Origin: a virus
IMG/VR virus record: IMGVR_UViG_3300046171_000284
Span: 6,908-70,907 of that record
DNA length: 64,000 bases
Direction: 5' to 3' (one strand)
Shown here: one piece after another, positions 1-64,000 of the stretch
Layout: every line of letters starts with the position of its first letter
How positions within the stretch are numbered: position 1 is the first letter of the stretch
Program-made: the position numbers and the translations under genes
Notes under the pieces: model-generated
Seen by the model: the letters and a program-made list of their open reading frames with translations, nothing else
Database searches by the model: none
Told to the model about the DNA's origin: nothing

Positions 1-1
1 T

Positions 2-2239
2 GAGGCACAGTACATCTCAAATGCCCCAACAGCACCAAGTTATCCGCTCTATTTAAGAGGGGTTAATCAGGACGCATTTTCTAATATCAATAATTACGAT
101 CAGTATAAAAACGATGACTCAGTACATATAATTTTTGATAAGTGGAATATTGAACAAGAAAAAACTCCAAGAGTTAATAATGACTCGGATTTTCCTAGAA
201 ATTATTACAGAAGCTACTACACAATCTCCGCATTAAGAAGTCAGTGGGAGATACAAAACTATTGGGATGGGTATTCACAAAATAGTACTGATTATAAATA
301 CCTCCCGGAATCTGAGGCAGAGGCTGAAGCAAAAGGAATGACCGCTTATTCTCCCCGTTACAGACATTATGAATATCCTCGCGGGGTAGACATAAGACAT
401 AAGGGTATAATATTTCCCTCAATAATAAACGAAGCAGGGGGGTATAATGAATACGCTATTTGGGAAACAATGACTTACTTAGGGGAAAGAGATACTGATG
501 ACCTGCAATCCACAATAGGCGCTGGAACTGTTTGGCAAATGTGGAAATGGAAAAACTACAATAATCTTGGAGGTATTGATAATTGGGCGATGGGAAAATA
601 TCCATGTTGGTATCTTAGTAGGTACGAAAAATCTCTATACAGCACCGACCCTAATTTTCCACGAGTTTACCAACTAAAACACTATTTCTTAATAGCTGAT
701 CCTGATGGTAGTTACCGCCTACAGGGATACACTTCAGGCATTGAGACAAATAGCTCAAGTAATATGTCAGGAAGAAGTGAAAGAATATTAGATATTGAAC
801 TAGGAACTAATTTTTGGGGCGTTACAGCCGGAAAAACGGTAGACTCGGACGGCAATAAGGATTTCGTGTTTTTAACACCTGAACCAAAATTCAGCACTAA
901 TTTTACAAGAGCCAATCAGGAAAGTGCATTGTTTTTTGATGATGTACTTCCTTACAGCGGGGATGGATATCAGCTAATAGAAGGTAAGTACTACAGGGAA
1001 ACGACATTTCATATTAGTCCATTAATGTTGGATACAGATTCAAGTGAGCAAAACACCTCACTAACGCCCGGCTCGCCAACAGGTCTTAGCTTCGAATTAG
1101 AGTACGACTCTGATTTTAAACCTAGCAATCCAACGGGGTTAGAGGGTGCTCTCAGACTTGATGATAACACAGTTCCGGGAAGTGGTGGGGATACGATAAA
1201 CAACCTATATATCCGTCCCATGTACAATTTAGACCCTAGTGATCTCAGAGTAGTAACTAGTGCTCATAGACGAGACATAGATGATGCAATTGAATATGTT
1301 TCGAAATTATTGAATACAAAATCAGAACCTTGGGAGATTAGAGTACAAATATATTTGTATGGCAGTGACGCGCTAAGAGAGTATGGGAATAATGCATATG
1401 AGGATTCTGATGGACCCCAAGGAACATTAGCGGGTGCGTCTCTTACGGGGGTTGGAAATTCCCGGAACAATGATCTATTTCATGTAGGATTTGACGATAA
1501 AAAATACTTAAGAGTACGGCAAGGAATAGTAATTCTTGACCCCGCAGATTTACAAAATAGTAAAGATGACAACGGTAATACTGTACTTGCAACTTTTAGT
1601 AATACTCAAGGTAAGCAATTTATAGACTCAACTAAGTACGGAACATACCTGTACTTCACTATGATCCATGAATTACTTCATATGCTTGGATTTAGTGATA
1701 GAATGTTCTTCGCTGAAAAACATTTAGGTTTGAGAGAAAACAGAGATGATATCTATCCGAACAGAGATTTAGTAGTGCCAACAGATCCCTTCAAAGGGTA
1801 TATGTATGCAGGTACAAATGGGTTACATGAGTGGAACCAACTCACAGGTGTAAATACAACTGTCGGTACTCCTATGGGTAGTGTGGCAATACTAGATGAA
1901 ACTCTTGGATGGAGAGAATATGACCATCCCGGACACTATGTAATGGACTTTAACGAAAACGATTACGGAATAACGGGGTTACGCGTACACTATGTAAACG
2001 GGATTCAGTGCCTTGCGAGGAAAGACCCCTCTTCAAACAATCGTTATTTCTTAATGAATAGGTACGAAATAATGAACCGAATAAAGTACACAACTGAAGA
2101 TGTCCCGTTTAACCTCAGACAGCCCCCCTTTGTAAGCCCGGTAACCGCAGGGATCATGAATGATGTCGGGTGGATAGTGGATCGCGATCTCATACATAAC
2201 CAATATAACGATCCGCAATATTGGGTTTATAACTTCTAA
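2..2239 (+). CDS. 5'-truncated virion-associated protein with C-terminal zincin (leishmanolysin/M8-like) metallopeptidase domain
   Basis: Frame is open from base 2 into the listed ORF at 338. Contains HELLHMLGF (HExxH), a downstream His, EIM (possible Met-turn) and VSPVTAGIMNDVGW, resembling the M8 C-terminus. Confidence 0.65.
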   Translation, partial: EAQYISNAPTAPSYPLYLRGVNQDAFSNINNYDQYKNDDSVHIIFDKWNIEQEKTPRVNNDSDFPRNYYRSYYTISALRSQWEIQNYWDGYSQNSTDYKYLPESEAEAEAKGMTAYSPRYRHYEYPRGVDIRHKGIIFPSIINEAGGYNEYAIWETMTYLGERDTDDLQSTIGAGTVWQMWKWKNYNNLGGIDNWAMGKYPCWYLSRYEKSLYSTDPNFPRVYQLKHYFLIADPDGSYRLQGYTSGIETNSSSNMSGRSERILDIELGTNFWGVTAGKTVDSDGNKDFVFLTPEPKFSTNFTRANQESALFFDDVLPYSGDGYQLIEGKYYRETTFHISPLMLDTDSSEQNTSLTPGSPTGLSFELEYDSDFKPSNPTGLEGALRLDDNTVPGSGGDTINNLYIRPMYNLDPSDLRVVTSAHRRDIDDAIEYVSKLLNTKSEPWEIRVQIYLYGSDALREYGNNAYEDSDGPQGTLAGASLTGVGNSRNNDLFHVGFDDKKYLRVRQGIVILDPADLQNSKDDNGNTVLATFSNTQGKQFIDSTKYGTYLYFTMIHELLHMLGFSDRMFFAEKHLGLRENRDDIYPNRDLVVPTDPFKGYMYAGTNGLHEWNQLTGVNTTVGTPMGSVAILDETLGWREYDHPGHYVMDFNENDYGITGLRVHYVNGIQCLARKDPSSNNRYFLMNRYEIMNRIKYTTEDVPFNLRQPPFVSPVTAGIMNDVGWIVDRDLIHNQYNDPQYWVYNF

Positions 2240-2283
2240 TACAATCGTTTGAAAACTAAACCTAAAAAATAGAGAATAGAAAT
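2240..2283 (+). promoter_or_regulatory. putative late promoter TACAATCG-N24-GAGAAT-N6-ATG
   Basis: Same geometry as the copies at 27241, 53842, 59803 and 62850. Confidence 0.6.
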
Positions 2284-2601
2284 ATGGCAACAGTAACTTT
2301 AAATTGGAATCAACCGAGCGAAACGCTTGGTGGAGTAGCAACGGGGTATGATGTGTGGAGAAGAGAGATAACAGGTAGTTTCTCTTTACCTACAGGTGTA
2401 GTCAACTCTGACTCAAACGGAGACATATCAGGTTGGAGTAAGGTGAGCGGTAGTACCCCAATCAGTCCTACTTCTTATGCGGACGGTAGTCTCGATAGCG
2501 GAACTTCGTCCTATGCATACACCGTGACCGCAAGTAATACGGGCGGATATTCTGACGGATGTGTTCCTGTAAGTGTTTCAGGACTAAAAGCGGGATCTTA
2601 A
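2284..2601 (+). CDS. small fibronectin type III-like virion protein
   Basis: VTLNWNQP...GYDVWR...SYAD...YAYTVTASNTGGYS is the FN3 pattern; paralogue at 53886. Confidence 0.7.
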   Translation: MATVTLNWNQPSETLGGVATGYDVWRREITGSFSLPTGVVNSDSNGDISGWSKVSGSTPISPTSYADGSLDSGTSSYAYTVTASNTGGYSDGCVPVSVSGLKAGS

Positions 2602-2624
2602 AACAGTGGTAGACCCATTTCCTT

Positions 2625-4976
2625 ATGGGACCTACTATTCATAGTCGATCTTTCCCCGGACACTGCGTAGCATCTACTAACGATTGGCTTGAAAGCCGAA
2701 ATCGTCAGTACGAGTACGATATAGACTGCGGTTTTTGGACGAGGATTCAGGGATCGAATCAGTATGCTTGCTATAATCAGGAAGAGGGGATACCTGCGTA
2801 CAACTCGATATCCCTTATTTTTGATTTTGTTGACGATAGACCAAGTCAGACACATGTTTTAGAGCGACAAATTTGCGGTCCTTGCGTGTACTTTAATGAC
2901 TACTTTGCCCTATTTTTTCAAGGGTATCAGATATTATTAGTTGGTACAGGAAACGATCAACTGCAAGGTTTTGTTCAGCATGGATCTGATGGACCCGGAA
3001 CAGGAGGGTACGGAGACGAAATTGAACCACCGCCATTCATGGGTCACCCATATCCCGTACTGCCTCACCGATACTACGCAAATACTTTAGACGAACTAAT
3101 TCAGCTAGTTAACAAATATATTAATCATGAAAATCTATCTTACCCAAACGGGATTAGATGGTTTCCGAATGGAGGGAAAACGCCGACTTGGGGGTTAGGG
3201 GAGGAGGCGTACAGGGTAAGATACGAACTGCCCGACCCGTCAACCTACTTACCACTACACGCTAGAGGAAACGATGGTAGTAAAGTAAGAGGAGATATTT
3301 TTCGAAAAAGCATTGCGGGATGGGACTTTGTAAAAGGTAGTGGTAATCCGCACAGCTTGGATGGAGGCGGTACAGCACTTTACAGGCATTACCCTCAGTA
3401 CGAAGTGCAGACGGGAATATACGAAAAGAGCGAACTAGATTCCGAACTACCGGCTAATGGAGCAAAGACGCTAGCTCAAAACGGTCAGATGTTTACCGAT
3501 GAAGACCCCACAGGGTCGTCAGGTCAGGTATGGGGAGACTTAGGATATACTTATTTTATTGGACTACCGAGATGGTCAAACTTTAGTGGTGCTAGATACA
3601 GACTAATATCCTCTAGTCACGGTCCCTTAAATTCGGGGGATGAAGTGGCTAAAGATATTTGGGTAATTCCTGATGACGGGAATCAAAAGGAGTGGAATAT
3701 TATAAACAGACCCGGAAATTTTAATTTTTACGGAGAATTGACAGAGTATTTCAGACCTAACCCTTTAGGGGATACAAATATGATTAAACCGTGCGTAAAA
3801 GCGTATAGTCAGGTAACTGTTAATAATGTCGAACCTGAATGGTACATTACACCGCCTGAAGAATTTTCGGTTATTCAGAGAATAGATGAGAATAGAGTTT
3901 CTGCTACAATATATAACGCTAAATCTTCTCCATTTATTCGTGAAAAAAATAATCTTACTGGCGCACAGACTAGGGAATTAAAGGAACACGAAGAGCTAAA
4001 CGGTGCATATAAAAATACCAATAAAATCGGTGTTACATATTACCCCAATGGAATTGAGGCATCGCCTTTTAAGTACCCGTTAGCATCGGGACTAGAAGAT
4101 GTTGTCCCTCATACAGGTCACGAAGCATTTGAAAAAGCTAATGAAGTATGGATACAGGACTGCATAGACACGGGGATAAAAGCACGATGCGGAAATAATC
4201 CTAATGATGAGGATGGATTTGGAGGTATAGACTATGTAATACCCGATATAGATGCCCCGCTACCTCCTTGGGAACTAACCGCGACAGTTGAACGAGACCC
4301 CGGTGAATTTATTGGAAGAGAAAATTATTCAGGTTGGTTATGGGATGAAAGAACGCAGAGTCTGTCGGGACCCTTCCTGAATGAAGATGTTACTGCACTT
4401 GCAACTAGGGATAACTCTAGTGAAATGTACTGCGTAACCTCAGAAAACAAAATTAAGCGTACAGATCTGCTAGATTTTAATGAGCCAAACTTTAAACCAT
4501 TTACTGATCCATTTACAAAAGAGGAATTAGCTAGTGAAATTGAGTTGGATGAGGGTATAATATTGTCATCAAAAGGACAGGGGTTTGCATATAAAAATAG
4601 ATTCTTACCGACCCCATTTGGAGAATTAACGCACGAACAGGGGGATGTAATTGAACCGCTCTATTTTAAGGATTCATACCTGTCAGTTATCGAAACAAAT
4701 TGGATACACCTCGGAGATGAGCATAATGAAAAACAGGTATATCGAGTAGACCTGTCATTTCATAAAAATTCATGCGGTCATTTATGGTGCTACATACAAA
4801 ATGACGAGGGTTTGGTAAAAGGGCAGTACAAGGGTGCGATTAAAGACCACTTAAAAGTATTTACTAACCTGAGAGGTAGAAGATTTAAAGTTAAATTACT
4901 AGTCGCAACACATAATGAACTGCCTTGGGCAATGCGTGAGATGTCAATCGGACATCTGTACGGAAAATCCTTCTAA
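2625..4976 (+). CDS. virion structural protein, tail-stabilisation-like C-terminus
   Basis: 783-aa ORF; C-terminal ETNWIHLGD...KQVYRV...RGRRFKVKL resembles podoviral tail tubular/stabilisation protein ends. Confidence 0.5.
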   Translation: MGPTIHSRSFPGHCVASTNDWLESRNRQYEYDIDCGFWTRIQGSNQYACYNQEEGIPAYNSISLIFDFVDDRPSQTHVLERQICGPCVYFNDYFALFFQGYQILLVGTGNDQLQGFVQHGSDGPGTGGYGDEIEPPPFMGHPYPVLPHRYYANTLDELIQLVNKYINHENLSYPNGIRWFPNGGKTPTWGLGEEAYRVRYELPDPSTYLPLHARGNDGSKVRGDIFRKSIAGWDFVKGSGNPHSLDGGGTALYRHYPQYEVQTGIYEKSELDSELPANGAKTLAQNGQMFTDEDPTGSSGQVWGDLGYTYFIGLPRWSNFSGARYRLISSSHGPLNSGDEVAKDIWVIPDDGNQKEWNIINRPGNFNFYGELTEYFRPNPLGDTNMIKPCVKAYSQVTVNNVEPEWYITPPEEFSVIQRIDENRVSATIYNAKSSPFIREKNNLTGAQTRELKEHEELNGAYKNTNKIGVTYYPNGIEASPFKYPLASGLEDVVPHTGHEAFEKANEVWIQDCIDTGIKARCGNNPNDEDGFGGIDYVIPDIDAPLPPWELTATVERDPGEFIGRENYSGWLWDERTQSLSGPFLNEDVTALATRDNSSEMYCVTSENKIKRTDLLDFNEPNFKPFTDPFTKEELASEIELDEGIILSSKGQGFAYKNRFLPTPFGELTHEQGDVIEPLYFKDSYLSVIETNWIHLGDEHNEKQVYRVDLSFHKNSCGHLWCYIQNDEGLVKGQYKGAIKDHLKVFTNLRGRRFKVKLLVATHNELPWAMREMSIGHLYGKSF

Positions 4977-6126
4977 GCGACCCATAAATTTAGGATGCTA
5001 CTATCATCCATTAGGTCTGTATAAAAATCATTTGTGGTCATAGCTGAGGCATGGCGCAAATTCTTTTGTGCATGGTACAAACTTTTTGTGCTAGCTAAAT
5101 ATGAACCGTACAATTTTCTACATTCGTGCATCGGTTTTCTCTGTCCCATCCAATAGATCGTAAATCTTTAAGCAATGGATCAAATGCAGTGCGTGGAGAT
5201 CGTGTGCTTAACAGATAATCAAAAGACTGAGACTGATCTAATATCTTGTCTGCAATGACGGAGGAGCCGGAGGCGTATCCGTCCTCATCTGCCTTAACTA
5301 GAAACTCACGCTCAGTAAAGACTCCGATCCGTGTTACACCATCTTTGCTTTCCTCAAACCAATCACGCCTAGAATTGAGAACCTCGTTTCTTCTAAGACC
5401 AAAACAAAGTGCTAAAGCTAGAGCGATATAATGGTCAGGTTTTTGGTCTTCATAGCTCTCCAAAAGCTCAAAAGTTTTAAGAACTAGTTCAGGAGGTGGA
5501 AGGCGGTATGTCTTCTTAACACGCTTAAACTTTGTAGCACTAAGCAACACTTCAGCGTTGGATACATCCCAATCAGGGTACATCTTCATAGCGTCTTTTG
5601 AGAAAACACTTCTAGCACATTGGATCTGACTATTAATAGACCGCTTCGCACTTTTAATCTTATCCTCATCAACTACGCCTTCTAGCCTTAGTTTTTTGTA
5701 ATCTGATATAACGAAGTCATTCAGATCAGAAAGACATATACTGTCCAACTTCTTGCCCGTACCCTTAACAGCAATCGACCTAAGAGCGACAAGGTATGAC
5801 TTAACCGTCTCCCGACTTATGCCAATATCGGTAGGGGCTAAGGACTCGAACCTTTCCATGATTTCCGTAATCATTGGTACTGACTTATGTCCCAACACCT
5901 TCCGTCCGTTTGGTCTGAAATGCTGAACAACATCTTCAATCGGATGAACCATGCAATGAGCATCAATTTCGTCTGCCATTGTTTTTGACTCTGAAATGAC
6001 AGGACTGAGTGGAAAATAATATCGTTTCCCCCTGACTTGCTTCATGCACATCCATCGTCTAGATGTGGGCGTTTTTTTATATATTCTATTACCTCGTTTT
6101 GTGTAAGTGGTATATTTTTGGCTCAT
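4973..6126 (-). CDS. int: tyrosine integrase (one frameshift near 5135)
   Basis: GLRRNE (catalytic R) in ORF 5095-6126. After a shift in the A-run of AGAGAAAAC the frame continues PMHECRKLYG...KNLRHAS...DFY to TAG at 4973, supplying HxxR, H and Y. Confidence 0.85.
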
Positions 6127-6221
6127 TTTGATTTTTCTTGTGTAGGTATGTTATACGGGATAAAATCACAAGAGTCCGATGAAAGCTGAAAATAGTACTA
6201 CATATAGTAACTCAGATAGGA

Positions 6222-6261
6222 ATCCTTAGTCTAGCGCGTCTACCAATTCCGCCACCTGAGC
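6222..6261 (-). other. attP core: 5' half of tRNA-Leu, anticodon AAG
   Basis: Minus strand reads GCTCAGGTGGCGGAATTGGTAGACGCGCTAGACTAAGGAT: acceptor 5' strand, D arm, anticodon 5' stem and loop, then diverges. Lies about 95 bp upstream of the integrase. Confidence 0.8.
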
Positions 6262-6323
6262 ATTTGTCTTACATTCAACGACTTGCGTATACGGACATAG
6301 TGTGAAATGATGTTAAAAGTGCA

Positions 6324-6350
6324 TTGGGTCAGTTTTGGGTCACTTGGTCA
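6324..6350 (+). repeat. three tandem TTG(G)GTCA repeats, putative integrase arm-type sites
   Basis: TTGGGTCA at 6324 and 6335, TTGGTCA at 6344, adjacent to the att core. Confidence 0.55.
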
Positions 6351-6370
6351 ACATTAAAAAATATTAGATT

Positions 6371-6628
6371 ATGGCGAAATATTTGGACTCTTCGGAGAAG
6401 GTCGAAAAACCATTGTTAAACGCAGTCGGAAGACAATCACAGCAAATTGTGGATGAACTATTACCGCAAATTAGGCTAGCATCTTTAGAGAATAATGGTG
6501 CTTGTATGCTCGATCTGAAAATCGGATTTGAGTTCGCGGAAGACGGTGAGTCCGTCACAATTGCGAGTGAAGGATTGGTAAATTTTCCGGCAAAACGGGC
6601 ATACGCTGAAGAAACATCAGGTGAATAA
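6371..6628 (+). CDS. hypothetical protein
   Basis: 85-aa ORF divergent from the integrase and overlapping the next ORF. Confidence 0.6.
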   Translation: MAKYLDSSEKVEKPLLNAVGRQSQQIVDELLPQIRLASLENNGACMLDLKIGFEFAEDGESVTIASEGLVNFPAKRAYAEETSGE

Positions 6629-7019
6629 CCATATACTAGATTCGCTCGGTCTTACTAAGGAGCAAGTTCAGCAAGCTCTAGGTCTTGAGGATAGCCCAAA
6701 AACAGTTGTTGAAAAAAAGAATTATCTATTTGCACAGGATCAGCGGAGAATCAGAAGGAGACTTAAAGACTATAAAAACTTTATAATCGTAAGATTCATG
6801 GAAGGGTACAAGCCTAAACAGATTGCCAAGATGCTGAATGTGTCCGAAGAGTCGATACGCAGTAGACTGCGACAACAGAAACTTTTTGGTAAGAATAAAA
6901 AGGCGGGAAGACCTAAGAGCAAATCTTCCAAACAGTCCTGTTCCCACCCTTCATCGACCGTTCAAGACCACTCATTCCTTGTAGAAACAATTTATTTAAA
7001 CCAATCCCTAGCGATGTAG
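6621..7019 (+). CDS. helix-turn-helix DNA-binding protein
   Basis: YKPKQIAKMLNVSEESIRSRL HTH. The 3' part overlaps the convergent primase gene, so the true end is uncertain. Confidence 0.6.
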   Translation: MNNHILDSLGLTKEQVQQALGLEDSPKTVVEKKNYLFAQDQRRIRRRLKDYKNFIIVRFMEGYKPKQIAKMLNVSEESIRSRLRQQKLFGKNKKAGRPKSKSSKQSCSHPSSTVQDHSFLVETIYLNQSLAM

Positions 7020-9027
7020 GGTTAAGCTGACGAGTCAAGGCGCGAGCACCCTCACCTTCGGCAAGTCGAATTATATCACCCGCAGTACCTTCCCACTCTC
7101 CATTTCTACCGGGGATGTCAGGGTCGGAAAACTTAGTCTTAATCCAATCAATAATAGCGATGAATGTTTCCAACTCTCCACTTTGTCGGTGGAGCATACG
7201 GATTTTTTCATTGATATAAGGCTTTATTCCAAACCGAACAGAAGCCAATTCTTCAGGCGTTTCGTGGTTGTATAACCAACCTGCAAAATAAGGTAGTTCT
7301 AACATAACTTGGTCTTTAAATTCGCGAGTAAAATGTGGCTTATAGTGGTCAAACACTTCAAAAACCATCAGCTTATCGTTGATGCTCATGCTCAGATCAG
7401 GAAGCATACGGATGTCTTCGGGGTCGGTGTTTAAACTGACTGACAATCTGCCTCGCCAAAATACGCGACCACCTTTTTTAAACTTAGCGTTTATGTAAAA
7501 TTCGTCATTGGCGACAAACTCCTTAATCATGGAAGTGTATTCATCCAATTTTTTCTTGTCGGATGCAGGACTACCATCATCAATCGTCCATAAACCGCAT
7601 TCAAAAAGGTAGTCATTAAAAGTCGTCTTACCTAAAAAGTAATCAGAGCATTTCATGTTACCGCCAAACAAGCCACCGAGCACACTAATATTATACACCG
7701 TTTTACCGCAATCTTTGGGACCACAAAGGAACTGAGCTTGTCCTTTTTGAGGGTCGCCTATCAACGCATTTTGGTAAGCATAAGCCAACCACGCCATAGC
7801 GTAGGGTAACTGCTCCTTGCCAAACATCATACTCAACCATTTTGCGGTGACAGGAAAATCCTGACCCCACTCAGTTATGTCGGGAGCAGGTTGCATAGGT
7901 CTGACGGTTGCCGTGTTGAAGTACTGCTTTCCGTGGAAATCCACGATATTTCGCTTATCGTAAACAAACGGAAGTAGTCCCTCAACCGACTTCTGATCCT
8001 CAATAGTAAAAACTGCTTTGTTAACTTCGGAGGGACCCCCTCGGCGAGGGCGGTTTCCATTTAATCCGTGACGGCAAACTAGTGCTAAGGTCAGACTTTC
8101 CTTTGACATCACCCTGTAATCTTCCTCAACGGCATAAACATAGTCCCGTCCATCAAACCAATATGGAGCAATCGCGCCACCAATCTTGTCGTCCTCAAAT
8201 TGACGAACAAATTCATGACCTAAAATCTCAGACCATGAGTAAAAGTTTTTATCAGCGACATCGGTGAAGGTAGTGATGCCTTCAGGTCGAACAATACACC
8301 CATTGGTATTGACGCTTTGAACATCTCCCCAAAAATAACGGCATCGCGACCCGTTCTGCATACCTGTCAATTCACCCGGATATTGCTTCTCCATTTCCTC
8401 AGCAATACGCTCCATTGGAATGGCGACATCAGAACTAGCGTAGTCCTCAGACTTAGATGTTTCATACATCCAATGATAAATCGAAGTCAGTTTAATTCTA
8501 TTGTCATGCACCTTTTTCCAATTCGATCCGACACTATAATAATCATACAGATTCTTGAATGCCGACTCATCGAAACCTCGACCAATATCGTTCAATCTCA
8601 ACTCCTTTTTTACCTTAGTAAGAAATCTGTTAAGGTGGGTTTTTTCAGGAACGACTATAGCTTCCTCAAATAAATAAACTGCATGAACTCCGCCTGAGAA
8701 TGAACGGCAAACATAGTTCGGAACAAATGATTGCTCCAAGGCTACGGACATAAACTGCTTAAACTCATCATCATCTCGCTTGCCGTCATAGTCAGCTACG
8801 ATCCCATAAAGTTTGTTCGGCTTGTTCTCTTTTGATAACCCTAAATTAGGAACTGATCCTTCAACTAAACTATACAGGCATGTATCTGAATTAGCTTTGC
8901 ACTCCCACTCACGATACTCTCGTTTGTCGGTAAATTCGGGGAAATGGTCTGTGTTAAATTCCCAAGGGTTTTGGCGTGAAACTACGGTTGATTGTCTATT
9001 GGGTATGGTGAATAATCCTTCGGTCAT
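6913..9027 (-). CDS. primase-helicase (primase-like N-terminus, SF3/D5-like NTPase)
   Basis: ADYD and SFSGGVH primase-type motifs; Walker A GPKDCGKT; Walker B WTIDD; INAKF. Confidence 0.8.
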   Translation of the reverse strand: MTEGLFTIPNRQSTVVSRQNPWEFNTDHFPEFTDKREYREWECKANSDTCLYSLVEGSVPNLGLSKENKPNKLYGIVADYDGKRDDDEFKQFMSVALEQSFVPNYVCRSFSGGVHAVYLFEEAIVVPEKTHLNRFLTKVKKELRLNDIGRGFDESAFKNLYDYYSVGSNWKKVHDNRIKLTSIYHWMYETSKSEDYASSDVAIPMERIAEEMEKQYPGELTGMQNGSRCRYFWGDVQSVNTNGCIVRPEGITTFTDVADKNFYSWSEILGHEFVRQFEDDKIGGAIAPYWFDGRDYVYAVEEDYRVMSKESLTLALVCRHGLNGNRPRRGGPSEVNKAVFTIEDQKSVEGLLPFVYDKRNIVDFHGKQYFNTATVRPMQPAPDITEWGQDFPVTAKWLSMMFGKEQLPYAMAWLAYAYQNALIGDPQKGQAQFLCGPKDCGKTVYNISVLGGLFGGNMKCSDYFLGKTTFNDYLFECGLWTIDDGSPASDKKKLDEYTSMIKEFVANDEFYINAKFKKGGRVFWRGRLSVSLNTDPEDIRMLPDLSMSINDKLMVFEVFDHYKPHFTREFKDQVMLELPYFAGWLYNHETPEELASVRFGIKPYINEKIRMLHRQSGELETFIAIIDWIKTKFSDPDIPGRNGEWEGTAGDIIRLAEGEGARALTRQLNPTSLGIGLNKLFLQGMSGLERSMKGGNRTVWKICS

Positions 9028-9030
9028 CTT

Positions 9031-10972
9031 CTATTTTGTGTACATTTTTGAAATTTGATATTCCGCTCCTAACGGAAGTTTGTCGCCAATCCATTCAGGT
9101 GGCGTTGACATTATCTTTTTTATATCTTCCGCGCTATCCTTTGCATTTTCCTCATCAACGAGGACGATTGCTTCATCATGAACATGCATGACTACATCGT
9201 AACCTGCCTCATCTAATTTCAGCAAGCAGTTGCCAAAAACGGATCGCGCTTCTCTTTGAATTTGATTCTCAACAATCTTGGGACCATAGTACCAACTACG
9301 CTTGCGGTCACCCCTTCGAGTCTTGCAAGATCTGCCGTTAAGCTCAGGTCGGATGTTGAAATATTTTAGTTTTTCTCCGTTAAGTAATGGTAATTCAAGG
9401 ACATCCTCAGCAGTCTTGTACCTACGCTCATAGTCTTTCCACAGTCGGCAAAGTTTGCCATTTGAAGCTCTAAAATTCGACACCTGAGTATACGCATTTA
9501 CCCAATGCCTTTTTGTGCAATCGTCCAAGTCTTTCCACATAGCCAACTTGTCTTTCGCGTAGTCAGATATGAATGTTCCGAACTTAAACTCCTGTGCCTT
9601 GCTCGGTTCCTTATCCAAAATATCAAGCCTACCAAAATCGCGAACGGTTTCATAAAACCTAAACCATCCCGCACCATAGCCCAACGCAAGGACACGAACT
9701 TTCGCGAGTAAATACATGTCGGGATCTTCTTCCTTCAGGGGCGTACCCTCGTCCTCCCAACCCATTGTCGCAATCGCATGTGCCTCATACGGATTGTAAC
9801 CTTCCTTAAGCAGTTCAATCGTTTTAAAATCGCCAATGACTAAAAGCAAAAGCCGTGGTTCAATAGCACTAAGATCGCATATCACAAACACCTTACCTTT
9901 CGGAGCCTCAAGCATGTGCCGTAAATAAACTCCGTACTTCTCACCCCGTGGCATATTTTGTACATTAAAACCCGTGTCACCACTAAATCTAAGTGTCGAG
10001 TCAGCACCGCAATTACTTCATTGCCATAGCTGAGTCGAGTAATGCCGTCCTCCTCGTAACAACGAGCGATCATAGATTCTAATCGACTGATCTGAACATT
10101 GATTTTGCTGTAGTCAGCACATGCTTGGACGAAATCATGATCTTTGCCATACTTGGCAACCCATTCAGTAAAAGCCTCACTGCCTTGGGCTAGCGAGCCG
10201 GGCATCGGAACACCCGCTTTTTTACACTCGTCCGCCAAGCCTCGACGAGAAGTTGGCTTAAAATTCTGACGATACTTCGGATCGAACCGGTTTGTCCATT
10301 CAAGTTTCTGTAAAAAACCCCACCTAGTTTTATCTAAATCGTTCTTGCTTTCCTCCATGAGCTCGCGGTTTGCGGGAACTCCTTTCCAACCCATCATACG
10401 GGTCAAATGAGAAAGTTTAGCCTCATGCTCAGGAAAGTAATCTTTCAATCGCTGAAACAATTTCCAACACCACTTAGCATCGTCCTTGCCGTAAGCTAAA
10501 AGGTCACCCGCTTTACCCTCGCGGATAGCGTCATCCCATGTCCGACCTTTCATCCAATCTCGCATACCCTTGTCCATGTCGTGATCAAAGATTGCTTTTA
10601 ATGCACCCGCCAAACTTCTTGAAAAGTAATTGTAGGTAGCCATGTCCGCCGTACAATAAGTATCCATACCTAAAGCCCACTTGGGAGCAGTGCCTAACTC
10701 AACTGATCGGTGCAGTAGAGACCAATCAAATGACATATTGTGAGCGACTAAGCCGGAGGCGAAGTCCTTAGACGGTTAATTATATCCCAATCAAAGTCTT
10801 TTGGAGAGCCACCAAACCACAGTTCTTTGCCGTTTGGAAGCAGACCATAAACGGTAAGCATATACATACTGTCCTCGTTAAGTGCCTGAGCATACTGCCT
10901 AGCACCCATAGTCTGTATTGTAAGCTGATTGTTATATTCTGATTCATAATCAATAGCGAAAATATATTGCAT
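9031..10972 (-). CDS. polA: family A DNA polymerase, split into three ORFs by two frameshifts
   Basis: Exo I AIDYES (10748-10972); AHNMSFD and YGKDD exonuclease motifs (9882-10736 frame); motif A DLSAIEPR, motif B KVRVLALGYG, motif C VHDE (9031-9954). Confidence 0.9.
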
Positions 10973-10989
10973 AAATTTTTAAAAATTAT

Positions 10990-11032
10990 GCCCCACCACT
11001 AGGAACAATAACGAAAAACCTAGTGATGGGGC
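10990..11032 (-). terminator. hairpin, possible terminator between the SSB-like gene and polA
   Basis: GCCCCACCACTAGG...CCTAGTGATGGGGC stem followed by T-rich sequence on the minus strand. Confidence 0.5.
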
Positions 11033-11072
11033 GACCATCACACCAACACAGAGAAATTAACCGACAAATTCC

Positions 11073-11811
11073 TTAAGCCATGCACGTAAACTCAGCGGAA
11101 TGCTTTTTGCCCCTTTGGATTCTTGGGCAAGCAACGGTGTTACCATTGATCAACCTTTTCTCCGTAGAAAGTAAGAACGACCCTGTCTCCAATCCGGCAC
11201 GATAATACATACGCTTAGCGGTATTAATTGGTACTGCCGAAGCTGAGTAAGCCATACCCTTAATCTTCCATGTACAAAATGTGTAATTCGTACCTTCGAA
11301 TCATAAGGGAACCACTCATCGTCCTACACCTTCAGGCTGTTTATGCAGATTAACGCATCAGCACAAGGTTTGAAAGCTGGCGGTATTTTAAGACCATCTT
11401 CTGTACTCCAATCAGTCGTCCCGCCAAGCTGAAGAACTTCTTCTTTTTCTTAGCAATCCGAGGCAATTCGTCACCGCCAAACGGGACATTTTCCTCAAAT
11501 GTTTTTACTATGCTAAGAACTGTAATTTCACATGCCCTCCTCCATCTTTCACATCTCCATTTCTTTATCAAGACGAACGACCCTTTTGGATAAAGGTCGA
11601 CTAGGGACCCACACCTGAGCGATTTGAAGTTTTGGAAAGCAATATCACTTGCGTCAAACCCGTCATCACCATCGCGCAATGTAATTTCAGTTAGGAGTCC
11701 GATTAAACTCGACTTTTTCGTTCTTGAACTTCTCATCAAGCTATCCCACTCTTTTTCCAAGTCCATTTCTTCGTTATCTTTCTTCTTAGTTTTTTTAGCT
11801 TTTATTTTCAT
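11073..11811 (-). CDS. probable ssDNA-binding/annealing protein, broken by several frameshifts
   Basis: Fragments 11350-11811 and 11073-11255 read as one gene located between the nuclease and polA. Function is inferred from position only. Confidence 0.4.
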
Positions 11812-11962
11812 AATATTCTAGTTTTTGTTTATCTTTTTGCCCTTAAGATAGGGCGTTTTTCGTCGTCATCTCGCAGGTAAAACACCTGCCTGAACGAATT
11901 TCAGTTCTATTCTTGCTCGTGCTTCTTTTTTCGTAATACCTTCGCGATTTTGGAATACTGCT

Positions 11963-12985
11963 TCAGCAAGGCAGGTAGGAACTTACCGTGCACGCTTTTT
12001 GAAAATCATCAGCACTTACAAAGTTTTCAATCGATTTAAATGCTTTAATTGCATCGTCAATCTTCATTGTTGGGTTGCGGTAATAGAGATTAAATCCGGG
12101 TATTTCCAACCCTTCCTCAACCGCTAATTCCAATGCCCGTTTATCCACCGCTTTTTTCCAATTATCCACCACCGAAGCTACACGCTTCATCTTCGACAGA
12201 GTGGTCGGATCGGTGACCAAGGCGGGGTCAGCATTTTGCCACAATGCCAACTTAAAATCCTCAGAGCTACTATCATACTTTCTAGCCAATGGCAGTAGCT
12301 CATCAGCGAGGGCAGGGCAGTCAACCCTGCGACCGCAAAATTTGCATGACTCAGTATTTGGATTTAATTTCGGCTCCTCAGCTAATGCACGATCAACAAT
12401 CAAGCGTACTCGATCACGCGCCTTTTCAATGTCCTTCCGAGTATAAGTGTGAGATGTAATCTCGTCCCTACGGGGGAGAACAAAATGGATGGTTATAGTC
12501 TTTGCCCAAGGAAAGCGATCCATAGCACCAATCGCATAAGCCTGACCCTGAATATTCTCATCTGCCCCCTCAACAGGGTTGACTCCGAACTTCCAATCAA
12601 ACTGATCAATATGCTCAAATGATTTAGCTAAAGTAATCAGGTCACTCGTCCCAAACACAGATGTCATCCCGTGAGCAGGTACAGGAGGTAAACCGCTAGG
12701 CTTATCCATCTTTTCAGAACCATCAGAATAAATATTGATGGTCAACCTCTCTTCCTTAAGCACCTCATCAGCTTCCTCGCAATAGGAGTTGGAATATTCC
12801 AAGCACTTATCGACTAACGAAATCTGCACTTCGTCTAGCCCTTTGTAGCTCTCATTCTCCACAGCCTCATGCAACATTGTGCCTTCCTCAGCCATTGGAT
12901 TTGTTTCATTAGATGAACGATATCCGGGGCAGATCTCCACCCATTTAAGAGTAGAGGGTCCTAATTTATGATGGGCATCTGACAT
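11963..12985 (-). CDS. DUF2800/Cas4-like PD-(D/E)XK exonuclease
   Basis: HHKLGPS...CPG, AEEGTMLHE, FGTSD, DWKFG, QGQAYA, CKFC...CP. The C-terminus is probably frameshifted. Confidence 0.8.
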   Translation of the reverse strand: MSDAHHKLGPSTLKWVEICPGYRSSNETNPMAEEGTMLHEAVENESYKGLDEVQISLVDKCLEYSNSYCEEADEVLKEERLTINIYSDGSEKMDKPSGLPPVPAHGMTSVFGTSDLITLAKSFEHIDQFDWKFGVNPVEGADENIQGQAYAIGAMDRFPWAKTITIHFVLPRRDEITSHTYTRKDIEKARDRVRLIVDRALAEEPKLNPNTESCKFCGRRVDCPALADELLPLARKYDSSSEDFKLALWQNADPALVTDPTTLSKMKRVASVVDNWKKAVDKRALELAVEEGLEIPGFNLYYRNPTMKIDDAIKAFKSIENFVSADDFQKACTVSSYLPC

Positions 12986-13089
12986 TGTGCAGTTCTTTCA
13001 ATCGTTGTTTTAATATATTTTTTAAATCTAAGTGCTTGCAGATTTTTAAAGCCATGCCATATAGCTCAATCTGCTCCTCGATTTCTTCC

Positions 13090-13410
13090 TTAGTTAAGGT
13101 CTCCGCCTTCGACACCGCCGAGCCTTTCTTCTAATCTTTTAGTCACGCCAATCAGAGAATTTATCATAGTCTCATAAAAGGCTAGTCGCTCAATTAATGC
13201 ACAGGTTGAGAAGTCTACTGAGTCAGCAGAACCTGTTGTCGACTCAGCATTTTTCTTAAAAAACTCAGCCCGTTGACCTAAATAAATAGTAAGGTCGTGA
13301 GTGGAATTCATTATGTACTCTGATATATTCTCAGGGACATTTGTTAATGGGTCTTGCTCGCCCGATACGGTTTTAGGACTTTCATCCTCAGATCTTTTAT
13401 TATATCTCAT
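13090..13410 (-). CDS. hypothetical protein
   Basis: 106-aa ORF within the operon. Confidence 0.6.
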   Translation of the reverse strand: MRYNKRSEDESPKTVSGEQDPLTNVPENISEYIMNSTHDLTIYLGQRAEFFKKNAESTTGSADSVDFSTCALIERLAFYETMINSLIGVTKRLEERLGGVEGGDLN

Positions 13411-13421
13411 ATGGTGGTTCC

Positions 13422-14846
13422 TTAATACCTGCTACCACAGGCTGTTTCTTGAATAGACGGTTTTTGGTTCTTATGAAGAACGCTCGTATTAGTTTCAGTA
13501 TTTTCATTGAAATGATTGATTATGGGGTCGTTAAGATCCCCGTCGTTTAGTAAATCTAAGTTGTTTAATTTTCTGTTAACTGCTTTGCACACTTCGTCTT
13601 CGACGGAGTCGGAGGCGAAGACTATGTACTGCCTGACCACGCTCTTACCGCCTGATCTGTGAATACGACCCAAGGCTTGCTTAAGATCGATTGCCGAAAA
13701 ACCCGGTGAGATAATGGAAATTCGCGGGTGATTGCCGTCAGTATCGTGAAGCGATAGCCCAACACCACCCGCCTGAATTGTGCAAATACAGGCATCGCTA
13801 AAGTTATCCTGAAATGCCTTAATGTGAGACTCCCTTTCCTCATCGGTCTGACCGCCATGTATCTGAGAAAGTTTGGGGAATTTCTTACTCTCCAATTGCT
13901 CAACCACAGCGTCCAAAGTCTCACGGAAATTGACAAATATCACGGGCTTGATGCCCTCATAAATTGCAGTCATCGCTAACTCGACAAGGACAGGAACTTT
14001 TAAATTCTCCACGCTCTGACGAGTCCGCAACTGAACGGTCAATCCGTTGACATCTTCCTCATCGAGTTCGCCACTCAAAACCTGATCGACCATGTCCTCA
14101 TACATCTCATCAACCGTGCGAATACCGCTACCAACATGATATGATCGAGCCTCAATTTTGTTTTCAGGAAATGAACCCTCAGGAAGATCAGCAATCTTTA
14201 TTCGCGAACCCTTCAAGCCACCGCCAAATATGTCATCATGCAATCGGGTCAGGACTTTCGATGAGCCCGTGAAGTCGAGCCCACCGAAATATCCTTTACG
14301 ACACCCATTTCTGAGACACCATACCCAATGATCTCGATAACCATGCAGTCCCAAAACATACCCCAACCCACGCATCTCACGAGGATCGAAACATGCCGTG
14401 GCACTTAACATTAAAGTCTTAATCTTACACTCCTTTGCGGATGCAAGCAGTTTACTGTTCAAACTTTTCTCGCCCTTACAACGATGAACCTCATCGAAAA
14501 TCAACATCGCTTTTCGCGGATCGAGCAACCATTTAAAACGCTTACCCCTTTTCTCAAGATACTTCGCTTTCAGCCCACCCTTGCCACGAGTCAATACCTC
14601 ATAGTTAAACACCACGGGCTTGAACATAGGATAAAACTTCAGACACCAATCCTTCCAAACGGGGATCATTATCTTAGGACATACTATCACGGGTTTCAGG
14701 TTGCAGATCTCAGACGCTTTCAGTGCCATGATTGTCTTACCCGTACCCATGTCACTCGCATCAATCGCACCATTGAATTTCTTCAATGCAAAGGCTAAGC
14801 GATTAACATGATCGACTTGCCAATCATATAATTGAGGAACACTCAT
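13422..14846 (-). CDS. SF2 (SNF2-like) DNA helicase
   Basis: DMGTGKT, DEVH, LSAT, GGVGLSL, QALGRIHR. Confidence 0.9.
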   Translation of the reverse strand: MSVPQLYDWQVDHVNRLAFALKKFNGAIDASDMGTGKTIMALKASEICNLKPVIVCPKIMIPVWKDWCLKFYPMFKPVVFNYEVLTRGKGGLKAKYLEKRGKRFKWLLDPRKAMLIFDEVHRCKGEKSLNSKLLASAKECKIKTLMLSATACFDPREMRGLGYVLGLHGYRDHWVWCLRNGCRKGYFGGLDFTGSSKVLTRLHDDIFGGGLKGSRIKIADLPEGSFPENKIEARSYHVGSGIRTVDEMYEDMVDQVLSGELDEEDVNGLTVQLRTRQSVENLKVPVLVELAMTAIYEGIKPVIFVNFRETLDAVVEQLESKKFPKLSQIHGGQTDEERESHIKAFQDNFSDACICTIQAGGVGLSLHDTDGNHPRISIISPGFSAIDLKQALGRIHRSGGKSVVRQYIVFASDSVEDEVCKAVNRKLNNLDLLNDGDLNDPIINHFNENTETNTSVLHKNQKPSIQETACGSRY

Positions 14847-15418
14847 TACAGTATGAAGTCTCCGTGAATTAGATGAGGACTCACACCTTTCTCACTAACA
14901 TGAGAATCTTTACCGAAATTATAAGCCCCATCACGCTTAACCTCGACAACAAATCCGCCCATCGAACGAACCATCTCCGCCTCATTATCAAATCGCAGAT
15001 CGTCAATAAATACATGTGTATGCGGTTTGCACGGTTTGACTGTAGTATCTACATAATTATCCAACTTATTTTCAGTAATCTTGACCCAAATATTAGGATC
15101 AATCATCTCACGCCCAAACTCCGTACCGCAAAGCTGAAGCAACTTCCGACCTGTCATCCCACCGCTAAGCCAAGGAATCTCAACATCCTTACCGCGGACA
15201 CCATCAAACATGTCGGAAGATAAATACCCTTCGCCAACAATCTGACTGACCATAGCCCTAAGCGGATCGGCAAAGGACATCACCTTACCGCCCGTGCTGT
15301 CAGCTAATTCATGAGCCAATGTGGATTTGCCCACGCCAATGGGTCCACAGAACGCAACAATTACGGGTTTGTTTATAAAATCACTGTGATCGTAAGTAAT
15401 ACTAATTGTTGGTTGCAT
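14846..15418 (-). CDS. deoxynucleoside monophosphate kinase
   Basis: GPIGVGKST, SFADPLR, RKLLQLCGTE, DDLRFDNE, HVSE. Confidence 0.85.
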   Translation of the reverse strand: MQPTISITYDHSDFINKPVIVAFCGPIGVGKSTLAHELADSTGGKVMSFADPLRAMVSQIVGEGYLSSDMFDGVRGKDVEIPWLSGGMTGRKLLQLCGTEFGREMIDPNIWVKITENKLDNYVDTTVKPCKPHTHVFIDDLRFDNEAEMVRSMGGFVVEVKRDGAYNFGKDSHVSEKGVSPHLIHGDFIL

Positions 15419-15623
15419 CTCTTTTTCCTTTCGTTGCGTAACCTGTTTGTACGATATGCGTCATCGTGCTATTGGTAAGATTGCAGAATCTCTGACCCTG
15501 CTTCTCAGCTTCCTTCAATGTCGAAGCCTCAACCCCGCATATCCTAACCGCTTGATTGCGGTCTATCGTTTTTGCCACTCCGCCCACGGCGAATACATCA
15601 TAAGATTTTTTGTGCTGTGCCAT
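15402..15623 (-). CDS. hypothetical protein
   Basis: 73-aa ORF translationally coupled to its neighbours. Confidence 0.55.
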   Translation of the reverse strand: MAQHKKSYDVFAVGGVAKTIDRNQAVRICGVEASTLKEAEKQGQRFCNLTNSTMTHIVQTGYATKGKRDATNN

Positions 15624-15853
15624 TATCTTTTTAATTCTTCCTGATCGTAACCGTCAGATTTTAATATCTTCCATAGACGGTTCCGTAATTTGCGTAAGCC
15701 CTGTGCCTCAATTTGTCGGACTCGCTCACGAGTGACTCCCATGACCTCGCCAATCTCCTCCAATGTGTGAGGTCGAGCGGGAGCAGTCTCCATGTAGCGT
15801 CGCAGTTTTGTGTCAGGGTCTTCCCCATAATCATCAACTATTTTCTTCGGCAT
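15623..15853 (-). CDS. stand-alone sigma70 region 4 domain protein
   Basis: [29 protein letters not shown] matches sigma70 region 4.2. Confidence 0.85.
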
Positions 15854-16079
15854 TTGCTTCTAAGACTTTGATTTTATGGGTGAGGTAAGACTGATCTCGG
15901 ATGATCTTTTCAAATTCCTCCGTGTATCCAACTTCCAATTGTCGATAGTCCTCCGCGTACACCTCTTGGGTAGAATAAAATCTACCGCAGTCATCACAGG
16001 ACTTCCTTCGCCAAATACGGTTTTCATACTTCCGTGTCGTATGCACCTTGCTTTTTCTACTGCCACAGGTCGGACACAT
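15834..16079 (-). CDS. zinc-ribbon protein (NrdR-N/Ogr-like)
   Basis: CPTCG...[14 protein letters not shown]. Confidence 0.7.
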
Positions 16080-16417
16080 TACTCGTTGCTGTAAGTAACT
16101 TCGCCATCAGCTTCGATGGTTGCCATGCCATCAGACAAAGCTTTGTTTCTAGTTATTATACTAGCTTGAACAATAGGGTCGCTAGAATGAGTAGGCTCGT
16201 AAATCTCAGGATTTAAAAATGCGTCAAGGTCGGTGTATGCTTCATGCAATTTTTCGTCATCTCCTGTTCGGTTCACACATGCAATGCCGTGCATGAGACT
16301 AGTTTTTATTAACTCAAGTTCTTTTTTCGCGTCACGGATTTCTTTTACAATATTCTCAACAGTATCTCCATATAGACCTGAGTCTTCAACGCTGTGCTTT
16401 ATTAATTCAAGATTCAT
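16079..16417 (-). CDS. hypothetical protein
   Basis: 112-aa ORF, first gene downstream of the 16514 promoter. Confidence 0.6.
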   Translation of the reverse strand: MNLELIKHSVEDSGLYGDTVENIVKEIRDAKKELELIKTSLMHGIACVNRTGDDEKLHEAYTDLDAFLNPEIYEPTHSSDPIVQASIITRNKALSDGMATIEADGEVTYSNE

Positions 16418-16485
16418 ATATTATGTCAGTTTTCAGTATTCAGTTTTGTTTAATTATTTAGCTCGATGAGCTGTTTATGAATACA

Positions 16486-16514
16486 AGCGTATACGCAGAG
16501 AATACATTGGTCAA
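16486..16514 (-). promoter_or_regulatory. sigma70-type promoter TTGACC-N17-TACGCT overlapped by palindrome GCGTATACGC
   Basis: Read directly; points into the replication operon. Confidence 0.55.
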
Positions 16515-16592
16515 GAAAAACTTTTAATCAATTGAAAAAAAACCTGCAATCCCACTATCTATGCAGAATAAAATGTATACTTTATATACTCG

Positions 16593-17039
16593 CTAGGTAT
16601 TCTTTCGAAGCCAATAATCCAATATCAGCAACGCATCAGCGGTAGCATGAGTCACTTTTTGTTCGGGATAGAGCCGTGAGGCGATATCCCGTAGCATACG
16701 CTTCCGTGCGGTGTAACCCATTTTAGGTTTCAAACCACGCAAACCCATCTGCCATGTCTTAGGTTTTATCAAATGAACGGGCATTCGAAACGCTCGAAAT
16801 ACTCCGACATGATATCCAAAATTATAGCCCAATTTAAATGAGCTTGCGTTACTCGTTTGTCCCGATACAAAAACAGGAACATCCTCAACTATCACTATTG
16901 TCTTCCTGTCAATGTTCTCCGCCATGTCCAACATTTCAGATTCAGTAGTGTACTTCCTTAAATTTATTAAGCCTTCACACGACATATATGCCATGCCTCC
17001 ACTCACTCCCGGATCAATCGCTAGATACGCTTGCGACAT
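16593..17039 (-). CDS. RuvC-like Holliday junction resolvase
   Basis: LAIDPGVSGG, IVEDV, FKLGYNFG, PKTWQ, ADALLI. Confidence 0.8.
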   Translation of the reverse strand: MSQAYLAIDPGVSGGMAYMSCEGLINLRKYTTESEMLDMAENIDRKTIVIVEDVPVFVSGQTSNASSFKLGYNFGYHVGVFRAFRMPVHLIKPKTWQMGLRGLKPKMGYTARKRMLRDIASRLYPEQKVTHATADALLILDYWLRKNT

Positions 17040-17152
17040 ACTTACTAAACTTCCTTAACAAAGAATTTAAGGGCTTACCATGTAGATCCCGTATTCGTGC
17101 GTTACCTATCTGTGCTAAAAGAATTTCAACGCGGACTTTCATGTCCTCAATG

Positions 17153-17341
17153 TCAAGCTCGATCTGCTTCGTGCTTTTCATCAGAGACAATGGGAATGTT
17201 TTTTTTCTTAAGGTAAGATATCAGAGCATCTCTTATATACTGACTCTGTGTAGTTCGGCGGAGCCGGACTACTCTAGACAAGGTCTCAAAGAGCTCGTCA
17301 TCCAATCTAACATTAAGCTGTTTATTTAGTTTAGTGAACAT
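17153..17341 (-). CDS. ribbon-helix-helix regulator (CopG/Arc-like)
   Basis: KQLNVRLDDELFETL...TQSQYIRDAL. Confidence 0.75.
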   Translation of the reverse strand: MFTKLNKQLNVRLDDELFETLSRVVRLRRTTQSQYIRDALISYLKKKNIPIVSDEKHEADRA

Positions 17342-17367
17342 ATTAATATATTTCTACCATTTTCTAT

Positions 17368-17456
17368 TTGACAGTATACGAATGTATTACTTAATGTCTA
17401 ATTTGTCTGACATCAGTCATATCAGTAGTACTCGATTACTTAATGTAGTAATCGGT
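17368..17456. promoter_or_regulatory. divergent control region with TTGACA and operator-like repeats
   Basis: TTGACA at 17368; ATTACTTAATGT occurs twice (about 17386 and 17435); palindrome CGATTAC...GTAATCG. Confidence 0.5.
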
Positions 17457-17472
17457 GTAATCCCAAAATAAT

Positions 17473-17853
17473 ATGACAATAAAAAATGAAATCGTGACTT
17501 GCAGGTTTTTGCCCAATGAAAAAACCCGCCTGTTCAATGTCGCAAAAAACACAAATGTATCCGTATCTGCACTAGCAAGAATTGCTATTAATGAATACCT
17601 TACCATCCATTCCGTAGATGAATCGGGTGAAAATTCAGAAACTTACAGTCAATCAATCAAAAGGACATACCAAGAATATATGATCAATGATTGGGCGGAG
17701 TCATCTGAGCAAGATGACCACAATGAAAAGTTTCTAAACAAGCTCATGCGAATGAGACAAAACTTAGATCTTCAGATCGACTACATCAAAAAAGAGGAGG
17801 ACTATAAGAGCTACAAATTGCTTCAAGATCTCGAAGATGAGGACGGTTTTTGA
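17473..17853 (+). CDS. ribbon-helix-helix-like regulator, candidate repressor
   Basis: IVTCRF...VSVSALARIAINEYL; divergent from the 17153-17341 gene. Confidence 0.6.
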   Translation: MTIKNEIVTCRFLPNEKTRLFNVAKNTNVSVSALARIAINEYLTIHSVDESGENSETYSQSIKRTYQEYMINDWAESSEQDDHNEKFLNKLMRMRQNLDLQIDYIKKEEDYKSYKLLQDLEDEDGF

Positions 17854-17857
17854 GGGT

Positions 17858-18139
17858 GTTACCCCTGTTACCCTTGCTGTTACCCTAGCGTTTTCAAGGA
17901 TAACAGGGTAACACCTATAAAATTGACCAATACGATTGGAGGTCTCAAAATAGTTACCCTTGGGTATAAAGGGTAACACCAAGGGTAACAGGTTTAACCA
18001 ACTGAATACCAAGGACATAACCCCAAACTGTTACCCTTGCACCCAATTTACATATATACCCAAATACGCGCAAAATTTTTATTTTTTTTTATAATAAGTG
18101 TAAATATATAATAATATACGCGCGCGCGAGAAGGGTAAC
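17858..18139. repeat. GTTACCC/GGGTAAC iteron cluster with AT-rich tract, putative replication origin
   Basis: Nine perfect heptamers (17858, 17867, 17879, 17906, 17953, 17971, 17983, 18030, 18133), AT-rich stretch about 18072-18118, and a CG dinucleotide run. Confidence 0.7.
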
Positions 18140-18141
18140 TA

Positions 18142-18591
18142 TTACTTGGAATTAAAGATTTTCCAATTGTCTTTGTACTTTTCGTACTGACCTGTAGATT
18201 TTTGGTTTTGCGGGTAGAAATAGATTTTCACTTTTTCCTCAAGACTGAGGCATGGTATCAGATACCATTGGTCGTAGGGATTAACATAACAGGCTATGAC
18301 ATCTACTTTGGTACAGTCGATTGGTGTCTTGGATGTTCCCGATCCGGCACATATTTGGTATCTCTCAGCACCGTTTGACATGATTTTGGTGTTGGTAGCC
18401 TTGATTTGGGTCTTTATCGTACCTCCCGCTCTGTTCATTACAACGCAGTCGATGGGTAGATACTCACCGATTGGGATGAGCACATCGTAGTTTCTCCTCA
18501 TCGCTTCAGTAAAAAATACCTGTTCTGCAAAATAGCCGAACCTTTTGGCACTCATTTTAAACTGATTATTCTTCAAAGTATCCCTTGCCAT
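18142..18591 (-). CDS. PD-(D/E)XK endonuclease (group I intron-associated type)
   Basis: GYFAEQVF...PIDCVV...TQIKAT...VDVIACY...WYLIP. Confidence 0.7.
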   Translation of the reverse strand: MARDTLKNNQFKMSAKRFGYFAEQVFFTEAMRRNYDVLIPIGEYLPIDCVVMNRAGGTIKTQIKATNTKIMSNGAERYQICAGSGTSKTPIDCTKVDVIACYVNPYDQWYLIPCLSLEEKVKIYFYPQNQKSTGQYEKYKDNWKIFNSK

Positions 18592-18682
18592 CAGTGTACT
18601 TGCTCCAATCGATTACAGACCCACTGCTGAGCACGACAATGACCACACCCGTATCCATGTTGTGGTAGATGTGAACATGCAC

Positions 18683-18922
18683 TTACTTTTTCTTCCTAGA
18701 GTAACTGCGGTTAGCTCTTTTGGAAATAACTGACAAGTTTTTAGAACGGTTGTCTTTGGTATTGCGATTCTTGTGGTGGACATCCTTACCGTCACCTTTA
18801 CTCGCTTTCCCCGCTTTCACCATCTTAGACCTAGCGGTATTCCGGTTTGCTCTTCGCTTTTTCTGTTTTGGCTTGGAATGGTAGTTTTTGTACTCGGACT
18901 TGTAGTTACGCTTTGTCGCCAT
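18683..18922 (-). CDS. small HNH endonuclease
   Basis: DGKDVHHKNRNTKDNRSKNL...NR. Confidence 0.75.
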   Translation of the reverse strand: MATKRNYKSEYKNYHSKPKQKKRRANRNTARSKMVKAGKASKGDGKDVHHKNRNTKDNRSKNLSVISKRANRSYSRKKK

Positions 18923-19152
18923 AGCACAACATACTAAACTCTATACATTTAAGGTCGCCACCGATTGCAAAACCCGACTATGTCGGCTCGCACAGGCTAC
19001 TACTATCATTCAGTATTTTAAAATCGGTAAGTCGGTAAGTCGATCTGTCGGCATATAGGTGTATCAATATGTCAGTAAATAAATAATGACCCCCCTTCTC
19101 CTTAACTTGATTTTTGTGAAAGCTTCAACTTAGAATAACTTAGCTAAATTTT

Positions 19153-19395
19153 ATGGCTAGGTTGAAGCTAAAACCTCCATCAAGTAGTCAAACGGAGTGC
19201 CAAAAGGCATTTGTCAGTAACCTGACACAAAGACTACAAAACGCATACCTAAACGGATTAGATATGCAAAGCAATATAGCTGACGACCGAATAGATCGAC
19301 TATCAAATAAAAACCAAAATGTTAAACCAAATATAGATTGGTATGTATTCATCTGTTTTTGGATAACTTATTTGTTAATCCTTTGGTTGTTATAG
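19153..19395 (+). CDS. hypothetical protein with C-terminal hydrophobic segment
   Basis: Ends WYVFICFWITYLLILWLL; start codon uncertain. Confidence 0.35.
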   Translation: MARLKLKPPSSSQTECQKAFVSNLTQRLQNAYLNGLDMQSNIADDRIDRLSNKNQNVKPNIDWYVFICFWITYLLILWLL

Positions 19396-19487
19396 TTAGT
19401 ATATTGCTAGGAGCGAGCCGAGTAAGACCACAGCAAGACTAGGCATCGGCTCGCTCTTCACTTTCATTAACCAATAAAAATAAAAAT

Positions 19488-19766
19488 ATGAATAGTGATA
19501 TAACTAAACAAGCAGTAAGAATCGCCAACGGAATTGAAGTTCTCAGTAAAAAAGAACTCAACGCAATCTTAGGTAAATTCATACTATTAACACTTGATCC
19601 ATACGAAGTTAAGTCAGCGATCAAAGAAGTTGCACAAGAAGAGTTCAAAAAAGAACACGGAAAAGTTGCAAAATCTTGGGTCGACCTAGCCGACAACATG
19701 GCAGAAAATACTGATGCTTCATTCGCAAGCGAAGTACTCAATTCACTGTGGCTCCAAAGAGCATAA
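19488..19766 (+). CDS. hypothetical protein
   Basis: 92-aa ORF preceded by a hairpin at about 19411-19456. Confidence 0.65.
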   Translation: MNSDITKQAVRIANGIEVLSKKELNAILGKFILLTLDPYEVKSAIKEVAQEEFKKEHGKVAKSWVDLADNMAENTDASFASEVLNSLWLQRA

Positions 19767-19843
19767 CCAAACCATAAAGGAGTTAGTCACGGCAATGCCG
19801 TGCAACACTTTCACTTTCCAAAGGGATTGATCATCCTAGAGGA

Positions 19844-20240
19844 GGAACAGACGCTCGTAAACAAGTCGTACAGAGGGCTTGCGAGCACAAGAACTATCAT
19901 TCCTAGCGGAAGGGCTTAAACCTCAAATGAGGAGGAGTCAGTGAGACATTCACTTATAGTTGGTAATCAGAAAATATACAGTATTGCACCATAATGCCTT
20001 GAGCAAGACGATGGTCTGCACTGAGATGTAATCACAATGTCCATATGGATTCAGGATTATAATCTAAGTTCTTAGCGGAACACAGTGGGTACAACTGTAG
20101 GCATAAACAATTGAACTTTTAAAAGTTCTGTCGGTTGTTACAGGTAAGCTCAGAGATGAGTTGTCCTGTCAGAATCCCTAGAGGATCTGTCGCATAATAT
20201 CGGTTGTTTTCTGATTTGTGGTATACATTCCACCTGTTCC
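19844..20240 (+). ncRNA. putative large structured non-coding RNA
   Basis: No ORF of 60 aa or more; closing helix GGAACAG/CTGTTCC; inner helix AATCAGAAAA/TTTTCTGATT; about ten local hairpins. Strand inferred from flanking genes and G-U pairs. Confidence 0.6.
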
Positions 20241-20390
20241 AAACTTTCGGTTCATCTAAACCAAAAAACAGACTGATTCATACAAATACTCGTATGGGTA
20301 GGGTAGGCGATTCTGCCCATACGAGACACTTTCTATGCAAAATACAAATAACAAAAAACTATTTGTTCTAATTGTAAAAGAAATGGGTCG

Positions 20391-21056
20391 TTGGAAAACA
20401 CTAGGGATTTTCGACAACTTAAAATCTATAAAGTTAGAACAAAGCAACATCCAAAATATATGCGAAATAATACAAACTCGTACAGTCCAACAGCGACACC
20501 TCTCCAAATTCTTGGAGAACTCGATGGTTCCAACTTGGGATCACAACCTAAAAATAAGAAACCGGTTGTTCGGAGGTGCAGATTGGAAAAATCAAATGTA
20601 TTCTTCAAAGACCAAAGGTTCGGACTCCTAACAGGATTAACAGTAGCAAGTAAAATACTACAGCATCATCTAGTATTTACATCGTCAAAATTCGGCGGAA
20701 CTTGGAAAGAACCCGGTGAATCTACTATCACAATCAAAATCGGAAAATGGATTGATGAAGGTAAGCTTCCAACAATTGTAGCAAATACAGGCGTTGCAGA
20801 TGCCGGAGTACAAGTACAAAAAGGATCTAGATTAGTAAATCTAGACACCGTACGAACAATGTTATTAAATCTCGAAAATTGGGATTTAAAACTAAATGTA
20901 CCTAATTGGGAAAAACATAAAGTACAACGAGGCAAAAGAAAGCATAAAGCTAAAGAGCATAACGAAATATTAGTCTACAGTAACGATGTCGATGTTCTTA
21001 CAAAAGAACATTGGATTATTAGATTAATAAAATTCTTCTTGCCTTGGACAAAATAA
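20391..21056 (+). CDS. hypothetical protein
   Basis: 221-aa ORF; start uncertain because it overlaps ORF 20335-20631. Confidence 0.55.
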   Translation: MENTRDFRQLKIYKVRTKQHPKYMRNNTNSYSPTATPLQILGELDGSNLGSQPKNKKPVVRRCRLEKSNVFFKDQRFGLLTGLTVASKILQHHLVFTSSKFGGTWKEPGESTITIKIGKWIDEGKLPTIVANTGVADAGVQVQKGSRLVNLDTVRTMLLNLENWDLKLNVPNWEKHKVQRGKRKHKAKEHNEILVYSNDVDVLTKEHWIIRLIKFFLPWTK

Positions 21057-21058
21057 TC

Positions 21059-21139
21059 ATGGCTTGGGATATAATAATTATTCTTTTTCCAATGTTACTA
21101 ATGTTTTGGTTCGTATGGAAAATCGGACAAATCGAATAA
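21059..21139 (+). CDS. 26-aa membrane peptide
   Basis: MAWDIIIILFPMLLMFWFVWKIGQIE, starting 2 nt after the previous stop. Confidence 0.5.
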   Translation: MAWDIIIILFPMLLMFWFVWKIGQIE

Positions 21140-21212
21140 ATTTCTCGATAACCGTAACAATAACGCCTTATGTACAATATCTTGTACATGCTAGCTCTTG
21201 GAGAAATCTAAC

Positions 21213-21425
21213 ATGACTGTTACTTTTCAATCAGGTGTCGCACAAATCACTCGTGATTTCGACGCAGGTACTACCTTGGGTCAAGCTTTGGAAGTCGTCC
21301 GTCCCGCACTCAATGTTGGTACTGTTTCCGCAGTATCCAACGGAGTTGAGATCGGACAAGGCGACGCAATTGATGGTTTCAACCATATTCAATTGCACGC
21401 CCAAAGCCACTCTAAGGCTGTATAA
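21213..21425 (+). CDS. ubiquitin-like (beta-grasp) protein
   Basis: 70 aa, GGAG RBS upstream; pattern TVTF...GTTLGQAL...VSNGVEI...I.G...IQL...SKAV; lies upstream of E2, E1 and JAB genes. Confidence 0.7.
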   Translation: MTVTFQSGVAQITRDFDAGTTLGQALEVVRPALNVGTVSAVSNGVEIGQGDAIDGFNHIQLHAQSHSKAV

Positions 21426-21598
21426 GCGTTAAATAAGAACTATCATTAGTAGTTCAACTGACCTCAATAAGAGGAACCACACTGCTTACTAAATCATAAT
21501 ATACAAGCAATCGGGTCTAAGTACTTGAACCCGCGAAATCAATACCTGAACCATCCTACATTATAGACAATGTAGATCATGATCAGACAACCAAATTT

Positions 21599-21645
21599 GA
21601 GCTAGCTATGGAGACTAAACCCTCCGTAGCTAGCTCTTTTTTTTT
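21599..21645 (+). terminator. intrinsic terminator after the Ubl gene
   Basis: GAGCTAGCTATGGAG / CTCCGTAGCTAGCTC 15-bp stem plus T9. Confidence 0.85.
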
Positions 21646-21675
21646 CAACCTAAATCATAATAAAACAAATCAAAT

Positions 21676-22500
21676 ATGACATATCATAATAAAGAAAAAT
21701 ATATAATCCAAGGTGACAACATCATCTTGGAAACAACAACCAAACAAATCGTATTAAATACAAGACTACAAGATGTAGTATTCGATCCAACAAATCGATT
21801 CTCAATAGATTCATCACTAAAAATGAATCCAATTACATCGCTGTCACAAGACAATTCAATCAGATACTTCGACTCAAACGAAATTCTATACAAAGTATCC
21901 AACATTGGTCAAAAAATATCGTTCAATTCACACGGAACACTGGCAAGTAACAACAGATGGACCCCAAGCTTCAGTTCACAATCCACAGATCCTCTATGGA
22001 AATGGGTAATAAAATCACGCTTCTCAACAACACCGGGATCAAACACAGGAATACTCAGAACATCATTCATATTAATTGAAATGTACAAAAAAGATAGCGG
22101 ACAGATACATTTAATGAATGGTAAACTCCTGTATGCAGAAGTAGACGACAAAGATTCAACTATCATCCATACTTTCGCACCACCGTTTCCAAATGTATAC
22201 GAAAACGGTCTGATATGCCTTGGTAGTCTAATCGAAACCGATGATTCAAAATTAGATCTACAAAATCCTAAAGTAATGACAGCAAAAATAATGTCAGACG
22301 GATGGAATCAAGATCTATACAGACCACAATATAATTGGGTAGAAAAAGGTGAATTAACACAAGAATTCACCTTACCGACTAATTTAAAAGACTCCAAAAT
22401 AACTCATGGATTCTTAAGAACAACAGATAAAAACGATCTGACACTAGTCACCCCAATGTTACACACAAACATTCTAAATGTATTCGGAGATCAATACTAA
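21676..22500 (+). CDS. prokaryotic E2/UBC-like conjugating enzyme
   Basis: APPFPNVYENGLICLG matches the E2 (H/F)PN-x4-G-x-IC active-site motif; Cys codon at 22216. Confidence 0.7.
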   Translation: MTYHNKEKYIIQGDNIILETTTKQIVLNTRLQDVVFDPTNRFSIDSSLKMNPITSLSQDNSIRYFDSNEILYKVSNIGQKISFNSHGTLASNNRWTPSFSSQSTDPLWKWVIKSRFSTTPGSNTGILRTSFILIEMYKKDSGQIHLMNGKLLYAEVDDKDSTIIHTFAPPFPNVYENGLICLGSLIETDDSKLDLQNPKVMTAKIMSDGWNQDLYRPQYNWVEKGELTQEFTLPTNLKDSKITHGFLRTTDKNDLTLVTPMLHTNILNVFGDQY

Positions 22501-22814
22501 TGGACTTAGAAAGTAAAATAATAACTGAAATAGAAAAAGCAGAAGACGACAATAAACTACTGTTTTTCAGATCAGGAATAGGTCAACACTTCAAAAACAT
22601 CAACGCTTGTTATGCAGTGTTGCTAATCAGACTATCACAACATCATAACTCAGTAGCAAGAATGTTAGTAGAAACTAAATCTGTCGATCAACCAATACAC
22701 AAAGATGACCCACTTATTGTACTCATGAAAAGTATAGAAATAAAACTTGATGAAATAGAAACAGACTTAAAAAACGCACTAATATTCGCAAAAAAATTAA
22801 ATAAAGAAAACTAA
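22500..22814 (+). CDS. hypothetical helical protein in the Ubl cassette
   Basis: TAATG overlaps with both the E2 and E1 genes. Confidence 0.65.
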   Translation: MDLESKIITEIEKAEDDNKLLFFRSGIGQHFKNINACYAVLLIRLSQHHNSVARMLVETKSVDQPIHKDDPLIVLMKSIEIKLDEIETDLKNALIFAKKLNKEN

Positions 22815-23494
22815 TGAAAATTAATATCATCGGACTCGGAGGAGTCGGCTTAAAAATACTCAGAGAATTAGTAGAATCTAACTTCGCCATTACAAGCATG
22901 AAGCTTTGGGATGGAGATGTAATAGAAGCACGCAACTTAGAGCGTCAAATCTACAGAACTGACCATATTGGCATGTCAAAATCAGAAGCATCAAAAGACA
23001 TGTACTGCAAAGAAAATGTTGTTGGATTTCCATGCGAAACATTCGGCGACATAAATCTAATTACTCTTAGAGAAAATCAAAAAAATATCTGCAATGATGA
23101 TGTTACATTCATCGCTACAGATAACAATGAATCAAGAGTATTACTACTCAACAATTGGAAAATAATGTCAAAAAACCATGTGCTAATCAGTTCAGCGAAT
23201 GCTACAGCAGACGAAGGAATTGGCATTGGTTCAACCGCATGGATCTACATGAAAGAATGGTACAACGATCCAATCAAAGACCCGATCATTAGAAACAATT
23301 TAGAATCTAATAATCATGTCAATATCGGCAGACCATGCTCAGAAACAAGCGAACCGCAAACAGCATTAGCTAACAGCGGTGCGTCTATCCGTGCAGTCGA
23401 ACTACTATCACTATGGAAACATGCAAGCAGTACTTCAATTGCTGACCATCTACCAATTGAACACTCACTATTCTACAAACAAACAACTATCTAA
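22814..23494 (+). CDS. ThiF/E1-like adenylating enzyme
   Basis: IIGLGGVG, WDGDVIEARNLERQ, ATDNNESR, and candidate catalytic Cys in RPCSETSEPQTALAN. Confidence 0.85.
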   Translation: MKINIIGLGGVGLKILRELVESNFAITSMKLWDGDVIEARNLERQIYRTDHIGMSKSEASKDMYCKENVVGFPCETFGDINLITLRENQKNICNDDVTFIATDNNESRVLLLNNWKIMSKNHVLISSANATADEGIGIGSTAWIYMKEWYNDPIKDPIIRNNLESNNHVNIGRPCSETSEPQTALANSGASIRAVELLSLWKHASSTSIADHLPIEHSLFYKQTTI

Positions 23495-23495
23495 T

Positions 23496-24308
23496 ATGAC
23501 CAAAACTAATTATATAATACCTAATTGGTACTACATTATAAAATCAAATAAAACACTTAACAGAGTATTCGAAAACTCAATAGAAAATCCAAACTCAAGT
23601 GCAGTAAAAGCAATACTGTTCAATAACTTTTCAGTACCAATGTCTGAAAAATTTGAATGTATTACTGATATTTTCAAATCAGTAATGTTGCACTGCAAAC
23701 AAAGTGATAAAAATAAATCAAGTGCGTATCATCCTACACACTTCCACCAAACTAATAATCATCCTTACTTTTGGAGAAATACCAACACAAAAACTATCAA
23801 AAATGGAACAATTAATACAAATGGAGACGGATTAACAGTAACACAAAGAATGTGGAGCCTGCCTGACATACAACTCGATGACTTCACTGCAAGAAGAACA
23901 GAATTATGGAGTGCATATAAAACAATAGAAGAATATGCAGGTAACGATGAAGGATGCGTATCAACAGAAGCAATGATTCGTTGTTTAGTAGATTTAGAAA
24001 GAAATGACGGAGAAATGACAGACAGCAATGTAGATAATCTTTTAGATCAGCTAACAGCAGAATGTGCTGATCATTGTGACTATGAAGAAACAGACTACGA
24101 TTACGAAGATAGAGATCATGAAGATACAACAGATTCATCTTGGTCATCATACAACAACGGAACTCTATCAAATATATTACATCGACTGAACACACTGTCA
24201 CCTGAACAAAAAGCTACAGTAGAAGAATACATCCGATATCTAAACAATGAAGAAACTCACATAACACTAGATTACATCATTCAAAAATTAACTCCAATAT
24301 CTCTATGA
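23496..24308 (+). CDS. hypothetical protein with acidic tract, in the Ubl cassette
   Basis: ATG at 23496 just after the E1 stop; DYEETDYDYEDRDHEDTTD. Confidence 0.65.
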   Translation: MTKTNYIIPNWYYIIKSNKTLNRVFENSIENPNSSAVKAILFNNFSVPMSEKFECITDIFKSVMLHCKQSDKNKSSAYHPTHFHQTNNHPYFWRNTNTKTIKNGTINTNGDGLTVTQRMWSLPDIQLDDFTARRTELWSAYKTIEEYAGNDEGCVSTEAMIRCLVDLERNDGEMTDSNVDNLLDQLTAECADHCDYEETDYDYEDRDHEDTTDSSWSSYNNGTLSNILHRLNTLSPEQKATVEEYIRYLNNEETHITLDYIIQKLTPISL

Positions 24309-25423
24309 AAACAATCATACATAAAAATAAAGTATTCCAAGAAGTAGAAACTGATTTCTACTCATCATGGAAAGAAACAATAGTGCCTGAAAAAGCACCA
24401 CGACTCAGTTGGAAAAAAGCAAAAATAACTCTAGATCAATGGAACGACATCAAGAACATTTGCGAATACACCAATAACAAACACAGCTCAGAATGCTTAA
24501 TCAGATTATACTTCAACTGCCAAAAAGACGAATGGGCAATGCTCATGCATCCTCAAGAAATGAATGGCATGACTGTTGATGATGACCTAGACACCGACTT
24601 AATACTATCATTAGGTGAAGGTTGGGCAGAAGCAGGTAGTGTACACCATCACTGTAGCTCAGGTGCATTTCAATCATCAACAGATGAATCAGATGAAATG
24701 CAAGCATCAGGACTACACATTACTATTGGTAAAATTGGATCTGATGAATACGAAATAGATGCACGATTCAGAGAAGGTGAATCATTCACAACTCCCAATC
24801 TATCTACATTCTTCGAAGTACCTAATTGGTTAGTCAATGATGTGCCGGATAAATTCCAATATGAAATATTCGAATACTTACTGTGCTCAAAAGGTAATAG
24901 TGATTTAGCAAAAGGTGATTGGATTGCACAATGCAAAGAAAAACCAAAATTAAATACAGTACACTCATACTCTCAAAGAGCAAGATACAGTGCATACGGT
25001 AAAAGCTCTTATCAAGTTACGCCCTACACTAACCACACAATACATAAAATACCTGACGCTGATCAAAAAGAACTATCATTAAATGATGCGACAGAATTAG
25101 ATGATTATGAACACGCACAAATGATTAAAGATGCTTGGAATGAACAAGAAAAAAAGATGTTCAATGTTATTGAAGATGTAGCATTACAGTATGATCTCGG
25201 TACTTGCGATGTACTCAGCATAATCGACGATCCTCTAAAAGAAATGGACGGTATATTAGTCAAAGCGTGGCAAGACATAAGAATGTTGGTAAAAGATACA
25301 CCAATGAATCTAACTGAAATAAGAAAGTTCATATCTAATGATCAAGACGATGTAGAACTAGTGCTTACAGTTGCACATGAATACAGTCCATATAACTACG
25401 GAACAACATATCCAATTGTCTAA
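24305..25423 (+). CDS. JAB/MPN+ metallo-isopeptidase
   Basis: SECL (Glu) followed by GSVHHHCSSGAFQSSTD = HxH-x7-S-x2-D, then GLHITIG. Confidence 0.85.
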   Translation: MKTIIHKNKVFQEVETDFYSSWKETIVPEKAPRLSWKKAKITLDQWNDIKNICEYTNNKHSSECLIRLYFNCQKDEWAMLMHPQEMNGMTVDDDLDTDLILSLGEGWAEAGSVHHHCSSGAFQSSTDESDEMQASGLHITIGKIGSDEYEIDARFREGESFTTPNLSTFFEVPNWLVNDVPDKFQYEIFEYLLCSKGNSDLAKGDWIAQCKEKPKLNTVHSYSQRARYSAYGKSSYQVTPYTNHTIHKIPDADQKELSLNDATELDDYEHAQMIKDAWNEQEKKMFNVIEDVALQYDLGTCDVLSIIDDPLKEMDGILVKAWQDIRMLVKDTPMNLTEIRKFISNDQDDVELVLTVAHEYSPYNYGTTYPIV

Positions 25424-25564
25424 TCAACTAAACAAAAACGAGAAACAAACACTCCGTACTGCGTTACGCAGACACGAAACGGAAACAATGCGAAAGACCA
25501 AGCCAAAAAGCTTGGTCTTTCGTATTCTTAACAACATTAAAGAAATAAAATTCAAACTTAAATT

Positions 25565-25867
25565 ATGAAATATAAAATATATTATACAGCACATATGTGT
25601 GATCATGTATATGTCGAAGCAGAATCTAGAGATGACGCACGAGACTTAGGACATGACATGGCAAACTCAGAACATCCTGAATCAGCTCATATAGACATTG
25701 ATGATGTAATATCAGAAGATGATGAAGCAACCAACTCAACCCACAACTATCATGACTCAGCTACTGTAGACTACGATGGTGATGTTCTCGATGAAGATCT
25801 AGATGCTGATGATGTATTTGAAGCACAGCATTCAAAATCACCAACTATAGAATATGAAAAAATATAA
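25565..25867 (+). CDS. small acidic protein (DpnD/PcfM-like pattern)
   Basis: MKYKI...VEAESRDDARDL. Confidence 0.6.
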   Translation: MKYKIYYTAHMCDHVYVEAESRDDARDLGHDMANSEHPESAHIDIDDVISEDDEATNSTHNYHDSATVDYDGDVLDEDLDADDVFEAQHSKSPTIEYEKI

Positions 25868-26030
25868 AGTAACATTCTTAGCAATAACTGAGCGTAACTA
25901 CGAAGTTGATGCAGAAAACTTTGAAGAAGCAAAAGAATTTGCATCTACTGATTTAGAAAATGATATCGAAGTAAGTAATGCGTGGAAATCAGACGCAAGA
26001 ATAGTAGATGTCGAAGAGCAAAATAACTAA
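25854..26030 (+). CDS. small acidic protein, paralogue of the preceding gene
   Basis: Translated by hand: MKKYKVTF...EVDAENFEEAKEFA..., 58 aa. Confidence 0.6.
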   Translation: MKKYKVTFLAITERNYEVDAENFEEAKEFASTDLENDIEVSNAWKSDARIVDVEEQNN

Positions 26031-26032
26031 AC

Positions 26033-26072
26033 AAAATAGGTACAGATGTTAACAGCATTTGTACCTATTTTT
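26033..26072 (+). terminator. intrinsic terminator, possibly bidirectional
   Basis: AAAATAGGTACAGATGTT...AGCATTTGTACCTATTTTT. Confidence 0.75.
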
Positions 26073-26218
26073 GTGCTACGACATCACTCATTCGCGTTGG
26101 GCTACTATCATCCCTATTGCCCACAAACTTGTCGCCATCTCTCACTCAACACACCTCGGTCGGTCGGGTGTGAGCCAATAGTTTTATTTAACCCCCTTCT
26201 CTTTTACTTGGTATTTGT

Positions 26219-26842
26219 ATGAATACATTAGTACAATATATCGATCTGATTAAGGCTGTTTTACATGCCTTAGTTCAGTCACCACTAGTTAGCGAAGATG
26301 ACAGCAAATACGGATCAGACCGATTCCATACAGCTGAATACTCTGCATACGGCAAGGACGAAGAGGGTAACACCGTGATCAAACATGTCGTTCGCGCTCA
26401 GATCAACGGGGTTAAAGCAAGATTCTATTGCAATACTTCGGATCGTTGGGAAGCTTGCGTCAAGGCTCTTGCCCGAAGAACGGTTACGATCAGTAATCCA
26501 ACACTATCATTAACAACACCTGCGTATGGTGATCAGGCTCAAATGTCCGAATTTATCGGTGCTTTCAATGCCGTAATAAATACGCATGGTAAGGGTTTTC
26601 GTGCGTCTCTCAGGGATGAGGATGATACGGATTGGCTTGATTTTCCTGAAGCTCAGGACATGATGCTTGATGAGAATGTTCAAACAAGTACCACTGATTA
26701 CTTGGGAATGATCGCAAATCCGAATGCTCAGGCACAGCCCCAAACGCAAACTGCTCCGACTCCGAATGTTGCACCTCAAGCAATACCTCAGCCGGTTCCT
26801 GTTCAGCCTGCCCATGACGCAGTGCCGAATGTCTTCGCTTAA
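26219..26842 (+). CDS. hypothetical protein with Q/P-rich tail
   Basis: 207-aa monocistronic ORF with its own terminator. Confidence 0.7.
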   Translation: MNTLVQYIDLIKAVLHALVQSPLVSEDDSKYGSDRFHTAEYSAYGKDEEGNTVIKHVVRAQINGVKARFYCNTSDRWEACVKALARRTVTISNPTLSLTTPAYGDQAQMSEFIGAFNAVINTHGKGFRASLRDEDDTDWLDFPEAQDMMLDENVQTSTTDYLGMIANPNAQAQPQTQTAPTPNVAPQAIPQPVPVQPAHDAVPNVFA

Positions 26843-26853
26843 TTATTAACAAT

Positions 26854-26893
26854 AAATAGTCCGTGATCCGTATGGTGATCGGACTATTTTTTT
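26854..26893 (+). terminator. intrinsic terminator
   Basis: AAATAGTCCG...CGGACTATTTTTTT. Confidence 0.75.
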
Positions 26894-27240
26894 GCCCCGA
26901 CATCACGAATCGAACCCGTTCGCCAACCTGTTTGGGGAAAGGGGAACGCACGCGTGCGCGAGACAATAGATTTTATGTCTAGTGCAGTTGCGTACCAATA
27001 CGCTGTACACCAACGACTTATGGATTACCTTATGAAATTGGGTCACTATTGGCTCACACCCGACCGACCGAGGTGAGTTGTATCGAGGAAATATGGGAAT
27101 ATCTAGCGATACCCCCATATCCCCCCGATACCGTGAGAGATGGCGACGAGTTTGTGGGCGATAATGAGAAAATAAACAGTCCCCTGCCCCCACCACCGGG
27201 GGTAACCAAAAACAATAAACCGTCGTACTAGGTATCCTTT

Positions 27241-27284
27241 TACAAACGATATACACTACAAAATTTTTAAGCTATTCTTGCCGT
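27241..27284 (+). promoter_or_regulatory. putative late promoter TACAAACG-N24-TATTCT-N6-ATG
   Basis: Shared geometry with four other sites. Confidence 0.65.
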
Positions 27285-27692
27285 ATGGTACAAGCTGTAG
27301 CAGACACTACTGTCGCATCCAAAAAACTGAAAAGAGACATTTCGGACTTTTTGGTGGATGATGACATTGAAAAAGCACTTTTAACACTAAGGGAAGGTCT
27401 AAAAGCGACTAAAACTAATCGCTATAGAGATCCTAAAAACCCAAAAGGTATACAATATGGCGAAAAAGCAGACCACACAGTCAGATATCACTCAGCAAAA
27501 CTGTTATTGGAGTACGGATTTGGCAAACCTGCCACTAGAGCGGAGATTAGTATTACCGATGAAACAAAAAGAACCGCTTCTCCTGACGAAATTATCAAGA
27601 AAATTCAAAATTCTGCCCACTCTTTTAAGGAAATTGCTGATACTTATGTACATTCCCTTCCAAATGCCGATCTGAGCGAAAACGATGAGTAA
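27285..27692 (+). CDS. probable terminase small subunit
   Basis: Position upstream of TerL; ADHTVRYHSAKLLLEYGFGKP pattern. Confidence 0.5.
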   Translation: MVQAVADTTVASKKLKRDISDFLVDDDIEKALLTLREGLKATKTNRYRDPKNPKGIQYGEKADHTVRYHSAKLLLEYGFGKPATRAEISITDETKRTASPDEIIKKIQNSAHSFKEIADTYVHSLPNADLSENDE

Positions 27693-27882
27693 ATCTAAAG
27701 AAGTAGCACCCGCCGAGCAGTTTTTTAACGAATTATATGGTTGTTTTCTCCGTTGGTGGGAAGAATCTGATCTTGAAGAGGACGACATGGTGTCGATTGC
27801 CAATAATGTAATAGAACGCTTCACCGAAGCAGGGGTAGAATTTGATTCAGACATAGATCTGAGCGATGTGGAGGATGAGTAA
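27685..27882 (+). CDS. small acidic hypothetical protein
   Basis: 65-aa coupled ORF. Confidence 0.55.
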   Translation: MSKSKEVAPAEQFFNELYGCFLRWWEESDLEEDDMVSIANNVIERFTEAGVEFDSDIDLSDVEDE

Positions 27883-28019
27883 TGCCGGCAAAAAAGAAAA
27901 AATCTAGCAAAAAAGACCCCTGTTGGAAGGGGTATAAAGCAATCGGTATGAAAAGTAAGGGCGGTAGAAAAGTCCCTAATTGCGTACCTAACAAATCAAA
28001 AGGAAGGAGTAAACGATGA
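27882..28019 (+). CDS. small basic hypothetical protein
   Basis: Translated by hand: MPAKKKK...DPCWKGYKAIGMKSKGGRKVPNCVP, a pattern common in aquatic phages. Confidence 0.6.
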   Translation: MPAKKKKSSKKDPCWKGYKAIGMKSKGGRKVPNCVPNKSKGRSKR

Positions 28020-28067
28020 CTCATTGCGGAACTAGAAGAAAAAAGAAAACCAAGAAGAAAAAAGGTT

Positions 28068-28340
28068 ATGGCAAGTAAGAGAAAACCTAGTAACCCGATT
28101 CGGAAGACCACCAAGGGTAAAGGTGCAAACTACCGCCCCACTAAGAGCGGTGCAGGTATGACTGCAAAAGGGGTAAAAGCTTACCGAAAAAAGAACCCCG
28201 GATCTAAGCTAAAAACTGCGGTTACAGGCAAGGTAAAGCCGGGAAGTAAGTCCGCTAAACGAAGAAAAGCATTCTGCGCTAGGTCTAAGAGTTGGAATGG
28301 TGAGCGTGGAAAAGCCGCGCGTAGAAGGTGGAAATGCTGA
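28068..28340 (+). CDS. basic hypothetical protein (DUF6321-like)
   Basis: GMTAKGVKAYRKKNPGSKLKTAVT...RRKAFCAR...RRWKC. Confidence 0.7.
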   Translation: MASKRKPSNPIRKTTKGKGANYRPTKSGAGMTAKGVKAYRKKNPGSKLKTAVTGKVKPGSKSAKRRKAFCARSKSWNGERGKAARRRWKC

Positions 28341-28421
28341 TGTACGGACTATCTACAATTAAATTTATGAACACTCCTGAGCAGATCGCCAAAAGACGGG
28401 CTCTTGCTAGGAGGATGAATC

Positions 28422-30176
28422 GTGTCAGACGCTGAACAGCTTCAAGACCTAATCAGGGTAGACCCTGAGCTTTGGTTTACGACCTTTGCCGTAATCAAGG
28501 ATAAACGGGGCAAGACAATTAGCCCAAAAGCCAACACCTTACAAAAAAGGATGTTTGCACATTACCGAAAATGCCAAATCGAACAAAAACCGTGCAAGAT
28601 GATAATATTAAAGCCTCGTCAAAAGGGAGCAAGCACTTGCGCCCAAGCACTGACATACCACCACATGAGGAAGCACCCCGACCTAGCGGGGTCGCTGATG
28701 GGGGACATATCGGGGACGAGCGACAAAGTATTCGAGATTTATCGGAGATACGCAGAGAACGACAGCTTTCCTTGGGACGATACAGGAACAAACCACGAAA
28801 ATGGGGGAAACCTCGTAGATCAGATTACCCTAACAAGCAAAAGTGTGTATGGAAAAGAGACCGCCGGATCAAAAAACGCGGGTCGAAGTGGGACAGTTCA
28901 AGTTGGTAATATGACTGAGGTTGCGTTTTGGACAATGCAAGGTGAAAGAGACCCTGCACTTGGCTATTTGCAATCTTTATACGATGGGGACAATGTATCA
29001 TTAGTTGTAGCCGACTCCACTCCAAATGGTCCCGTTGGATGGTTTTACCGCACATGGGTACAGGATAACGAATGGGCTAAGATATTTGCCTCATGGTGGG
29101 AGTTTGAGGATTCCGAGATACCTTTTGTTTCTGATGAACAGCTTCAGGATTTTAAGGATACTTTAACTGCCGATGAGATATCCGAGATGGAAAGATTTGA
29201 TGTCACATGGGAGCAGATGCATTGGAGAAGACGCACTCTTCAGGACAAATGCAATGGTGATGTAGCTAAGTTTAGACAGGAATACCCGTCAGATCCCGAA
29301 GAATGTTTCCTTATGTCATCCCGCCCACGCTTTCATGTGGAAAATATTAAAGCCATGCTCGATTCCTCGAAGAAGCAGACTCCTCAAATCGGTGTCATGA
29401 CATTTCAAGACGAGTCAAGAAAGGTCGCTAGTTTCCTACCCGACCGTGGCGGTCTGTGGAAAGTTTACGAAGAACCTGAATATGACTCAAAATACTTGAT
29501 TTCTGTGGATACATGCACAGGTGAAGATCAACAGACTCAGGGATTAGCCTCTGATCCTGATTGGCACAGTGCACAGGTATGGAAAGCACCCTATGAAGAT
29601 TGGCATGGCAATTGGCATGTTGCCAAATTAGTTGCCGTACACCATAGCCGATTGGATATTGGTGTGTTAGCTGAGGAAGTTGCATCCGCATCTGCGTGGT
29701 ATGGCAAAGCATTTACCGTCCCCGAAGTCAATAATTCGGGATTAGCCTTAGTTAAGTACCTATTGGACTTGGGCGTACCTGTATATCGTAGGAGAAAAAC
29801 GATTGATTCTATGGGAATTGTGGAAAAGAGCTTCGGTTGGACGACTGACAAATTGACCCGAAAAACGATAATAGACCATTTAGCTTCGGAAATTATCGAA
29901 TTTAATGTGGATATCCCTGATGAAGGCATCATGCAAGAGTTGAAAACCTTTGTCATAAATGAGAAGGGTAAGCCTGAAGGTGCTCCCGGTCATCATGACG
30001 ATCATGTATTGGCATGTGCCATTGCAGTTTACAATATTGACAGTGCATCTTCGTACAAGATGCCAAAAAAGAAACGGATTACTAATCGTATGCTTCGAAA
30101 GAACCCAAGTTTGATGTGTCCTGATGGATTTATGCGTGTCCCATTAAAGGAGTACATGCGTAATAAGCGTAGGTAG
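28422..30176 (+). CDS. terL: terminase large subunit
   Basis: ILKPRQKGAST, STPNG, FRQEYP, ISVD, PEVNNSG, HDDHVLACAIA. Confidence 0.9.
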   Translation: MSDAEQLQDLIRVDPELWFTTFAVIKDKRGKTISPKANTLQKRMFAHYRKCQIEQKPCKMIILKPRQKGASTCAQALTYHHMRKHPDLAGSLMGDISGTSDKVFEIYRRYAENDSFPWDDTGTNHENGGNLVDQITLTSKSVYGKETAGSKNAGRSGTVQVGNMTEVAFWTMQGERDPALGYLQSLYDGDNVSLVVADSTPNGPVGWFYRTWVQDNEWAKIFASWWEFEDSEIPFVSDEQLQDFKDTLTADEISEMERFDVTWEQMHWRRRTLQDKCNGDVAKFRQEYPSDPEECFLMSSRPRFHVENIKAMLDSSKKQTPQIGVMTFQDESRKVASFLPDRGGLWKVYEEPEYDSKYLISVDTCTGEDQQTQGLASDPDWHSAQVWKAPYEDWHGNWHVAKLVAVHHSRLDIGVLAEEVASASAWYGKAFTVPEVNNSGLALVKYLLDLGVPVYRRRKTIDSMGIVEKSFGWTTDKLTRKTIIDHLASEIIEFNVDIPDEGIMQELKTFVINEKGKPEGAPGHHDDHVLACAIAVYNIDSASSYKMPKKKRITNRMLRKNPSLMCPDGFMRVPLKEYMRNKRR

Positions 30177-30232
30177 TTAGTCCAAATGCAATCGGTTGAG
30201 GGCGTTATACCCGATTGTATATTCTTTCCCTT

Positions 30233-32305
30233 ATGGGACTACTGATGACAGGGACATTGTGGGGTTTAGGCTTATGGGGTGCTAAAACTCTTTACGATCA
30301 AATATTTGGAGAAGGTTCTTCTGAAGGGCTGAGTGAGGAAGAACTTCAGGAGGGTCTCGATAATAGCCCCTTGGATAAGGACGCTTTTTTACAAAGTGAT
30401 GAGGGTCAAGCTCTGATGCAACAATCTATGGCAATGGGTCAGGCTCAGGCTCAGGCTCAGCAACAGGGCAATCAATTTCAGAGAGATCCCAACACCCCAA
30501 TGGGTCGGTCTAATCAGCTTTATGCCGAAGCATCTCAAATGGCAGACACCGTAAAAAGCGGTACTCGAACATTGCCAAATCGCGAGAAACAGCTTCGCAA
30601 AGCTATGGCACATACTGAGACTCTTCAGGCTTTAAAAGATAGCCAAATGAGGACTCGTGATTTCGATAAAGCTAAAAGCCGATGGGATCACCTCGGAATG
30701 GATCGTAGCTTTAATCAGCTATCCGAACAGGAGAAGCAAAAATTTTCTGATGGTGTAAAGCATGGTAGTATGAAATGGAATCGTGCTGATTGGGAAAACC
30801 CACAGCCGACCACCACATCTAACAGTACCACGCCTACGGCTACTAATCCGGGCAAGACTAATCCCGCACCCGCCACCCCTGAGGGCGGACCCTCTACTTT
30901 TGATAAGATTGCGGAGGGCATTAAGGATGGTTTTGACAAAGGCATTAAAAAAATACTTCCCGAAGAAAAAGAGGGTGAAGGCACTGTATTAAAGCCCGAA
31001 GAAACGCCCACTAGCCCTAGAGTTCCTGACGGAAACGGCGGTTACTCTCAAGCAGATCCCTTGCTACCCCAACCTAAAGCACCTGCACCCACTAGCCCTA
31101 GAGTTCCTGACGGAAAAGGGGGCTACTCTCAAGCAGACCCATTACTTCCCAAGCCTAAAGCACCCCCTCCTTCTTCAGGAGGTATTCCTACCGTACCTAT
31201 TTACACTCAACCCCCTAAGACCGACAGACCGTCCAATGCCGAAACAATTGGTAATGTCGTTGGACCTATTTACGACAGAGTAATTAGAGATGGTATCAAC
31301 GGTATAACTAATAGCGATATAGCCCCCTCAGCTAGAGAAATTAGCGAAATACCGGGAAACATTAAAAGTGCATACAGCGGAGTCAGCCCTGAACAGCATA
31401 AGGCGATCATGGAGAAATACTCTAAGCCCAAAACCGCCACAGGCACAATGGGAGGAGCATTTGATGCGGGAGGAGGTTTTGGACCCGAAACTGTTACCCT
31501 CCCTCCAACAGATCCTTTTGGACAGCCTTTAGATTCCAACGCAACTCCCGTTAGTCCTAGCGAACTCCCATCCCTTGACCCTAGTGCTCCTCCCAACGCT
31601 CAACCGCCAAATCAGGTTGAAACACCGATGGATTCGCAATACAACATACCCGGTCCCACTTTGCCACTAGCACCGGGTCAGAGAGAGTTTTTAGAAGGCG
31701 AGATTGCTAAGGGTCCTCAAGTATCTCCCCCTCCGAGGGAGATACCCCGCTTCGACTCTCAGGATGTCACAAAAGTAACTGAGGAAATTTTACCGTCCCA
31801 TACGGAAAAACCTGCACAAGGCATAGTATCTAAACCGATTGAGCCGGGCAAGCGTCCTCATCGTGGCAGATTCAAAAACCGCCCACTTGACGGACCCCCA
31901 CAGGGTGCATTTCATAAAGCACCCGGTCGCCCTGAAGGCGTAGTATTTAACGATCCCAAAGCAAGAAAAGCCGAGCAAGAAAGAGTTTACAGAGATACAA
32001 TGGCAAAAGTACCTATTGTTTCCACTGTTAACGGCAGACCTCAGATTACAGGTTACAAAACAAAAGAGCTTATGCGTCAAGGTATGGGCGGTAAGAGTGT
32101 AAAATGGGATGTCGACTCTGAAAAATATGCAGGTGCTGAAGACCCGTTCGGTGGTCCTTCAGGCTATGCAAAATTTGATGGAACAATACCAAAAATGGAT
32201 AATGGTCAAGTTGAAGTCCCTAAAAACACTAATGTAGCTACAGTTTCTGATTTTGACGACCCTCTTAAGAAAAAGCGTAAGAAGAGAATTGGTCAAATAG
32301 CCTAA
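30233..32305 (+). CDS. Pro-rich, likely disordered internal virion/ejection protein
   Basis: Hydrophobic N-terminus and low complexity; precedes the giant protein. ATG 30233 preferred because of the upstream promoter-like motif. Confidence 0.55.
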   Translation: MGLLMTGTLWGLGLWGAKTLYDQIFGEGSSEGLSEEELQEGLDNSPLDKDAFLQSDEGQALMQQSMAMGQAQAQAQQQGNQFQRDPNTPMGRSNQLYAEASQMADTVKSGTRTLPNREKQLRKAMAHTETLQALKDSQMRTRDFDKAKSRWDHLGMDRSFNQLSEQEKQKFSDGVKHGSMKWNRADWENPQPTTTSNSTTPTATNPGKTNPAPATPEGGPSTFDKIAEGIKDGFDKGIKKILPEEKEGEGTVLKPEETPTSPRVPDGNGGYSQADPLLPQPKAPAPTSPRVPDGKGGYSQADPLLPKPKAPPPSSGGIPTVPIYTQPPKTDRPSNAETIGNVVGPIYDRVIRDGINGITNSDIAPSAREISEIPGNIKSAYSGVSPEQHKAIMEKYSKPKTATGTMGGAFDAGGGFGPETVTLPPTDPFGQPLDSNATPVSPSELPSLDPSAPPNAQPPNQVETPMDSQYNIPGPTLPLAPGQREFLEGEIAKGPQVSPPPREIPRFDSQDVTKVTEEILPSHTEKPAQGIVSKPIEPGKRPHRGRFKNRPLDGPPQGAFHKAPGRPEGVVFNDPKARKAEQERVYRDTMAKVPIVSTVNGRPQITGYKTKELMRQGMGGKSVKWDVDSEKYAGAEDPFGGPSGYAKFDGTIPKMDNGQVEVPKNTNVATVSDFDDPLKKKRKKRIGQIA
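31007..31164 (+). repeat. 81-bp-period in-frame duplication
   Basis: PTSPRVPDG(N/K)GGYSQADPLLP(Q/K)PKAP occurs twice. Confidence 0.9.
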
Positions 32306-32311
32306 ATCTCC

Positions 32312-35300
32312 ATGTCACTTTTCGAAGAAGAGGTGTTCCGTGATCCCTTAGCCAAGGGCGATGATAAAGTTTTCGATCTTGGTTTTGATCTTGGCGACCC
32401 TCCTAAAAACACTTACGGCATAGGACAGCCTCAACAGCCCCAAATAGGTGAATATGAACCTACATACGATCCTGTAGAAGGACCACAGCCTGACCCTGCC
32501 AACGAGCCCGTTTATCGGGACTATTTAGCTTTTAAGGATAATTTAGGCAGAGTTGGTTCCGAGCTTACTGATTTTAATTACCGTAGTTCGTCCTCCAACA
32601 AAAGGTATGATTCTTTCTTTGATGAGAAACTACCCTCGATTTACTCTGACCTTACGGGCTATGAAATGCCTGATAATGTCAGTAAAGCAAATCGTAAGAC
32701 CTTATTAGAAGACCTAGAAAATCAGTATTCTGATGCCGAAAGAAAAGTCTTAAAAGGTAATGAGAATTTCCTTGGATTAGGTGAAGATGAAGCATTCGAA
32801 CAGGCTAAAGCATTTGCCACACCTGAGCGTAAAAAGCTCATTGGCAGTTTAAGAAAAGAGCATGACAGACTAGAGCTTGAACGCGACGAATATGCTCGGA
32901 GAGCATATGAGAAAAGAATGGAAAGAGACCGTATGCTTGAGCAAAGGTCGCAGGTTCCACATATTATCCGTGCTGAAGCAGAGGAATGGGCTAAGCGTGA
33001 GCGTAGTTTACTAGCATCAGGTACTAAAAAGAACAAACTTTCATATGAGCAGATCCAACAAAAGCTAGATGCCCGATACCGTTCGGTTGATCCGTTTGGC
33101 GGTATGCTTGACAAGTCTGAACTTAGTTCCTCTGAGCGTGTTGAAGCTAGAAAAGCGTTAGAACTACTATCATGGTCTAAGAAAGAGACTGATTCCTTTA
33201 GAGGTCAGGGCGGGATTGTTTCCAATAATGGATTCGTGAACGGTTATCCTGTTGGTTTAACGGGTGCTGAGAGGGAGGCTTTGGAGGTTGCCGACCTTAG
33301 AAAAGCAGGGATTACCACTTACAAAGGCAAACCGATTGAGGAAGCCTTGGAAGCCCTTGGCGGTCAGGAAAAAGTTGAGGCTTTAACAGCTATTTCTAGT
33401 ACCCTGAAGCTACACACTGCATACACAAACGCAGGTGTTGAGTTATGGAGTAAATGGAATCAGGAAGGACACGAAGAAAGACAGGCTGAGTATGATATGG
33501 CACAATCCGCAGTCCAACGGGCGTTGGGTAACGCGGGTGCGATGGGTCTTACAAATGACATAGTTAGACGAAACCCTTCTGCTTGGTGGTTTGACCACAT
33601 GTTAAATGCATCTAAGCGTGGATGGGATCGCACTGACGGCACTCCCCGAAACATTGCTCGTATCATAGCAGGTGACGGAGGTATTGACCGATCCGCATTA
33701 TCTAAAGTTGTAGAAGCATCTCAGCTTGAAAGACAGAGTCCACGATCTAAGGACTACGATAATTACATGAACGCCCTTCACAACAAGGGTGGTTCCAAAG
33801 GTTTTTACGATGCTTTCTTAACATTGACTGACGATAAGCAATGGAAGGGCAGTGCGATGACCGTGCTGACCGAAATGATGGTCGAATCTCTTGCCTCATT
33901 AATTCCATTAGTTGCGAACAACATTAAGGATGCAGGTATCCCTGTTCTTGGTGCGTCTCTTCTTGAATCATTTTTAACCAAAAAACCAAATAAAACGCTT
34001 TTAAAAATACTCGGCAGAAATGCCGGACTCGCGATAAAGGGTTCGTATGGTGTCGCATCTTTTCAATTAGGATACATTGGTAAGCTCTTGGAGGACATGA
34101 GCGAATTGGGAGTTGATATAAACAACCCCGATCACATGTTATCTGCATGGAATAACCCCGAAATTAATGAGAGACTGCGTAGACGGGCTCGAAATTATGC
34201 GGGTGGCTTAGCGTTCTTTGAAATGTTGGGTGTGGGCTTAATGGGTCGTGCTAGTAAACTGCTCAATGGTCCCACGAAGTTCTTAGGCAAGACAAGTCTT
34301 GGTAAGTATGCACTTGCCCCTGCTATCAAATCCACTGCCGAACTAGGCTTGGACATGGGTACAGGTATGGCATCTGAATATGCAGGTTTTGTCCTATCAA
34401 AAGACCCCGGTGAAAAGACTCCATACGATGACATTCTCATAGAAGGCGCGGCTGAATTAGGACCCGGTATTGTATCCACAGGCATAAACTTCGCCACTCC
34501 TCAGCTTGGGGATATGTGGAAGTCTAGCACCCCTAGAAAACCACAGGATATTGTTGATGATGGCACAGGCAATGAGACTCAGGTTCTAACCGACCCCGTT
34601 TCTGACCCTAATCGTTCAGGTATCGTCACATCTACACAGACCTACAAAGGCATGGAGTTTGAAGCTACAAGCTATTCCAATCTTGAAGCTTTCGATGATA
34701 ATTTCGTAACTGACATAAAAAACGCCACAGGTGTCGAGCTTGATGCCAACGACTCTCTTGCGGTTAAAGCTTTTGTAGCCAATGGAATATTTCGCCCTGA
34801 CTCAGCTATTTCTCCTGACAAAGTCGATTTTTTCTTTGGCAGTCTGCCCGATCAAGCCCCCGGTCGCTACATTAATGAGGGTAACGGTCGTGTTCTAATC
34901 GCAATCGACCCTGTACGAGCAAAAGAGCTTGGATTTACAGTAGCAGAAACATTTATACATGAGGGCGGTCACTTCGCTGAGGATTTCATTCTTGGAGAGG
35001 GCGAGGTTCAGGGTTTTTGGGATGAACTTACTGACGAGCAAAAGAAAAGAAATGCATTAGAATATGCCACGCTTGCTCGCCCTGATGGACCTGCTACCGA
35101 TGTCACTCAGTTAAATGAAAACGAAAAAGCAGTTTATGAGTATTTACTAGATAACGAAAAGAAAAACCGATCCGAATGGTTGACTCTTCAAATTGCCCGT
35201 GTTCTTCGTGGCGATGTTGACAAAGAAGGTTTTCCTCCCGGTCTTTGGTCAGGTATTCAAAAAATAATCATGTTCTTCCGCTCATCTATCGAAAAGATGT

Positions 35301-38300
35301 TCGGATCTGAAGACCTTGCCCCTAATAGCAAAGAAGCAAAGGCTGAAATGGATCAGTACCTTTATGAGGTATTGATGGAAGGTAAAAAAGCTAGAAGTGG
35401 TACAGAAGCAGTAGCATCCCCTCAGCCAACAGCAACAGCCCCTGAGCCAACCATTATTTCGGACGGATTTGATGTCGATTCGGAGACAGGCGATTTAACA
35501 CCTGTTGACCCTACTAAACCCAATGAATCCGCTCGACAGCAAGGCATTAATATTACTAGGGAAGGTGACGAAGCAAAATTCTTACTCTCCCCTAGACAAC
35601 AAGATGCGATCAAAGTTCGTATTAAAAGAGGGGAAGACCCTGAGAAAATAATAAAATGGGCGGTTAAAAATACTAAAAAGCCCGAAGGCGTGGTCAGATC
35701 CTATGTCGAATCGGTACTAAAAGAAGGCGGTATCCAAAAACCAAAAGGACCTGCCGTTGCCGAAAAACCGAAAAAAGCGTCTGACCCTAAGCCTGAGAGC
35801 GAGCCCGTACAATCTGAGCCCAAACCCAAAGCGGAACCCCAAGCTGAGACTGAGCCCCAAGCTGAGCCCCAAGCGGAGACACCCAAATTCAAACCGCTCG
35901 GAGATGCTGAGAAAAGAGCAATAGCTAAGAATGTAAGGGAGGGCATGAAAAAAGGTCTTTCCCCCAAGAGTATTACTGACGATCTATTAAAAAAGGACAC
36001 TAAAAATCAATACGACCCGAAAGAAGTCCGTGCCTATGTAATCAGAGTTGTAGATTACGATAAGAAAAAAGCATCAGAAACTCCCATCGCCCCTGACCCT
36101 CCGAAAGAAACTTTTAAACCGTTTACAGAAGAAACTAAAAAGAAACTAGCCCCTAGAATTAGGGATGGTATTAAAAAAGGTTTTTCCGCTAGTCAGATTG
36201 CCGATGTTTTTATTAAGCAGAATAAGGGCAAATATGACCCGAAGGAAATTAAGGCTTATATTCAAAGGGTCATAGATTACGACAAGAACAAATCCGAGCC
36301 TAAGACCGAGCCCAAGCCCAAGCCCAAGCCCAAGCCCAAGCCCAAGGACGAAATTCCTGAAATCGCACCTGATGACCCTGAGTTTATAAGACTATTTAAG
36401 CTTGAAGAGAAGGCTATCGAAGAGGCACGAGCAAATTATGATTTGTGGCAAGACGGAAAAATAACCGATGAGGAGATGGATGCGTCTCAGGCTAGAGCGA
36501 AAGAAGCAGAGAAAGCTACTTACGACTATATAATGTCGAAGAAAAATAAGCCTAAAGACGAAGGCGTAGATTTAGGTAAAGCCACAGTTAAGTTTACAAA
36601 AGCCGAGCTTCAGGAATTGGTTGATGGCGGTATGACTGTAGCCGAAGCCAAGAAAACACTTATAGCAAAGTATGCAAAAGACGCAAAGGTAACAAAGACC
36701 GAGCCTAAGCCTAAGATTGACATACAGAAATTTTACGATCTTTACGATCAGGCATTCGTCAATGCCAATGCTCCTAGTTTCAGTAACGAGGGTAAGCTTT
36801 CAAAATCACAGGTCATTCAAAAAGTTCTCATGGATAATATTGAGAACATACCTGCGGAAGACTTTGCTTATGTCGAGCAAGCTTTAATCAAGCGTTCCCA
36901 ACAAGGTCAGCAAGAATTTGATCTATCTGCACCCGGTACTATCATACCTACTTTAGGAGATAAAAAAGCTCAGCAAGTAAGAGGTTCAGTTCGTGGCGTA
37001 CTAAACTTTTTAGAAGAGTTTAATGTATCCGTAGAAGAGGCAGACAATTTCTTAGTGGATCTATCCGCCAAGAAACTAGTAGTTAATTTCGATCCTAAAA
37101 ATGTAGATAAGTTATCTGACGCATTAGCACAGTCCGTAGCTACATTAATCTCAGGCACTGATCTGTACAGACAGTTTTCCTACGATGTTGTCGGCAGGGA
37201 TGCCAAAAAGTCGAAAGCATTTTACGAAGAACAAACAAAAAGGTTTCAAAATTTTTACAAAGAAAACTTTTCTGACACTCCCTACAACGAGTGGATAACC
37301 ACTAAAGACGCTAGAACCACATGGTATAATTTCGGTAGGCAAGTCTACAAAGACATGATTGTCGGCGTTTTAGGCGGTAACATATTGGAGAAAATATCCA
37401 AGGATATTCAGTTACCAAAATCTTATATTCAAAAAATTAAGGATTTTGTAAAAGGTTTATTTTCCAAACTTTCAGGCGTAAATACTGAGGAACTTTCCAA
37501 GTACTTAAGGGGTGTCACAAAAGATGCTTTTTTGGGAAATACTAGTCCTTACACAATCAAAGGTTCTCAGATCCGTAAGGACATATCTTACGATAATATT
37601 TACAATACTGACTACGCCTTAAATGCGTTCAAACACGCGGGTGATGTAGTTAAGAAACTCACAAAGGATAGCAGATTTGCACTGACAGGTAGTTTAGCAC
37701 TTGCCTCAAAAGGGCTCGTTTACCGACCTAAAGGCGAACCTGTCCACGACTTAGACTACGCATTTGATGGGTCGCAAGAAGAGTTAGTTAAGGCAATGGA
37801 GAAACTCTTACCCAATGCACTTCCCCGCCGTGCTTTTAAATCTAGTTCAGGAGTACTGAACGCACCTTACATCATCCCCGAAGAAGGATTCAGAGTTGAG
37901 GAAGTTTCGAATGGAAAGCTCAAATGGTACGACCTTAAGACAGGTAAAGAGGTTAAAAGCGGGGCTTATGTGACCTCCGATTTTTTCATTGGAGCGGTTA
38001 CAGACGAGGAGACTTTTAACTATAATTGGAAAACTAGAAACGGTAGTTTAGTGCCAATTAAGTTTACTAGACCGGGAGTAATTTTCGATGCCAAACTTGG
38101 TTACTCCCGAAAGAAAGACATTTTTGATTATCAGCAGTACACCGAGGATAGGGATAAATTATTAAGTGCTAAAGACAGAGAAAACAAAGTCGGCAATCTT
38201 TTAAAAAGGTCTACCTTTTCCGACCTATCTGCCCCCGGCGGAACGCCCATACGAGAAGAATTCGGGGTAGGCGGTTTAGCTAACATAAGAGGGTCTGACT

Positions 38301-41300
38301 ACACCAAGAAGTTTGCCGACACTGCGGAAGTAATGGGTCATCTTACTGAAACATTTCAAGAAAAACTAGGGGACGAAAATTTTAAATTTACTCAGGGTCA
38401 GGCACACGCAATTAACGACATTGCTGATGTATTTGGCTTAGGTATAGATGAATATAGCGGTAAGCCTTCTAATAAGTATGTATTAAAAGGGTATGCCGGA
38501 ACAGGTAAGACCACGATGGTTCAAGCCCTCATGCAGATGATGGAGATTCAGAACAGTGCAAACGGGGGCGGTGCTAGGTTTGTTTGGACAGGGTTTACCA
38601 ACAATGTCGCTAACATGGGTAAGAGCGTTTTTGACAGTGCCACTCTCGATCAGCGTTCAGGCAGATTCATATCAGGCACTTCCTCTAGTTTATTCCATTC
38701 GGGTCAAAAAGATTTAGATGTTAGCGACAGGTTAGGTGACTTTATCAAATATAGTAATGAACCAATTTATGTATTTGTTGACGAAGCATCGCTTTACCCT
38801 GAGCCCGACATCAAAAAAATGGTTAAGTATGCTGACCATGCCTTTAGAACATTCGAAAAAGATATACGCTTCGTTTTCTTAGGCGACCCCGGACAGATAA
38901 GGAATCAACGCTTTTCAGGTAAACACAATCCTTTACTTAAACCTGACATACCTAACACAACCCTTACTGAGATTACCCGTCAGTCTTCGGGCGAAATTCT
39001 AGATTTCGTTACCGCATTACGCACATTACCTGAAGGCAATAAAGCACCTGCCTACCCAATATCTTCAAAGGGACAGGTTCAAGTATATGGTAGAAAAAAA
39101 CAAAGAGACTTTGATTTAAGTCTCCACGACGCTTTCAAATCAAACCCGAAAAGTACAATAGCTCTGTCCTATCGTAATGTTGATGTGGTTAATAACAACG
39201 CATTAGCAAGGCGAGCCGTTTTAGGCATCGATGAAAAAGAAATACCCTCTGACAAGATTTTAAAAGTTCTAGCCAAGGACTTAGTTAATGGGGAGCGTCT
39301 TAATATTTTGGAGACCCCAAAAAACGATGATTTAAGGAAAGTGGAAGGGCTTGCAAACGGAGCTACATTTGATGTTAAAAATGTTAGAAAACAGCACGGT
39401 TTTGACCAAAACAACGGTAACTCCGATTTTATGCTTTCTTTAAAGAAAGGCGGTAAAGTTAATTTACCTGCTAGCATATATGTTGCGGACATTTACGAAC
39501 CTTCAAATAATAAGTTAGTTGAAAGGGATGTACCCCTTTTACTTATACCTGCTAGTGGTAAAATAAAGAACGGTGAAAAAACCACTAACTACGCAAGTTC
39601 CGCAAGAAAGATAACCGTCAATTCTAACGCCCCTAAAGCGGTTGTTGACCGAATAAATCAGGGCGACTATGTCGTAGCTACTTTCGGATACGGTGTTACC
39701 CTCCACCGCTCCCAAGGATTACAGTATGACAATGTCTTCGTTAATGGATTAAATGAAGACATAAGACCAAATCAAAAAGGGAGTTACCGAGCAGGTGCTG
39801 ATGACAATTCCCGATTACTGTATGTTGGTGCATCTCGTGCGACTAAAAAACTACATATTCAAATCCCCGCCGTCCCTAATAACAGAAATATCAATAGACA
39901 AGACAATGACCTGTATGCAAAAACGGTTGGCGATAAAAAAATACCCACTAGTTATGGTTGGAGTTGGAAGCAGATTTCCAATCGTGTCAAGTATACCGAT
40001 GATGAGGAGTATAGGAATGAGCCACGGGATAGTGATCGCTTCGGTCCTTATGATCGTGAAAATAGAGACCTTTCTGCACCGGGCGGTATATTCTTACCAC
40101 CGGGCATAACTCCGGGCTCAAAACCCCTTTCCTTAGATCGAAATGCTTCAAAGGTGACATACACTGACAAGTTTTCCTACATGGCAGACTTATTTCAATT
40201 TGCAGACCCTAACGATCCAAAATTTAATAATTTCTTAAACTCTTTTGTTACAGATTATGTAGTCCCAATGGCTGAACAGGGCAGGTATTTTAAATACACC
40301 CCTAACATGAATCAGTTCTACGAAAACCCAATGGGTTCGATTGAAACAACTCCTGATTTGATGAAGGTTTCCTTTGAGACATATGACGATGCTCCCCTAA
40401 GGCGTAGAATTTATAATAGACTGAGTGTCGGAACGACTGAAGAGGCTAGACAAGCAATGTTGGACGATATGCAAAGACTGCGTAAAGGCAGAATTTTGAA
40501 CCTATCTTTAAGAAACCTCGCCGTCTCCTTAATGGACCCCGACTTTGCACAGCGTGATCTACCGATTAACAGTTTAAAAAATGAAGGGCTAGTGCCGTCC
40601 CTATTAGATGAGAATATTGATGTCATGAATCTTCAGCGTGAAGATCTCAGAAATCATGTAAAAGGGTATCTTAATAGATTAAAGCAACAGAAGTTGTCTC
40701 AGGATTATAAAAACTCAATGCTTTTCCACTTAAAGACCCTTATCAACGCTCAGATATCGGGTAAGAAAAGTATTCTTCAGGGTCGCAGTATAAAGACTTT
40801 AAAACTTGCAAGCTACATGTTAAAGCGTTCAAGCACTTTAGATAAGGAGATTTTTGGTGCTATTGGTAATGCCGACCCTAAAAAATCAGCTACAGAAAAT
40901 GTCGCATACTTTTTCGATAGTTTACTAGACAGGAACCCAAACCTACCTGAACTCGACCTCAAAAATCTAAAAGTACCTAACGCAAATAAGTTTAATTTAA
41001 CTTCAGGTCTAGCCCTCGGATCGGATTCATATTTCGCTGAGTTAGCTGAGCTATTTGGCTTAGACATCACACATTTTGTGGAGAGTGCTAAAAAAGGACA
41101 TGCATTTAAGAAAAAGCCTTGGGCTCATGGAAGTGCTACTTTCCCCGACCTTTCCAATGGTAGTTTATTAAGAGCTTTTGAAAACGCCAACACCTTTTAT
41201 GCTCGTGCCTTTCAAAGAGATAAATCTTGGGATGACAAAAAAAATGTTCTTTTAAAAAGGAATTTTTATCAGATTTTCCCCGAAGTTAATAAAACAGGGA

Positions 41301-44300
41301 AGATTAATACTAAAACTAAAAGACAAATCATCGGAGCAGTTCCCGGATTCCAAAAAGTTGACCCTAAAGCCTCCGAAATGATGGTTAATTGGAAGAGGGG
41401 TGCTACCCTGAAAAGAGTGCCGAAGGGCGGTACAGGGTGGGCAGTGTTCTATGCCATCGATGCGTACTACCAAAAAACTAAAAACTTTAGAATTCAAAAA
41501 CCTGATATAAATATTTGGGATGAAACTACCGAACAATGGTACACATTCGACTTTTCATTAGGTGATTTTGTAGTTTCTAGTGGAGGAACACCTGTAATAC
41601 TTGAGGGCAGACCTGTCGCATTGATAGGTACTCGTGGTATGTACACGGGCGAAGACGATTATGAAAAATCTAGGGCTTTAAAATTGAGGACTAGATCTGC
41701 ACTTGAGGAAGTTTTTATAAAAACATTCCCTGATCAGGGTAACCACTTATTAAACACCCAAGCATTGCGTATTAGTTTAGTTGAAAACGAGGACGGCAGT
41801 TCGTATGAGTTTGATGTAAGTACCACTGATGGAAGAGACCCCCTGTCCATAAAAATAATACAGCTTCAAAAAGCTTTAGATCTTTTAGACTCCGTCCCTT
41901 ATACATTTCTTAACGATCAAAAAGACCCTGTAGAAGACAGCTTTGTTTCTTCCCGATCTAGTCAGCTCACTGTAACCAATAAATTAAGTACTGACTCATC
42001 CATAGACCCAAAGAACGAGACTAATAAGACTTTTTCAGGTGCTACCGCTCAGGGCGGTTTACCGTCAAAAGTTTTAGGTAAAGATTGGTCAGACATAATT
42101 AGGGCGGTTAAAAGGTCTAACGGCACTCTCAATAACAACTCAGTACCTACAGTTATTGAGATATTTAGAGAATTTCCCGAAATGCCTTGGGCTTTTAAAT
42201 CTGCATTAGAGAAAGACATTACTAAGATTCAGAACGGATCTATTGCCTACGAAGAAAAACAGATAGCTGAGGAGTTGGACAGAAGGGAAAAAGAAGGCAT
42301 TAAACCTGCCCCAAAAAAGAAAAGCGAATATCCAAATGTTAAGGATTATTACAAAGCTAACCGTCCTTGGGAAAACTCACAGGAACGCATTAGCACCCAC
42401 AGAAACAGAATCAGACATTACCAATTTACAATTGAACAGATACTAGAAAACATACGCCTTGCCGATGTTGCCATTGAGCATTTTTCAGACAAGGAGACAT
42501 TGAAGAAAAGGTTAGATACAAAATTAATATCGAATCACTTAGGCAGATCTGATTATCAGACCTCCGTTTACTCTGCAATAATGACTAAGCTGAACAAGGT
42601 GTTCGGCATTGCATCTTCTCAAATAGGCGCGACTTTATCTAATCGCTACCCTAGAGCAAGCGGAGACTCTAATCTATCAACAATCGACCCCGAAGAATCT
42701 GCAATCGACCAATCTTTCCAAAGACTCCAAAGGTTGACGGGCATGACTAGTATGATGCACTCCACGGAAATTGAGGATGCGTGGGCAGAACAGCATGGAA
42801 AACAGGAGGAATGGGGTTTCACACCAAGTACAGACGGGGATAAAGATATTGAAAGTTTTGGCGGTCTAGCAGGTGAAGGTCCGGGTACGCCCTTAAAAGA
42901 TGCTCAGGACAGTGCTAGGGCGATGAACTTAGAAAGATCGTCTAGGGACTTTAAGAAAAAGCCGGAGGGTTGGAAAAATGAAGGCAATTTCGGACAGGAG
43001 GTAATAACTAAAATCATGGAAAATGCTACTAGTCCTGAAGAAATTCAGACTTATGTAGAATTTCTCCTAGAAAGAGGTATTTGGTATGAGGTTGTCCCAT
43101 CGATGCCGACAAAAAGCGGTAAGCAACTGTATCAGGTACAACAGATTCATACACTTTGGGATCACGGGAAAAATGCTGACTGGATTGATTCTCAGTATGA
43201 GACTTGGCTCGGCATGTCCGACAGTGGTCAGAAAAACTATTTTACCAAGTTAGCTAAGGATAAAACACTAGAAAAACCTTTCGTCATTTGGCTACAGAAC
43301 CATTTCAATCTTCGCAAGAAGATCCGTGACACTGCACAGTTTGATAAACACGGACCTTTCGACCCTAAGACCGGGCAGAACACGCTACGCCCGATCAGTT
43401 TGTCCGAAATAAACAAACGACTTAAGGAGAACACTCAAAGACTCACAAAATATCTCGTTTCTAATATTAAATCAAAAGAGCTAAGAGAGATAATGGATGA
43501 GTTGATTTCTTTAAGAGAAAAACTGCCCGAATACTCGCTTGCATCTGATGGCACTCCTGATCAATTAATACGCCAAGCTAAAAAGAAAGGTCAGTTAGGC
43601 GGAATAAACGCTCGGATTAAAGCTTTAGAAAAAAGGTATGACAGCTTGTTGTCTCAAGAAACTAAATGGGAGACAAACCCTGATTTTAAAGCACCTCCTC
43701 AAAAAGAATTTGTTCCGGGCTATGTCGCTCCAACTGAGGATGCTATTGCTAGGTTCATACAAAAGGTAAATGCTCGTGCTGAGAAGGAAAAACTTGGGTC
43801 TTGGTTGCAGATTCAAGCTCTCATGGAAAAAGGGATTCCGGGTGGAGTCGAAGCTGACCGCGCATTCGACTTAGCTTTAGTAAGGAATGTTTACTTCCTT
43901 TTCGGGGAGGGGAAGGTAAAAGAGCTTTTATATAATGGACTACACGATTTTAGAGCTTCCCGCGGTCATGATCAGATCCTAATCGATCTTGATGCTAATA
44001 AAAACAAGAGAAATACACCTTCCCCTAGCCGTGAGCGTCAAGCTACTTCAAACAGAGCTCCGGGTGTGGATGAGCGCGGTCGCTACGATGAGCAGGTAGC
44101 CCGTGTTAAATTTTACAATTGGGCGTTCCGAGAAGAGTTGGATGCCGTTGGTATTGAGCCGAGAGAGTATGATGAAGTATTAGATAAAAGGTATTATTTT
44201 AAAAATCTAGACAGCGATAAACTTGAGTGGGATGTAAGTACAGAAAACCCCGTGGAAGAGTACTTTCAGGCGACTATGGCACTGTCTAATTTCGTACACT

Positions 44301-47300
44301 CTACTAATTATGTTACCCCTGAATTTCTAGATAAACTAGGCATACCGCAAGAAGTTCTAGGAACGGGTTACAAAAAAGTCGGCTCAATCGTGGAGGCTTT
44401 TGAAACAGTGACTCAGAGTAGTGACCTTACGGGTTATGAAATGTCTCCTGAAGCTAGAACAATGATGAGCACGGTAGAGTCTCTTAGGGATCGACTTTAT
44501 AAGTCAAAGGAAGCTCTTAATGTTAGCGGTGCTGATGGTCGCTCAGGGTTTTATATCTCCCCTAGGTTGCTCGCGAACGCTTTGTGGAACTCAGGCGAGA
44601 GTGTTGCTCGTCAGGTATATCCTGACTACAAAAGAGATCAAAGGGGTGAGTTAATGAAAAGCTTTGAAGATGTCGGGCTCGCCTCATTTCAGACAGATAC
44701 GGAACTAGCAAACTTCATATCCCGTGATATGGCAGGGCTACCTCAAGGATTTATTACCGATGAGATAATTGGTCGACCTGATTTATTAGAAGAGATGACA
44801 GGAGGGTCTAATCCAAAAATGTCGTTTGATCAGTTCGTTCATAAGTACGGCAAGCCTAAACTTCTTAAAAAAGCTAGGGAAGAAATTGCAAAGATTAGGT
44901 TCATGACAAAAGGTTCTAGTTCTGCAAATACTTCTAATGCCGTACTTGTAAACGGCGGTGCTTTTACTGAGCGTGTCAGAATGAATAATATACCCGCTGA
45001 GGTGTACATCGACATGATGCTTACATTGATTAATTCTAACCCTAATATGTTCTTACAAGATGTAAACTCTTCTGATAATGCGGGTGCTAGAGTTGGTGTA
45101 AATAAAGATTTTAGTTTAGGGATGTTAAATGAATTGATCTTAGCATCTTTTATTCAACCGAGCACAAGGGATTCAAAAGCTATGTCCTACAGAATGGCAT
45201 CGGATGAAAACATCACAGCACACGCCACTACGACTGCTCAGCTTATTATAGACGGTAGACGCACTGCTACCACACGCACGGAAGCTCTTGGTAAGCCCGG
45301 TGAGCTCATACGGATAAGCGGAGTACCGGGCGTGTTTAGAGTCACAGGTGTTGAACAGGTTACTAAAGCAAAATCCAAAGACAAAAATTTTGTAGCCGAG
45401 TGGTCACGAAAAGAGGGTTGGACGACTGAGTATTTTCAAAAAAATATTAAAGATATTGAAGGCAAGACTCAAACTACTTTTGAGCCAATATCCAACTATT
45501 GGGACATTTTTAAGAATAAAGATGGGATGTGGAACAACTCACTCCTTCAGCTTGGTTTTGTACTTATGTACGATAGGCAGGGTGGTTTAAACCTGAAAGA
45601 GTTAAATGAAGGCGAGTTCAGAGGTTCTGAAAGTGCAGACTTTCAATTCTTGGGAGCGGGTGGAAAAACAACCGTTGACCCTGCCTTGTTGGATCAGATT
45701 GTCATGAAGGGTGTTGAGGCAATGCAGAACGACTTAGTAAACCCTGATGTAGTTAACACAAGAAATACTCAGGAAGATGTCATCGACACCGATCTTGACA
45801 GTATGGATACTATGGATCTGTCTGCTCCCGGCGCACTTCGACAATCTTTTGATAAGTGGGTAACACAAGATATCATAAAAGGAGACCCTCAAAACAGAGA
45901 ACGGGCTCGCGAGAAATTTAGAGAAAACGAGATAGACAGAAGAGATGTAGTAGGTCGGATTAGACACGGGTTCCATAAAAGAATGGTTAACTCTTACTAC
46001 GAGTTGGAAGAAATGGTTGAGCTGATGATGATCGACCTAAAGAAAGCTAACCCAACTATGTCTCAGTCTGATATTGATAGGCTAAAAGTAGATCAAAGAA
46101 TCAGAACATATAATGGTAAAACAGGTGTTGCTTTAGACAATGCTAAATCGACATATGAGATGCCGTTCATGGATAAGGTTTCGGACATAAATGACCCCGA
46201 CCCATTGAAACTAGTTGGTGACTATTGGTATGCGAGGTACGCAAAAACCCGTAATAATAACATATACAGGAAAAGAGCAAAATCAGGACTGTCTTTAGGC
46301 AACCACTATGGAGCAGACTACGGCTCAGGTATGAACAACTCTACCGCCGATCAAATTTTATTTAAAGTACAGAACCACCCTGACTTTAAGAAGATTCAGG
46401 ACATAACAAAAGATTTTGACAAGATGAACCAAGACACACTGAAAGTGTTGGTTCAAGGCGGTGTACTTCCCCAAAGACAGTACGACAGCATTGTGCATGA
46501 CGCTGTCGATGAGAATGGAAATTGGGTGTGGGCTCCGCTAAGAGGTTTTGAAAAAGACTACGCTGAAGATTACCCAACAGGCTTAGACGGAATAATTGAC
46601 TCAGTTGACAGCAGTGTACTTGAGAAGGGGGCGGGTACAGGATCAGGTTTTGCACAAACTAAAGGTCAGTATGCGCTAGCACATGCGTTCGGAAGAACTA
46701 ACATGGCAAACTCTTACGAGATTTGGGGCAACGCTTTTAAAGCACACTCCGAAGCAATTGTACGAGCCAATAAGAATACCGAAACAGCACAGTCACTACT
46801 ATCATTGTTAACTGAAATATCTAACAACAAAGAAACCTACTCCGATTGGAATAATGTTTTTGAGATAATTGACTCACGCGACCCTAATTTTAAGGATCGA
46901 TTCCCCTCAAAGATCGTACCTTTCCTTTCTTCTGACAGCAGGTTTAGCAGTATGGGACTCCCTGAGTACGAAACAACTCAGCTAAAAGAAGTCAGAGCTA
47001 ATGAACTAGACTTAGACTTAAATAATGAGATATTTACAGTACGGGTAGAAGGCGAACCTGTTTACATACGCTTCAAAGGTGAGGTCGGTCGGAACATCGT
47101 TACCTCATTAAAAGGTTCTGAAAACGCCAAGCTCGGTCCTTTCCTGAAAGCAATGCGCGGTATCAGCGGATTCTTCTCGGCGGTCTACACAGTTTGGAAT
47201 GTTAGTTTTATATTTAGTAATGCGATCAGGGATATTATGTCCGCATCCTTAAACTTAGGTTCATCTGAAAGCACACGGACTGTGGCTAATAAAGTTTTAG

Positions 47301-48967
47301 ATATGCGTTCACTTTTCAGAAACGCACAGGTCATGTACAAACTCTCCCGCGAGAGAAGGGTTGGCGGTTTAACTACGGGCATACTTAACGACACGGATAA
47401 AGCGTTTTATAAAAGAGTGTCCAAACAGTTGATGGTTGATCGCAATAGTGTAAGCGAGTCAGATTTAAATAAATTATTGAATAGTGTTGAAATGACATCG
47501 CTACTCTTTCAAGACGCAGGGGGGCAGATTGAGTTTTACGGCATGGAAGATGTTGAAACTAAAACTCAAGATATATTTAATTCTATTCAAAAACTTCAGA
47601 CAAAAGGTTCCAACAAGAAGGCAGATGTAAATTTATTTAAATCTTTTGTAAGCCTTATCAACGATATGAACACGGGGGTTGAGAATGCCACACGGGTTCA
47701 AGCGTTTAAGGTTTTATTGCAAGGCGGTGCGTCAGTTCAGGAGTCGGCTTTTAAAGGCGGTAGGGAGGGTACGGTAGACTTCACTAGAAAAGGGACATGG
47801 ACGAACTACTTTAATGCGTTCTTCCCTTTCTTTGGGGCAGGTATCGCGGGTAACGCAAGAATGGTAAGAGCGTTATTTTACGGATCTGAGGGTGAGAGTA
47901 GGTCAGCAAAAGCGAAGATTGCTAAAAGCATCATCGGATTTGGATTTTTGTATTCTCTTCTAGCTAGGACATACGCAGGTGAGGATGAGGAAACAGAAGA
48001 ACAGCATTGGGACCGCTTATCTGATTTTCAGAAGTCTCATAATATAAATATATTTACAAAACCGGGCGGTGTTGGAGAGCATTTCAGCATACCGCTTCCG
48101 TATGGTTGGAATATACTGTACGGGCTAGGTGCAAGAGGTGCTGATGTAGCAATGAGTACTGCGGGAAAAACTGACCGAGAGTACGGCATTACGGAAGCAA
48201 GTGCAGGTGTTGCATCCATGTTAATTGACACATTCCACCCAATGAGTGGCGGTCATGGAATAACTAAGTTTATACCGCACCTACCAAGAGGATTTGTTGA
48301 AATTTCTGAAGAAAAGAACTTTTTAGGAAACCCGATTATGCCCGGTCAAAGTCCGTTCGGCGCTGAAAAACCTGACCACCAAAGGTATTGGAGCACTGTT
48401 AACCCTATAAGTAAGGATTCTACTAGATTAATAAACAGAATAACAGGAGGAGATGATTTTGTATCGGGAATAATAGATGTATCCCCTGAGTCTGTAGATC
48501 ATGCAATTAACTATTATACAGGTACGATGGGTCGTAATTTGTGGGGCATAGCAGGTATGATGTATGACGGCAGTAATACAAACAATGTGGGTAAATATAA
48601 AACCCTCCCCGTCCTACCTCGCTTATTCAAACTAGAAACTGACGACTACTCAACAGAGGGCAGATTTCTAGACCTACAAAAAGAAGTAAAAGTTAGGACA
48701 AATCGCATAAAGAAACTTGAAGCACGGGGGGATAGGGCGGAAGCATCTCAGTTCAAAAGACTAGACAGTGACTACATTAGAATTCAAAAACTGTTATCGA
48801 GATACCAATCTAGAGTTTCATTTACTGCGAGAAAAATAGCGGAGTTGAGGCGTAAGAAGGCTAGTCCTGAGAAATTACAACAGCTTGAGTCTAAACTTAA
48901 AAGTGCGAGAATTAAAGACATGGCTCTAATCCTTAAAAAAGCTAGGCAACTCGGTATATCAACATGA
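32312..48967 (+). CDS. 5551-aa polyvalent (likely injected) protein: zincin peptidase, nucleotidyltransferase, RecD/Dda-like SF1 helicase, SLOG-like, ASCH-like and LPD38-like domains
   Basis: HEGGH (34958); LTGSLAL...HDLDY (about 37680-37760); GYAGTGKT (38489), DEAS, GDPGQ, TLHRSQG, YVGASRA; SGLALGSD...GGTGWAV (about 41000-41450); IIDGRRTATTR (about 45250); C-terminal ENATR...VDFTRKG...FFPFF...IPLPYG. Confidence 0.8.
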   Translation: MSLFEEEVFRDPLAKGDDKVFDLGFDLGDPPKNTYGIGQPQQPQIGEYEPTYDPVEGPQPDPANEPVYRDYLAFKDNLGRVGSELTDFNYRSSSSNKRYDSFFDEKLPSIYSDLTGYEMPDNVSKANRKTLLEDLENQYSDAERKVLKGNENFLGLGEDEAFEQAKAFATPERKKLIGSLRKEHDRLELERDEYARRAYEKRMERDRMLEQRSQVPHIIRAEAEEWAKRERSLLASGTKKNKLSYEQIQQKLDARYRSVDPFGGMLDKSELSSSERVEARKALELLSWSKKETDSFRGQGGIVSNNGFVNGYPVGLTGAEREALEVADLRKAGITTYKGKPIEEALEALGGQEKVEALTAISSTLKLHTAYTNAGVELWSKWNQEGHEERQAEYDMAQSAVQRALGNAGAMGLTNDIVRRNPSAWWFDHMLNASKRGWDRTDGTPRNIARIIAGDGGIDRSALSKVVEASQLERQSPRSKDYDNYMNALHNKGGSKGFYDAFLTLTDDKQWKGSAMTVLTEMMVESLASLIPLVANNIKDAGIPVLGASLLESFLTKKPNKTLLKILGRNAGLAIKGSYGVASFQLGYIGKLLEDMSELGVDINNPDHMLSAWNNPEINERLRRRARNYAGGLAFFEMLGVGLMGRASKLLNGPTKFLGKTSLGKYALAPAIKSTAELGLDMGTGMASEYAGFVLSKDPGEKTPYDDILIEGAAELGPGIVSTGINFATPQLGDMWKSSTPRKPQDIVDDGTGNETQVLTDPVSDPNRSGIVTSTQTYKGMEFEATSYSNLEAFDDNFVTDIKNATGVELDANDSLAVKAFVANGIFRPDSAISPDKVDFFFGSLPDQAPGRYINEGNGRVLIAIDPVRAKELGFTVAETFIHEGGHFAEDFILGEGEVQGFWDELTDEQKKRNALEYATLARPDGPATDVTQLNENEKAVYEYLLDNEKKNRSEWLTLQIARVLRGDVDKEGFPPGLWSGIQKIIMFFRSSIEKMFGSEDLAPNSKEAKAEMDQYLYEVLMEGKKARSGTEAVASPQPTATAPEPTIISDGFDVDSETGDLTPVDPTKPNESARQQGINITREGDEAKFLLSPRQQDAIKVRIKRGEDPEKIIKWAVKNTKKPEGVVRSYVESVLKEGGIQKPKGPAVAEKPKKASDPKPESEPVQSEPKPKAEPQAETEPQAEPQAETPKFKPLGDAEKRAIAKNVREGMKKGLSPKSITDDLLKKDTKNQYDPKEVRAYVIRVVDYDKKKASETPIAPDPPKETFKPFTEETKKKLAPRIRDGIKKGFSASQIADVFIKQNKGKYDPKEIKAYIQRVIDYDKNKSEPKTEPKPKPKPKPKPKDEIPEIAPDDPEFIRLFKLEEKAIEEARANYDLWQDGKITDEEMDASQARAKEAEKATYDYIMSKKNKPKDEGVDLGKATVKFTKAELQELVDGGMTVAEAKKTLIAKYAKDAKVTKTEPKPKIDIQKFYDLYDQAFVNANAPSFSNEGKLSKSQVIQKVLMDNIENIPAEDFAYVEQALIKRSQQGQQEFDLSAPGTIIPTLGDKKAQQVRGSVRGVLNFLEEFNVSVEEADNFLVDLSAKKLVVNFDPKNVDKLSDALAQSVATLISGTDLYRQFSYDVVGRDAKKSKAFYEEQTKRFQNFYKENFSDTPYNEWITTKDARTTWYNFGRQVYKDMIVGVLGGNILEKISKDIQLPKSYIQKIKDFVKGLFSKLSGVNTEELSKYLRGVTKDAFLGNTSPYTIKGSQIRKDISYDNIYNTDYALNAFKHAGDVVKKLTKDSRFALTGSLALASKGLVYRPKGEPVHDLDYAFDGSQEELVKAMEKLLPNALPRRAFKSSSGVLNAPYIIPEEGFRVEEVSNGKLKWYDLKTGKEVKSGAYVTSDFFIGAVTDEETFNYNWKTRNGSLVPIKFTRPGVIFDAKLGYSRKKDIFDYQQYTEDRDKLLSAKDRENKVGNLLKRSTFSDLSAPGGTPIREEFGVGGLANIRGSDYTKKFADTAEVMGHLTETFQEKLGDENFKFTQGQAHAINDIADVFGLGIDEYSGKPSNKYVLKGYAGTGKTTMVQALMQMMEIQNSANGGGARFVWTGFTNNVANMGKSVFDSATLDQRSGRFISGTSSSLFHSGQKDLDVSDRLGDFIKYSNEPIYVFVDEASLYPEPDIKKMVKYADHAFRTFEKDIRFVFLGDPGQIRNQRFSGKHNPLLKPDIPNTTLTEITRQSSGEILDFVTALRTLPEGNKAPAYPISSKGQVQVYGRKKQRDFDLSLHDAFKSNPKSTIALSYRNVDVVNNNALARRAVLGIDEKEIPSDKILKVLAKDLVNGERLNILETPKNDDLRKVEGLANGATFDVKNVRKQHGFDQNNGNSDFMLSLKKGGKVNLPASIYVADIYEPSNNKLVERDVPLLLIPASGKIKNGEKTTNYASSARKITVNSNAPKAVVDRINQGDYVVATFGYGVTLHRSQGLQYDNVFVNGLNEDIRPNQKGSYRAGADDNSRLLYVGASRATKKLHIQIPAVPNNRNINRQDNDLYAKTVGDKKIPTSYGWSWKQISNRVKYTDDEEYRNEPRDSDRFGPYDRENRDLSAPGGIFLPPGITPGSKPLSLDRNASKVTYTDKFSYMADLFQFADPNDPKFNNFLNSFVTDYVVPMAEQGRYFKYTPNMNQFYENPMGSIETTPDLMKVSFETYDDAPLRRRIYNRLSVGTTEEARQAMLDDMQRLRKGRILNLSLRNLAVSLMDPDFAQRDLPINSLKNEGLVPSLLDENIDVMNLQREDLRNHVKGYLNRLKQQKLSQDYKNSMLFHLKTLINAQISGKKSILQGRSIKTLKLASYMLKRSSTLDKEIFGAIGNADPKKSATENVAYFFDSLLDRNPNLPELDLKNLKVPNANKFNLTSGLALGSDSYFAELAELFGLDITHFVESAKKGHAFKKKPWAHGSATFPDLSNGSLLRAFENANTFYARAFQRDKSWDDKKNVLLKRNFYQIFPEVNKTGKINTKTKRQIIGAVPGFQKVDPKASEMMVNWKRGATLKRVPKGGTGWAVFYAIDAYYQKTKNFRIQKPDINIWDETTEQWYTFDFSLGDFVVSSGGTPVILEGRPVALIGTRGMYTGEDDYEKSRALKLRTRSALEEVFIKTFPDQGNHLLNTQALRISLVENEDGSSYEFDVSTTDGRDPLSIKIIQLQKALDLLDSVPYTFLNDQKDPVEDSFVSSRSSQLTVTNKLSTDSSIDPKNETNKTFSGATAQGGLPSKVLGKDWSDIIRAVKRSNGTLNNNSVPTVIEIFREFPEMPWAFKSALEKDITKIQNGSIAYEEKQIAEELDRREKEGIKPAPKKKSEYPNVKDYYKANRPWENSQERISTHRNRIRHYQFTIEQILENIRLADVAIEHFSDKETLKKRLDTKLISNHLGRSDYQTSVYSAIMTKLNKVFGIASSQIGATLSNRYPRASGDSNLSTIDPEESAIDQSFQRLQRLTGMTSMMHSTEIEDAWAEQHGKQEEWGFTPSTDGDKDIESFGGLAGEGPGTPLKDAQDSARAMNLERSSRDFKKKPEGWKNEGNFGQEVITKIMENATSPEEIQTYVEFLLERGIWYEVVPSMPTKSGKQLYQVQQIHTLWDHGKNADWIDSQYETWLGMSDSGQKNYFTKLAKDKTLEKPFVIWLQNHFNLRKKIRDTAQFDKHGPFDPKTGQNTLRPISLSEINKRLKENTQRLTKYLVSNIKSKELREIMDELISLREKLPEYSLASDGTPDQLIRQAKKKGQLGGINARIKALEKRYDSLLSQETKWETNPDFKAPPQKEFVPGYVAPTEDAIARFIQKVNARAEKEKLGSWLQIQALMEKGIPGGVEADRAFDLALVRNVYFLFGEGKVKELLYNGLHDFRASRGHDQILIDLDANKNKRNTPSPSRERQATSNRAPGVDERGRYDEQVARVKFYNWAFREELDAVGIEPREYDEVLDKRYYFKNLDSDKLEWDVSTENPVEEYFQATMALSNFVHSTNYVTPEFLDKLGIPQEVLGTGYKKVGSIVEAFETVTQSSDLTGYEMSPEARTMMSTVESLRDRLYKSKEALNVSGADGRSGFYISPRLLANALWNSGESVARQVYPDYKRDQRGELMKSFEDVGLASFQTDTELANFISRDMAGLPQGFITDEIIGRPDLLEEMTGGSNPKMSFDQFVHKYGKPKLLKKAREEIAKIRFMTKGSSSANTSNAVLVNGGAFTERVRMNNIPAEVYIDMMLTLINSNPNMFLQDVNSSDNAGARVGVNKDFSLGMLNELILASFIQPSTRDSKAMSYRMASDENITAHATTTAQLIIDGRRTATTRTEALGKPGELIRISGVPGVFRVTGVEQVTKAKSKDKNFVAEWSRKEGWTTEYFQKNIKDIEGKTQTTFEPISNYWDIFKNKDGMWNNSLLQLGFVLMYDRQGGLNLKELNEGEFRGSESADFQFLGAGGKTTVDPALLDQIVMKGVEAMQNDLVNPDVVNTRNTQEDVIDTDLDSMDTMDLSAPGALRQSFDKWVTQDIIKGDPQNRERAREKFRENEIDRRDVVGRIRHGFHKRMVNSYYELEEMVELMMIDLKKANPTMSQSDIDRLKVDQRIRTYNGKTGVALDNAKSTYEMPFMDKVSDINDPDPLKLVGDYWYARYAKTRNNNIYRKRAKSGLSLGNHYGADYGSGMNNSTADQILFKVQNHPDFKKIQDITKDFDKMNQDTLKVLVQGGVLPQRQYDSIVHDAVDENGNWVWAPLRGFEKDYAEDYPTGLDGIIDSVDSSVLEKGAGTGSGFAQTKGQYALAHAFGRTNMANSYEIWGNAFKAHSEAIVRANKNTETAQSLLSLLTEISNNKETYSDWNNVFEIIDSRDPNFKDRFPSKIVPFLSSDSRFSSMGLPEYETTQLKEVRANELDLDLNNEIFTVRVEGEPVYIRFKGEVGRNIVTSLKGSENAKLGPFLKAMRGISGFFSAVYTVWNVSFIFSNAIRDIMSASLNLGSSESTRTVANKVLDMRSLFRNAQVMYKLSRERRVGGLTTGILNDTDKAFYKRVSKQLMVDRNSVSESDLNKLLNSVEMTSLLFQDAGGQIEFYGMEDVETKTQDIFNSIQKLQTKGSNKKADVNLFKSFVSLINDMNTGVENATRVQAFKVLLQGGASVQESAFKGGREGTVDFTRKGTWTNYFNAFFPFFGAGIAGNARMVRALFYGSEGESRSAKAKIAKSIIGFGFLYSLLARTYAGEDEETEEQHWDRLSDFQKSHNINIFTKPGGVGEHFSIPLPYGWNILYGLGARGADVAMSTAGKTDREYGITEASAGVASMLIDTFHPMSGGHGITKFIPHLPRGFVEISEEKNFLGNPIMPGQSPFGAEKPDHQRYWSTVNPISKDSTRLINRITGGDDFVSGIIDVSPESVDHAINYYTGTMGRNLWGIAGMMYDGSNTNNVGKYKTLPVLPRLFKLETDDYSTEGRFLDLQKEVKVRTNRIKKLEARGDRAEASQFKRLDSDYIRIQKLLSRYQSRVSFTARKIAELRRKKASPEKLQQLESKLKSARIKDMALILKKARQLGIST

Positions 48968-50982
48968 TTGAATCAAACTTAAAACTTTCGGAAAAACAGG
49001 AAGAGGATCTAATTGAGTACGCTTTTCAAAGAGTTGAATCCTTAGAACAAGATAATCGTGATCGCATTGAAAGCGACAGACTTAGTTGGAAAACTTATGA
49101 AAATGACAGAGGCGACCGAGTGGGGCATGATAATATTTATTCTCATTCTAATGTACCTGTACCTATGACCACACTTGTGGTCGACCACTTCTTAGCTAGG
49201 GCTGAGGACGAGATCACAGGAACATCCCCATTTTTTAAATTTGCACCACAGGGTCCGTCTGACGATGTATCCGCAGAGGAGTACGATAAATACTTCAATT
49301 GGAAGTTGGAGACTGTCGGTCATACTAGGGAAAGACTAGAAGAATCATACCTACACATTTTCTTACAACGAGCCTGTATTATGAAAGCAGTGTACGACAG
49401 GCGTACCTCAACATGGCAAGACCACGAGAGAAATGCACTGTTTAATAACATCGAACAGGATTTCGAAGAGTTGCCCGGTTATGGTCCCGTTATTGAAGGA
49501 GTGGCTAATTTCTTTGAGGATGTTGACATTGAAACAGGGCAACCCTCTGTCAGGCTACAGGACGACCCATCCTTTAAAATGGAGCCCGGAGTACACGAGT
49601 TTAAAGCCTACCCCAAAGGCGTTCCCACTCAACAAGTAGTATATGACGGAGCGAAGAGCGTAGTCATAGATTCTGACAGGTTCTTATGCCCGTCAGATGT
49701 GGAAAGTATTCACCATGCTAACTTTGTTGCTGAGCTATACGATAAACCATTGACATGGGCTAGGGATATGTACCTTGAGCGTGAATGGTCAGACTTTGCC
49801 ACATTTTCTAATAAAGTAAGTAAGGACGCTAATAAAAGAACTAATCGCGAAGAGGACGGGTACAGGAGAGAAGACCTTTCTTTTGATAACTCAAAAAACC
49901 CTCAGATTAAGGTTATTGAGTGTTGGATCACGCGGGATGTGCTTGGCACAGGAGAACCACAACAATTTTGTTTGTTCCTAGAACCTGAGACGAAAACCGC
50001 CATTTATTATGAATATGTGGCTAAAGTTACACCTGACAACAGACTTCCATACAGTGTTGTTTCTATTGGCAGACAGCGTAATAAATGGTGGGGACCGTCC
50101 CTTCCTGAGAGAATAAAGGTTTATCAGGAGTTTATTGATAAGCAGTTTAACTCGGAAGCATACAGAAACGAACTTACTGCCAACCCAATCGTAGGTGCTA
50201 ACCTACAAGCCGTTGAGGACGAGCCTGACGATATCGAACTGTTACCCGGTAAGATATTTGAATTGAAGGACGGTAACACGGCAGATGATTTTATATCCTA
50301 TGTTCAGCTTCCAAATGCTGATGCCAAGACCCAACAGATGATTGATTTCGTATTTGGAATGGTTCAGCTTTGGCTTGGTGTGTCAAATATGGCACAGGGT
50401 GATTATCAGGCATTAGCACCCGCAAATACAGCCACAGGAGTGGAAGCAACGCTCCGCGAGGCTTCCAAAATTGGAAGACGGTGGATGCGTAGAATTGTTA
50501 AGGGTTTTGAGGATCACATATCCAAACTCGTTAAGATCACCGCTACTGTACTAGATCAGGAAGAAGTGTACGAATATATGGAGGGCGAGGTTAAAGCATT
50601 TGGAAAGATGAGTCCTGAATACATCAAGAAAATGGATATTGATGTAGCCGTTATTCTTAGCCAAGACCAAGGACAGCGAGCAATCGAGAAAGCAAATCTC
50701 GCACTTCAAACACAGCAAAGATTCTTCGAATCACCTCCTGAGATGCGTCCTTACATCAGACCTATGCTCAAGCGTATTCTTGATGCACTTGGGTATGAGA
50801 AAACTGATGAACTTCTCCCTGAAGATGCACCGCCCGATCCTAGACAGGAAGCTGAGATGATGAAATTAATGAGCGATGGGGCGGGAGCACCATCGCAATC
50901 AGGAGCGAACACTGAAGGCATGGCATCCGTCATGGGTAATAGTAATCCCCAAGGTGCTAATCAATTCCAACAACAAGCATAA
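48964..50982 (+). CDS. portal protein
   Basis: 672 aa; ANTATGV, WWGPSLPE; size and position fit a podoviral portal. Confidence 0.75.
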   Translation: MIESNLKLSEKQEEDLIEYAFQRVESLEQDNRDRIESDRLSWKTYENDRGDRVGHDNIYSHSNVPVPMTTLVVDHFLARAEDEITGTSPFFKFAPQGPSDDVSAEEYDKYFNWKLETVGHTRERLEESYLHIFLQRACIMKAVYDRRTSTWQDHERNALFNNIEQDFEELPGYGPVIEGVANFFEDVDIETGQPSVRLQDDPSFKMEPGVHEFKAYPKGVPTQQVVYDGAKSVVIDSDRFLCPSDVESIHHANFVAELYDKPLTWARDMYLEREWSDFATFSNKVSKDANKRTNREEDGYRREDLSFDNSKNPQIKVIECWITRDVLGTGEPQQFCLFLEPETKTAIYYEYVAKVTPDNRLPYSVVSIGRQRNKWWGPSLPERIKVYQEFIDKQFNSEAYRNELTANPIVGANLQAVEDEPDDIELLPGKIFELKDGNTADDFISYVQLPNADAKTQQMIDFVFGMVQLWLGVSNMAQGDYQALAPANTATGVEATLREASKIGRRWMRRIVKGFEDHISKLVKITATVLDQEEVYEYMEGEVKAFGKMSPEYIKKMDIDVAVILSQDQGQRAIEKANLALQTQQRFFESPPEMRPYIRPMLKRILDALGYEKTDELLPEDAPPDPRQEAEMMKLMSDGAGAPSQSGANTEGMASVMGNSNPQGANQFQQQA

Positions 50983-51626
50983 TGAGGACTTACAGAAACG
51001 GAAAACCCGCAAGCAATCCAAAAAGTTTATCTAGGGGAGTGATCAAAAAAGACTCTGCTAGGTTTAAAACAGTTGAGCGTGTTAATGACCCCGAAGGTAA
51101 GTTCGCCCGTTCGATAAAAGCTGTTTATGTAGACAGCGATGGCGATGGATTTCTCGACTCTTATCAAAAGAACTACAGAAACCCCGTCGTAGATAAGGCA
51201 TACAAAGATACTTTAACGACTACAGCCCCTCTTCCGCCACAGTTCGCACCCACAGATATTACAGTAACAGTTATCCCCCAACTTCAAACAATTGATTTTG
51301 CCAATAATTCGTTTTACCCGGACTTTGAATGGGACGGCACAACTACCGCAGATTATGCAGTTCAAAGCGGAGAAGTTTCCACAGGTGATCCTAAACCACT
51401 TTATGTGAGTAAAGGGAACGGTCACGCTAACACACATAATTATCAAATTATTTGGTACAGTAATCCTAGTAGTTCTGATATGGGCGGATCGCTAGATACT
51501 AATAGTCCAACTTGGATAATGATTGAACCGGGATCCGGAGTAGACGGAGATTTTTCAGGTGGTAGTGCTGATATATCTAATGGAAGTAGTGCATTTCTCT
51601 CAAGCAGTTTTACGGTAATCTTATAA
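50982..51626 (+). CDS. virion-associated hypothetical protein
   Basis: N-terminus paralogous to the next gene (MRxYRNGK...DxDGxG). Confidence 0.6.
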   Translation: MRTYRNGKPASNPKSLSRGVIKKDSARFKTVERVNDPEGKFARSIKAVYVDSDGDGFLDSYQKNYRNPVVDKAYKDTLTTTAPLPPQFAPTDITVTVIPQLQTIDFANNSFYPDFEWDGTTTADYAVQSGEVSTGDPKPLYVSKGNGHANTHNYQIIWYSNPSSSDMGGSLDTNSPTWIMIEPGSGVDGDFSGGSADISNGSSAFLSSSFTVIL

Positions 51627-53836
51627 TGAGGAAGTACCGAAACGGTAAGAAGTCGCAAAGACTACAGGGCGACAATAAGTATTCGGAATCGTACTTGGAA
51701 TACTCACATGCCCGTGGCTCAAGGTCTGTTAAGAGTATAGTTTTTGACACTGACGGGAATGGAGATGTCGACACTATACTCAAAGCATGGAGACACCCCG
51801 CCGTAAGAAAGGGGAACTACTTTGATTCTTCTACCGACCAACCAACCCTACCGCTAGGTGCTCAACATGCACCTACGAATATTTCCCTAATTGTTACCCC
51901 CGAATCTGCACCCACAGGAGTATCTTTAACTGCATCCCCTCAGGTTGCGCCCACGGGGATTTCAGCAACTACAATACTAACCGAGGGACCTACGGGCATA
52001 AGTGCTATCGCTAGTCCGCAAGTTGCACCTACGGGAATCACACTAAATTTAGACCGAGATGAAGACGGAGTGTATGCCGATGCCGATTTTGACGACAATG
52101 ACGATCAGGTCGGATCCGTAGTACCGCCCACCTCGCCACCCACGGGGATTTCAGCACTACCTTCCCCTCAGGTCGCACCCACAGGAATTTCAGCCACAGA
52201 AGAACCAAATTATAGTTCTATATCTTTTGAAGGACAAACCTACGATTTAATTGAAGAGGCAAGTAACGGCATAACCGTAACCCCACGCACCACTTCAAGC
52301 GGAAATATTACTGCTTCAAGAGTAAACGATGACGGTGAAATCTTAATACCAATTTCTGCAAATTCTCTTTGGGGTTCCGAAAACAACCAAACACTTTATG
52401 GACCTGTTTTTAATTTTAAACAATCAGACCCGGAGGCACACTATGTTGCTGTTAGTTGTACTAGTAGCGGAAACACAAACATAATTACCCAAAACCTTGG
52501 GAGTGCGGTTTTTCAAAATGGAATTGCTTCAAGAGCAATTGATAAATGGATAGCACACGACCGAAACATAATATCAGGAAGCACTACACGAAGTAAAACA
52601 GTTGTAGAACTAGTTTGGAAAAGCATTATAAACGAAACTATAAAAACGGAATATTACAAAATAGGTTTTCAACAACTTATAAACCCGCCACAGGTTGCAC
52701 CTACTAATATTTCCATATTTTCTCCAAACTCAAGTGCTATGGTTGCGGGAGTTAAGCATGAGTTTGAAGCTGTACTTTCCACAGGGTTTATGCGAACGAA
52801 TCCGAACAATCAAAATACTCAATATCAGGAGTATGGGCTTTGGAGAAACACTACACTAGGACTTGAGATTGTCACAGATTATGTAGCGCCTACTTTTGAA
52901 GCAGGTAGTCAGTATTCAATTGATCCGGGGTCTCTAACCCAATCTATCCGACCAATAGTAGGTGGCGGAAAAGTACTTATTCAAACAATAGTAGGAAGCG
53001 CTTACACCATGTCTCCGAATTGGTTAATTGAATATGGAGCGTATGTAAATGGGTCTTTTGTATCTTCCTCCTCGGTCAAGAGGATAACACTTTCCCGCAC
53101 GGGTCAAGATTGGGAGTACAATATCGTAGCCCCACAGGTAGCACCCACAAATATTTCCGTATCGCTAGACCTTGATGAGGACGGAGTTTATTCAGGTCAG
53201 GACTACGATGATACGGACGCTCAATTAGGGCAAAGTGTGTATGTAGGTTCAGTACCCGATACGAATGCTATATCTAATGTTGCAGAAAATACTGCGATAG
53301 GTGCATCAATTAATATATCTGCCTCAGCTAAGAGCGGGTATGTATTTTCTCATTGGGAGATACTTAACGGTTCAGGCACTTTTGGAGATGTAAATTCAGC
53401 TAATACTACCTTTATACCGACCGCCCATGACAATGGCACTGTTGCACTATACGCAAGATCCAAACTCCCTCCCACTCCAAAGACAATTCAATTACTTCAC
53501 AACTATATAAATTTTGGTCTCTCTAATAGTTTTTTACCAACAGCAACTAGCACTTCAGGCGTTATAACATCAGATGAAATTGTTGTTAGCACCGTCAACA
53601 CAGGTAAAAATGTAAGGGAGATAGAATTGTCAGATAGTGGAGGTGATGTTACTTATACAGCCCTAACTTCATTTCCGATAAGTAGTATGACGGCAACTTT
53701 CGTAGAATGGGAGATTAGAGATTCAGGTTATCAAACCATTCAAACTCTCACTAACCCAATAATCGATCTCAATATAATTGATAACCCTACCTACTCTGAT
53801 GTAGTAGAGCTAGTGGCACAATACACCTTATCTTAG
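51626..53836 (+). CDS. virion decoration/fibre protein with PQVAPTGIS repeats
   Basis: About nine (A/P/G)PT(G/N)(I/V)(S/T) motifs, DxDxDG Ca-binding-like motifs, and a GYVFSHW InlB-B-repeat-like segment. Confidence 0.6.
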   Translation: MRKYRNGKKSQRLQGDNKYSESYLEYSHARGSRSVKSIVFDTDGNGDVDTILKAWRHPAVRKGNYFDSSTDQPTLPLGAQHAPTNISLIVTPESAPTGVSLTASPQVAPTGISATTILTEGPTGISAIASPQVAPTGITLNLDRDEDGVYADADFDDNDDQVGSVVPPTSPPTGISALPSPQVAPTGISATEEPNYSSISFEGQTYDLIEEASNGITVTPRTTSSGNITASRVNDDGEILIPISANSLWGSENNQTLYGPVFNFKQSDPEAHYVAVSCTSSGNTNIITQNLGSAVFQNGIASRAIDKWIAHDRNIISGSTTRSKTVVELVWKSIINETIKTEYYKIGFQQLINPPQVAPTNISIFSPNSSAMVAGVKHEFEAVLSTGFMRTNPNNQNTQYQEYGLWRNTTLGLEIVTDYVAPTFEAGSQYSIDPGSLTQSIRPIVGGGKVLIQTIVGSAYTMSPNWLIEYGAYVNGSFVSSSSVKRITLSRTGQDWEYNIVAPQVAPTNISVSLDLDEDGVYSGQDYDDTDAQLGQSVYVGSVPDTNAISNVAENTAIGASINISASAKSGYVFSHWEILNGSGTFGDVNSANTTFIPTAHDNGTVALYARSKLPPTPKTIQLLHNYINFGLSNSFLPTATSTSGVITSDEIVVSTVNTGKNVREIELSDSGGDVTYTALTSFPISSMTATFVEWEIRDSGYQTIQTLTNPIIDLNIIDNPTYSDVVELVAQYTLS

Positions 53837-53841
53837 ATAAT

Positions 53842-53885
53842 TACAAACGCTTAAAATAGATAAGAATAAACCCTATTATAAAATC
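53842..53885 (+). promoter_or_regulatory. putative late promoter TACAAACG-N24-TATTAT-N6-ATG
   Basis: Shared geometry. Confidence 0.65.
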
Positions 53886-54212
53886 ATGGCTAATATAAAA
53901 ATTGATTGGACGAACCCATCTGATGTAACAGGCGTAGCGGGTGTTAGGCTTTTAAAGAAAACTGTAGCTGACGAGAATGACCCCGCACCTTCTTGCTCTG
54001 ACTTTATTGCAGTTAATGCAGTACCTACAACAGATCGACCTGCCGGAGTAGATCAATGTTATGACTATCCTTACGCACCAACCGCAAATTCTGCCGGAAC
54101 ATACTTGGACGAAGGTGTAACCGCAGGTAACTACTACTACGCAGTATTCACTTATAACGAAGCAGGTTTCAGCCCCTGTGCATCGACTACTACGGTAACT
54201 ACGATTACCTAA
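53886..54212 (+). CDS. small FN3-like virion protein
   Basis: IKIDWTNP...GV...TYLD...YYYAVFTYNEAGFS. Confidence 0.7.
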   Translation: MANIKIDWTNPSDVTGVAGVRLLKKTVADENDPAPSCSDFIAVNAVPTTDRPAGVDQCYDYPYAPTANSAGTYLDEGVTAGNYYYAVFTYNEAGFSPCASTTTVTTIT

Positions 54213-54213
54213 G

Positions 54214-54420
54214 ATGAAATATTCCCACAAAAAGAGTCAGGATAAACTAGCGGTTGATCGGAAAGATAAATCCGCGACTCCTAGAAAGGTGTCCTCCCAC
54301 AAAACAGTGGAGCGTGTTTACGGACACTTTTCGGGGCTGTTCGGAGGTAGTCTTGGTAGTGAATACAATAAGACTACGGGTAAAATATCAAAAACTCACA
54401 GAGCGGATTCAATTGAGTGA
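54214..54420 (+). CDS. hypothetical protein
   Basis: Coupled 68-aa ORF. Confidence 0.5.
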   Translation: MKYSHKKSQDKLAVDRKDKSATPRKVSSHKTVERVYGHFSGLFGGSLGSEYNKTTGKISKTHRADSIE

Positions 54421-54701
54421 GCGATCTTATAGTATTCGATAAATTATCGGACATCAAAAGATTAACTGTTGATGACGCTTTTTTACATCTTGAAAAGCGT
54501 TTTCAGAAAGAAAGAGGTCGCTATCTTTCGAAAATGCTTGATAAGGGGACTTCGCCGGAAGAAACGATTGCCATTAAGGCTATCCTTAACGCGATTGAGA
54601 GCTTATCGCCTATGGCTCTTGCGGAGACAGTACTTAAAATCGAAGCGAAAAATTTGAAGACCCACAGTCCTGAAATGTTCAAAGTTAAGAAACAGGCATG
54701 A
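54417..54701 (+). CDS. hypothetical protein
   Basis: Coupled 94-aa helical ORF. Confidence 0.6.
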   Translation: MSDLIVFDKLSDIKRLTVDDAFLHLEKRFQKERGRYLSKMLDKGTSPEETIAIKAILNAIESLSPMALAETVLKIEAKNLKTHSPEMFKVKKQA

Positions 54702-54988
54702 AAATAAAACACTTTGGCAATGTACGCTTACGAACAGGCAATGTAGATAAGAGCATTGGGTTCACAGACTCGCCTATTTTAGAAATCAAAAAAGTACATA
54801 ACGGGTATGTGGGGGAGGAAAGAAGAGTGACGGGCGTTTGGACAAACGGTCCCAACACCACAGTCATTGGCGAAATTCTTATTATAGATTTTATATCCCC
54901 ATCAAACGGAAGAAGGTATTTAAGATCTAACGGTAGTAAAATGTGGGGCAGTTTTCAACAATATCTAAATCTAACGGAGCCTAAATAG
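54698..54988 (+). CDS. hypothetical protein
   Basis: Coupled 96-aa ORF. Confidence 0.55.
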   Translation: MKIKHFGNVRLRTGNVDKSIGFTDSPILEIKKVHNGYVGEERRVTGVWTNGPNTTVIGEILIIDFISPSNGRRYLRSNGSKMWGSFQQYLNLTEPK

Positions 54989-54990
54989 TC

Positions 54991-55200
54991 ATGGGTCGAG
55001 TAAGATTATTTAATAGCAGTGAGGAGGATGTTGATGCCCCGAACAGCAGTCGTATCTTTTCTACTAGTAATCAAACGGGTACTTTAGAGGATCTATTTAT
55101 TCCCAAATCTGACTTTTCAAAAACCCCGCCCGAAAATTTTCTTACATGCTATGTTTTGGACGGCGGAGATTCAACAAACCAACCGTGCGATGAGTCATGA
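54991..55200 (+). CDS. hypothetical protein
   Basis: 69 aa ending near LDGG, a motif typical before Mtd-N-type genes. Confidence 0.5.
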   Translation: MGRVRLFNSSEEDVDAPNSSRIFSTSNQTGTLEDLFIPKSDFSKTPPENFLTCYVLDGGDSTNQPCDES

Positions 55201-55439
55201 GTGTTTCCATCAGATTACGGCGCGATTCTGCGGAACGGTGGCTAGAAAATGACCCCGTACTTTTTCAAGGTGAGCTAGGTGCTGACCTAACCAATAAAAA
55301 ACTTAAATTAGGTGACGGATTCAACGAATGGAGCAAGTTACCTTATTTAAATTCCGAAGGATTAGAAGAAATTAGATCGGAATACGGAAATGAAACCGAT
55401 TTCGAATTATACTACGAAATGTTTAAATTAGACTCATGA
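55197..55439 (+). CDS. Mtd-N/hyaluronidase-N-like fibre attachment domain protein
   Basis: IRLRRDSAERW...PVLFQGELG...KLKLGDG...WSKLPY. Confidence 0.75.
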   Translation: MSVSIRLRRDSAERWLENDPVLFQGELGADLTNKKLKLGDGFNEWSKLPYLNSEGLEEIRSEYGNETDFELYYEMFKLDS

Positions 55440-56413
55440 GCACAACTCCAGCAACAATTTTAGGAAAGATCGGTAAAAAAGTCGGTGAAGAAGTAAAAAC
55501 GGTTAGCACCGCTATTTCTACACACTCAGGTAAGACGGATAATCCGCACAATGTAACTAAAACGCAAGTCGGTCTAGGCAATGTGGACGATGTTGCTCTT
55601 AGTACATGGGCGGGTACCGCAAACATTACCACAGTAGGTACGCTTTCTAGCGGTACAGTTCCATACAGTTTACTTTCCGGCGTACCTGATGTAAATAACA
55701 TCTCAGGTAATCTTACCATTGGCGGTAACCTTACGGTAGGCGGTCAAACAACTACTCTAAATACTGAGACTGTATTAGTGGAGGATAATATCATCGAGCT
55801 CAATATGAAGTCCGATGGTGCTGAGACTGCTCAGACTTCAGGCATTCAGGTTAATCGTGGAGTTGGACTGACAGAAATTGAAGTCAGTGGTTTTGGAAAA
55901 TTTATCGAAGACATTGGGTCAAACTATGACTTAAGCAACACAATAAATGGTGGAAATGTAGACGGAAAGGAGACCTATACACTCGAAGGTCCTAACCCCC
56001 AAGGGTATAAAATAGTTTGGTTTTCTAATCCAAGTGCCAATAATTCGAATGGAGATTTGGACACCACTTCAGCAGGGTGGGTCATTCAAGAAGATAATGG
56101 TACTGCATTGGGGCTTTACCAAGACTTTAGTGGTGGAAGTGAAAACTTGGGAAATGGTTCGACAGCAAATCCGGCAAGCGGAATAACAATTACTCAGTCG
56201 GTTGACGATAAAGCCACTATTATTTGGGACGACAATTCAGGACAGGCTACATGGAAATTCGGTCTTGGAACTGCGGACGCTGACATTAAGGCTAAGGATG
56301 TAGTTGCGACAGGTGTAGTAAAAGTACCTAGCGGAAACGGGCTAAAAATTAACGATGTTTCAATTGGCGACTACGCTTTGTTCGAATCAGCATTGAATAC
56401 TGCTAAGTCTTAA
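55436..56413 (+). CDS. tail fibre-like protein
   Basis: NPHNVTKTQVGLGNVD, GNLTVGG, VEDNIIELN. Confidence 0.75.
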   Translation: MSTTPATILGKIGKKVGEEVKTVSTAISTHSGKTDNPHNVTKTQVGLGNVDDVALSTWAGTANITTVGTLSSGTVPYSLLSGVPDVNNISGNLTIGGNLTVGGQTTTLNTETVLVEDNIIELNMKSDGAETAQTSGIQVNRGVGLTEIEVSGFGKFIEDIGSNYDLSNTINGGNVDGKETYTLEGPNPQGYKIVWFSNPSANNSNGDLDTTSAGWVIQEDNGTALGLYQDFSGGSENLGNGSTANPASGITITQSVDDKATIIWDDNSGQATWKFGLGTADADIKAKDVVATGVVKVPSGNGLKINDVSIGDYALFESALNTAKS

Positions 56414-56416
56414 GAT

Positions 56417-56710
56417 GTGGCTTCTATTCTCGAACAGATTGGGACTAAGGTCGGTCAAGAGCTAAAAGCTCTTACCCCTGCCGACAGCCATGCCGAAACT
56501 ACTTTTAACACAGACGGCATCCTAGTAAGTTCTACAATTTGGAGTAGTCCCTCAAAGACTTCAAAAATCGGCTCTAAGGTTCTAACTTACACGAATGGCA
56601 ATTTGACTAGTATAGTTGAGAAAGACGGCTCTGATGTTACTACGCTTACGAAGACAATAGCTTATGATGGGGACGGTAATGTCTCATCAATCACAAAGGA
56701 GTATGCATGA
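56417..56710 (+). CDS. hypothetical virion protein
   Basis: N-terminus ILEQIGTKVGQELK resembles that of the preceding gene; YD-like hairpins. Confidence 0.55.
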   Translation: MASILEQIGTKVGQELKALTPADSHAETTFNTDGILVSSTIWSSPSKTSKIGSKVLTYTNGNLTSIVEKDGSDVTTLTKTIAYDGDGNVSSITKEYA

Positions 56711-58956
56711 GTTTTTCTGAAGCAAGTAACAAGATTACGCAAACAGGGACTGACACTGATCTTAGTGGGTTGAATGGAGTGACGGGAGTAACTACTACAG
56801 TTCGTGGAAACCACACTACTTATACAATTGCTTCCACTCATTTCCTAGAGGTTCAAGGAACACTTAGCATTGATCCTGCCTATGAGACTTTGCAAATGAT
56901 GAAGCAAGCTATCAATGCAGGTAGTGGGCATCCACTCACAGTAACAGGCACATTGAATCTAGGTGTCAAAACTACAGCAAATGGGAAAGACAAATACTCG
57001 GTCGGTGTAGGAATTGATTTACCAAATGAGAATCTGACAGGGCAAATGTATAATACCTTTGGCATTTCGTTTGGAGGTAGTTCTACATTTTTGTGGAATG
57101 GTGGAATAATTCGTACTACTGCAACTTTGCGAACTGCAAATGGGGCAACAGTTACAGTCAATAGTGGGATCTTTTATAACCTTGCGAAACAGGGGTCATC
57201 TAACACAAACACATCTCAGTTTAGAATCGAGTCTTCTAATTCTACGAGCGATGCGAAAATAAACATTTACGATTTAACTTTTGATGGTGAAACTTTGGAG
57301 TCTAGAATTTTTACAAAGAGTGGATGGAATGTTGGAATCTTTAAATTTAAAAAAGGTGGATTCCAAAGTTACAATTCGCCATTTCCTCCTTTGACTTTCG
57401 AGAACTTTGACACAAGCCCAAACTTACATGACTTCGACATAATTAATGTTACTAGAACTCAGTCAAGCGGAGAGACAATTACAATCAAAGGCTTTTCCGA
57501 CAGATTACGAGTTGCACTAGATGCAGGAAGAAATAATTTCATGTATCTCAAATGCGTTAGACCTATAAGTTTAGTAGTCGAAGATTTAAATGGTAACCCA
57601 TTAACCTATTCGTATTACGCTAAAGATTTAGATAGTGGCAACAGAGCATTAGGTTCAAAAAATCAAGATGATACATCTGATAAGATCTACAGTGGAGTCA
57701 ACCAGTCTGGCAATTTAGACGCAGATGTTTTGGTCGAGGTAATCAATTACATCAATAAGACCATCACTACTGATTCTCGCACCAACTCAAATTCAGAAAT
57801 TCCATTTTCAATTATTGCATATAATCAGACAATAACAGATTTTGCCGAAGATTTAGTTGGACTTAATACTTTAGGGAGTACAGTTAAGATGACTCCAGAT
57901 CTGGTAGTATCTGAAGCAACAAAATCAGTTGTAGATGTGTATACTTCAATAGACACTCCACAGAAATTTTACGACATAGCAAAATCTTACCTCGTTGATA
58001 ATTATGCAGGTGAAGCATCACCATTAGTGTCAAGGGATGGAAACACTATTGATGCGGGCTCTTATAATGTAATCGTGGATGCTACAGCAAATTTAGTATT
58101 TGCGATTAGTGGTAATACATTAACGATTAAAGCTACCACATTTGTGGGCAATATAAGTACTTCCGGAACTACTACTTTATCTAATGGAGCAGAAGTTATT
58201 GGTACATTTGGAGCGACCACGGTTCTTCCTTGGACTGTTAAAAATGTAGAGGCAACAACAAGGTTGCAACTTTACAATATTACAAAAAGCTCGCTTGTAG
58301 TTACTCGAAAATTAACAGGTACGGCAGGTGCTTATGTAGATGCAACTGATACATACGACCAAACAGAAATTTCAGTAGGTGATGTTGTTCGACTGCGTTG
58401 CACTTGTGTAGTAGGTGCTACAGCTATGCTACCCGTTGAGGCAACAGGCGTGGCTACAACTACAGGCATTACATTTGCAGTCGATCAAGTAGCGGATGAA
58501 GTATACAACTCTAATGGTATAAACGGAAGTCAAGTATCTACATTAACTGCAGACTACAGCAACCCAATGGGTGTAGATGTATCGGATGCGGATGGCACAG
58601 CGAGCGTAAAAGAAATGTATGCATTCTTTGTGTATTCCACTACAACTGAGGATGGGGTTGATAAATGGTTTGGTGGTATGCGAGCAATTGACAATGCAAA
58701 CTATGAAATCATAACAGCTAATGCCGACATTAAGATACAAAATGTAGGTACTAGCGCAGTCGTAGTAACGGATGGCAGATTATATCGAGACGACCAAGCA
58801 TCTGTTTTATATGCAGAAAACGGTGACAAACCAATATCTATGGATTCAGGTGCTTTAACTACCAATGTTCAGCCAATGGTAGAGTCCGCTTTGAATAACA
58901 ACGCCAAGGTGGGATCAATAGATAAAAATACAAAAATAATACCTGCACTATTATGA
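56707..58956 (+). CDS. beta-rich receptor-binding/fibre-like protein
   Basis: 749 aa, rich in T, G, S and N; position among fibre genes. Confidence 0.55.
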   Translation: MSFSEASNKITQTGTDTDLSGLNGVTGVTTTVRGNHTTYTIASTHFLEVQGTLSIDPAYETLQMMKQAINAGSGHPLTVTGTLNLGVKTTANGKDKYSVGVGIDLPNENLTGQMYNTFGISFGGSSTFLWNGGIIRTTATLRTANGATVTVNSGIFYNLAKQGSSNTNTSQFRIESSNSTSDAKINIYDLTFDGETLESRIFTKSGWNVGIFKFKKGGFQSYNSPFPPLTFENFDTSPNLHDFDIINVTRTQSSGETITIKGFSDRLRVALDAGRNNFMYLKCVRPISLVVEDLNGNPLTYSYYAKDLDSGNRALGSKNQDDTSDKIYSGVNQSGNLDADVLVEVINYINKTITTDSRTNSNSEIPFSIIAYNQTITDFAEDLVGLNTLGSTVKMTPDLVVSEATKSVVDVYTSIDTPQKFYDIAKSYLVDNYAGEASPLVSRDGNTIDAGSYNVIVDATANLVFAISGNTLTIKATTFVGNISTSGTTTLSNGAEVIGTFGATTVLPWTVKNVEATTRLQLYNITKSSLVVTRKLTGTAGAYVDATDTYDQTEISVGDVVRLRCTCVVGATAMLPVEATGVATTTGITFAVDQVADEVYNSNGINGSQVSTLTADYSNPMGVDVSDADGTASVKEMYAFFVYSTTTEDGVDKWFGGMRAIDNANYEIITANADIKIQNVGTSAVVVTDGRLYRDDQASVLYAENGDKPISMDSGALTTNVQPMVESALNNNAKVGSIDKNTKIIPALL

Positions 58957-59444
58957 GTAAGGGAGATATAGCCTTACTTTTAGACATACTGCTTATAGTA
59001 GCAATGTTTCTACTAACTCAGAGTTGCACAGTTTCCCAATGGTATCCTGTGGCAGGGGCTGTAGCAGGTGGAGCGTCAGGCTCAATTCTAGGACCTGCCG
59101 GAGGAGGTATCGGGGCAGGGGTTGGGTATGCAGGTGGAAAAACTGCACAAATGATGTCAGAAAACGAGGATCTTAAGGAAACGGTAACGGCTCTGACTCA
59201 CGGAGATGTGAGTAAACTTGTTGAAAAAGGACTAGAATCACAGGCTAGTGGGTTTGATGAATTCACAAACACAATAAAAAATATACTAACGGTAGCGGGA
59301 TCGGTGCTTCTCGCTTATCTTTGTATTCCAATACTATTAGCAAGAAAAACTGCTACACAATGTGCAAAAAAGGAAGCAGAGAAACATTTAACAAGAATCC
59401 CATTTCCCCCAAGACACACTGATGAAAAACATAAAAATTCTTAA
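58953..59444 (+). CDS. membrane lipoprotein-like protein with glycine zipper (lysis cluster)
   Basis: Signal peptide with LTQSC lipobox-like motif, Gly zipper and C-terminal TM segment. Confidence 0.55.
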   Translation: MSKGDIALLLDILLIVAMFLLTQSCTVSQWYPVAGAVAGGASGSILGPAGGGIGAGVGYAGGKTAQMMSENEDLKETVTALTHGDVSKLVEKGLESQASGFDEFTNTIKNILTVAGSVLLAYLCIPILLARKTATQCAKKEAEKHLTRIPFPPRHTDEKHKNS

Positions 59445-59538
59445 AGACTACTATCACACTCTTTCAAAAAAGGGGAAAGCCTTGTTTATGCTAGGTGCGG
59501 TCGTAGTTGGGTACATAATCCTAGAAACAATATCATGA
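59422..59538 (+). CDS. 38-aa single-TM peptide
   Basis: Translated by hand: MKNIKILKDYYHTLSKKGKALFMLGAVVVGYIILETIS. Confidence 0.5.
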   Translation: MKNIKILKDYYHTLSKKGKALFMLGAVVVGYIILETIS

Positions 59539-59690
59539 ACGACACTACGCCAATAATTGGAATGATTGGGACAGGACTGTCTTTTACCCTTGGGCAATGG
59601 AACGACTTAGTAGGGCTAATAGCAGGTGTTTTAACATGCGGTTATATGTTATGGAAACTTTATAGATTTTATAAAAATGAAAAAGGATAA
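59535..59690 (+). CDS. holin-like membrane peptide
   Basis: 51 aa, two hydrophobic segments and a basic C-terminus. Confidence 0.5.
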   Translation: MNDTTPIIGMIGTGLSFTLGQWNDLVGLIAGVLTCGYMLWKLYRFYKNEKG

Positions 59691-59802
59691 TAAAAAATTC
59701 TCACCTTGCAAAGGTTGTAAAGACAAAGCTAAGTGTTCTAAAGCAGGTAAATGCCTGTCTCCTAAGAAAAAAGGAATTTACGGATACGGAACCGCATATT
59801 AA
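59677..59802 (+). CDS. small Cys/Lys-rich protein
   Basis: PCKGCKDKAKCSKAGKC. Confidence 0.5.
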   Translation: MKKDNKKFSPCKGCKDKAKCSKAGKCLSPKKKGIYGYGTAY

Positions 59803-59846
59803 TACAACCGCTTTTTTCTTCCGTATATCATTAGTATAGTACGGGG
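59803..59846 (+). promoter_or_regulatory. putative late promoter TACAACCG-N24-TATAGT-N6-ATG
   Basis: Shared geometry. Confidence 0.65.
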
Positions 59847-60890
59847 ATGGAAGAAACAACTGAGGTGGTTGAATCCCCTCAAACAGATAATATTTCGGAT
59901 GTGTCTACCGACGACCTTCGAAATGCATTGGGAACCGTAGTCGAAGACAGCAATGTCCAAGACTCCGAGATTGCGGAGACTGAAGAGCAAACCGCTACTG
60001 AGCCGACAGGCGAAGTTAGTGAAGAGCCCGAAGGAACCGAAATTCAAGAGCTAGGTGCTGAAGAGACCGAAGAGGATCGCTTAGCTAAGAGACGAGTCCG
60101 TCCTAGAAATCAGATGGATCAGCAAGTCATTGACTTGTACAGATCATCGGGTTTTGAGGGCAGTTTTGCAGATGCGTCAAGTATTATATACGGGACAAAT
60201 GTGCAGAATGCTCAACCCGAACCTGCTACTCAACAGAGTGAGCCGGAGGTGCAAGCCCCGACTTATGAAGACAAGATAGGAGGAATTAAGGGAGAGGTAG
60301 CCGAGTTAGAGACAAAAATAAATGAAGCTAACGAGGAATTGGACACGACCTTAGCATTGAAACTCCAAAGAGATGTTTTCCGAAAAGAATTGGAAATCAG
60401 CAAATTGGAGAATCAACAACAGCGTGAATTAGAGAATCAACAGTATCAAGCAGAAGAATCCCAACGGCAAAAGGCGTTGGAGAGTCGAGGAAGAGCAGTT
60501 GAAATGTATCCTGATTTGGACGACAATAATTCTGTTTACCGCAAGGAATTTGATCATTTTTTATCTCAGTCCGAGCAAAACCCCGACTACGCAGTTATCT
60601 TTTCGTCACCACGATGGTGTGAAATAATGGCAAATGAATTTGCTATTATTAAAGGCGTTAGTGCGAATACTCAAAAACAGGCTCAACCGCAAGCTCAGCC
60701 ACAAGCTCAGCAACAACAGGTTCAGCCTCAGATGGGTAATCAAGCTAAGGTGTTGACGACAGGACAAACGGCACAACCTGTAAACACTCCAACTACTGCA
60801 AATGGACTGATTCAGGATCTTCCGAACATGAGTAATAGTGATATTTATTCCTTACTAGGGAGTTCAGGGGGCAGACAACCATTACAGTAA
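59847..60890 (+). CDS. capsid scaffolding protein
   Basis: Acidic, coiled-coil, immediately upstream of the major capsid gene. Confidence 0.7.
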   Translation: MEETTEVVESPQTDNISDVSTDDLRNALGTVVEDSNVQDSEIAETEEQTATEPTGEVSEEPEGTEIQELGAEETEEDRLAKRRVRPRNQMDQQVIDLYRSSGFEGSFADASSIIYGTNVQNAQPEPATQQSEPEVQAPTYEDKIGGIKGEVAELETKINEANEELDTTLALKLQRDVFRKELEISKLENQQQRELENQQYQAEESQRQKALESRGRAVEMYPDLDDNNSVYRKEFDHFLSQSEQNPDYAVIFSSPRWCEIMANEFAIIKGVSANTQKQAQPQAQPQAQQQQVQPQMGNQAKVLTTGQTAQPVNTPTTANGLIQDLPNMSNSDIYSLLGSSGGRQPLQ

Positions 60891-60925
60891 TTGGGGATTC
60901 AATAAACTCATAAATTATTCTTAAA

Positions 60926-62479
60926 ATGGCTACTAAAAACTTCGGGAGTATATCGACCCCACATAACCCTATCGCATCGGATTCGAACACAAACATCGAT
61001 ATCCGTACCAATACAACCTCATACGCTGATTTACTTAAAGGTGATGCTAGTTCCGATTTGCGTTCAAGACTTTGGTCTGAACTCGTAACTCGTGATGCTA
61101 GAGAGAAAAACATCTTCTCAAAATTCATCGGTGGTGAAGGAAGTGGAAAACCAATTACTGAAAAGCGTGACCTCTCAGCAGGTGGATCTGACAAGGTGAC
61201 TTTCACCAATGTTGCTCCAATTCGTGGACAGGGTGTTCGTGGAGAAGAAATTCTCAAAAACACTACTGATACGCTCGACTTCAATACTTTCTCAATCGAG
61301 ATTGATCTTGTTCGTCACGCTGTTGCATGGACACAGGTTCTTAAACTCATGAGATTCACAGGTAAGACAATCGATCAGCTTTCTGCTGAGGTGATGTCTG
61401 AATGGATGAGCCGTACTGAGCAAGACCAACTTCAATACGCACTTCGTCAGATTTGCTTGAAGAACAGTGTTGGATCTAACTTCATCAGCGGGTACGGAAC
61501 TGCTTCAGGAGCGAATTCAGGTGAACTTAAATATGTTGACGGTTTATCAACCGACATCATTCAGGAAGCCAAACAAGCTCTTATCGGAAACGGTGCTGAG
61601 CCAATGAACACAGGTGGAGATGAAAATCAGGAAATTCCCGGTTATTTATTCTTTGCTCCTGATGCTTGCTTACGCCCACTGCGTTCTGACCCTGACTACT
61701 TGGAAGCAATAACACAAGCTGACGCTCGTGGTGCTGACAACAAGTTGTTCAATGGTTCCTATGCAAAATGGGATAACAACATCATTGCTAATCACAATGT
61801 GTTAATTGACACCGCTCGTGGTCGTCAAGGTTCTCCTCTTCTTCCTACATTCTACGCCTATGAAGCAATTGCCGGTTTAGGGTCAGGGTCAGGGGCAAAT
61901 AAAGTAAAGCTTGGCGGAACTGACGGAGATTACATGGCGAACTTCCGCGGTGCTAAGATCAACATCCCCGGTGGTGGTGGAGTTGCATTAGGAGATAATG
62001 ACAACGGTACATACCATATCCTTGGAATTGATACTGATGGATCAGTTGCATTGTACAGTTACACTAATGCTAGCTTTTCAGGAACAGGTCTTGGTCAACA
62101 AGGTGAAATCGAAGTGACTCGCGTTGGTATCGCTCAAGACGGACTTAAATCAGGCGACATGAATGTTAAAGCTGATAATGACAACGACTTCAATGCCGGA
62201 GCAGTGTTCGTTCAAGCTAACAAAATTGGAACTCCAATTGGGTACGCATTAGCGATGGGTAAGGATGCGATGTACTTCGCAAAAGGAAAAATCTATGGTG
62301 AACAAATCTTTCATTATGATGACTTTTCCAACTCAGGAAACGATGCTCACTTGAGTGCAGTCGGTGTTCAGTCCGTTTACGGAATGGGTGCTCGTCATGA
62401 CTCAAGAGGTCGTGTACCTGCGGTTCAGCTCATCGAAGTTGTTCGTCAGGTTCCCGGCTTGACCTTGGTCAATGACTGA
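60926..62479 (+). CDS. major capsid protein (N4-gp56/DUF4043-like)
   Basis: DLSAGGSDKVTF, GVRGEEIL, IDLVRHAV, LRSDPDY; strongly biased codon usage; followed by a terminator. Confidence 0.8.
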   Translation: MATKNFGSISTPHNPIASDSNTNIDIRTNTTSYADLLKGDASSDLRSRLWSELVTRDAREKNIFSKFIGGEGSGKPITEKRDLSAGGSDKVTFTNVAPIRGQGVRGEEILKNTTDTLDFNTFSIEIDLVRHAVAWTQVLKLMRFTGKTIDQLSAEVMSEWMSRTEQDQLQYALRQICLKNSVGSNFISGYGTASGANSGELKYVDGLSTDIIQEAKQALIGNGAEPMNTGGDENQEIPGYLFFAPDACLRPLRSDPDYLEAITQADARGADNKLFNGSYAKWDNNIIANHNVLIDTARGRQGSPLLPTFYAYEAIAGLGSGSGANKVKLGGTDGDYMANFRGAKINIPGGGGVALGDNDNGTYHILGIDTDGSVALYSYTNASFSGTGLGQQGEIEVTRVGIAQDGLKSGDMNVKADNDNDFNAGAVFVQANKIGTPIGYALAMGKDAMYFAKGKIYGEQIFHYDDFSNSGNDAHLSAVGVQSVYGMGARHDSRGRVPAVQLIEVVRQVPGLTLVND

Positions 62480-62514
62480 TGTCAATCCTTCGGTTTAATT
62501 ATTAATCTTAACAT

Positions 62515-62547
62515 GCCTTCCTCCGCTCCGCGGGGGAAGGCTTTTTT
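62515..62547 (+). terminator. intrinsic terminator after the capsid gene
   Basis: GCCTTCCTCCGC / GCGGGGGAAGGC plus T6. Confidence 0.85.
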
Positions 62548-62554
62548 ACAACTT

Positions 62555-62881
62555 ATGAAAATAATACTACTAGGTAAAAGCAATCAAATGGGCTCAACGC
62601 CCAATATTCGGGTAAAAGGTATGTCTCAAAATAGATATAATTTTATATGGGATAAAGAAATCAGGCATTTTGCATACGAGCCAAAAGATCAGAAAGAGGT
62701 AGACGACATTTTCCGAACTCAAGGCAAGATATACCGAACTATGTATTTTTCAGTATGGTTGGACGCTAAAGAAGAAGAAGAAGAGCCGGACAACCATTTT
62801 GTAAAAGAAAAACCCCGTAAAAAGGCAAAAAAGGAATCAAATACCGATTTACAAGGGGTAGATGAATTAGTTACCGCATAG
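62555..62881 (+). CDS. hypothetical protein
   Basis: ATG 62555 preferred because the listed start at 62513 overlaps the terminator hairpin. Confidence 0.6.
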   Translation: MKIILLGKSNQMGSTPNIRVKGMSQNRYNFIWDKEIRHFAYEPKDQKEVDDIFRTQGKIYRTMYFSVWLDAKEEEEEPDNHFVKEKPRKKAKKESNTDLQGVDELVTA

Positions 62882-62893
62882 TAGTGTTAGTAC
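62850..62893 (+). promoter_or_regulatory. putative late promoter TACAAGGG-N24-TAGTGT-N6-ATG
   Basis: Shared geometry. Confidence 0.55.
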
Positions 62894-63643
62894 ATGGCTA
62901 TCAACTTTCTGTCTTTAAAAGATCAGCTATCCACAATGTTGGGTGCTGATTCTTGTGATGATTTACCACCTATTGACCAAGCACGGATCGGAATTTACAT
63001 AAACCAAGCGTATCGGGAGTGCTACACTCCGATGGACGGTTCCCGACCAATGTGGGCTCAAAAAGGGTACACATTGAACTATGTAAAAGATCAGGCGGGT
63101 GCTGATATGTCTACAGAAGTCATTTCTGTCGACATGATTCCTGAACTTGTCAATGAGGGACCCCTTTCGCCCATGACGGGACCTGAAGCGGAGATACGGG
63201 CAAAAAGTTTATTTGCATGGGATTTTAGAGCCCCATCGGGTAGAGGGCTGAATTTTCCACACTACAAAGACAACGAACCTGAAAAGGGGAGACCGATTTG
63301 GTACTATGTGGACAACCGAAATATGGGTGAGGATAACAAGGTTATCCCCCGACTATATCTTTACCCCGTTCCCGACAAGGAATACAGCGTTGAGGTGTAT
63401 GCCAACATATTGCCGACCGAGCTATCTGAGGACACTGATGAACCAAGATTACCGGGCGATTTAGTTTGGGACATCCTATTTCCAATTGCGCAGGGCAAAA
63501 TTCTTTCAGACCCAAGATACAACGGAGATAATAAAGAATTAATTGAGAGAGGTTCAAAAGAGGCGAAGAAAAGACTGAGAAATCTTATCACTCCTCAAAG
63601 ACACAAAGGGTCGCTTAGACTTGTAAAAAGACCGGGTTGGTAA
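62894..63643 (+). CDS. head-tail adaptor / tail tubular A-like protein
   Basis: YINQAYRE...GRPIWYY...LYLYPVPDKEY...ELSEDTDEP. Confidence 0.7.
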   Translation: MAINFLSLKDQLSTMLGADSCDDLPPIDQARIGIYINQAYRECYTPMDGSRPMWAQKGYTLNYVKDQAGADMSTEVISVDMIPELVNEGPLSPMTGPEAEIRAKSLFAWDFRAPSGRGLNFPHYKDNEPEKGRPIWYYVDNRNMGEDNKVIPRLYLYPVPDKEYSVEVYANILPTELSEDTDEPRLPGDLVWDILFPIAQGKILSDPRYNGDNKELIERGSKEAKKRLRNLITPQRHKGSLRLVKRPGW

Positions 63644-64000
63644 TGGCTAAGGACTTATCAATTCGCCTAGTCGGTCGTCCTAAGATCACTAAGGACAGTA
63701 ATTTAGGCTTTAATCGGCTAAACCGTAAGTATGTCGTACTTGCACCTCGTGCATCAAAAGAAGGAATTGAGGACAGCAGAAACCCTCTTTTCTTAGAAGT
63801 GGGTACTCCTGATGAAGAATTTGAAAAGTACTACCTCGTAAATCAGTCGTTAGAACCTTCCACATCGGTGGATAAGGCGGGTTTAGTCAGGGACTATGTC
63901 GATATTCGCGATACATTTAGTACGGAAGGCATATCAGAAAGCGGTGATCTTAAAAAGATGCAGAGAAAGTACACCGTTTTACGGGCAAACCACGAAAAGG
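63643..64000 (+). CDS. 3'-truncated virion protein
   Basis: ATG overlaps the previous stop; frame MAKDLSIRLVGRP... runs off the window. Confidence 0.55.
   Translation, partial: MAKDLSIRLVGRPKITKDSNLGFNRLNRKYVVLAPRASKEGIEDSRNPLFLEVGTPDEEFEKYYLVNQSLEPSTSVDKAGLVRDYVDIRDTFSTEGISESGDLKKMQRKYTVLRANHEK

Follow-up and report, generated by a model that had tools for sequence, protein, structure and literature searches.

Genomic Context

The DNA comes from an uncultured marine tailed phage (a 70.9-kb record), of which a stretch of 64,000 nt, referred to here as the window, was analyzed. The phage group has 124 terminase relatives in IMG/VR and a best cultured match of 25% identity; the large terminase of this phage is conventional. 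A gap of 568 nt (19767-20334) between two small ORFs of the early region, at a distance of about 1.7 kb from the divergent switch, holds the element described below (Table 1). The initial annotation had called this the longest gene-free gap, which is plausible: a single ORF-poor stretch is longer (10737-11349), and it contains two ATG ORFs (74 aa and 60 aa) that run in the direction of their neighbors. Of the + strand ORFs that overlap the element, the longest has 39 aa and starts with GTG.

The two flanking genes are obscure. A protein scan of viral_contigs returned no relatives of the 92-aa ORF, and of 1.84 billion representatives compared with the 98-aa protein, which has no informative Pfam or PHROG match, just 7 reach E ≤ 0.001. 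Each homologue of the 98-aa gene has a structured gap upstream and a strong hairpin immediately before the start codon. These syntenic gaps of related phages are structured but unalignable: z-scores range from -4.1 to -7.6 on the sense strand (all six loci folded) and from -1.9 to -2.6 on the antisense strand (all three loci folded), and a metagenome scan with a profile of the 98-aa protein found five loci, none with an alignable RNA. On the left side, 19335-19466 is 76% identical to the related locus L088 over 132 nt, including hairpin A and its CACTTTC, and loci of the G001 type retain a hairpin with CCTTTCC/TCTTTCCCC whose stems vary freely. The loop string of hairpin B, GGGUAGGCG, is also common to L088.

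Table 1. Coordinates of the structured element, its internal features, and its flanks (positions in the window)
Feature	Position	Strand	Description
Hairpin A + CACUUUC	19412-19465	+	Upstream of 92-aa ORF; conserved left border of variable locus
92-aa ORF	19488-19766	+	Upstream of RNA; no known family
Hairpin C	19788-19802	+	6-bp stem, 3-nt loop; directly upstream of RNA
Tandem boundary motif CACUUUC-ACUUUCC	19806-19819	+	X5 contig begins inside, at 19817
RNA by longest contig	19817-20245	+	X5 record 13: 444 nt, depth 41, 0 differences
Motif copy 1	19835-19843	+	CCUAGAGGA, in 5' leader
Closing helix P1	19844-19850 / 20234-20240	+	GGAACAG / CUGUUCC; 7 bp, mean pair probability 1.00
Hairpin H1	19853-19886	+	GCUCG/CGAGC + CAAGUC/GGCUUG, 8-nt loop GUACAGAG; probabilities 1.00, 0.83
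Junction domain	19892-19961	+	Closed by AACUAU/AUAGUU; three hairpin arms
Junction-domain arms	19892-19961	+	UUCC-UAGC-GGAA; GGCUU..CCUC/GAGG..GAGUC; AGUGA/UCACU
Motif copy 2	19902-19910	+	CCUAGCGGA, hairpin, UAGC loop
12-bp long-range helix	19965-19976 / 20205-20216	+	AAUCAGAAAAUA / UGUUUUCUGAUU; mean pair probability 0.97
Central multi-branch domain	19979-20202	+	AUGCCU/AGGCAU, GUUCU-UAGC-GGAAC, ACAGU/ACUGU, AACAAUUGA../..UCGGUUGUU
Central domain, further arms	19979-20202	+	ACAGG..AGCUCA-GAGA-UGAGUU..CCUGU; UCC-CUAGA-GGA
Motif copy 3	20071-20079	+	CUUAGCGGA, hairpin, UAGC loop
Motif copy 4	20177-20185	+	CCUAGAGGA, hairpin, CUAGA loop
3' hairpin directly inside P1	20218-20233	+	GUGG-UAUACAUU-CCAC, probability 0.99
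Boundary motif ACUUUC	20243-20248	+	2 nt after P1; X5 contig ends inside, at 20245
Hairpin B + CACUUUC	20289-20333	+	CUCGUAUGGG../..CCCAUACGAG; ends 1 nt before ATG of 98-aa gene
98-aa ORF	20335-20631	+	KEMGRW...PxWDH; conserved right neighbor of structured locus
First canonical intrinsic terminator downstream	21599-21645	+	15-bp stem + T9

Structure of the Element

The description of 19844-20240 in the initial annotation as a densely folded non-coding element of ~400 nt is confirmed by a closed, multi-helix structure of roughly 12 hairpins whose fold beats shuffled sequences. All strings quoted there are present where it had placed them (e.g., GGAACAG at 19844-19850 and CTGTTCC at 20234-20240), and the long-range pairing of AATCAGAAAA (19965) with TTTTCTGATT (20207) has correct coordinates and forms a helix in the minimum free energy (MFE) structure. 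The 12-bp long-range helix surrounds the large central multi-branch domain. Eleven of the 12 nested pairings listed appear in the MFE structures of both 19840-20245 and 19815-20245, whereas the twelfth, CAGT..CCAT/ATGG..CACTG, is displaced by other pairs and survives only as an alternative.

The folding score against shuffles, one of the checks that had been proposed, is remarkable and strand-specific. With 100 dinucleotide shuffles per test, the + strand RNA of the element (-128.2 kcal/mol) has a z-score of -5.44 and is equaled by 0/100 shuffles, versus -2.18 and 2/100 for the - strand, and -3.57 when the element is folded as DNA. For the whole gap (19770-20330), the values are -7.60 (0/100) on the + strand and -2.64 (1/100) on the - strand. 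G-U pairs make up 11 of the 136 MFE pairs of the element. The two segments inside the element rank 4th and 9th (+ strand) when 425 overlapping segments of 300 nt, a length that cuts its long-range helices, are scanned coarsely; the strongest segment (17851) falls in an iteron/AT-rich region. The element shares several properties with large ornate ncRNAs as a kind, being long, non-coding, rich in helices, strand-specific, and stabler than shuffles.

Presence as RNA in Ocean Metatranscriptomes

Metatranscriptome coverage had likewise been proposed as a check, and in three studies the cover by RNA-library contigs is essentially confined to the element. Contigs were placed for three RNA runs (X5, X17, and X20) and for the DNA run X4. 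Beside the longest contig (Table 1), the contig of X17 record 1 spans 19828-20205 and that of X20 record 3 spans 19829-20055; the only other RNA-contig cover from these three runs within 18800-21300 is a 167-nt piece from X5 (19122-19288), and the stretches without such cover are not to be read as silent. In the DNA run X4, 29 of the 30 bins of 18800-21300 are covered. At the level of sampled words, a share of 0.26-0.59 of those of 19700-20400 was found in eight RNA runs from five studies (X5-X7, X10, and X17-X20). The stretch is also present in DNA runs (X1-X4, X8, X9, and X11-X16), with word shares of 0.30-1.00.

Being assembled contigs, the RNA data are unable to fix ends, strand, or level, and the 5' limit of the RNA is uncertain between 19815 and 19829. 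At the other end, the X5 contig continues past 20245 with 15 loose letters identical to 20180-20194, which hence start within the loop of motif copy 4. At the contig level, the best explanation is a discrete stable RNA of about 415-430 nt from 19817-20245 on the + strand, and we consider it very probable that the element is a real, expressed, structured ncRNA. None of the outcomes that the initial annotation had named as counting against it (i.e., no discrete transcript, no covariation, an unremarkable folding score, or a strong Rfam match) occurred.

Natural Variation and Base Pairing

Conservation of pairing was assessed on a single diverged natural variant, the X17 contig, with 10 listed substitutions. 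Eight of these lie at paired positions, and seven of the eight keep the pairing; when substitutions of the same types were placed at random, one broken pair or fewer was obtained in 4,306 of 100,000 trials (P = 0.043). In the junction domain, 19901 U>C together with 19910 A>G converts a U-A pair into C-G, a double compensatory change, while the change at 19935 turns G-U into A-U, and that at 19940 turns A-U into G-U. In the central domain, pairs are retained at 20077, 20102, and 20111; the change at 20104 breaks one pair, and a 1-nt deletion (20110) falls within a helix. A variant from X20 (19875 G>T) sits in the loop of H1. The covariation support, which comes from one variant at P = 0.043, is modest.

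A Repeated Hairpin Motif

Four copies of the motif CYUAGMGGA punctuate the RNA. Since this motif and ACUUUC were both defined after inspection, their statistics are inflated: CYTAGMGGA occurs at six sites in the window (both strands) against 1.46 expected, a number reached by 0/100 shuffles, and four of the six sites, each of them on the + strand, belong to the RNA. The shorter TAGMGGA is not enriched window-wide (19 versus 13.8 expected). The X17 variant 20077 G>A changes motif copy 3, yet improves the pair. A loop-exposed GGA of the CsrB/RsmZ type (ANGGA) was not found in the four hairpins, whose loops are UAGM and whose GGA is part of the stem.

Transcription Unit and Putative Processing Sites

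No terminator-like site was found on the + strand of 18550-21500, and an intrinsic terminator, taken as a G+C-rich hairpin with five or more consecutive T behind it, is absent from the + strand at 19412-19465, 19788-19819, 20218-20250, and 20289-20333. The transcription unit containing the RNA probably ends at the first canonical terminator downstream (Table 1); the RNA would sit in an early + strand polycistronic unit without a terminator of its own. Hairpin B is absent from the RNA contigs.

The post hoc motif ACTTTC is found 28 times on the + strand of the 64 kb, and five of these copies lie within 19459-20333, where each directly follows a hairpin or P1. RNase E prefers RN/WUU, cut at the slash, according to PMC5222698, and the boundary sites CAC/UUUC (19806-19819) and AAC/UUUC (20243-20248) fit this preference. 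The two ends of the X5 contig lie close to the predicted cuts (2 nt and 1 nt away), in one contig and by a kind of evidence that cannot fix ends; the X17 and X20 contigs start 11-12 nt after the 5' motif, 13-14 nt downstream of the predicted cut, and only X5 reaches both motifs. In the mechanism that we propose, an endonuclease would cut at (C)AC/UUUC, after structured elements on both sides, and release the RNA, whose compact closed fold would let it outlast the flanking mRNA. Processing at ACUUUC is plausible, with doubt slightly the heavier; the sites are RNase E-like by sequence fit.

Searches for Homologues

The initial annotation had left the element without a family and considered it a candidate new ncRNA. 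This was borne out, as none of the 4227 families of Rfam 15, a collection that includes GOLLD, ROOL, HEARO, OLE, raiA, introns, RNase P, 6S, and known ribozymes and riboswitches, matches the 64-kb window at the gathering threshold. In E-value mode, 19600-20500 gave four chance-level matches (E 1.4-9; 12.3-14.1 bits versus cut-offs of 35-57), a single one of which (E = 9) overlaps the element and comes from a human lncRNA model that contains no base pairs. ARAGORN detected no tRNA or tmRNA genes in the window, and the syntenic loci L088-L092 have no Rfam matches at E ≤ 1.

Direct sequence comparison was equally unproductive. There was no blastn match (distant mode) for 19700-20400 in 50,697 phage records, none for the gap in 80 terminase-linked loci (blastn, nhmmer), and none in exact-pattern scans of viral_contigs (0 and 0) and genome_contigs (0); against the syntenic loci L084-L092, matches are at most 19 nt long, with E ≥ 0.2. 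BLAST against 20 related virus records returned four short matches (E 0.05-0.25), of which the one inspected sits within a 1005-aa open frame. A three-block motif pattern gave seven matches in viral_contigs, all rejected because the motif lies in tandem copies inside long open frames of unrelated contigs. In X17, a 350-nt RNA contig (depth 240) shares 35 nt, with five differences, with H1; by a rough estimate, a run this large could yield a match of such quality by chance, for which reason it was not counted as a homologue, and the loose end of this contig has no match in viral_contigs. L092 and H1 have CAAGTCG...GCTTGCGAGCACA in common (E 0.22), which is suggestive only.

With no homologue in any collection searched, the RNA is an orphan, and by these comparisons it appears restricted to one phage lineage, unlike broad families. 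PMC10690425 reports 10,006 viral candidate RNAs, from a pipeline that required at least three distinct IMG/VR matches and with motifs averaging 67 nt; the element could in principle be among them.

Proposed Role and Competing Explanations

We propose a role in trans for the RNA: its four YC-UAGM-GR hairpins would make it a multivalent scaffold or decoy for protein binding, and the locus that it occupies would be a hypervariable early one in which related phages carry other, unalignable structured RNAs. The trans-acting, protein-binding role is putative and offered tentatively; to the explanation as a whole, a processed stable ncRNA serving as a trans scaffold or decoy in a hypervariable early locus, we give about equal measures of credence and doubt. 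Antisense complements within the phage reach at most 12 nt, the length expected by chance, which is neutral on a trans role. The same RNA could be inert or purely cis-acting, serving the early operon as a structured leader or as a spacer between cistrons; its fold would shield the neighboring mRNAs or tune the 98-aa gene, and it would become visible only through slow decay. Its place in a unit without its own terminator suits this reading, as do the upstream structured gap and the strong hairpin before the start codon in all homologues of the 98-aa gene; the free variation of the gap sequences is expected if only some structure is needed. However, the RNA contigs end 90 nt before the 98-aa gene and leave out hairpin B, an ornate closed fold of ~12 hairpins with a repeated motif exceeds the needs of a protective stem-loop, and internal helices are preserved in the natural variant; an inert or purely cis-acting RNA seems rather unlikely. 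A transcription unit of its own, starting near 19817 from a phage-specific promoter or terminator-promoter cassette made of a hairpin and CACTTTC, would account for the motif preceding each of three units (the 92-aa ORF, the RNA, and the 98-aa ORF), for the retention of hairpin A and CACTTTC in L088 and of a hairpin with CCTTTCC/TCTTTCCCC in G001-type loci, and for an apparent resemblance to the ‘promoter-early stem-loop’ cassettes of T4. A promoter leaves the additional motif copy at the 3' end of the RNA unexplained, no sigma-70-like site lies near 19780-19830, a T7-type RNA polymerase was not found in the record (an uninformative result, as the controls of the search were silent too), and the 5551-aa protein showed no polymerase domain; we judge this arrangement unlikely.

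The remaining explanations carry far less weight. A DNA-level element, such as a replication origin or a recombination or packaging site with hairpins in the DNA, would agree with the position in the early region near the divergent switch, with short direct repeats (TCGGTTGTT twice in the element and CCTAGAGGA twice), and with the z-score of the DNA fold, but the fold is strand-asymmetric with G-U pairs and the cover by RNA contigs coincides exactly with the element. Moreover, the element has no AT-rich run, while origins combine iterons with an AT-rich unwinding region, and a better origin candidate exists at 17858-18139, with 9 of the window's 22 GGGTAAC sites and an AT-rich run; a DNA-level element is very unlikely. 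Equally improbable is a divergent representative of an RNA family already described, missed by the searches (GOLLD, ROOL, HEARO, group I/II intron, RNase P RNA, tmRNA, 6S, or a riboswitch leader), for which the likeness is one of size and ornateness only, and against which stand the empty Rfam gathering search (0/4227), the four chance-level matches at E ≤ 10, and the empty results from ARAGORN and from L088-L092. Finally, it is hardly credible that a non-functional spacer is structured by chance and that the contigs of the RNA libraries represent contaminating DNA: RNA libraries can contain DNA, and the element is an orphan, but 0/100 shuffles reach the fold, carried-over DNA should extend into the flanks as it does in X4 whereas three studies cover the element only, and RNA-run word shares of 0.49-0.59 match the share that the element takes up in the 701-nt query.

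Broader Significance

Functionally unexplained large structured RNAs are rare, and several of them proved remarkable. What is unusual here is that environmental RNA data from several ocean studies already back the RNA, which comes from an abundant, never-cultured phage group and lies at a position that holds other structured RNAs in its relatives. Should the readings of processing and of the repeated hairpins hold, it would offer a tractable case of how phages make and use stable ncRNAs early in infection, with a sequence short enough for structural and binding work in vitro without the host. A broader and speculative reading, which we think improbable, is that of an early ‘RNA cassette’ locus bordered by hairpin A and CACUUUC on the left and by the conserved 98-aa gene on the right, filled in different lineages with different, unalignable, highly structured ncRNAs; here, the processed 430-nt RNA with its four UAGM-loop hairpins would be a multivalent decoy or self-assembling scaffold directed against a host factor. 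Such a locus, if real, would be the RNA counterpart of hypervariable anti-defence protein islands, shaped by arms-race evolution.

Comparison with Known Systems

GOLLD and ROOL are often phage-borne. Like these two, and like OLE and raiA, the RNA of the window is a long multi-helix ncRNA with a terminal closing helix, abundant as RNA and of no known function. Homo-oligomeric assemblies of GOLLD and ROOL are reported in PMC12286853. The window's RNA differs from all four in having no Rfam match, in being shorter (by the sizes generally quoted for them), and in having no tRNA genes nearby. The comparison with GOLLD and ROOL made in the initial annotation stands as an analogy only and does not imply membership.

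RNase E-matured sRNAs such as ArcZ and RprA are Hfq-bound regulators of 50-250 nt. As presented in PMC5222698, ArcZ, RprA, and 3'UTR-derived sRNAs are stable structured fragments cut from a longer transcript at single-stranded RN/WUU sites; the putative counterpart here is CAC/UUUC beside structured elements, a correspondence suggested by the ends of one contig. Unlike these sRNAs, the window's RNA is about 430 nt long and phage-encoded, with no seed or target detected.

CsrB/RsmZ and adenovirus VA RNA are multivalent protein sponges or decoys in which one abundant structured RNA presents a short hairpin motif several times; the window's RNA likewise has four CYUAGMGGA hairpins. The CsrA site is an ‘ANGGA-in-loop’, whereas GGA in the window's RNA is the 3' half of stems, and there is no homology. 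The PeSL cassettes of T4-type phages, found in hyperplastic regions, also consist of a stem-loop and a short motif repeated between small early units, and the repeats of the window similarly flank a segment that differs between close relatives; the content of that segment, however, is a non-coding structured RNA and not small ORFs, and the motif is also present at the 3' end of the RNA. The pRNA of phi29 is likewise a phage-encoded, abundant, structured ncRNA. It is much shorter and occurs in phi29-like phages with their own packaging ATPase, whereas the phage described here has a conventional large terminase and carries its RNA in a hypervariable early locus.

Genomic Setting

The source virus is a tailed phage, and its IMG/VR record of 70,907 bp, of which the window is bases 6908-70907, is rated 100% complete. 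It carries a replication module on the − strand at ~5-16 kb (family A polymerase pieces, helicase, DUF2800, and dNMP kinase), a large terminase gene, a portal gene, and a 5551-aa ORF placed between the portal and a 696-aa ORF without known family, which follows the terminase. In IMG/VR, 124 sequences related to the terminase reach 74-100% identity; the best match from a cultured phage reaches only 25%. The runs in which the element occurs are metagenomes from marine or seawater samples. The phage group is therefore abundant, uncultured, and marine. The element lies in the 568-nt gap between ORFs of 92 and 98 aa (Table).

Several neighboring sites deserve mention. At the switch from − strand replication genes to + strand genes, GTTACCC/GGGTAAC repeats cluster in both orientations at 17850-18140, and after them come an AT-rich run and (CG)4. 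Of the 22 GGGTAAC sites in the window, where 5.7 would be expected, 9 lie in this region, which is probably a replication origin or an iteron region with a regulatory role. The 13-mer AAGAACTATCATT has three + strand copies (19889-19901, 21435-21447, and 25068-25080), and the second of these lies at the head of a further structured region without coding sequence (21426-21675), which closes with a canonical terminator at 21599-21645. The neighboring early genes at 21676-23494 have a ThiF/E1-like domain (E 9e-13) and a weak match to Prok-E2_D (E 1e-4, below the cut-off), and may encode a phage ubiquitin-like conjugation pair. A 221-aa TTG ORF (20391-21056) shares part of its length with the 98-aa gene but is read in a different frame. 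Homologues were found for the 98-aa frame alone, so the gene that really follows 20631 probably has its start beyond 20391.

Features of the locus and its relatives (window coordinates unless a contig is named)
Feature	Coordinates	Details
Large terminase	28422-30176	
5551-aa ORF	32312-48967	polyvalent protein; LPD38 domain and Dda-like SF1 helicase domain
92-aa ORF	19488-19766	upstream neighbor of element
98-aa ORF	20335-20631	downstream neighbor of element
X5 RNA contig	19817-20245	444-nt record, depth 41, no differences
X17 RNA contig	19828-20205	11 differences and one gap, then Illumina adapter letters directly
X20 RNA contig	19829-20055	
X17 variant	19901 U>C, 19910 A>G	U-A pair to C-G
X17 variant	19935	G-U to A-U
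X17 variant	19940	A-U to G-U
X17 variant	20077	G-U to A-U
X17 variant	20102	C-G to U-G
X17 variant	20104	pair broken, A·C
X17 variant	20110	1-nt deletion inside a helix
X17 variant	20111	U-G to C-G
Hairpin A	19412-19456	then motif at 19459
Hairpin C	19788-19802	then tandem motif 19806-19819
Hairpin B	20289-20325	then motif at 20327, just before ATG 20335
Recurring hairpin-motif	19412-19465, 19788-19819, 20243-20248, 20289-20333; L088 2213-2275	also in L090/L091/L092
Gap, window		sense-strand z -7.60
Gap, G001		sense-strand z -7.12
Gap, G003		sense-strand z -4.27
Gap, L088		sense-strand z -5.22 (20 shuffles only)
Gap, L090 (G001-type)	L090:2150-2505	
Gap, L091 (G001-type)	L091:180-530	sense-strand z -6.45
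Gap, L092 (G001-type)	L092:125-466	sense-strand z -4.08

Fold of the Element

The element is real, strand-specific, and expressed. Every string quoted in the initial annotation was found where it had been placed, and ViennaRNA recovered 11 of the 12 proposed pairings; the exception, CAGU..CCAU/AUGG..CACUG, gave way to other pairings in the minimum free energy (MFE) fold. ViennaRNA assigns a pair probability of 1.00 to the closing helix GGAACAG/CUGUUCC and of 0.97 to the 12-bp long-range helix joining 19965-19976 with 20205-20216.

That this structure arose by chance is highly improbable. The folding z-score, a check proposed in the initial annotation, is -5.44 for the + strand RNA at 19840-20245 (-128.2 kcal/mol vs. 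-99.3 ± 5.3 for shuffles), and none of 100 shuffles folded equally well. As a wider control, 425 overlapping 300-nt windows were folded on both strands and energy was regressed on G+C; the control cuts the element's long-range helices and so understates the element, two windows of which come 4th and 9th among those of the + strand; on the − strand they reach no more than -1.64 and -0.28 sd, which is far weaker. The same control shows that other sites are locally as structured, above all 17851, the region 17850-18140 being the most structured 300-nt window of the scan. A role at the DNA level is equally remote. Folded as DNA, the element has a z of -3.57, and on the − strand one of -2.18, while the whole gap reaches -7.60 on the + strand vs. 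-2.64 on the − strand, an asymmetry that arises because 11 of the 136 pairs of the element's fold are G-U.

Occurrence as RNA

By word index, a 701-nt query, of which the element makes up 0.61, was found in 20 runs from 16 studies, including eight metatranscriptomes from five studies (query shares 0.26-0.59). Metatranscriptome coverage, another check proposed in the initial annotation, was compared over 18800-21300 in three RNA runs from three studies (X5, X17, and X20) and one DNA run (X4). RNA contigs from all three cover all or part of the element, and further RNA cover is limited to X5 at 19122-19288, besides a 35-nt local X17 match; the DNA run has cover in 29 of 30 bins. Being assembled contigs, these data speak to presence and extent, not to exact ends, strand, or level. 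The X5 piece at 19122-19288 (167 nt, depth 15.6) falls in an 80-aa ORF region that contains two − strand terminator-like hairpins.

The adapter found after 20205 in X17 is the one that follows the sense strand in dUTP libraries (TruSeq chemistry), so the RNA would be + sense if the X17 library is of the dUTP type. The X5 contig has 15 extra letters after 20245, equal to 20180-20194; they therefore start within the loop of the fourth CYTAGMGGA copy (described below), at its U|A step. The reverse transcriptase may have switched templates, passing from a broken 5′ end at 20180 to a true 3′ end at 20245, which would fit 20245 as a real end; in a single contig, the letters may also be an artefact of assembly.

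Family Membership and Possible Role

Consistent with the initial annotation, which could assign no known family, Rfam 15 at gathering thresholds gave no matches over the whole window; its permissive mode returned only four chance-level hits, and ARAGORN found no tRNA or tmRNA. No homologue of the element was found by blastn against cultured phages, by blastn and nhmmer against 80 related loci, by BLAST against 20 related virus records, or in three exact-pattern scans. By these comparisons, the element is an orphan, new to the databases searched, and membership of a known RNA family is most unlikely. All seven matches of a three-block motif scan were repeats within open frames and were rejected as homologues. 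Two sequences resemble window 19857-19891 in the 5′ hairpin H1: a 350-nt X17 RNA contig (depth 240) has 35 nt in common with it (5 differences), and a cassette in the metagenome contig L092 (222-242) has CAAGTCG...GCTTGCGAGCACA; these resemblances may be chance or a shared module.

The motif CYTAGMGGA occurs six times in the window on both strands (shuffle expectation 1.46; 0/100 shuffles reach six), and four copies, all + strand, lie in the RNA at 19835, 19902, 20071, and 20177. In the predicted fold, each of these can form a short stem around a UAGM loop, copy 1 in competition with another leader hairpin. Since one hairpin is repeated on one RNA, the copies suggest several binding sites for one partner; a role as protein-binding scaffold or decoy is possible, if doubtful.

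The main rival explanation accepts the same RNA, but as an inert or cis-acting structured spacer, which we regard as rather unlikely. Bearing on selection is the X17 contig, a natural variant of the element, analyzed here through the 10 of its 11 differences that were listed. Eight substitutions fall at positions paired in the MFE fold and seven keep a standard pair; when the same substitution types were placed at random positions, at most one pair was broken in 4,306 of 100,000 trials (P=0.043). The compensatory change at 19901/19910 lies in the stem of CYTAGMGGA copy 2, whose core is intact, and 20077 G>A alters the GGA of copy 3 and improves the pair. As a sign of selection on the fold, the variant is supportive but thin.

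The Locus in Relatives

The 98-aa gene, with conserved strings KEMGRW and PxWDH, is rare: a search of 1.84 billion representatives gave seven proteins at E<=0.001. Homologues of it lie in the IMG/VR records G001 and G003 and in five contigs from metagenomes, L088-L092 (32-72% identity). Upstream of it, the non-coding stretch folds much more stably than shuffles on the sense strand in all six loci folded (the window and five relatives), and the antisense fold is weak in all three loci folded (-1.87 and -2.16, besides the window's -2.64). Rfam gave no matches over L088-L092. None of the relatives' upstream stretches aligns with the window's RNA, even that of L088, whose protein is 72% identical; L088 and the window agree just in the left border (76% identity across the 132 nt of window 19335-19466) and in the last hairpin's loop, and in L088 ~190 nt of other structured sequence stands where the window has the 92-aa ORF and the RNA. 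The gap flanks of L090, L091, and L092 are ~73-96% identical between pairs (blastn segments), the cores are unalignable, and the hairpin after the conserved CTAGCTAG has a wholly different stem in each. Thus, with sense-strand folds in six of six loci and no alignment between cores, the locus is a conserved site for a variable structured RNA.

Boundary Motif and Transcript Processing

In the whole window, CACTTTC follows a hairpin three times, all at this locus (hairpins A, B, and C). Five of the 28 + strand ACTTTC sites in the 64 kb fall within 875 nt (19459-20333); the fifth, at 20243-20248, lies 2 nt past the RNA's closing helix, and the X5 contig's start and end are both within ACTTTC-type motifs. 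Related loci retain the arrangement of a hairpin plus CUUUCC, with stems that vary freely. A hairpin of any stem plus (C)ACUUUC or CUUUCC recurs at unit boundaries in the phage group; it may serve in processing, as a promoter, or in antitermination. Hairpins A, B, and C are not followed by the run of T expected at intrinsic terminators. Downstream of the RNA, a canonical terminator is first met at 21599-21645, and a weak test found no sigma-70-like site just upstream of the RNA.

Together with the X5 ends and the RNase E fit described next, these motif sites and the lack of terminators and of a sigma-70-like site favor one early transcript; cuts at the motifs would divide it into three, namely the mRNA for the 92-aa ORF, the RNA, and an mRNA for the 98-aa ORF with almost no leader. 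Against processing at the motif, the X17 and X20 contigs start at 19828/19829; moreover, contigs do not fix ends, and the motif was defined after looking. We hold only tentatively, at somewhat less than an even chance, that the RNA is made by processing. CAC|UUUC fits 'RN|WUU', the core that mapping in Salmonella gave for RNase E (PMC5222698); cleavage would be predicted after 19814 and after 20244, at distances of 2 nt and 1 nt from the ends of the X5 contig.

What the first reader, a model, noticed from the sequence alone, without database searches (positions are those of the whole stretch)
21213..25423. Phage-encoded ubiquitin-like conjugation cassette: Ubl, E2, E1 and JAB with two unknown partners
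Seen: co-oriented genes for a 70-aa beta-grasp-like protein, an E2-like protein (FPNVYENGLICL), a 104-aa unknown, a ThiF/E1 (GLGGVG, NLERQ, DN..SR, PCS), a 270-aa acidic unknown and a JAB peptidase (HxH-x7-S-x2-D); the last five are translationally coupled. No sulfur-transfer or cofactor genes are nearby. Known: E1-E2-JAB-Ubl sets in bacteria (Bil, Bub, CBASS Cap2/Cap3, PRTRC) perform or are predicted to perform protein conjugation, several in anti-phage defence. Inference: here the phage itself carries a complete write/erase system in its accessory region, perhaps tagging host defence proteins or excluding competing phages. The two unknowns are candidate E3-like adaptors or substrates.
Basis: partly seen in the sequence, partly recalled or inferred. 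Interest (0 to 1): 0.92.

Follow-up and report, generated by a model that had tools for sequence, protein, structure and literature searches.

The report
Phage ubiquitin-like tagging gene cassette
A virus of bacteria carries its own small ubiquitin-like protein together with the enzymes that would activate it, carry it and cut it off again, and the same gene set is fixed in many uncultivated phages, which suggests that these viruses tag proteins much as eukaryotic cells do.

Summary
All six co-oriented ORFs lie at the stated coordinates in a 70.9-kb virus record.

What each gene is:
- The 70-aa protein folds as ubiquitin (pLDDT 90; Foldseek TM 0.70-0.81 to ubiquitin).
- The 226-aa protein is a ThiF/E1 above Pfam's cut-off. 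It has a full adenylation site and an invariant Cys175.
- The 372-aa protein carries an invariant JAMM motif.
- The 274-aa protein has an invariant PN-x7-C-x-G...NxDL site. It scores just under cut-off for Prok-E2_D, and its UBC fold was not confirmed by structure search.

The order Ubl, E2-like, E1, JAB recurs in 48 of 48 related loci with all four genes. It is present in every close DNA-polymerase relative with enough flank. It is absent from cultured-phage records.

The modifier ends in an invariant Lys followed by Ala (...SKA), not Gly-Gly. Some relatives have tails or tandem copies, which implies processing.

The nearest known system is PRTRC, at active-site-motif level only.

Best reading: a phage-borne Ubl conjugation and deconjugation cascade, with the target unknown. 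I rate it a new variant of a known kind, interest 0.75.

The parts
21213..21425 (+). Ubiquitin-like modifier, 70 aa. It ends ...HSKAV. K68 is its only lysine, and V70 lies beyond the family's usual end.
   Evidence: AF2 with a 42-row alignment gave pLDDT 90.4 and a beta-beta-alpha-beta-beta-beta layout. Foldseek against the PDB put ubiquitin on top (TM 0.70-0.81, prob 1.00). In the family, K68 is invariant and A69 is at least 90% conserved.
21599..21645 (+). Intrinsic-terminator-like hairpin (15-bp stem) plus a run of nine T, between the Ubl gene and the enzyme genes.
   Evidence: Consensus scan. RNA fold -28 kcal/mol, z -8.3; 0 of 200 shuffles folded as well.
21676..22500 (+). E2-like protein, 274 aa. 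C181 is its only cysteine. The site reads P-N173-x7-C181-x-G183 ... N211-x-D213-L. An extra beta-rich N-terminal part covers about residues 1-100.
   Evidence: Pfam Prok-E2_D 22.5 bits against GA 25. 8 of 47 family members hit Prok-E2_D and 5 of 47 hit PRTRC_B. The model has pLDDT 76.4. Foldseek found no E2.
22500..22814 (+). p104, unknown, translationally coupled between E2 and E1.
   Evidence: No Pfam, NCBIfam, PHROGs or PADLOC family. No match to the profile of the gene at the same position in relatives (E 0.29). The ESM Atlas gave nothing usable.
22814..23494 (+). E1-like adenylating enzyme, 226 aa, a single ThiF-type domain with invariant Cys175.
   Evidence: Pfam ThiF 48.3 bits against GA 28.1. 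Invariant residues: G7, G9, G10, D33, D35, N41, R44, Q45, K56, D103, N104, R108, N129, P174, C175, Q182, N187. The profile's best PDB matches are UBA3, SAE2, UBA6, MccB, UBA5 and ThiF.
23496..24308 (+). p270, an acidic unknown (pI 4.81).
   Evidence: No family. It matches the profile of the acidic gene found at this position in relatives only weakly (15.5 bits, E 2e-5 among 32 sequences), and composition may explain that. The Atlas model is poor, pLDDT 0.41.
24305..25423 (+). JAB/JAMM metallopeptidase, 372 aa. The catalytic domain covers about residues 40-160 and the C-terminal half is variable.
   Evidence: Invariant E63, H114, H116, S124 and D127 in 28 of 28 sequences. Weak PRTRC_A hit on the motif (14.5 bits). 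5 of 28 relatives hit Pfam Prok-JAB weakly.
25487..25526 (+). Strong hairpin 64 nt after the JAB stop codon, with a weak U tract. It may mark the end of the enzyme operon.
   Evidence: RNA fold -26.6 kcal/mol, z -8.2; 0 of 200 shuffles folded as well. Sequence.

Best explanation
This is a self-contained, phage-encoded ubiquitin-like conjugation and deconjugation cascade.

Proposed steps:
1. The Ubl is made in excess from its own transcription unit, which ends at a terminator.
2. The JAB peptidase trims what follows the conserved Lys-Ala. In this phage that is one Val; in relatives it is a longer tail or a second Ubl copy.
3. The homodimer-type E1 adenylates the exposed C-terminal Ala with ATP/Mg and takes the Ubl onto Cys175 as a thioester.
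4. The Ubl passes to Cys181 of the E2-like protein, with Asn173 serving as in UBC enzymes.
5. It is then ligated to lysines of target proteins.
6. The JAB peptidase can remove it again.

The cassette is fixed beside the replication genes in a whole phage clade. I therefore infer that it serves the phage's own infection programme (host takeover, counter-defence or control of its own proteins) rather than being an occasional cargo gene.

Shown: the identities of the Ubl fold, the E1 and the JAMM motif; the conserved Cys sites; the synteny; and the conserved Lys-Ala end.
Inferred: every chemical step, the processing, the targets and the role.
For: Ubl fold:
- pLDDT 90.4.
- Ubiquitin and its variants are the top PDB matches, TM 0.70-0.81.
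- Single family members hit ThiS (E 3e-6) and TUG-UBL1.

E1:
- Pfam ThiF above cut-off.
- All adenylation residues and C175 are invariant in 65 of 65 and 40 of 40 sequences.
- Conjugating E1s head the PDB list.

E2-like:
- N173, C181, G183 and D213 are invariant in 47 of 47 sequences.
- C181 is the only Cys in the window's protein.
- The N-to-C spacing of 8 is the same as in PRTRC_B of phage BgVeeders33. It is also, from recall, the spacing in canonical HPN...C.
- 8 of 47 members hit Prok-E2_D.
- A 39%-identical relative carries a precomputed PF14460 hit.

JAB:
- The JAMM residues are invariant in 28 of 28 sequences.

Processing:
- Of 69 Ubl hits, 46 end exactly at [ST]K[AG], 8 carry one extra residue, and 7 carry 2-30 extra residues.
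- L003 and L005 encode tandem di-Ubls.

Synteny:
- 41 of 41 viral loci with at least 4.5 kb upstream of JAB hold all four genes. The profiles were built from these same loci.
- Of 8 independent genome-contig loci with enough upstream sequence, 7 hold all four.
- The order is identical in 48 of 48.
- Among DNA-polymerase relatives, 27 of 27 have JAB and 16 of 16 have all four.

Other:
- There is no rhodanese, cysteine desulfurase or CD-NTase in the record.
- A terminator follows the Ubl gene.
Against: The UBC fold of the E2-like protein is not confirmed:
- Foldseek of its model gave 0 matches at E <= 0.001 in the PDB.
- In BFVD it matched only uncharacterised phage proteins.
- The family profile hit no solved E2.
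- The window's protein is below Pfam's cut-off (22.5 against 25 bits).

The modifier lacks the C-terminal glycine that characterised Ubls have (passages read in PMC1779556 and PMC11601596).

No E3 and no target are identified.

E1's best NCBIfam names are ThiF sulfur-carrier enzymes, all far below cut-off.

The census is conditioned on JAB or on close DNA-polymerase relatives. How many related phages lack the cassette is therefore unknown.

No experiment exists for this family or for PRTRC; PMC13366799 says the PRTRC function is unstudied (passage read).
Confidence: 0.55

Rival explanations
1. Same conjugation chemistry, but the cassette is a phage-carried exclusion, defence or maintenance module. 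It would tag proteins of competing phages (as Bil does) or act as an addiction-type module, as has been speculated for mobile E1-E2-JAB operons and PRTRC.
For: [quoted passage not shown] Iyer et al. proposed addiction or protection roles for mobile E1+E2+JAB clusters (passages of PMC1779556). A true PRTRC sits in a temperate Burkholderia phage. This record has an integrase-like gene and the cassette has the lowest G+C of the window.
Against: In the main clade the cassette is fixed and collinear next to the DNA polymerase: 27 of 27 and 16 of 16 loci, and 48 of 48 in the same order. That pattern is unlike patchy defence cargo. PADLOC gave only weak E1 hits to CBASS E1-E2 models. No ParB, PRTRC_E or PRTRC_F is present.
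Confidence: 0.15
2. A sulfur-carrier pathway. E1 adenylates the small beta-grasp protein, which becomes a thiocarboxylate and donates sulfur to a cofactor, a thionucleoside or a DNA or RNA modification. JAB only matures the carrier.
For: The best NCBIfam names for E1 are ThiF and MoeB models. One Ubl relative hits Pfam ThiS. JAB, E1 and ThiS/MoaD-like sets occur in sulfur assimilation (passages of PMC1779556).
Against: The record has no rhodanese and no cysteine desulfurase. The carrier ends in Lys-Ala, not Gly-Gly. An E2-like protein with an invariant Cys is always present. All ThiF and MoeB hits are far below cut-off.
Confidence: 0.1
3. E1 does adenylation chemistry only, and the 274-aa protein is not a thioester carrier. 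The Ubl C-terminus would be turned into a stable adenylate, amide or other adduct (MccB/PaaA-like), or would be ligated without an E2 relay.
For: MccB and PaaA are among the good PDB matches of the E1 profile (55 and 45 bits). The E2 fold is unconfirmed. Bub shows that bacterial relatives can depart from the canonical relay (passages of PMC11601596).
Against: Both candidate catalytic cysteines, E1 C175 and E2-like C181, are invariant. The substrate is a folded ubiquitin-like domain, not a short peptide. The active-site motif is shared with PRTRC_B / Prok-E2_D.
Confidence: 0.08

Closest known systems
PRTRC system (ParB-related, ThiF-related cassette; NCBIfam TIGR03735-03742), as in Burkholderia phage BgVeeders33
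   Same: Both have four separate proteins: Ubl (protein C), E2-like (protein B, Prok-E2_D), JAB (protein A) and a ThiF-family E1.
- The E2 active sites line up residue for residue over P-x-x-N-V-x3-G-x-I-C-x-G.
- The JAB motif H-x-H-x4-A-F-x-S-x2-D-x2-D is shared.
- The PRTRC_C beta-grasp ends in T-K-G-G and is followed by an extension, which recalls the S-K-A end here.
- The E1 profile matches PRTRC ThiF over nearly its full length (E 8e-19).
   Different: - All window proteins are far below the PRTRC cut-offs, or do not hit at all.
- hhalign probabilities are only 30% (E2), 9% (JAB) and 0.1% (Ubl).
- The gene order differs: E-C-x-F-B-A-ThiF against Ubl-E2-x-E1-x-JAB.
- The record has no ParB, PRTRC_E or PRTRC_F.
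- The modifier ends in Ala, not Gly-Gly.
Bil (BilABCD) antiphage ubiquitination
   Same: Ubl, E2, JAB peptidase and E1 are separate genes that perform protein conjugation (passages of PMC11601596).
   Different: [quoted passage not shown] Here E1 is a single 226-aa domain. Bil is a bacterial defence; this cassette is carried by the phage. PADLOC returned no hit for the Ubl, E2-like or JAB proteins; I did not check whether its 2023 library holds Bil models.
Type II CBASS Cap2/Cap3
   Same: E1 and E2 chemistry with a JAB (Cap3) eraser. The E1 here weakly hits PADLOC E1-E2 models (best E 2.4e-7) and the Cap2 chain 7tsx.
   Different: Cap2 is an E2-E1 fusion and its substrate is the CD-NTase itself (passages of 10.1101/2022.03.31.486616). 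Here the enzymes are separate, a dedicated Ubl exists, and no SMODS CD-NTase is in the record.
Bub (6E / DUF6527) operons
   Same: A Ubl precursor is cut by a JAB-type peptidase to expose its C-terminus, which an E1 then activates (passages of PMC11601596). The E1 profile hits the BubCD chains.
   Different: The Bub E1 is fused to the peptidase and lacks a catalytic Cys, and the Ubl ends in Gly (same passages). Here E1 and JAB are separate, C175 is invariant, and the Ubl ends in Lys-Ala.
Phage tail-assembly Ubl/JAB pair (lambda TAPI / TAPK)
   Same: A phage-encoded beta-grasp protein next to a JAB peptidase that is thought to process it (passages of PMC1779556).
   Different: That pair has no E1 or E2 and lies among tail genes. 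Here E1 and an E2-like gene are present, and the cassette lies in the replication or early region.

Membership tests
Ubiquitin-like beta-grasp modifiers | Beta-grasp fold | tested here: met
   AF2 pLDDT 90.4. Foldseek against the PDB puts ubiquitin on top, TM 0.70-0.81, prob 1.00.
Ubiquitin-like beta-grasp modifiers | Flexible tail ending in Gly (usually Gly-Gly) | tested here: not met
   The family ends in an invariant Lys followed by Ala in at least 90% of sequences and by Gly in a few. The tail has lower pLDDT (68 for the last block).
E1-like superfamily (Pfam ThiF PF00899) | Score above the gathering cut-off and an intact ATP/Mg site | tested here: met
   48.3 against 28.1 bits. GxGG, D33, D35, R44, Q45, K56, D103 and N104 are invariant.
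E1-like superfamily (conjugating type) | Conserved catalytic Cys after the adenylation core | tested here: met
   P174-C175 is invariant in 65 of 65 sequences. Thioester formation itself cannot be tested with these tools.
Prok-E2_D (PF14460) / UBC superfamily | Pfam score above cut-off | tested here: inconclusive
   The window scores 22.5 against 25 bits. 8 of 47 relatives match, best E 1.2e-6. Relative P0034 carries a precomputed PF14460 hit.
Prok-E2_D (PF14460) / UBC superfamily | Conserved Asn and catalytic Cys in the flap after a four-strand meander | tested here: met
   N173 and C181 are invariant in 47 of 47 sequences. The model places four strands (107-167) before the site and helices after it.
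Prok-E2_D (PF14460) / UBC superfamily | UBC fold recognisable by structure comparison | tested here: not met
   Foldseek found 0 PDB matches at E <= 0.001, and no E2 appeared among those BFVD listed. The family profile hit no solved E2. The model is of moderate quality (pLDDT 76; residues 218-244 below 50).
JAB/JAMM metallopeptidases | E ... HxH-x7-S-x2-D zinc site | tested here: met
   E63, H114, H116, S124 and D127 are invariant in 28 of 28 sequences.
JAB/JAMM metallopeptidases | Profile match to Pfam JAB or Prok-JAB | tested here: inconclusive
   The window has none. 5 of 28 relatives match Prok-JAB, best E 0.0027.
PRTRC system | Proteins A, B, C and ThiF above the NCBIfam cut-offs | tested here: not met
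   A: 14.5 against 101.8 bits. ThiF: 18.7 against 144.75 bits. B and C: no hit for the window. 5 of 47 E2 relatives weakly hit PRTRC_B.
PRTRC system | Companion ParB, PRTRC_E and PRTRC_F genes | tested here: not met
   None in the 70.9-kb record. The PRTRC_F search rang in no control genome, so that one is weak.
Type II CBASS | E2-E1 fusion with a CD-NTase substrate | tested here: not met
   E2-like and E1 are separate genes. No SMODS family member is in the record.
Bil | [quoted passage not shown] | tested here: not met
   E1 is 226 aa with one ThiF domain. The Bil architecture is taken from passages of PMC11601596.

The most novel reading that the evidence does not exclude
A virus-specific ubiquitin-like modifier that ends in Lys-Ala instead of Gly-Gly, and is often lysine-free apart from that tail Lys, is written and erased by a minimal E1, a PRTRC-type E2 and a JAB peptidase, all encoded by the phage. 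This pathway would be an obligatory, clade-wide part of infection that tags host or phage proteins. That would make it the first self-contained write/erase ubiquitin-like system used by prokaryotic viruses against or within their hosts, mirroring Bil and CBASS on the host side.
Probability: 0.35. Interest if true: 0.9.

Novelty: new variant of a known kind. Interest (0 to 1): 0.75.

Why it matters
Bacterial Ubl conjugation has so far been shown as host defence (Bil, type II CBASS). PRTRC, the nearest relative of this cassette, has no studied function.

A compact four-enzyme set fixed in a whole clade of uncultivated phages would put ubiquitin-like tagging on the virus side of the conflict. The proteins are small (70, 226, 274 and 372 aa), which gives a tractable system for biochemistry and structures.

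It would also test whether an E1-E2 relay can use a C-terminal alanine next to an invariant lysine. Finally, it gives a handle on what PRTRC-type modules do.

Tried and rejected
- Complex prediction of E1 (alignment A4) with the Ubl (A3): no verdict, score 0.20 against a mark of 0.32, controls not run. This counts neither for nor against binding.
- Single-protein search for related loci with E1: 7 pattern matches, none a relative.
- blastn of 20000-27000 and tblastn of the window's JAB and E1 against 50,697 phage records: no match. A main-clade JAB (L015) gave one weak hit, in an unannotated 'Bacteriophage sp.' record.
- Profile of the JAB family against PDB sequences: only chance coiled-coil hits, E >= 1.5.
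- My first guess, that the ~608-aa gene downstream of JAB in relatives is a terminase, was wrong. It is a family-A DNA polymerase. Only L049 shares this phage's terminase.
- p104 against the profile of the ~110-aa gene at the same position: E 0.29. That gene's basic motif is absent from p104.
- The ESM Atlas gave nothing usable for p270 or p104.
- A search for long Ubl fusions found none; the tool itself calls this weak evidence.
- PRTRC_B was not found in the 401 genomes sampled from one class, so a true PRTRC was taken from phage BgVeeders33 instead.
- There is no tRNA and no Rfam family in the window.
- Literature: five searches listed no paper describing this phage cassette family. The library lacks most subscription journals, and supplements were closed.
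- The search of earlier findings was not open.

Full report
**Observation.** The window is part of a 70,907-base IMG/VR virus record that CheckV rates 100% complete. Around the finding lie typical phage genes:
- a minus-strand replication block with DNA polymerase, exonuclease, helicase, dNMP kinase and an integrase-like gene;
- a plus-strand packaging and head block with the terminase large subunit at 28422-30176, a portal and a major head protein.

The last five genes overlap or abut: 1-nt overlaps at 22500 and 22814, a 1-nt spacer at 23495, and a 4-nt overlap at 24305-24308.

The first gene stands apart. It is followed by 250 nt that hold a 15-bp hairpin and a run of nine T (-28 kcal/mol, z -8.3). 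A second strong hairpin follows the last gene. This region has the lowest G+C of the window, 0.34-0.37.

**What each protein is.**

The 70-aa protein, modelled with 41 relatives, folds with pLDDT 90.4 into beta-beta-alpha-beta-beta-beta with a looser tail. Its best PDB matches are ubiquitin and ubiquitin variants at TM 0.70-0.81. Single relatives hit ThiS, TUG-UBL1 and other beta-grasp families.

The 226-aa protein passes Pfam ThiF, 48.3 against 28.1 bits. Across 65 relatives the nucleotide loop, both ribose aspartates, the NLxRQ arginine, K56, the Mg aspartate D103 and a Pro-Cys pair (C175) are invariant. Its profile matches solved E1s, led by UBA3, SAE2 and UBA6, with MccB, UBA5, ThiF, BubCD and Cap2 following.

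The 372-aa protein has E63, H114, H116, S124 and D127 invariant in 28 of 28 sequences, which is the JAMM site. It touches PRTRC_A on that motif only, and 5 of 28 relatives touch Prok-JAB weakly.

The 274-aa protein is the weakest link. Pfam Prok-E2_D scores 22.5 bits against a cut-off of 25.

In favour of an E2 assignment:
- 8 of 47 relatives hit Prok-E2_D and 5 of 47 hit PRTRC_B.
- A relative 39% identical to it carries a precomputed PF14460 hit.
- N173, C181, G183 and D213 are invariant.
- C181 is the only cysteine in the protein.
- The model places the site after four strands and before helices, as in a UBC core (the comparison with UBC topology is from recall).

Against it:
- Foldseek found no E2 in the PDB or BFVD.
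- The family profile hit no solved E2.

I therefore call it E2-like, not a proven UBC fold.

p104 and p270 have no family in any library and nothing usable in the ESM Atlas.

**Relatives and synteny.** A profile of the JAB family found 94 relatives in viral contigs, of which 80 were fetched, and 23 in genome contigs. The genome contigs are all MAG contigs, many labelled Verrucomicrobia.

The upstream genes repeat in a fixed order:
- a ~74-aa Ubl;
- a 230-380-aa E2-like protein;
- a ~110-aa gene;
- a ~238-aa E1;
- in 23 of the 69 loci where phmmer found E1, one to three extra genes, mostly acidic;
- then JAB.

The window's own Ubl, E2-like, E1 and JAB proteins match the profiles of these positional sets, with E values of 1.5e-10, 3.8e-10, 2.2e-41 and 4.3e-64.

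| Set of loci | Test | Result |
|---|---|---|
| Viral loci with at least 4.5 kb upstream of JAB | all four genes present | 41 of 41 (circular in part: the profiles came from these loci) |
| Independent genome-contig loci with enough upstream sequence | all four genes present | 7 of 8 |
| Loci with all four genes | same order on one strand | 48 of 48 |
| Contigs with a DNA polymerase at least 69% identical to L015's, at least 3 kb upstream | JAB present | 27 of 27 |
| Same polymerase set, at least 5.5 kb upstream | all four genes present | 16 of 16 |

In the main clade the gene soon after JAB is a family-A DNA polymerase. In that clade the cassette therefore behaves as a fixed part of the early or replication region, not as sporadic cargo. 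Many of the contigs in the polymerase set are the same as in the JAB set.

Only L049 shares this window's terminase, and it has the cassette too.

Cultured-phage records lack the family at the sensitivity used.

**The unusual modifier end.** The Ubl family ends in ...S-S-K-A or ...N-S-K-A-V. K68 is invariant, and A69 is at least 90% conserved, with Gly in a few sequences. The 69 Ubl hits break down as follows:
- 46 stop exactly at [ST]K[AG];
- 8 have one more residue, as the window's Val does;
- 7 have 2-30 more residues;
- 8 spell the motif differently.

L003 and L005 encode two beta-grasp repeats in tandem. The first repeat of L003 ends in the same S-K-A motif; the first repeat of L005 ends ...EKAS.

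Conservation that stops at Lys-Ala, together with the tails and tandem copies, is what a modifier precursor cut by a peptidase would look like. This is inference.

In 21 of 42 family members, the window's included, the tail Lys is the only lysine in the domain. Characterised Ubls expose a C-terminal glycine (passages of PMC1779556 and PMC11601596), so an alanine end is a real departure.

**Mechanism proposed.**
1. The terminator after the Ubl gene lets the modifier be made in excess of its enzymes.
2. JAB exposes the Lys-Ala end.
3. E1 adenylates it and takes it onto C175.
4. It moves to C181 of the E2-like protein.
5. It is ligated to target lysines.
6. JAB reverses the ligation.

The protein identities, the conserved residues and the gene linkage are shown. 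Each chemical step, the targets and the role are inferred.

The record holds no rhodanese, cysteine desulfurase or CD-NTase. This argues against sulfur-carrier and CBASS readings.

**Comparison with known systems.** The nearest is PRTRC. A true PRTRC in Burkholderia phage BgVeeders33 was labelled with NCBIfam. Its gene order is E, C (Ubl), a 61-aa gene, F, B (E2), A (JAB), ThiF.

Points of likeness:
- Its protein B site aligns with the window's over P-x-x-N-V-x3-G-x-I-C-x-G, with the same N-to-C spacing of 8.
- Its protein A shares the extended JAMM motif.
- Its protein C beta-grasp ends T-K-G-G before a 60-aa extension.

The likeness stops at these motifs:
- hhalign probabilities are 30%, 9% and 0.1%.
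- The window's proteins are far under the PRTRC cut-offs.
- ParB, PRTRC_E and PRTRC_F are absent.

It is therefore not a PRTRC member but a distant, phage-specific relative.

A 2026 paper notes a PRTRC in a B. gladioli prophage and says the function is unstudied (PMC13366799, passages read).

Bil, type II CBASS and Bub differ in E1 architecture, in gene fusions and in which side carries them (passages read).

Five literature searches listed no description of this cassette family. Subscription journals and supplements could not be seen.

**Verdict.** The finding is real and coherent. I file it as a new variant of a known kind: a minimal PRTRC-like Ubl, E2, E1 and JAB set with a Lys-Ala modifier end, fixed in a clade of uncultivated phages.

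The main open points are the fold of the E2-like protein, the proof of conjugation, the targets, and the roles of p104 and p270.

Confidence that the four named parts are what they are called is about 0.85. Confidence in protein conjugation serving the phage's own cycle is 0.55. Interest is 0.75.

Noticed in passing
window 32312-48967 (+): A single 5551-aa ORF lies after the terminase (28422-30176) and a 696-aa gene (30215-32305), and before the portal (48964-50982). Only a weak UvrD/Rep-like stretch appears in its middle third (E 0.003). The other two thirds match nothing in PDB sequences.
   Followed up: partly
window 9031-10736 (-): The family-A DNA polymerase reads as two overlapping ORFs (9882-10736 and 9031-9954) that match successive parts of phrog_17. 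This could be a split gene, a frameshift or a sequencing error.
   Followed up: no
window 5095-6126 (-): A tyrosine-integrase-like ORF (phrog_1, E 4e-8), so the phage may be temperate.
   Followed up: no
window 20001-26000: This stretch has the lowest G+C of the window (0.34-0.37 against 0.39-0.48 elsewhere) and a strong positive AT skew. It coincides with the cassette.
   Followed up: no
L003:3685-4155 and L005:4920-5408: Tandem di-Ubl genes. Two beta-grasp repeats sit in one ORF; the first repeat of L003 ends in the S-K-A motif before the second begins.
   Followed up: partly
L063, L067, L069 (between E1 and JAB): The acidic gene family found between E1 and JAB (21 members, pI 4.05-5.54, 19 of them under 5) is duplicated in tandem in these loci. 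They also hold an extra ~82-85-aa gene, which L081 shares.
   Followed up: partly
main-clade loci, e.g. L015:6957-7295: The ~110-aa gene between E2 and E1 carries a highly conserved basic motif (D-C-G-R-K-R-G-A-I-L-R-Y-I-K). No family matches it, and the motif is absent from the window's p104.
   Followed up: partly
L082-L104: All 23 genome-contig relatives are MAG contigs, many labelled Verrucomicrobia or Limisphaerales. This may hint at hosts for that sub-clade, or reflect phage contigs binned into MAGs.
   Followed up: no
L105:26515-26904 (Burkholderia phage BgVeeders33): The PRTRC_C domain covers only residues 3-67 of a 129-aa protein and ends T-K-G-G. The true PRTRC modifier may therefore also need C-terminal processing.
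   Followed up: no
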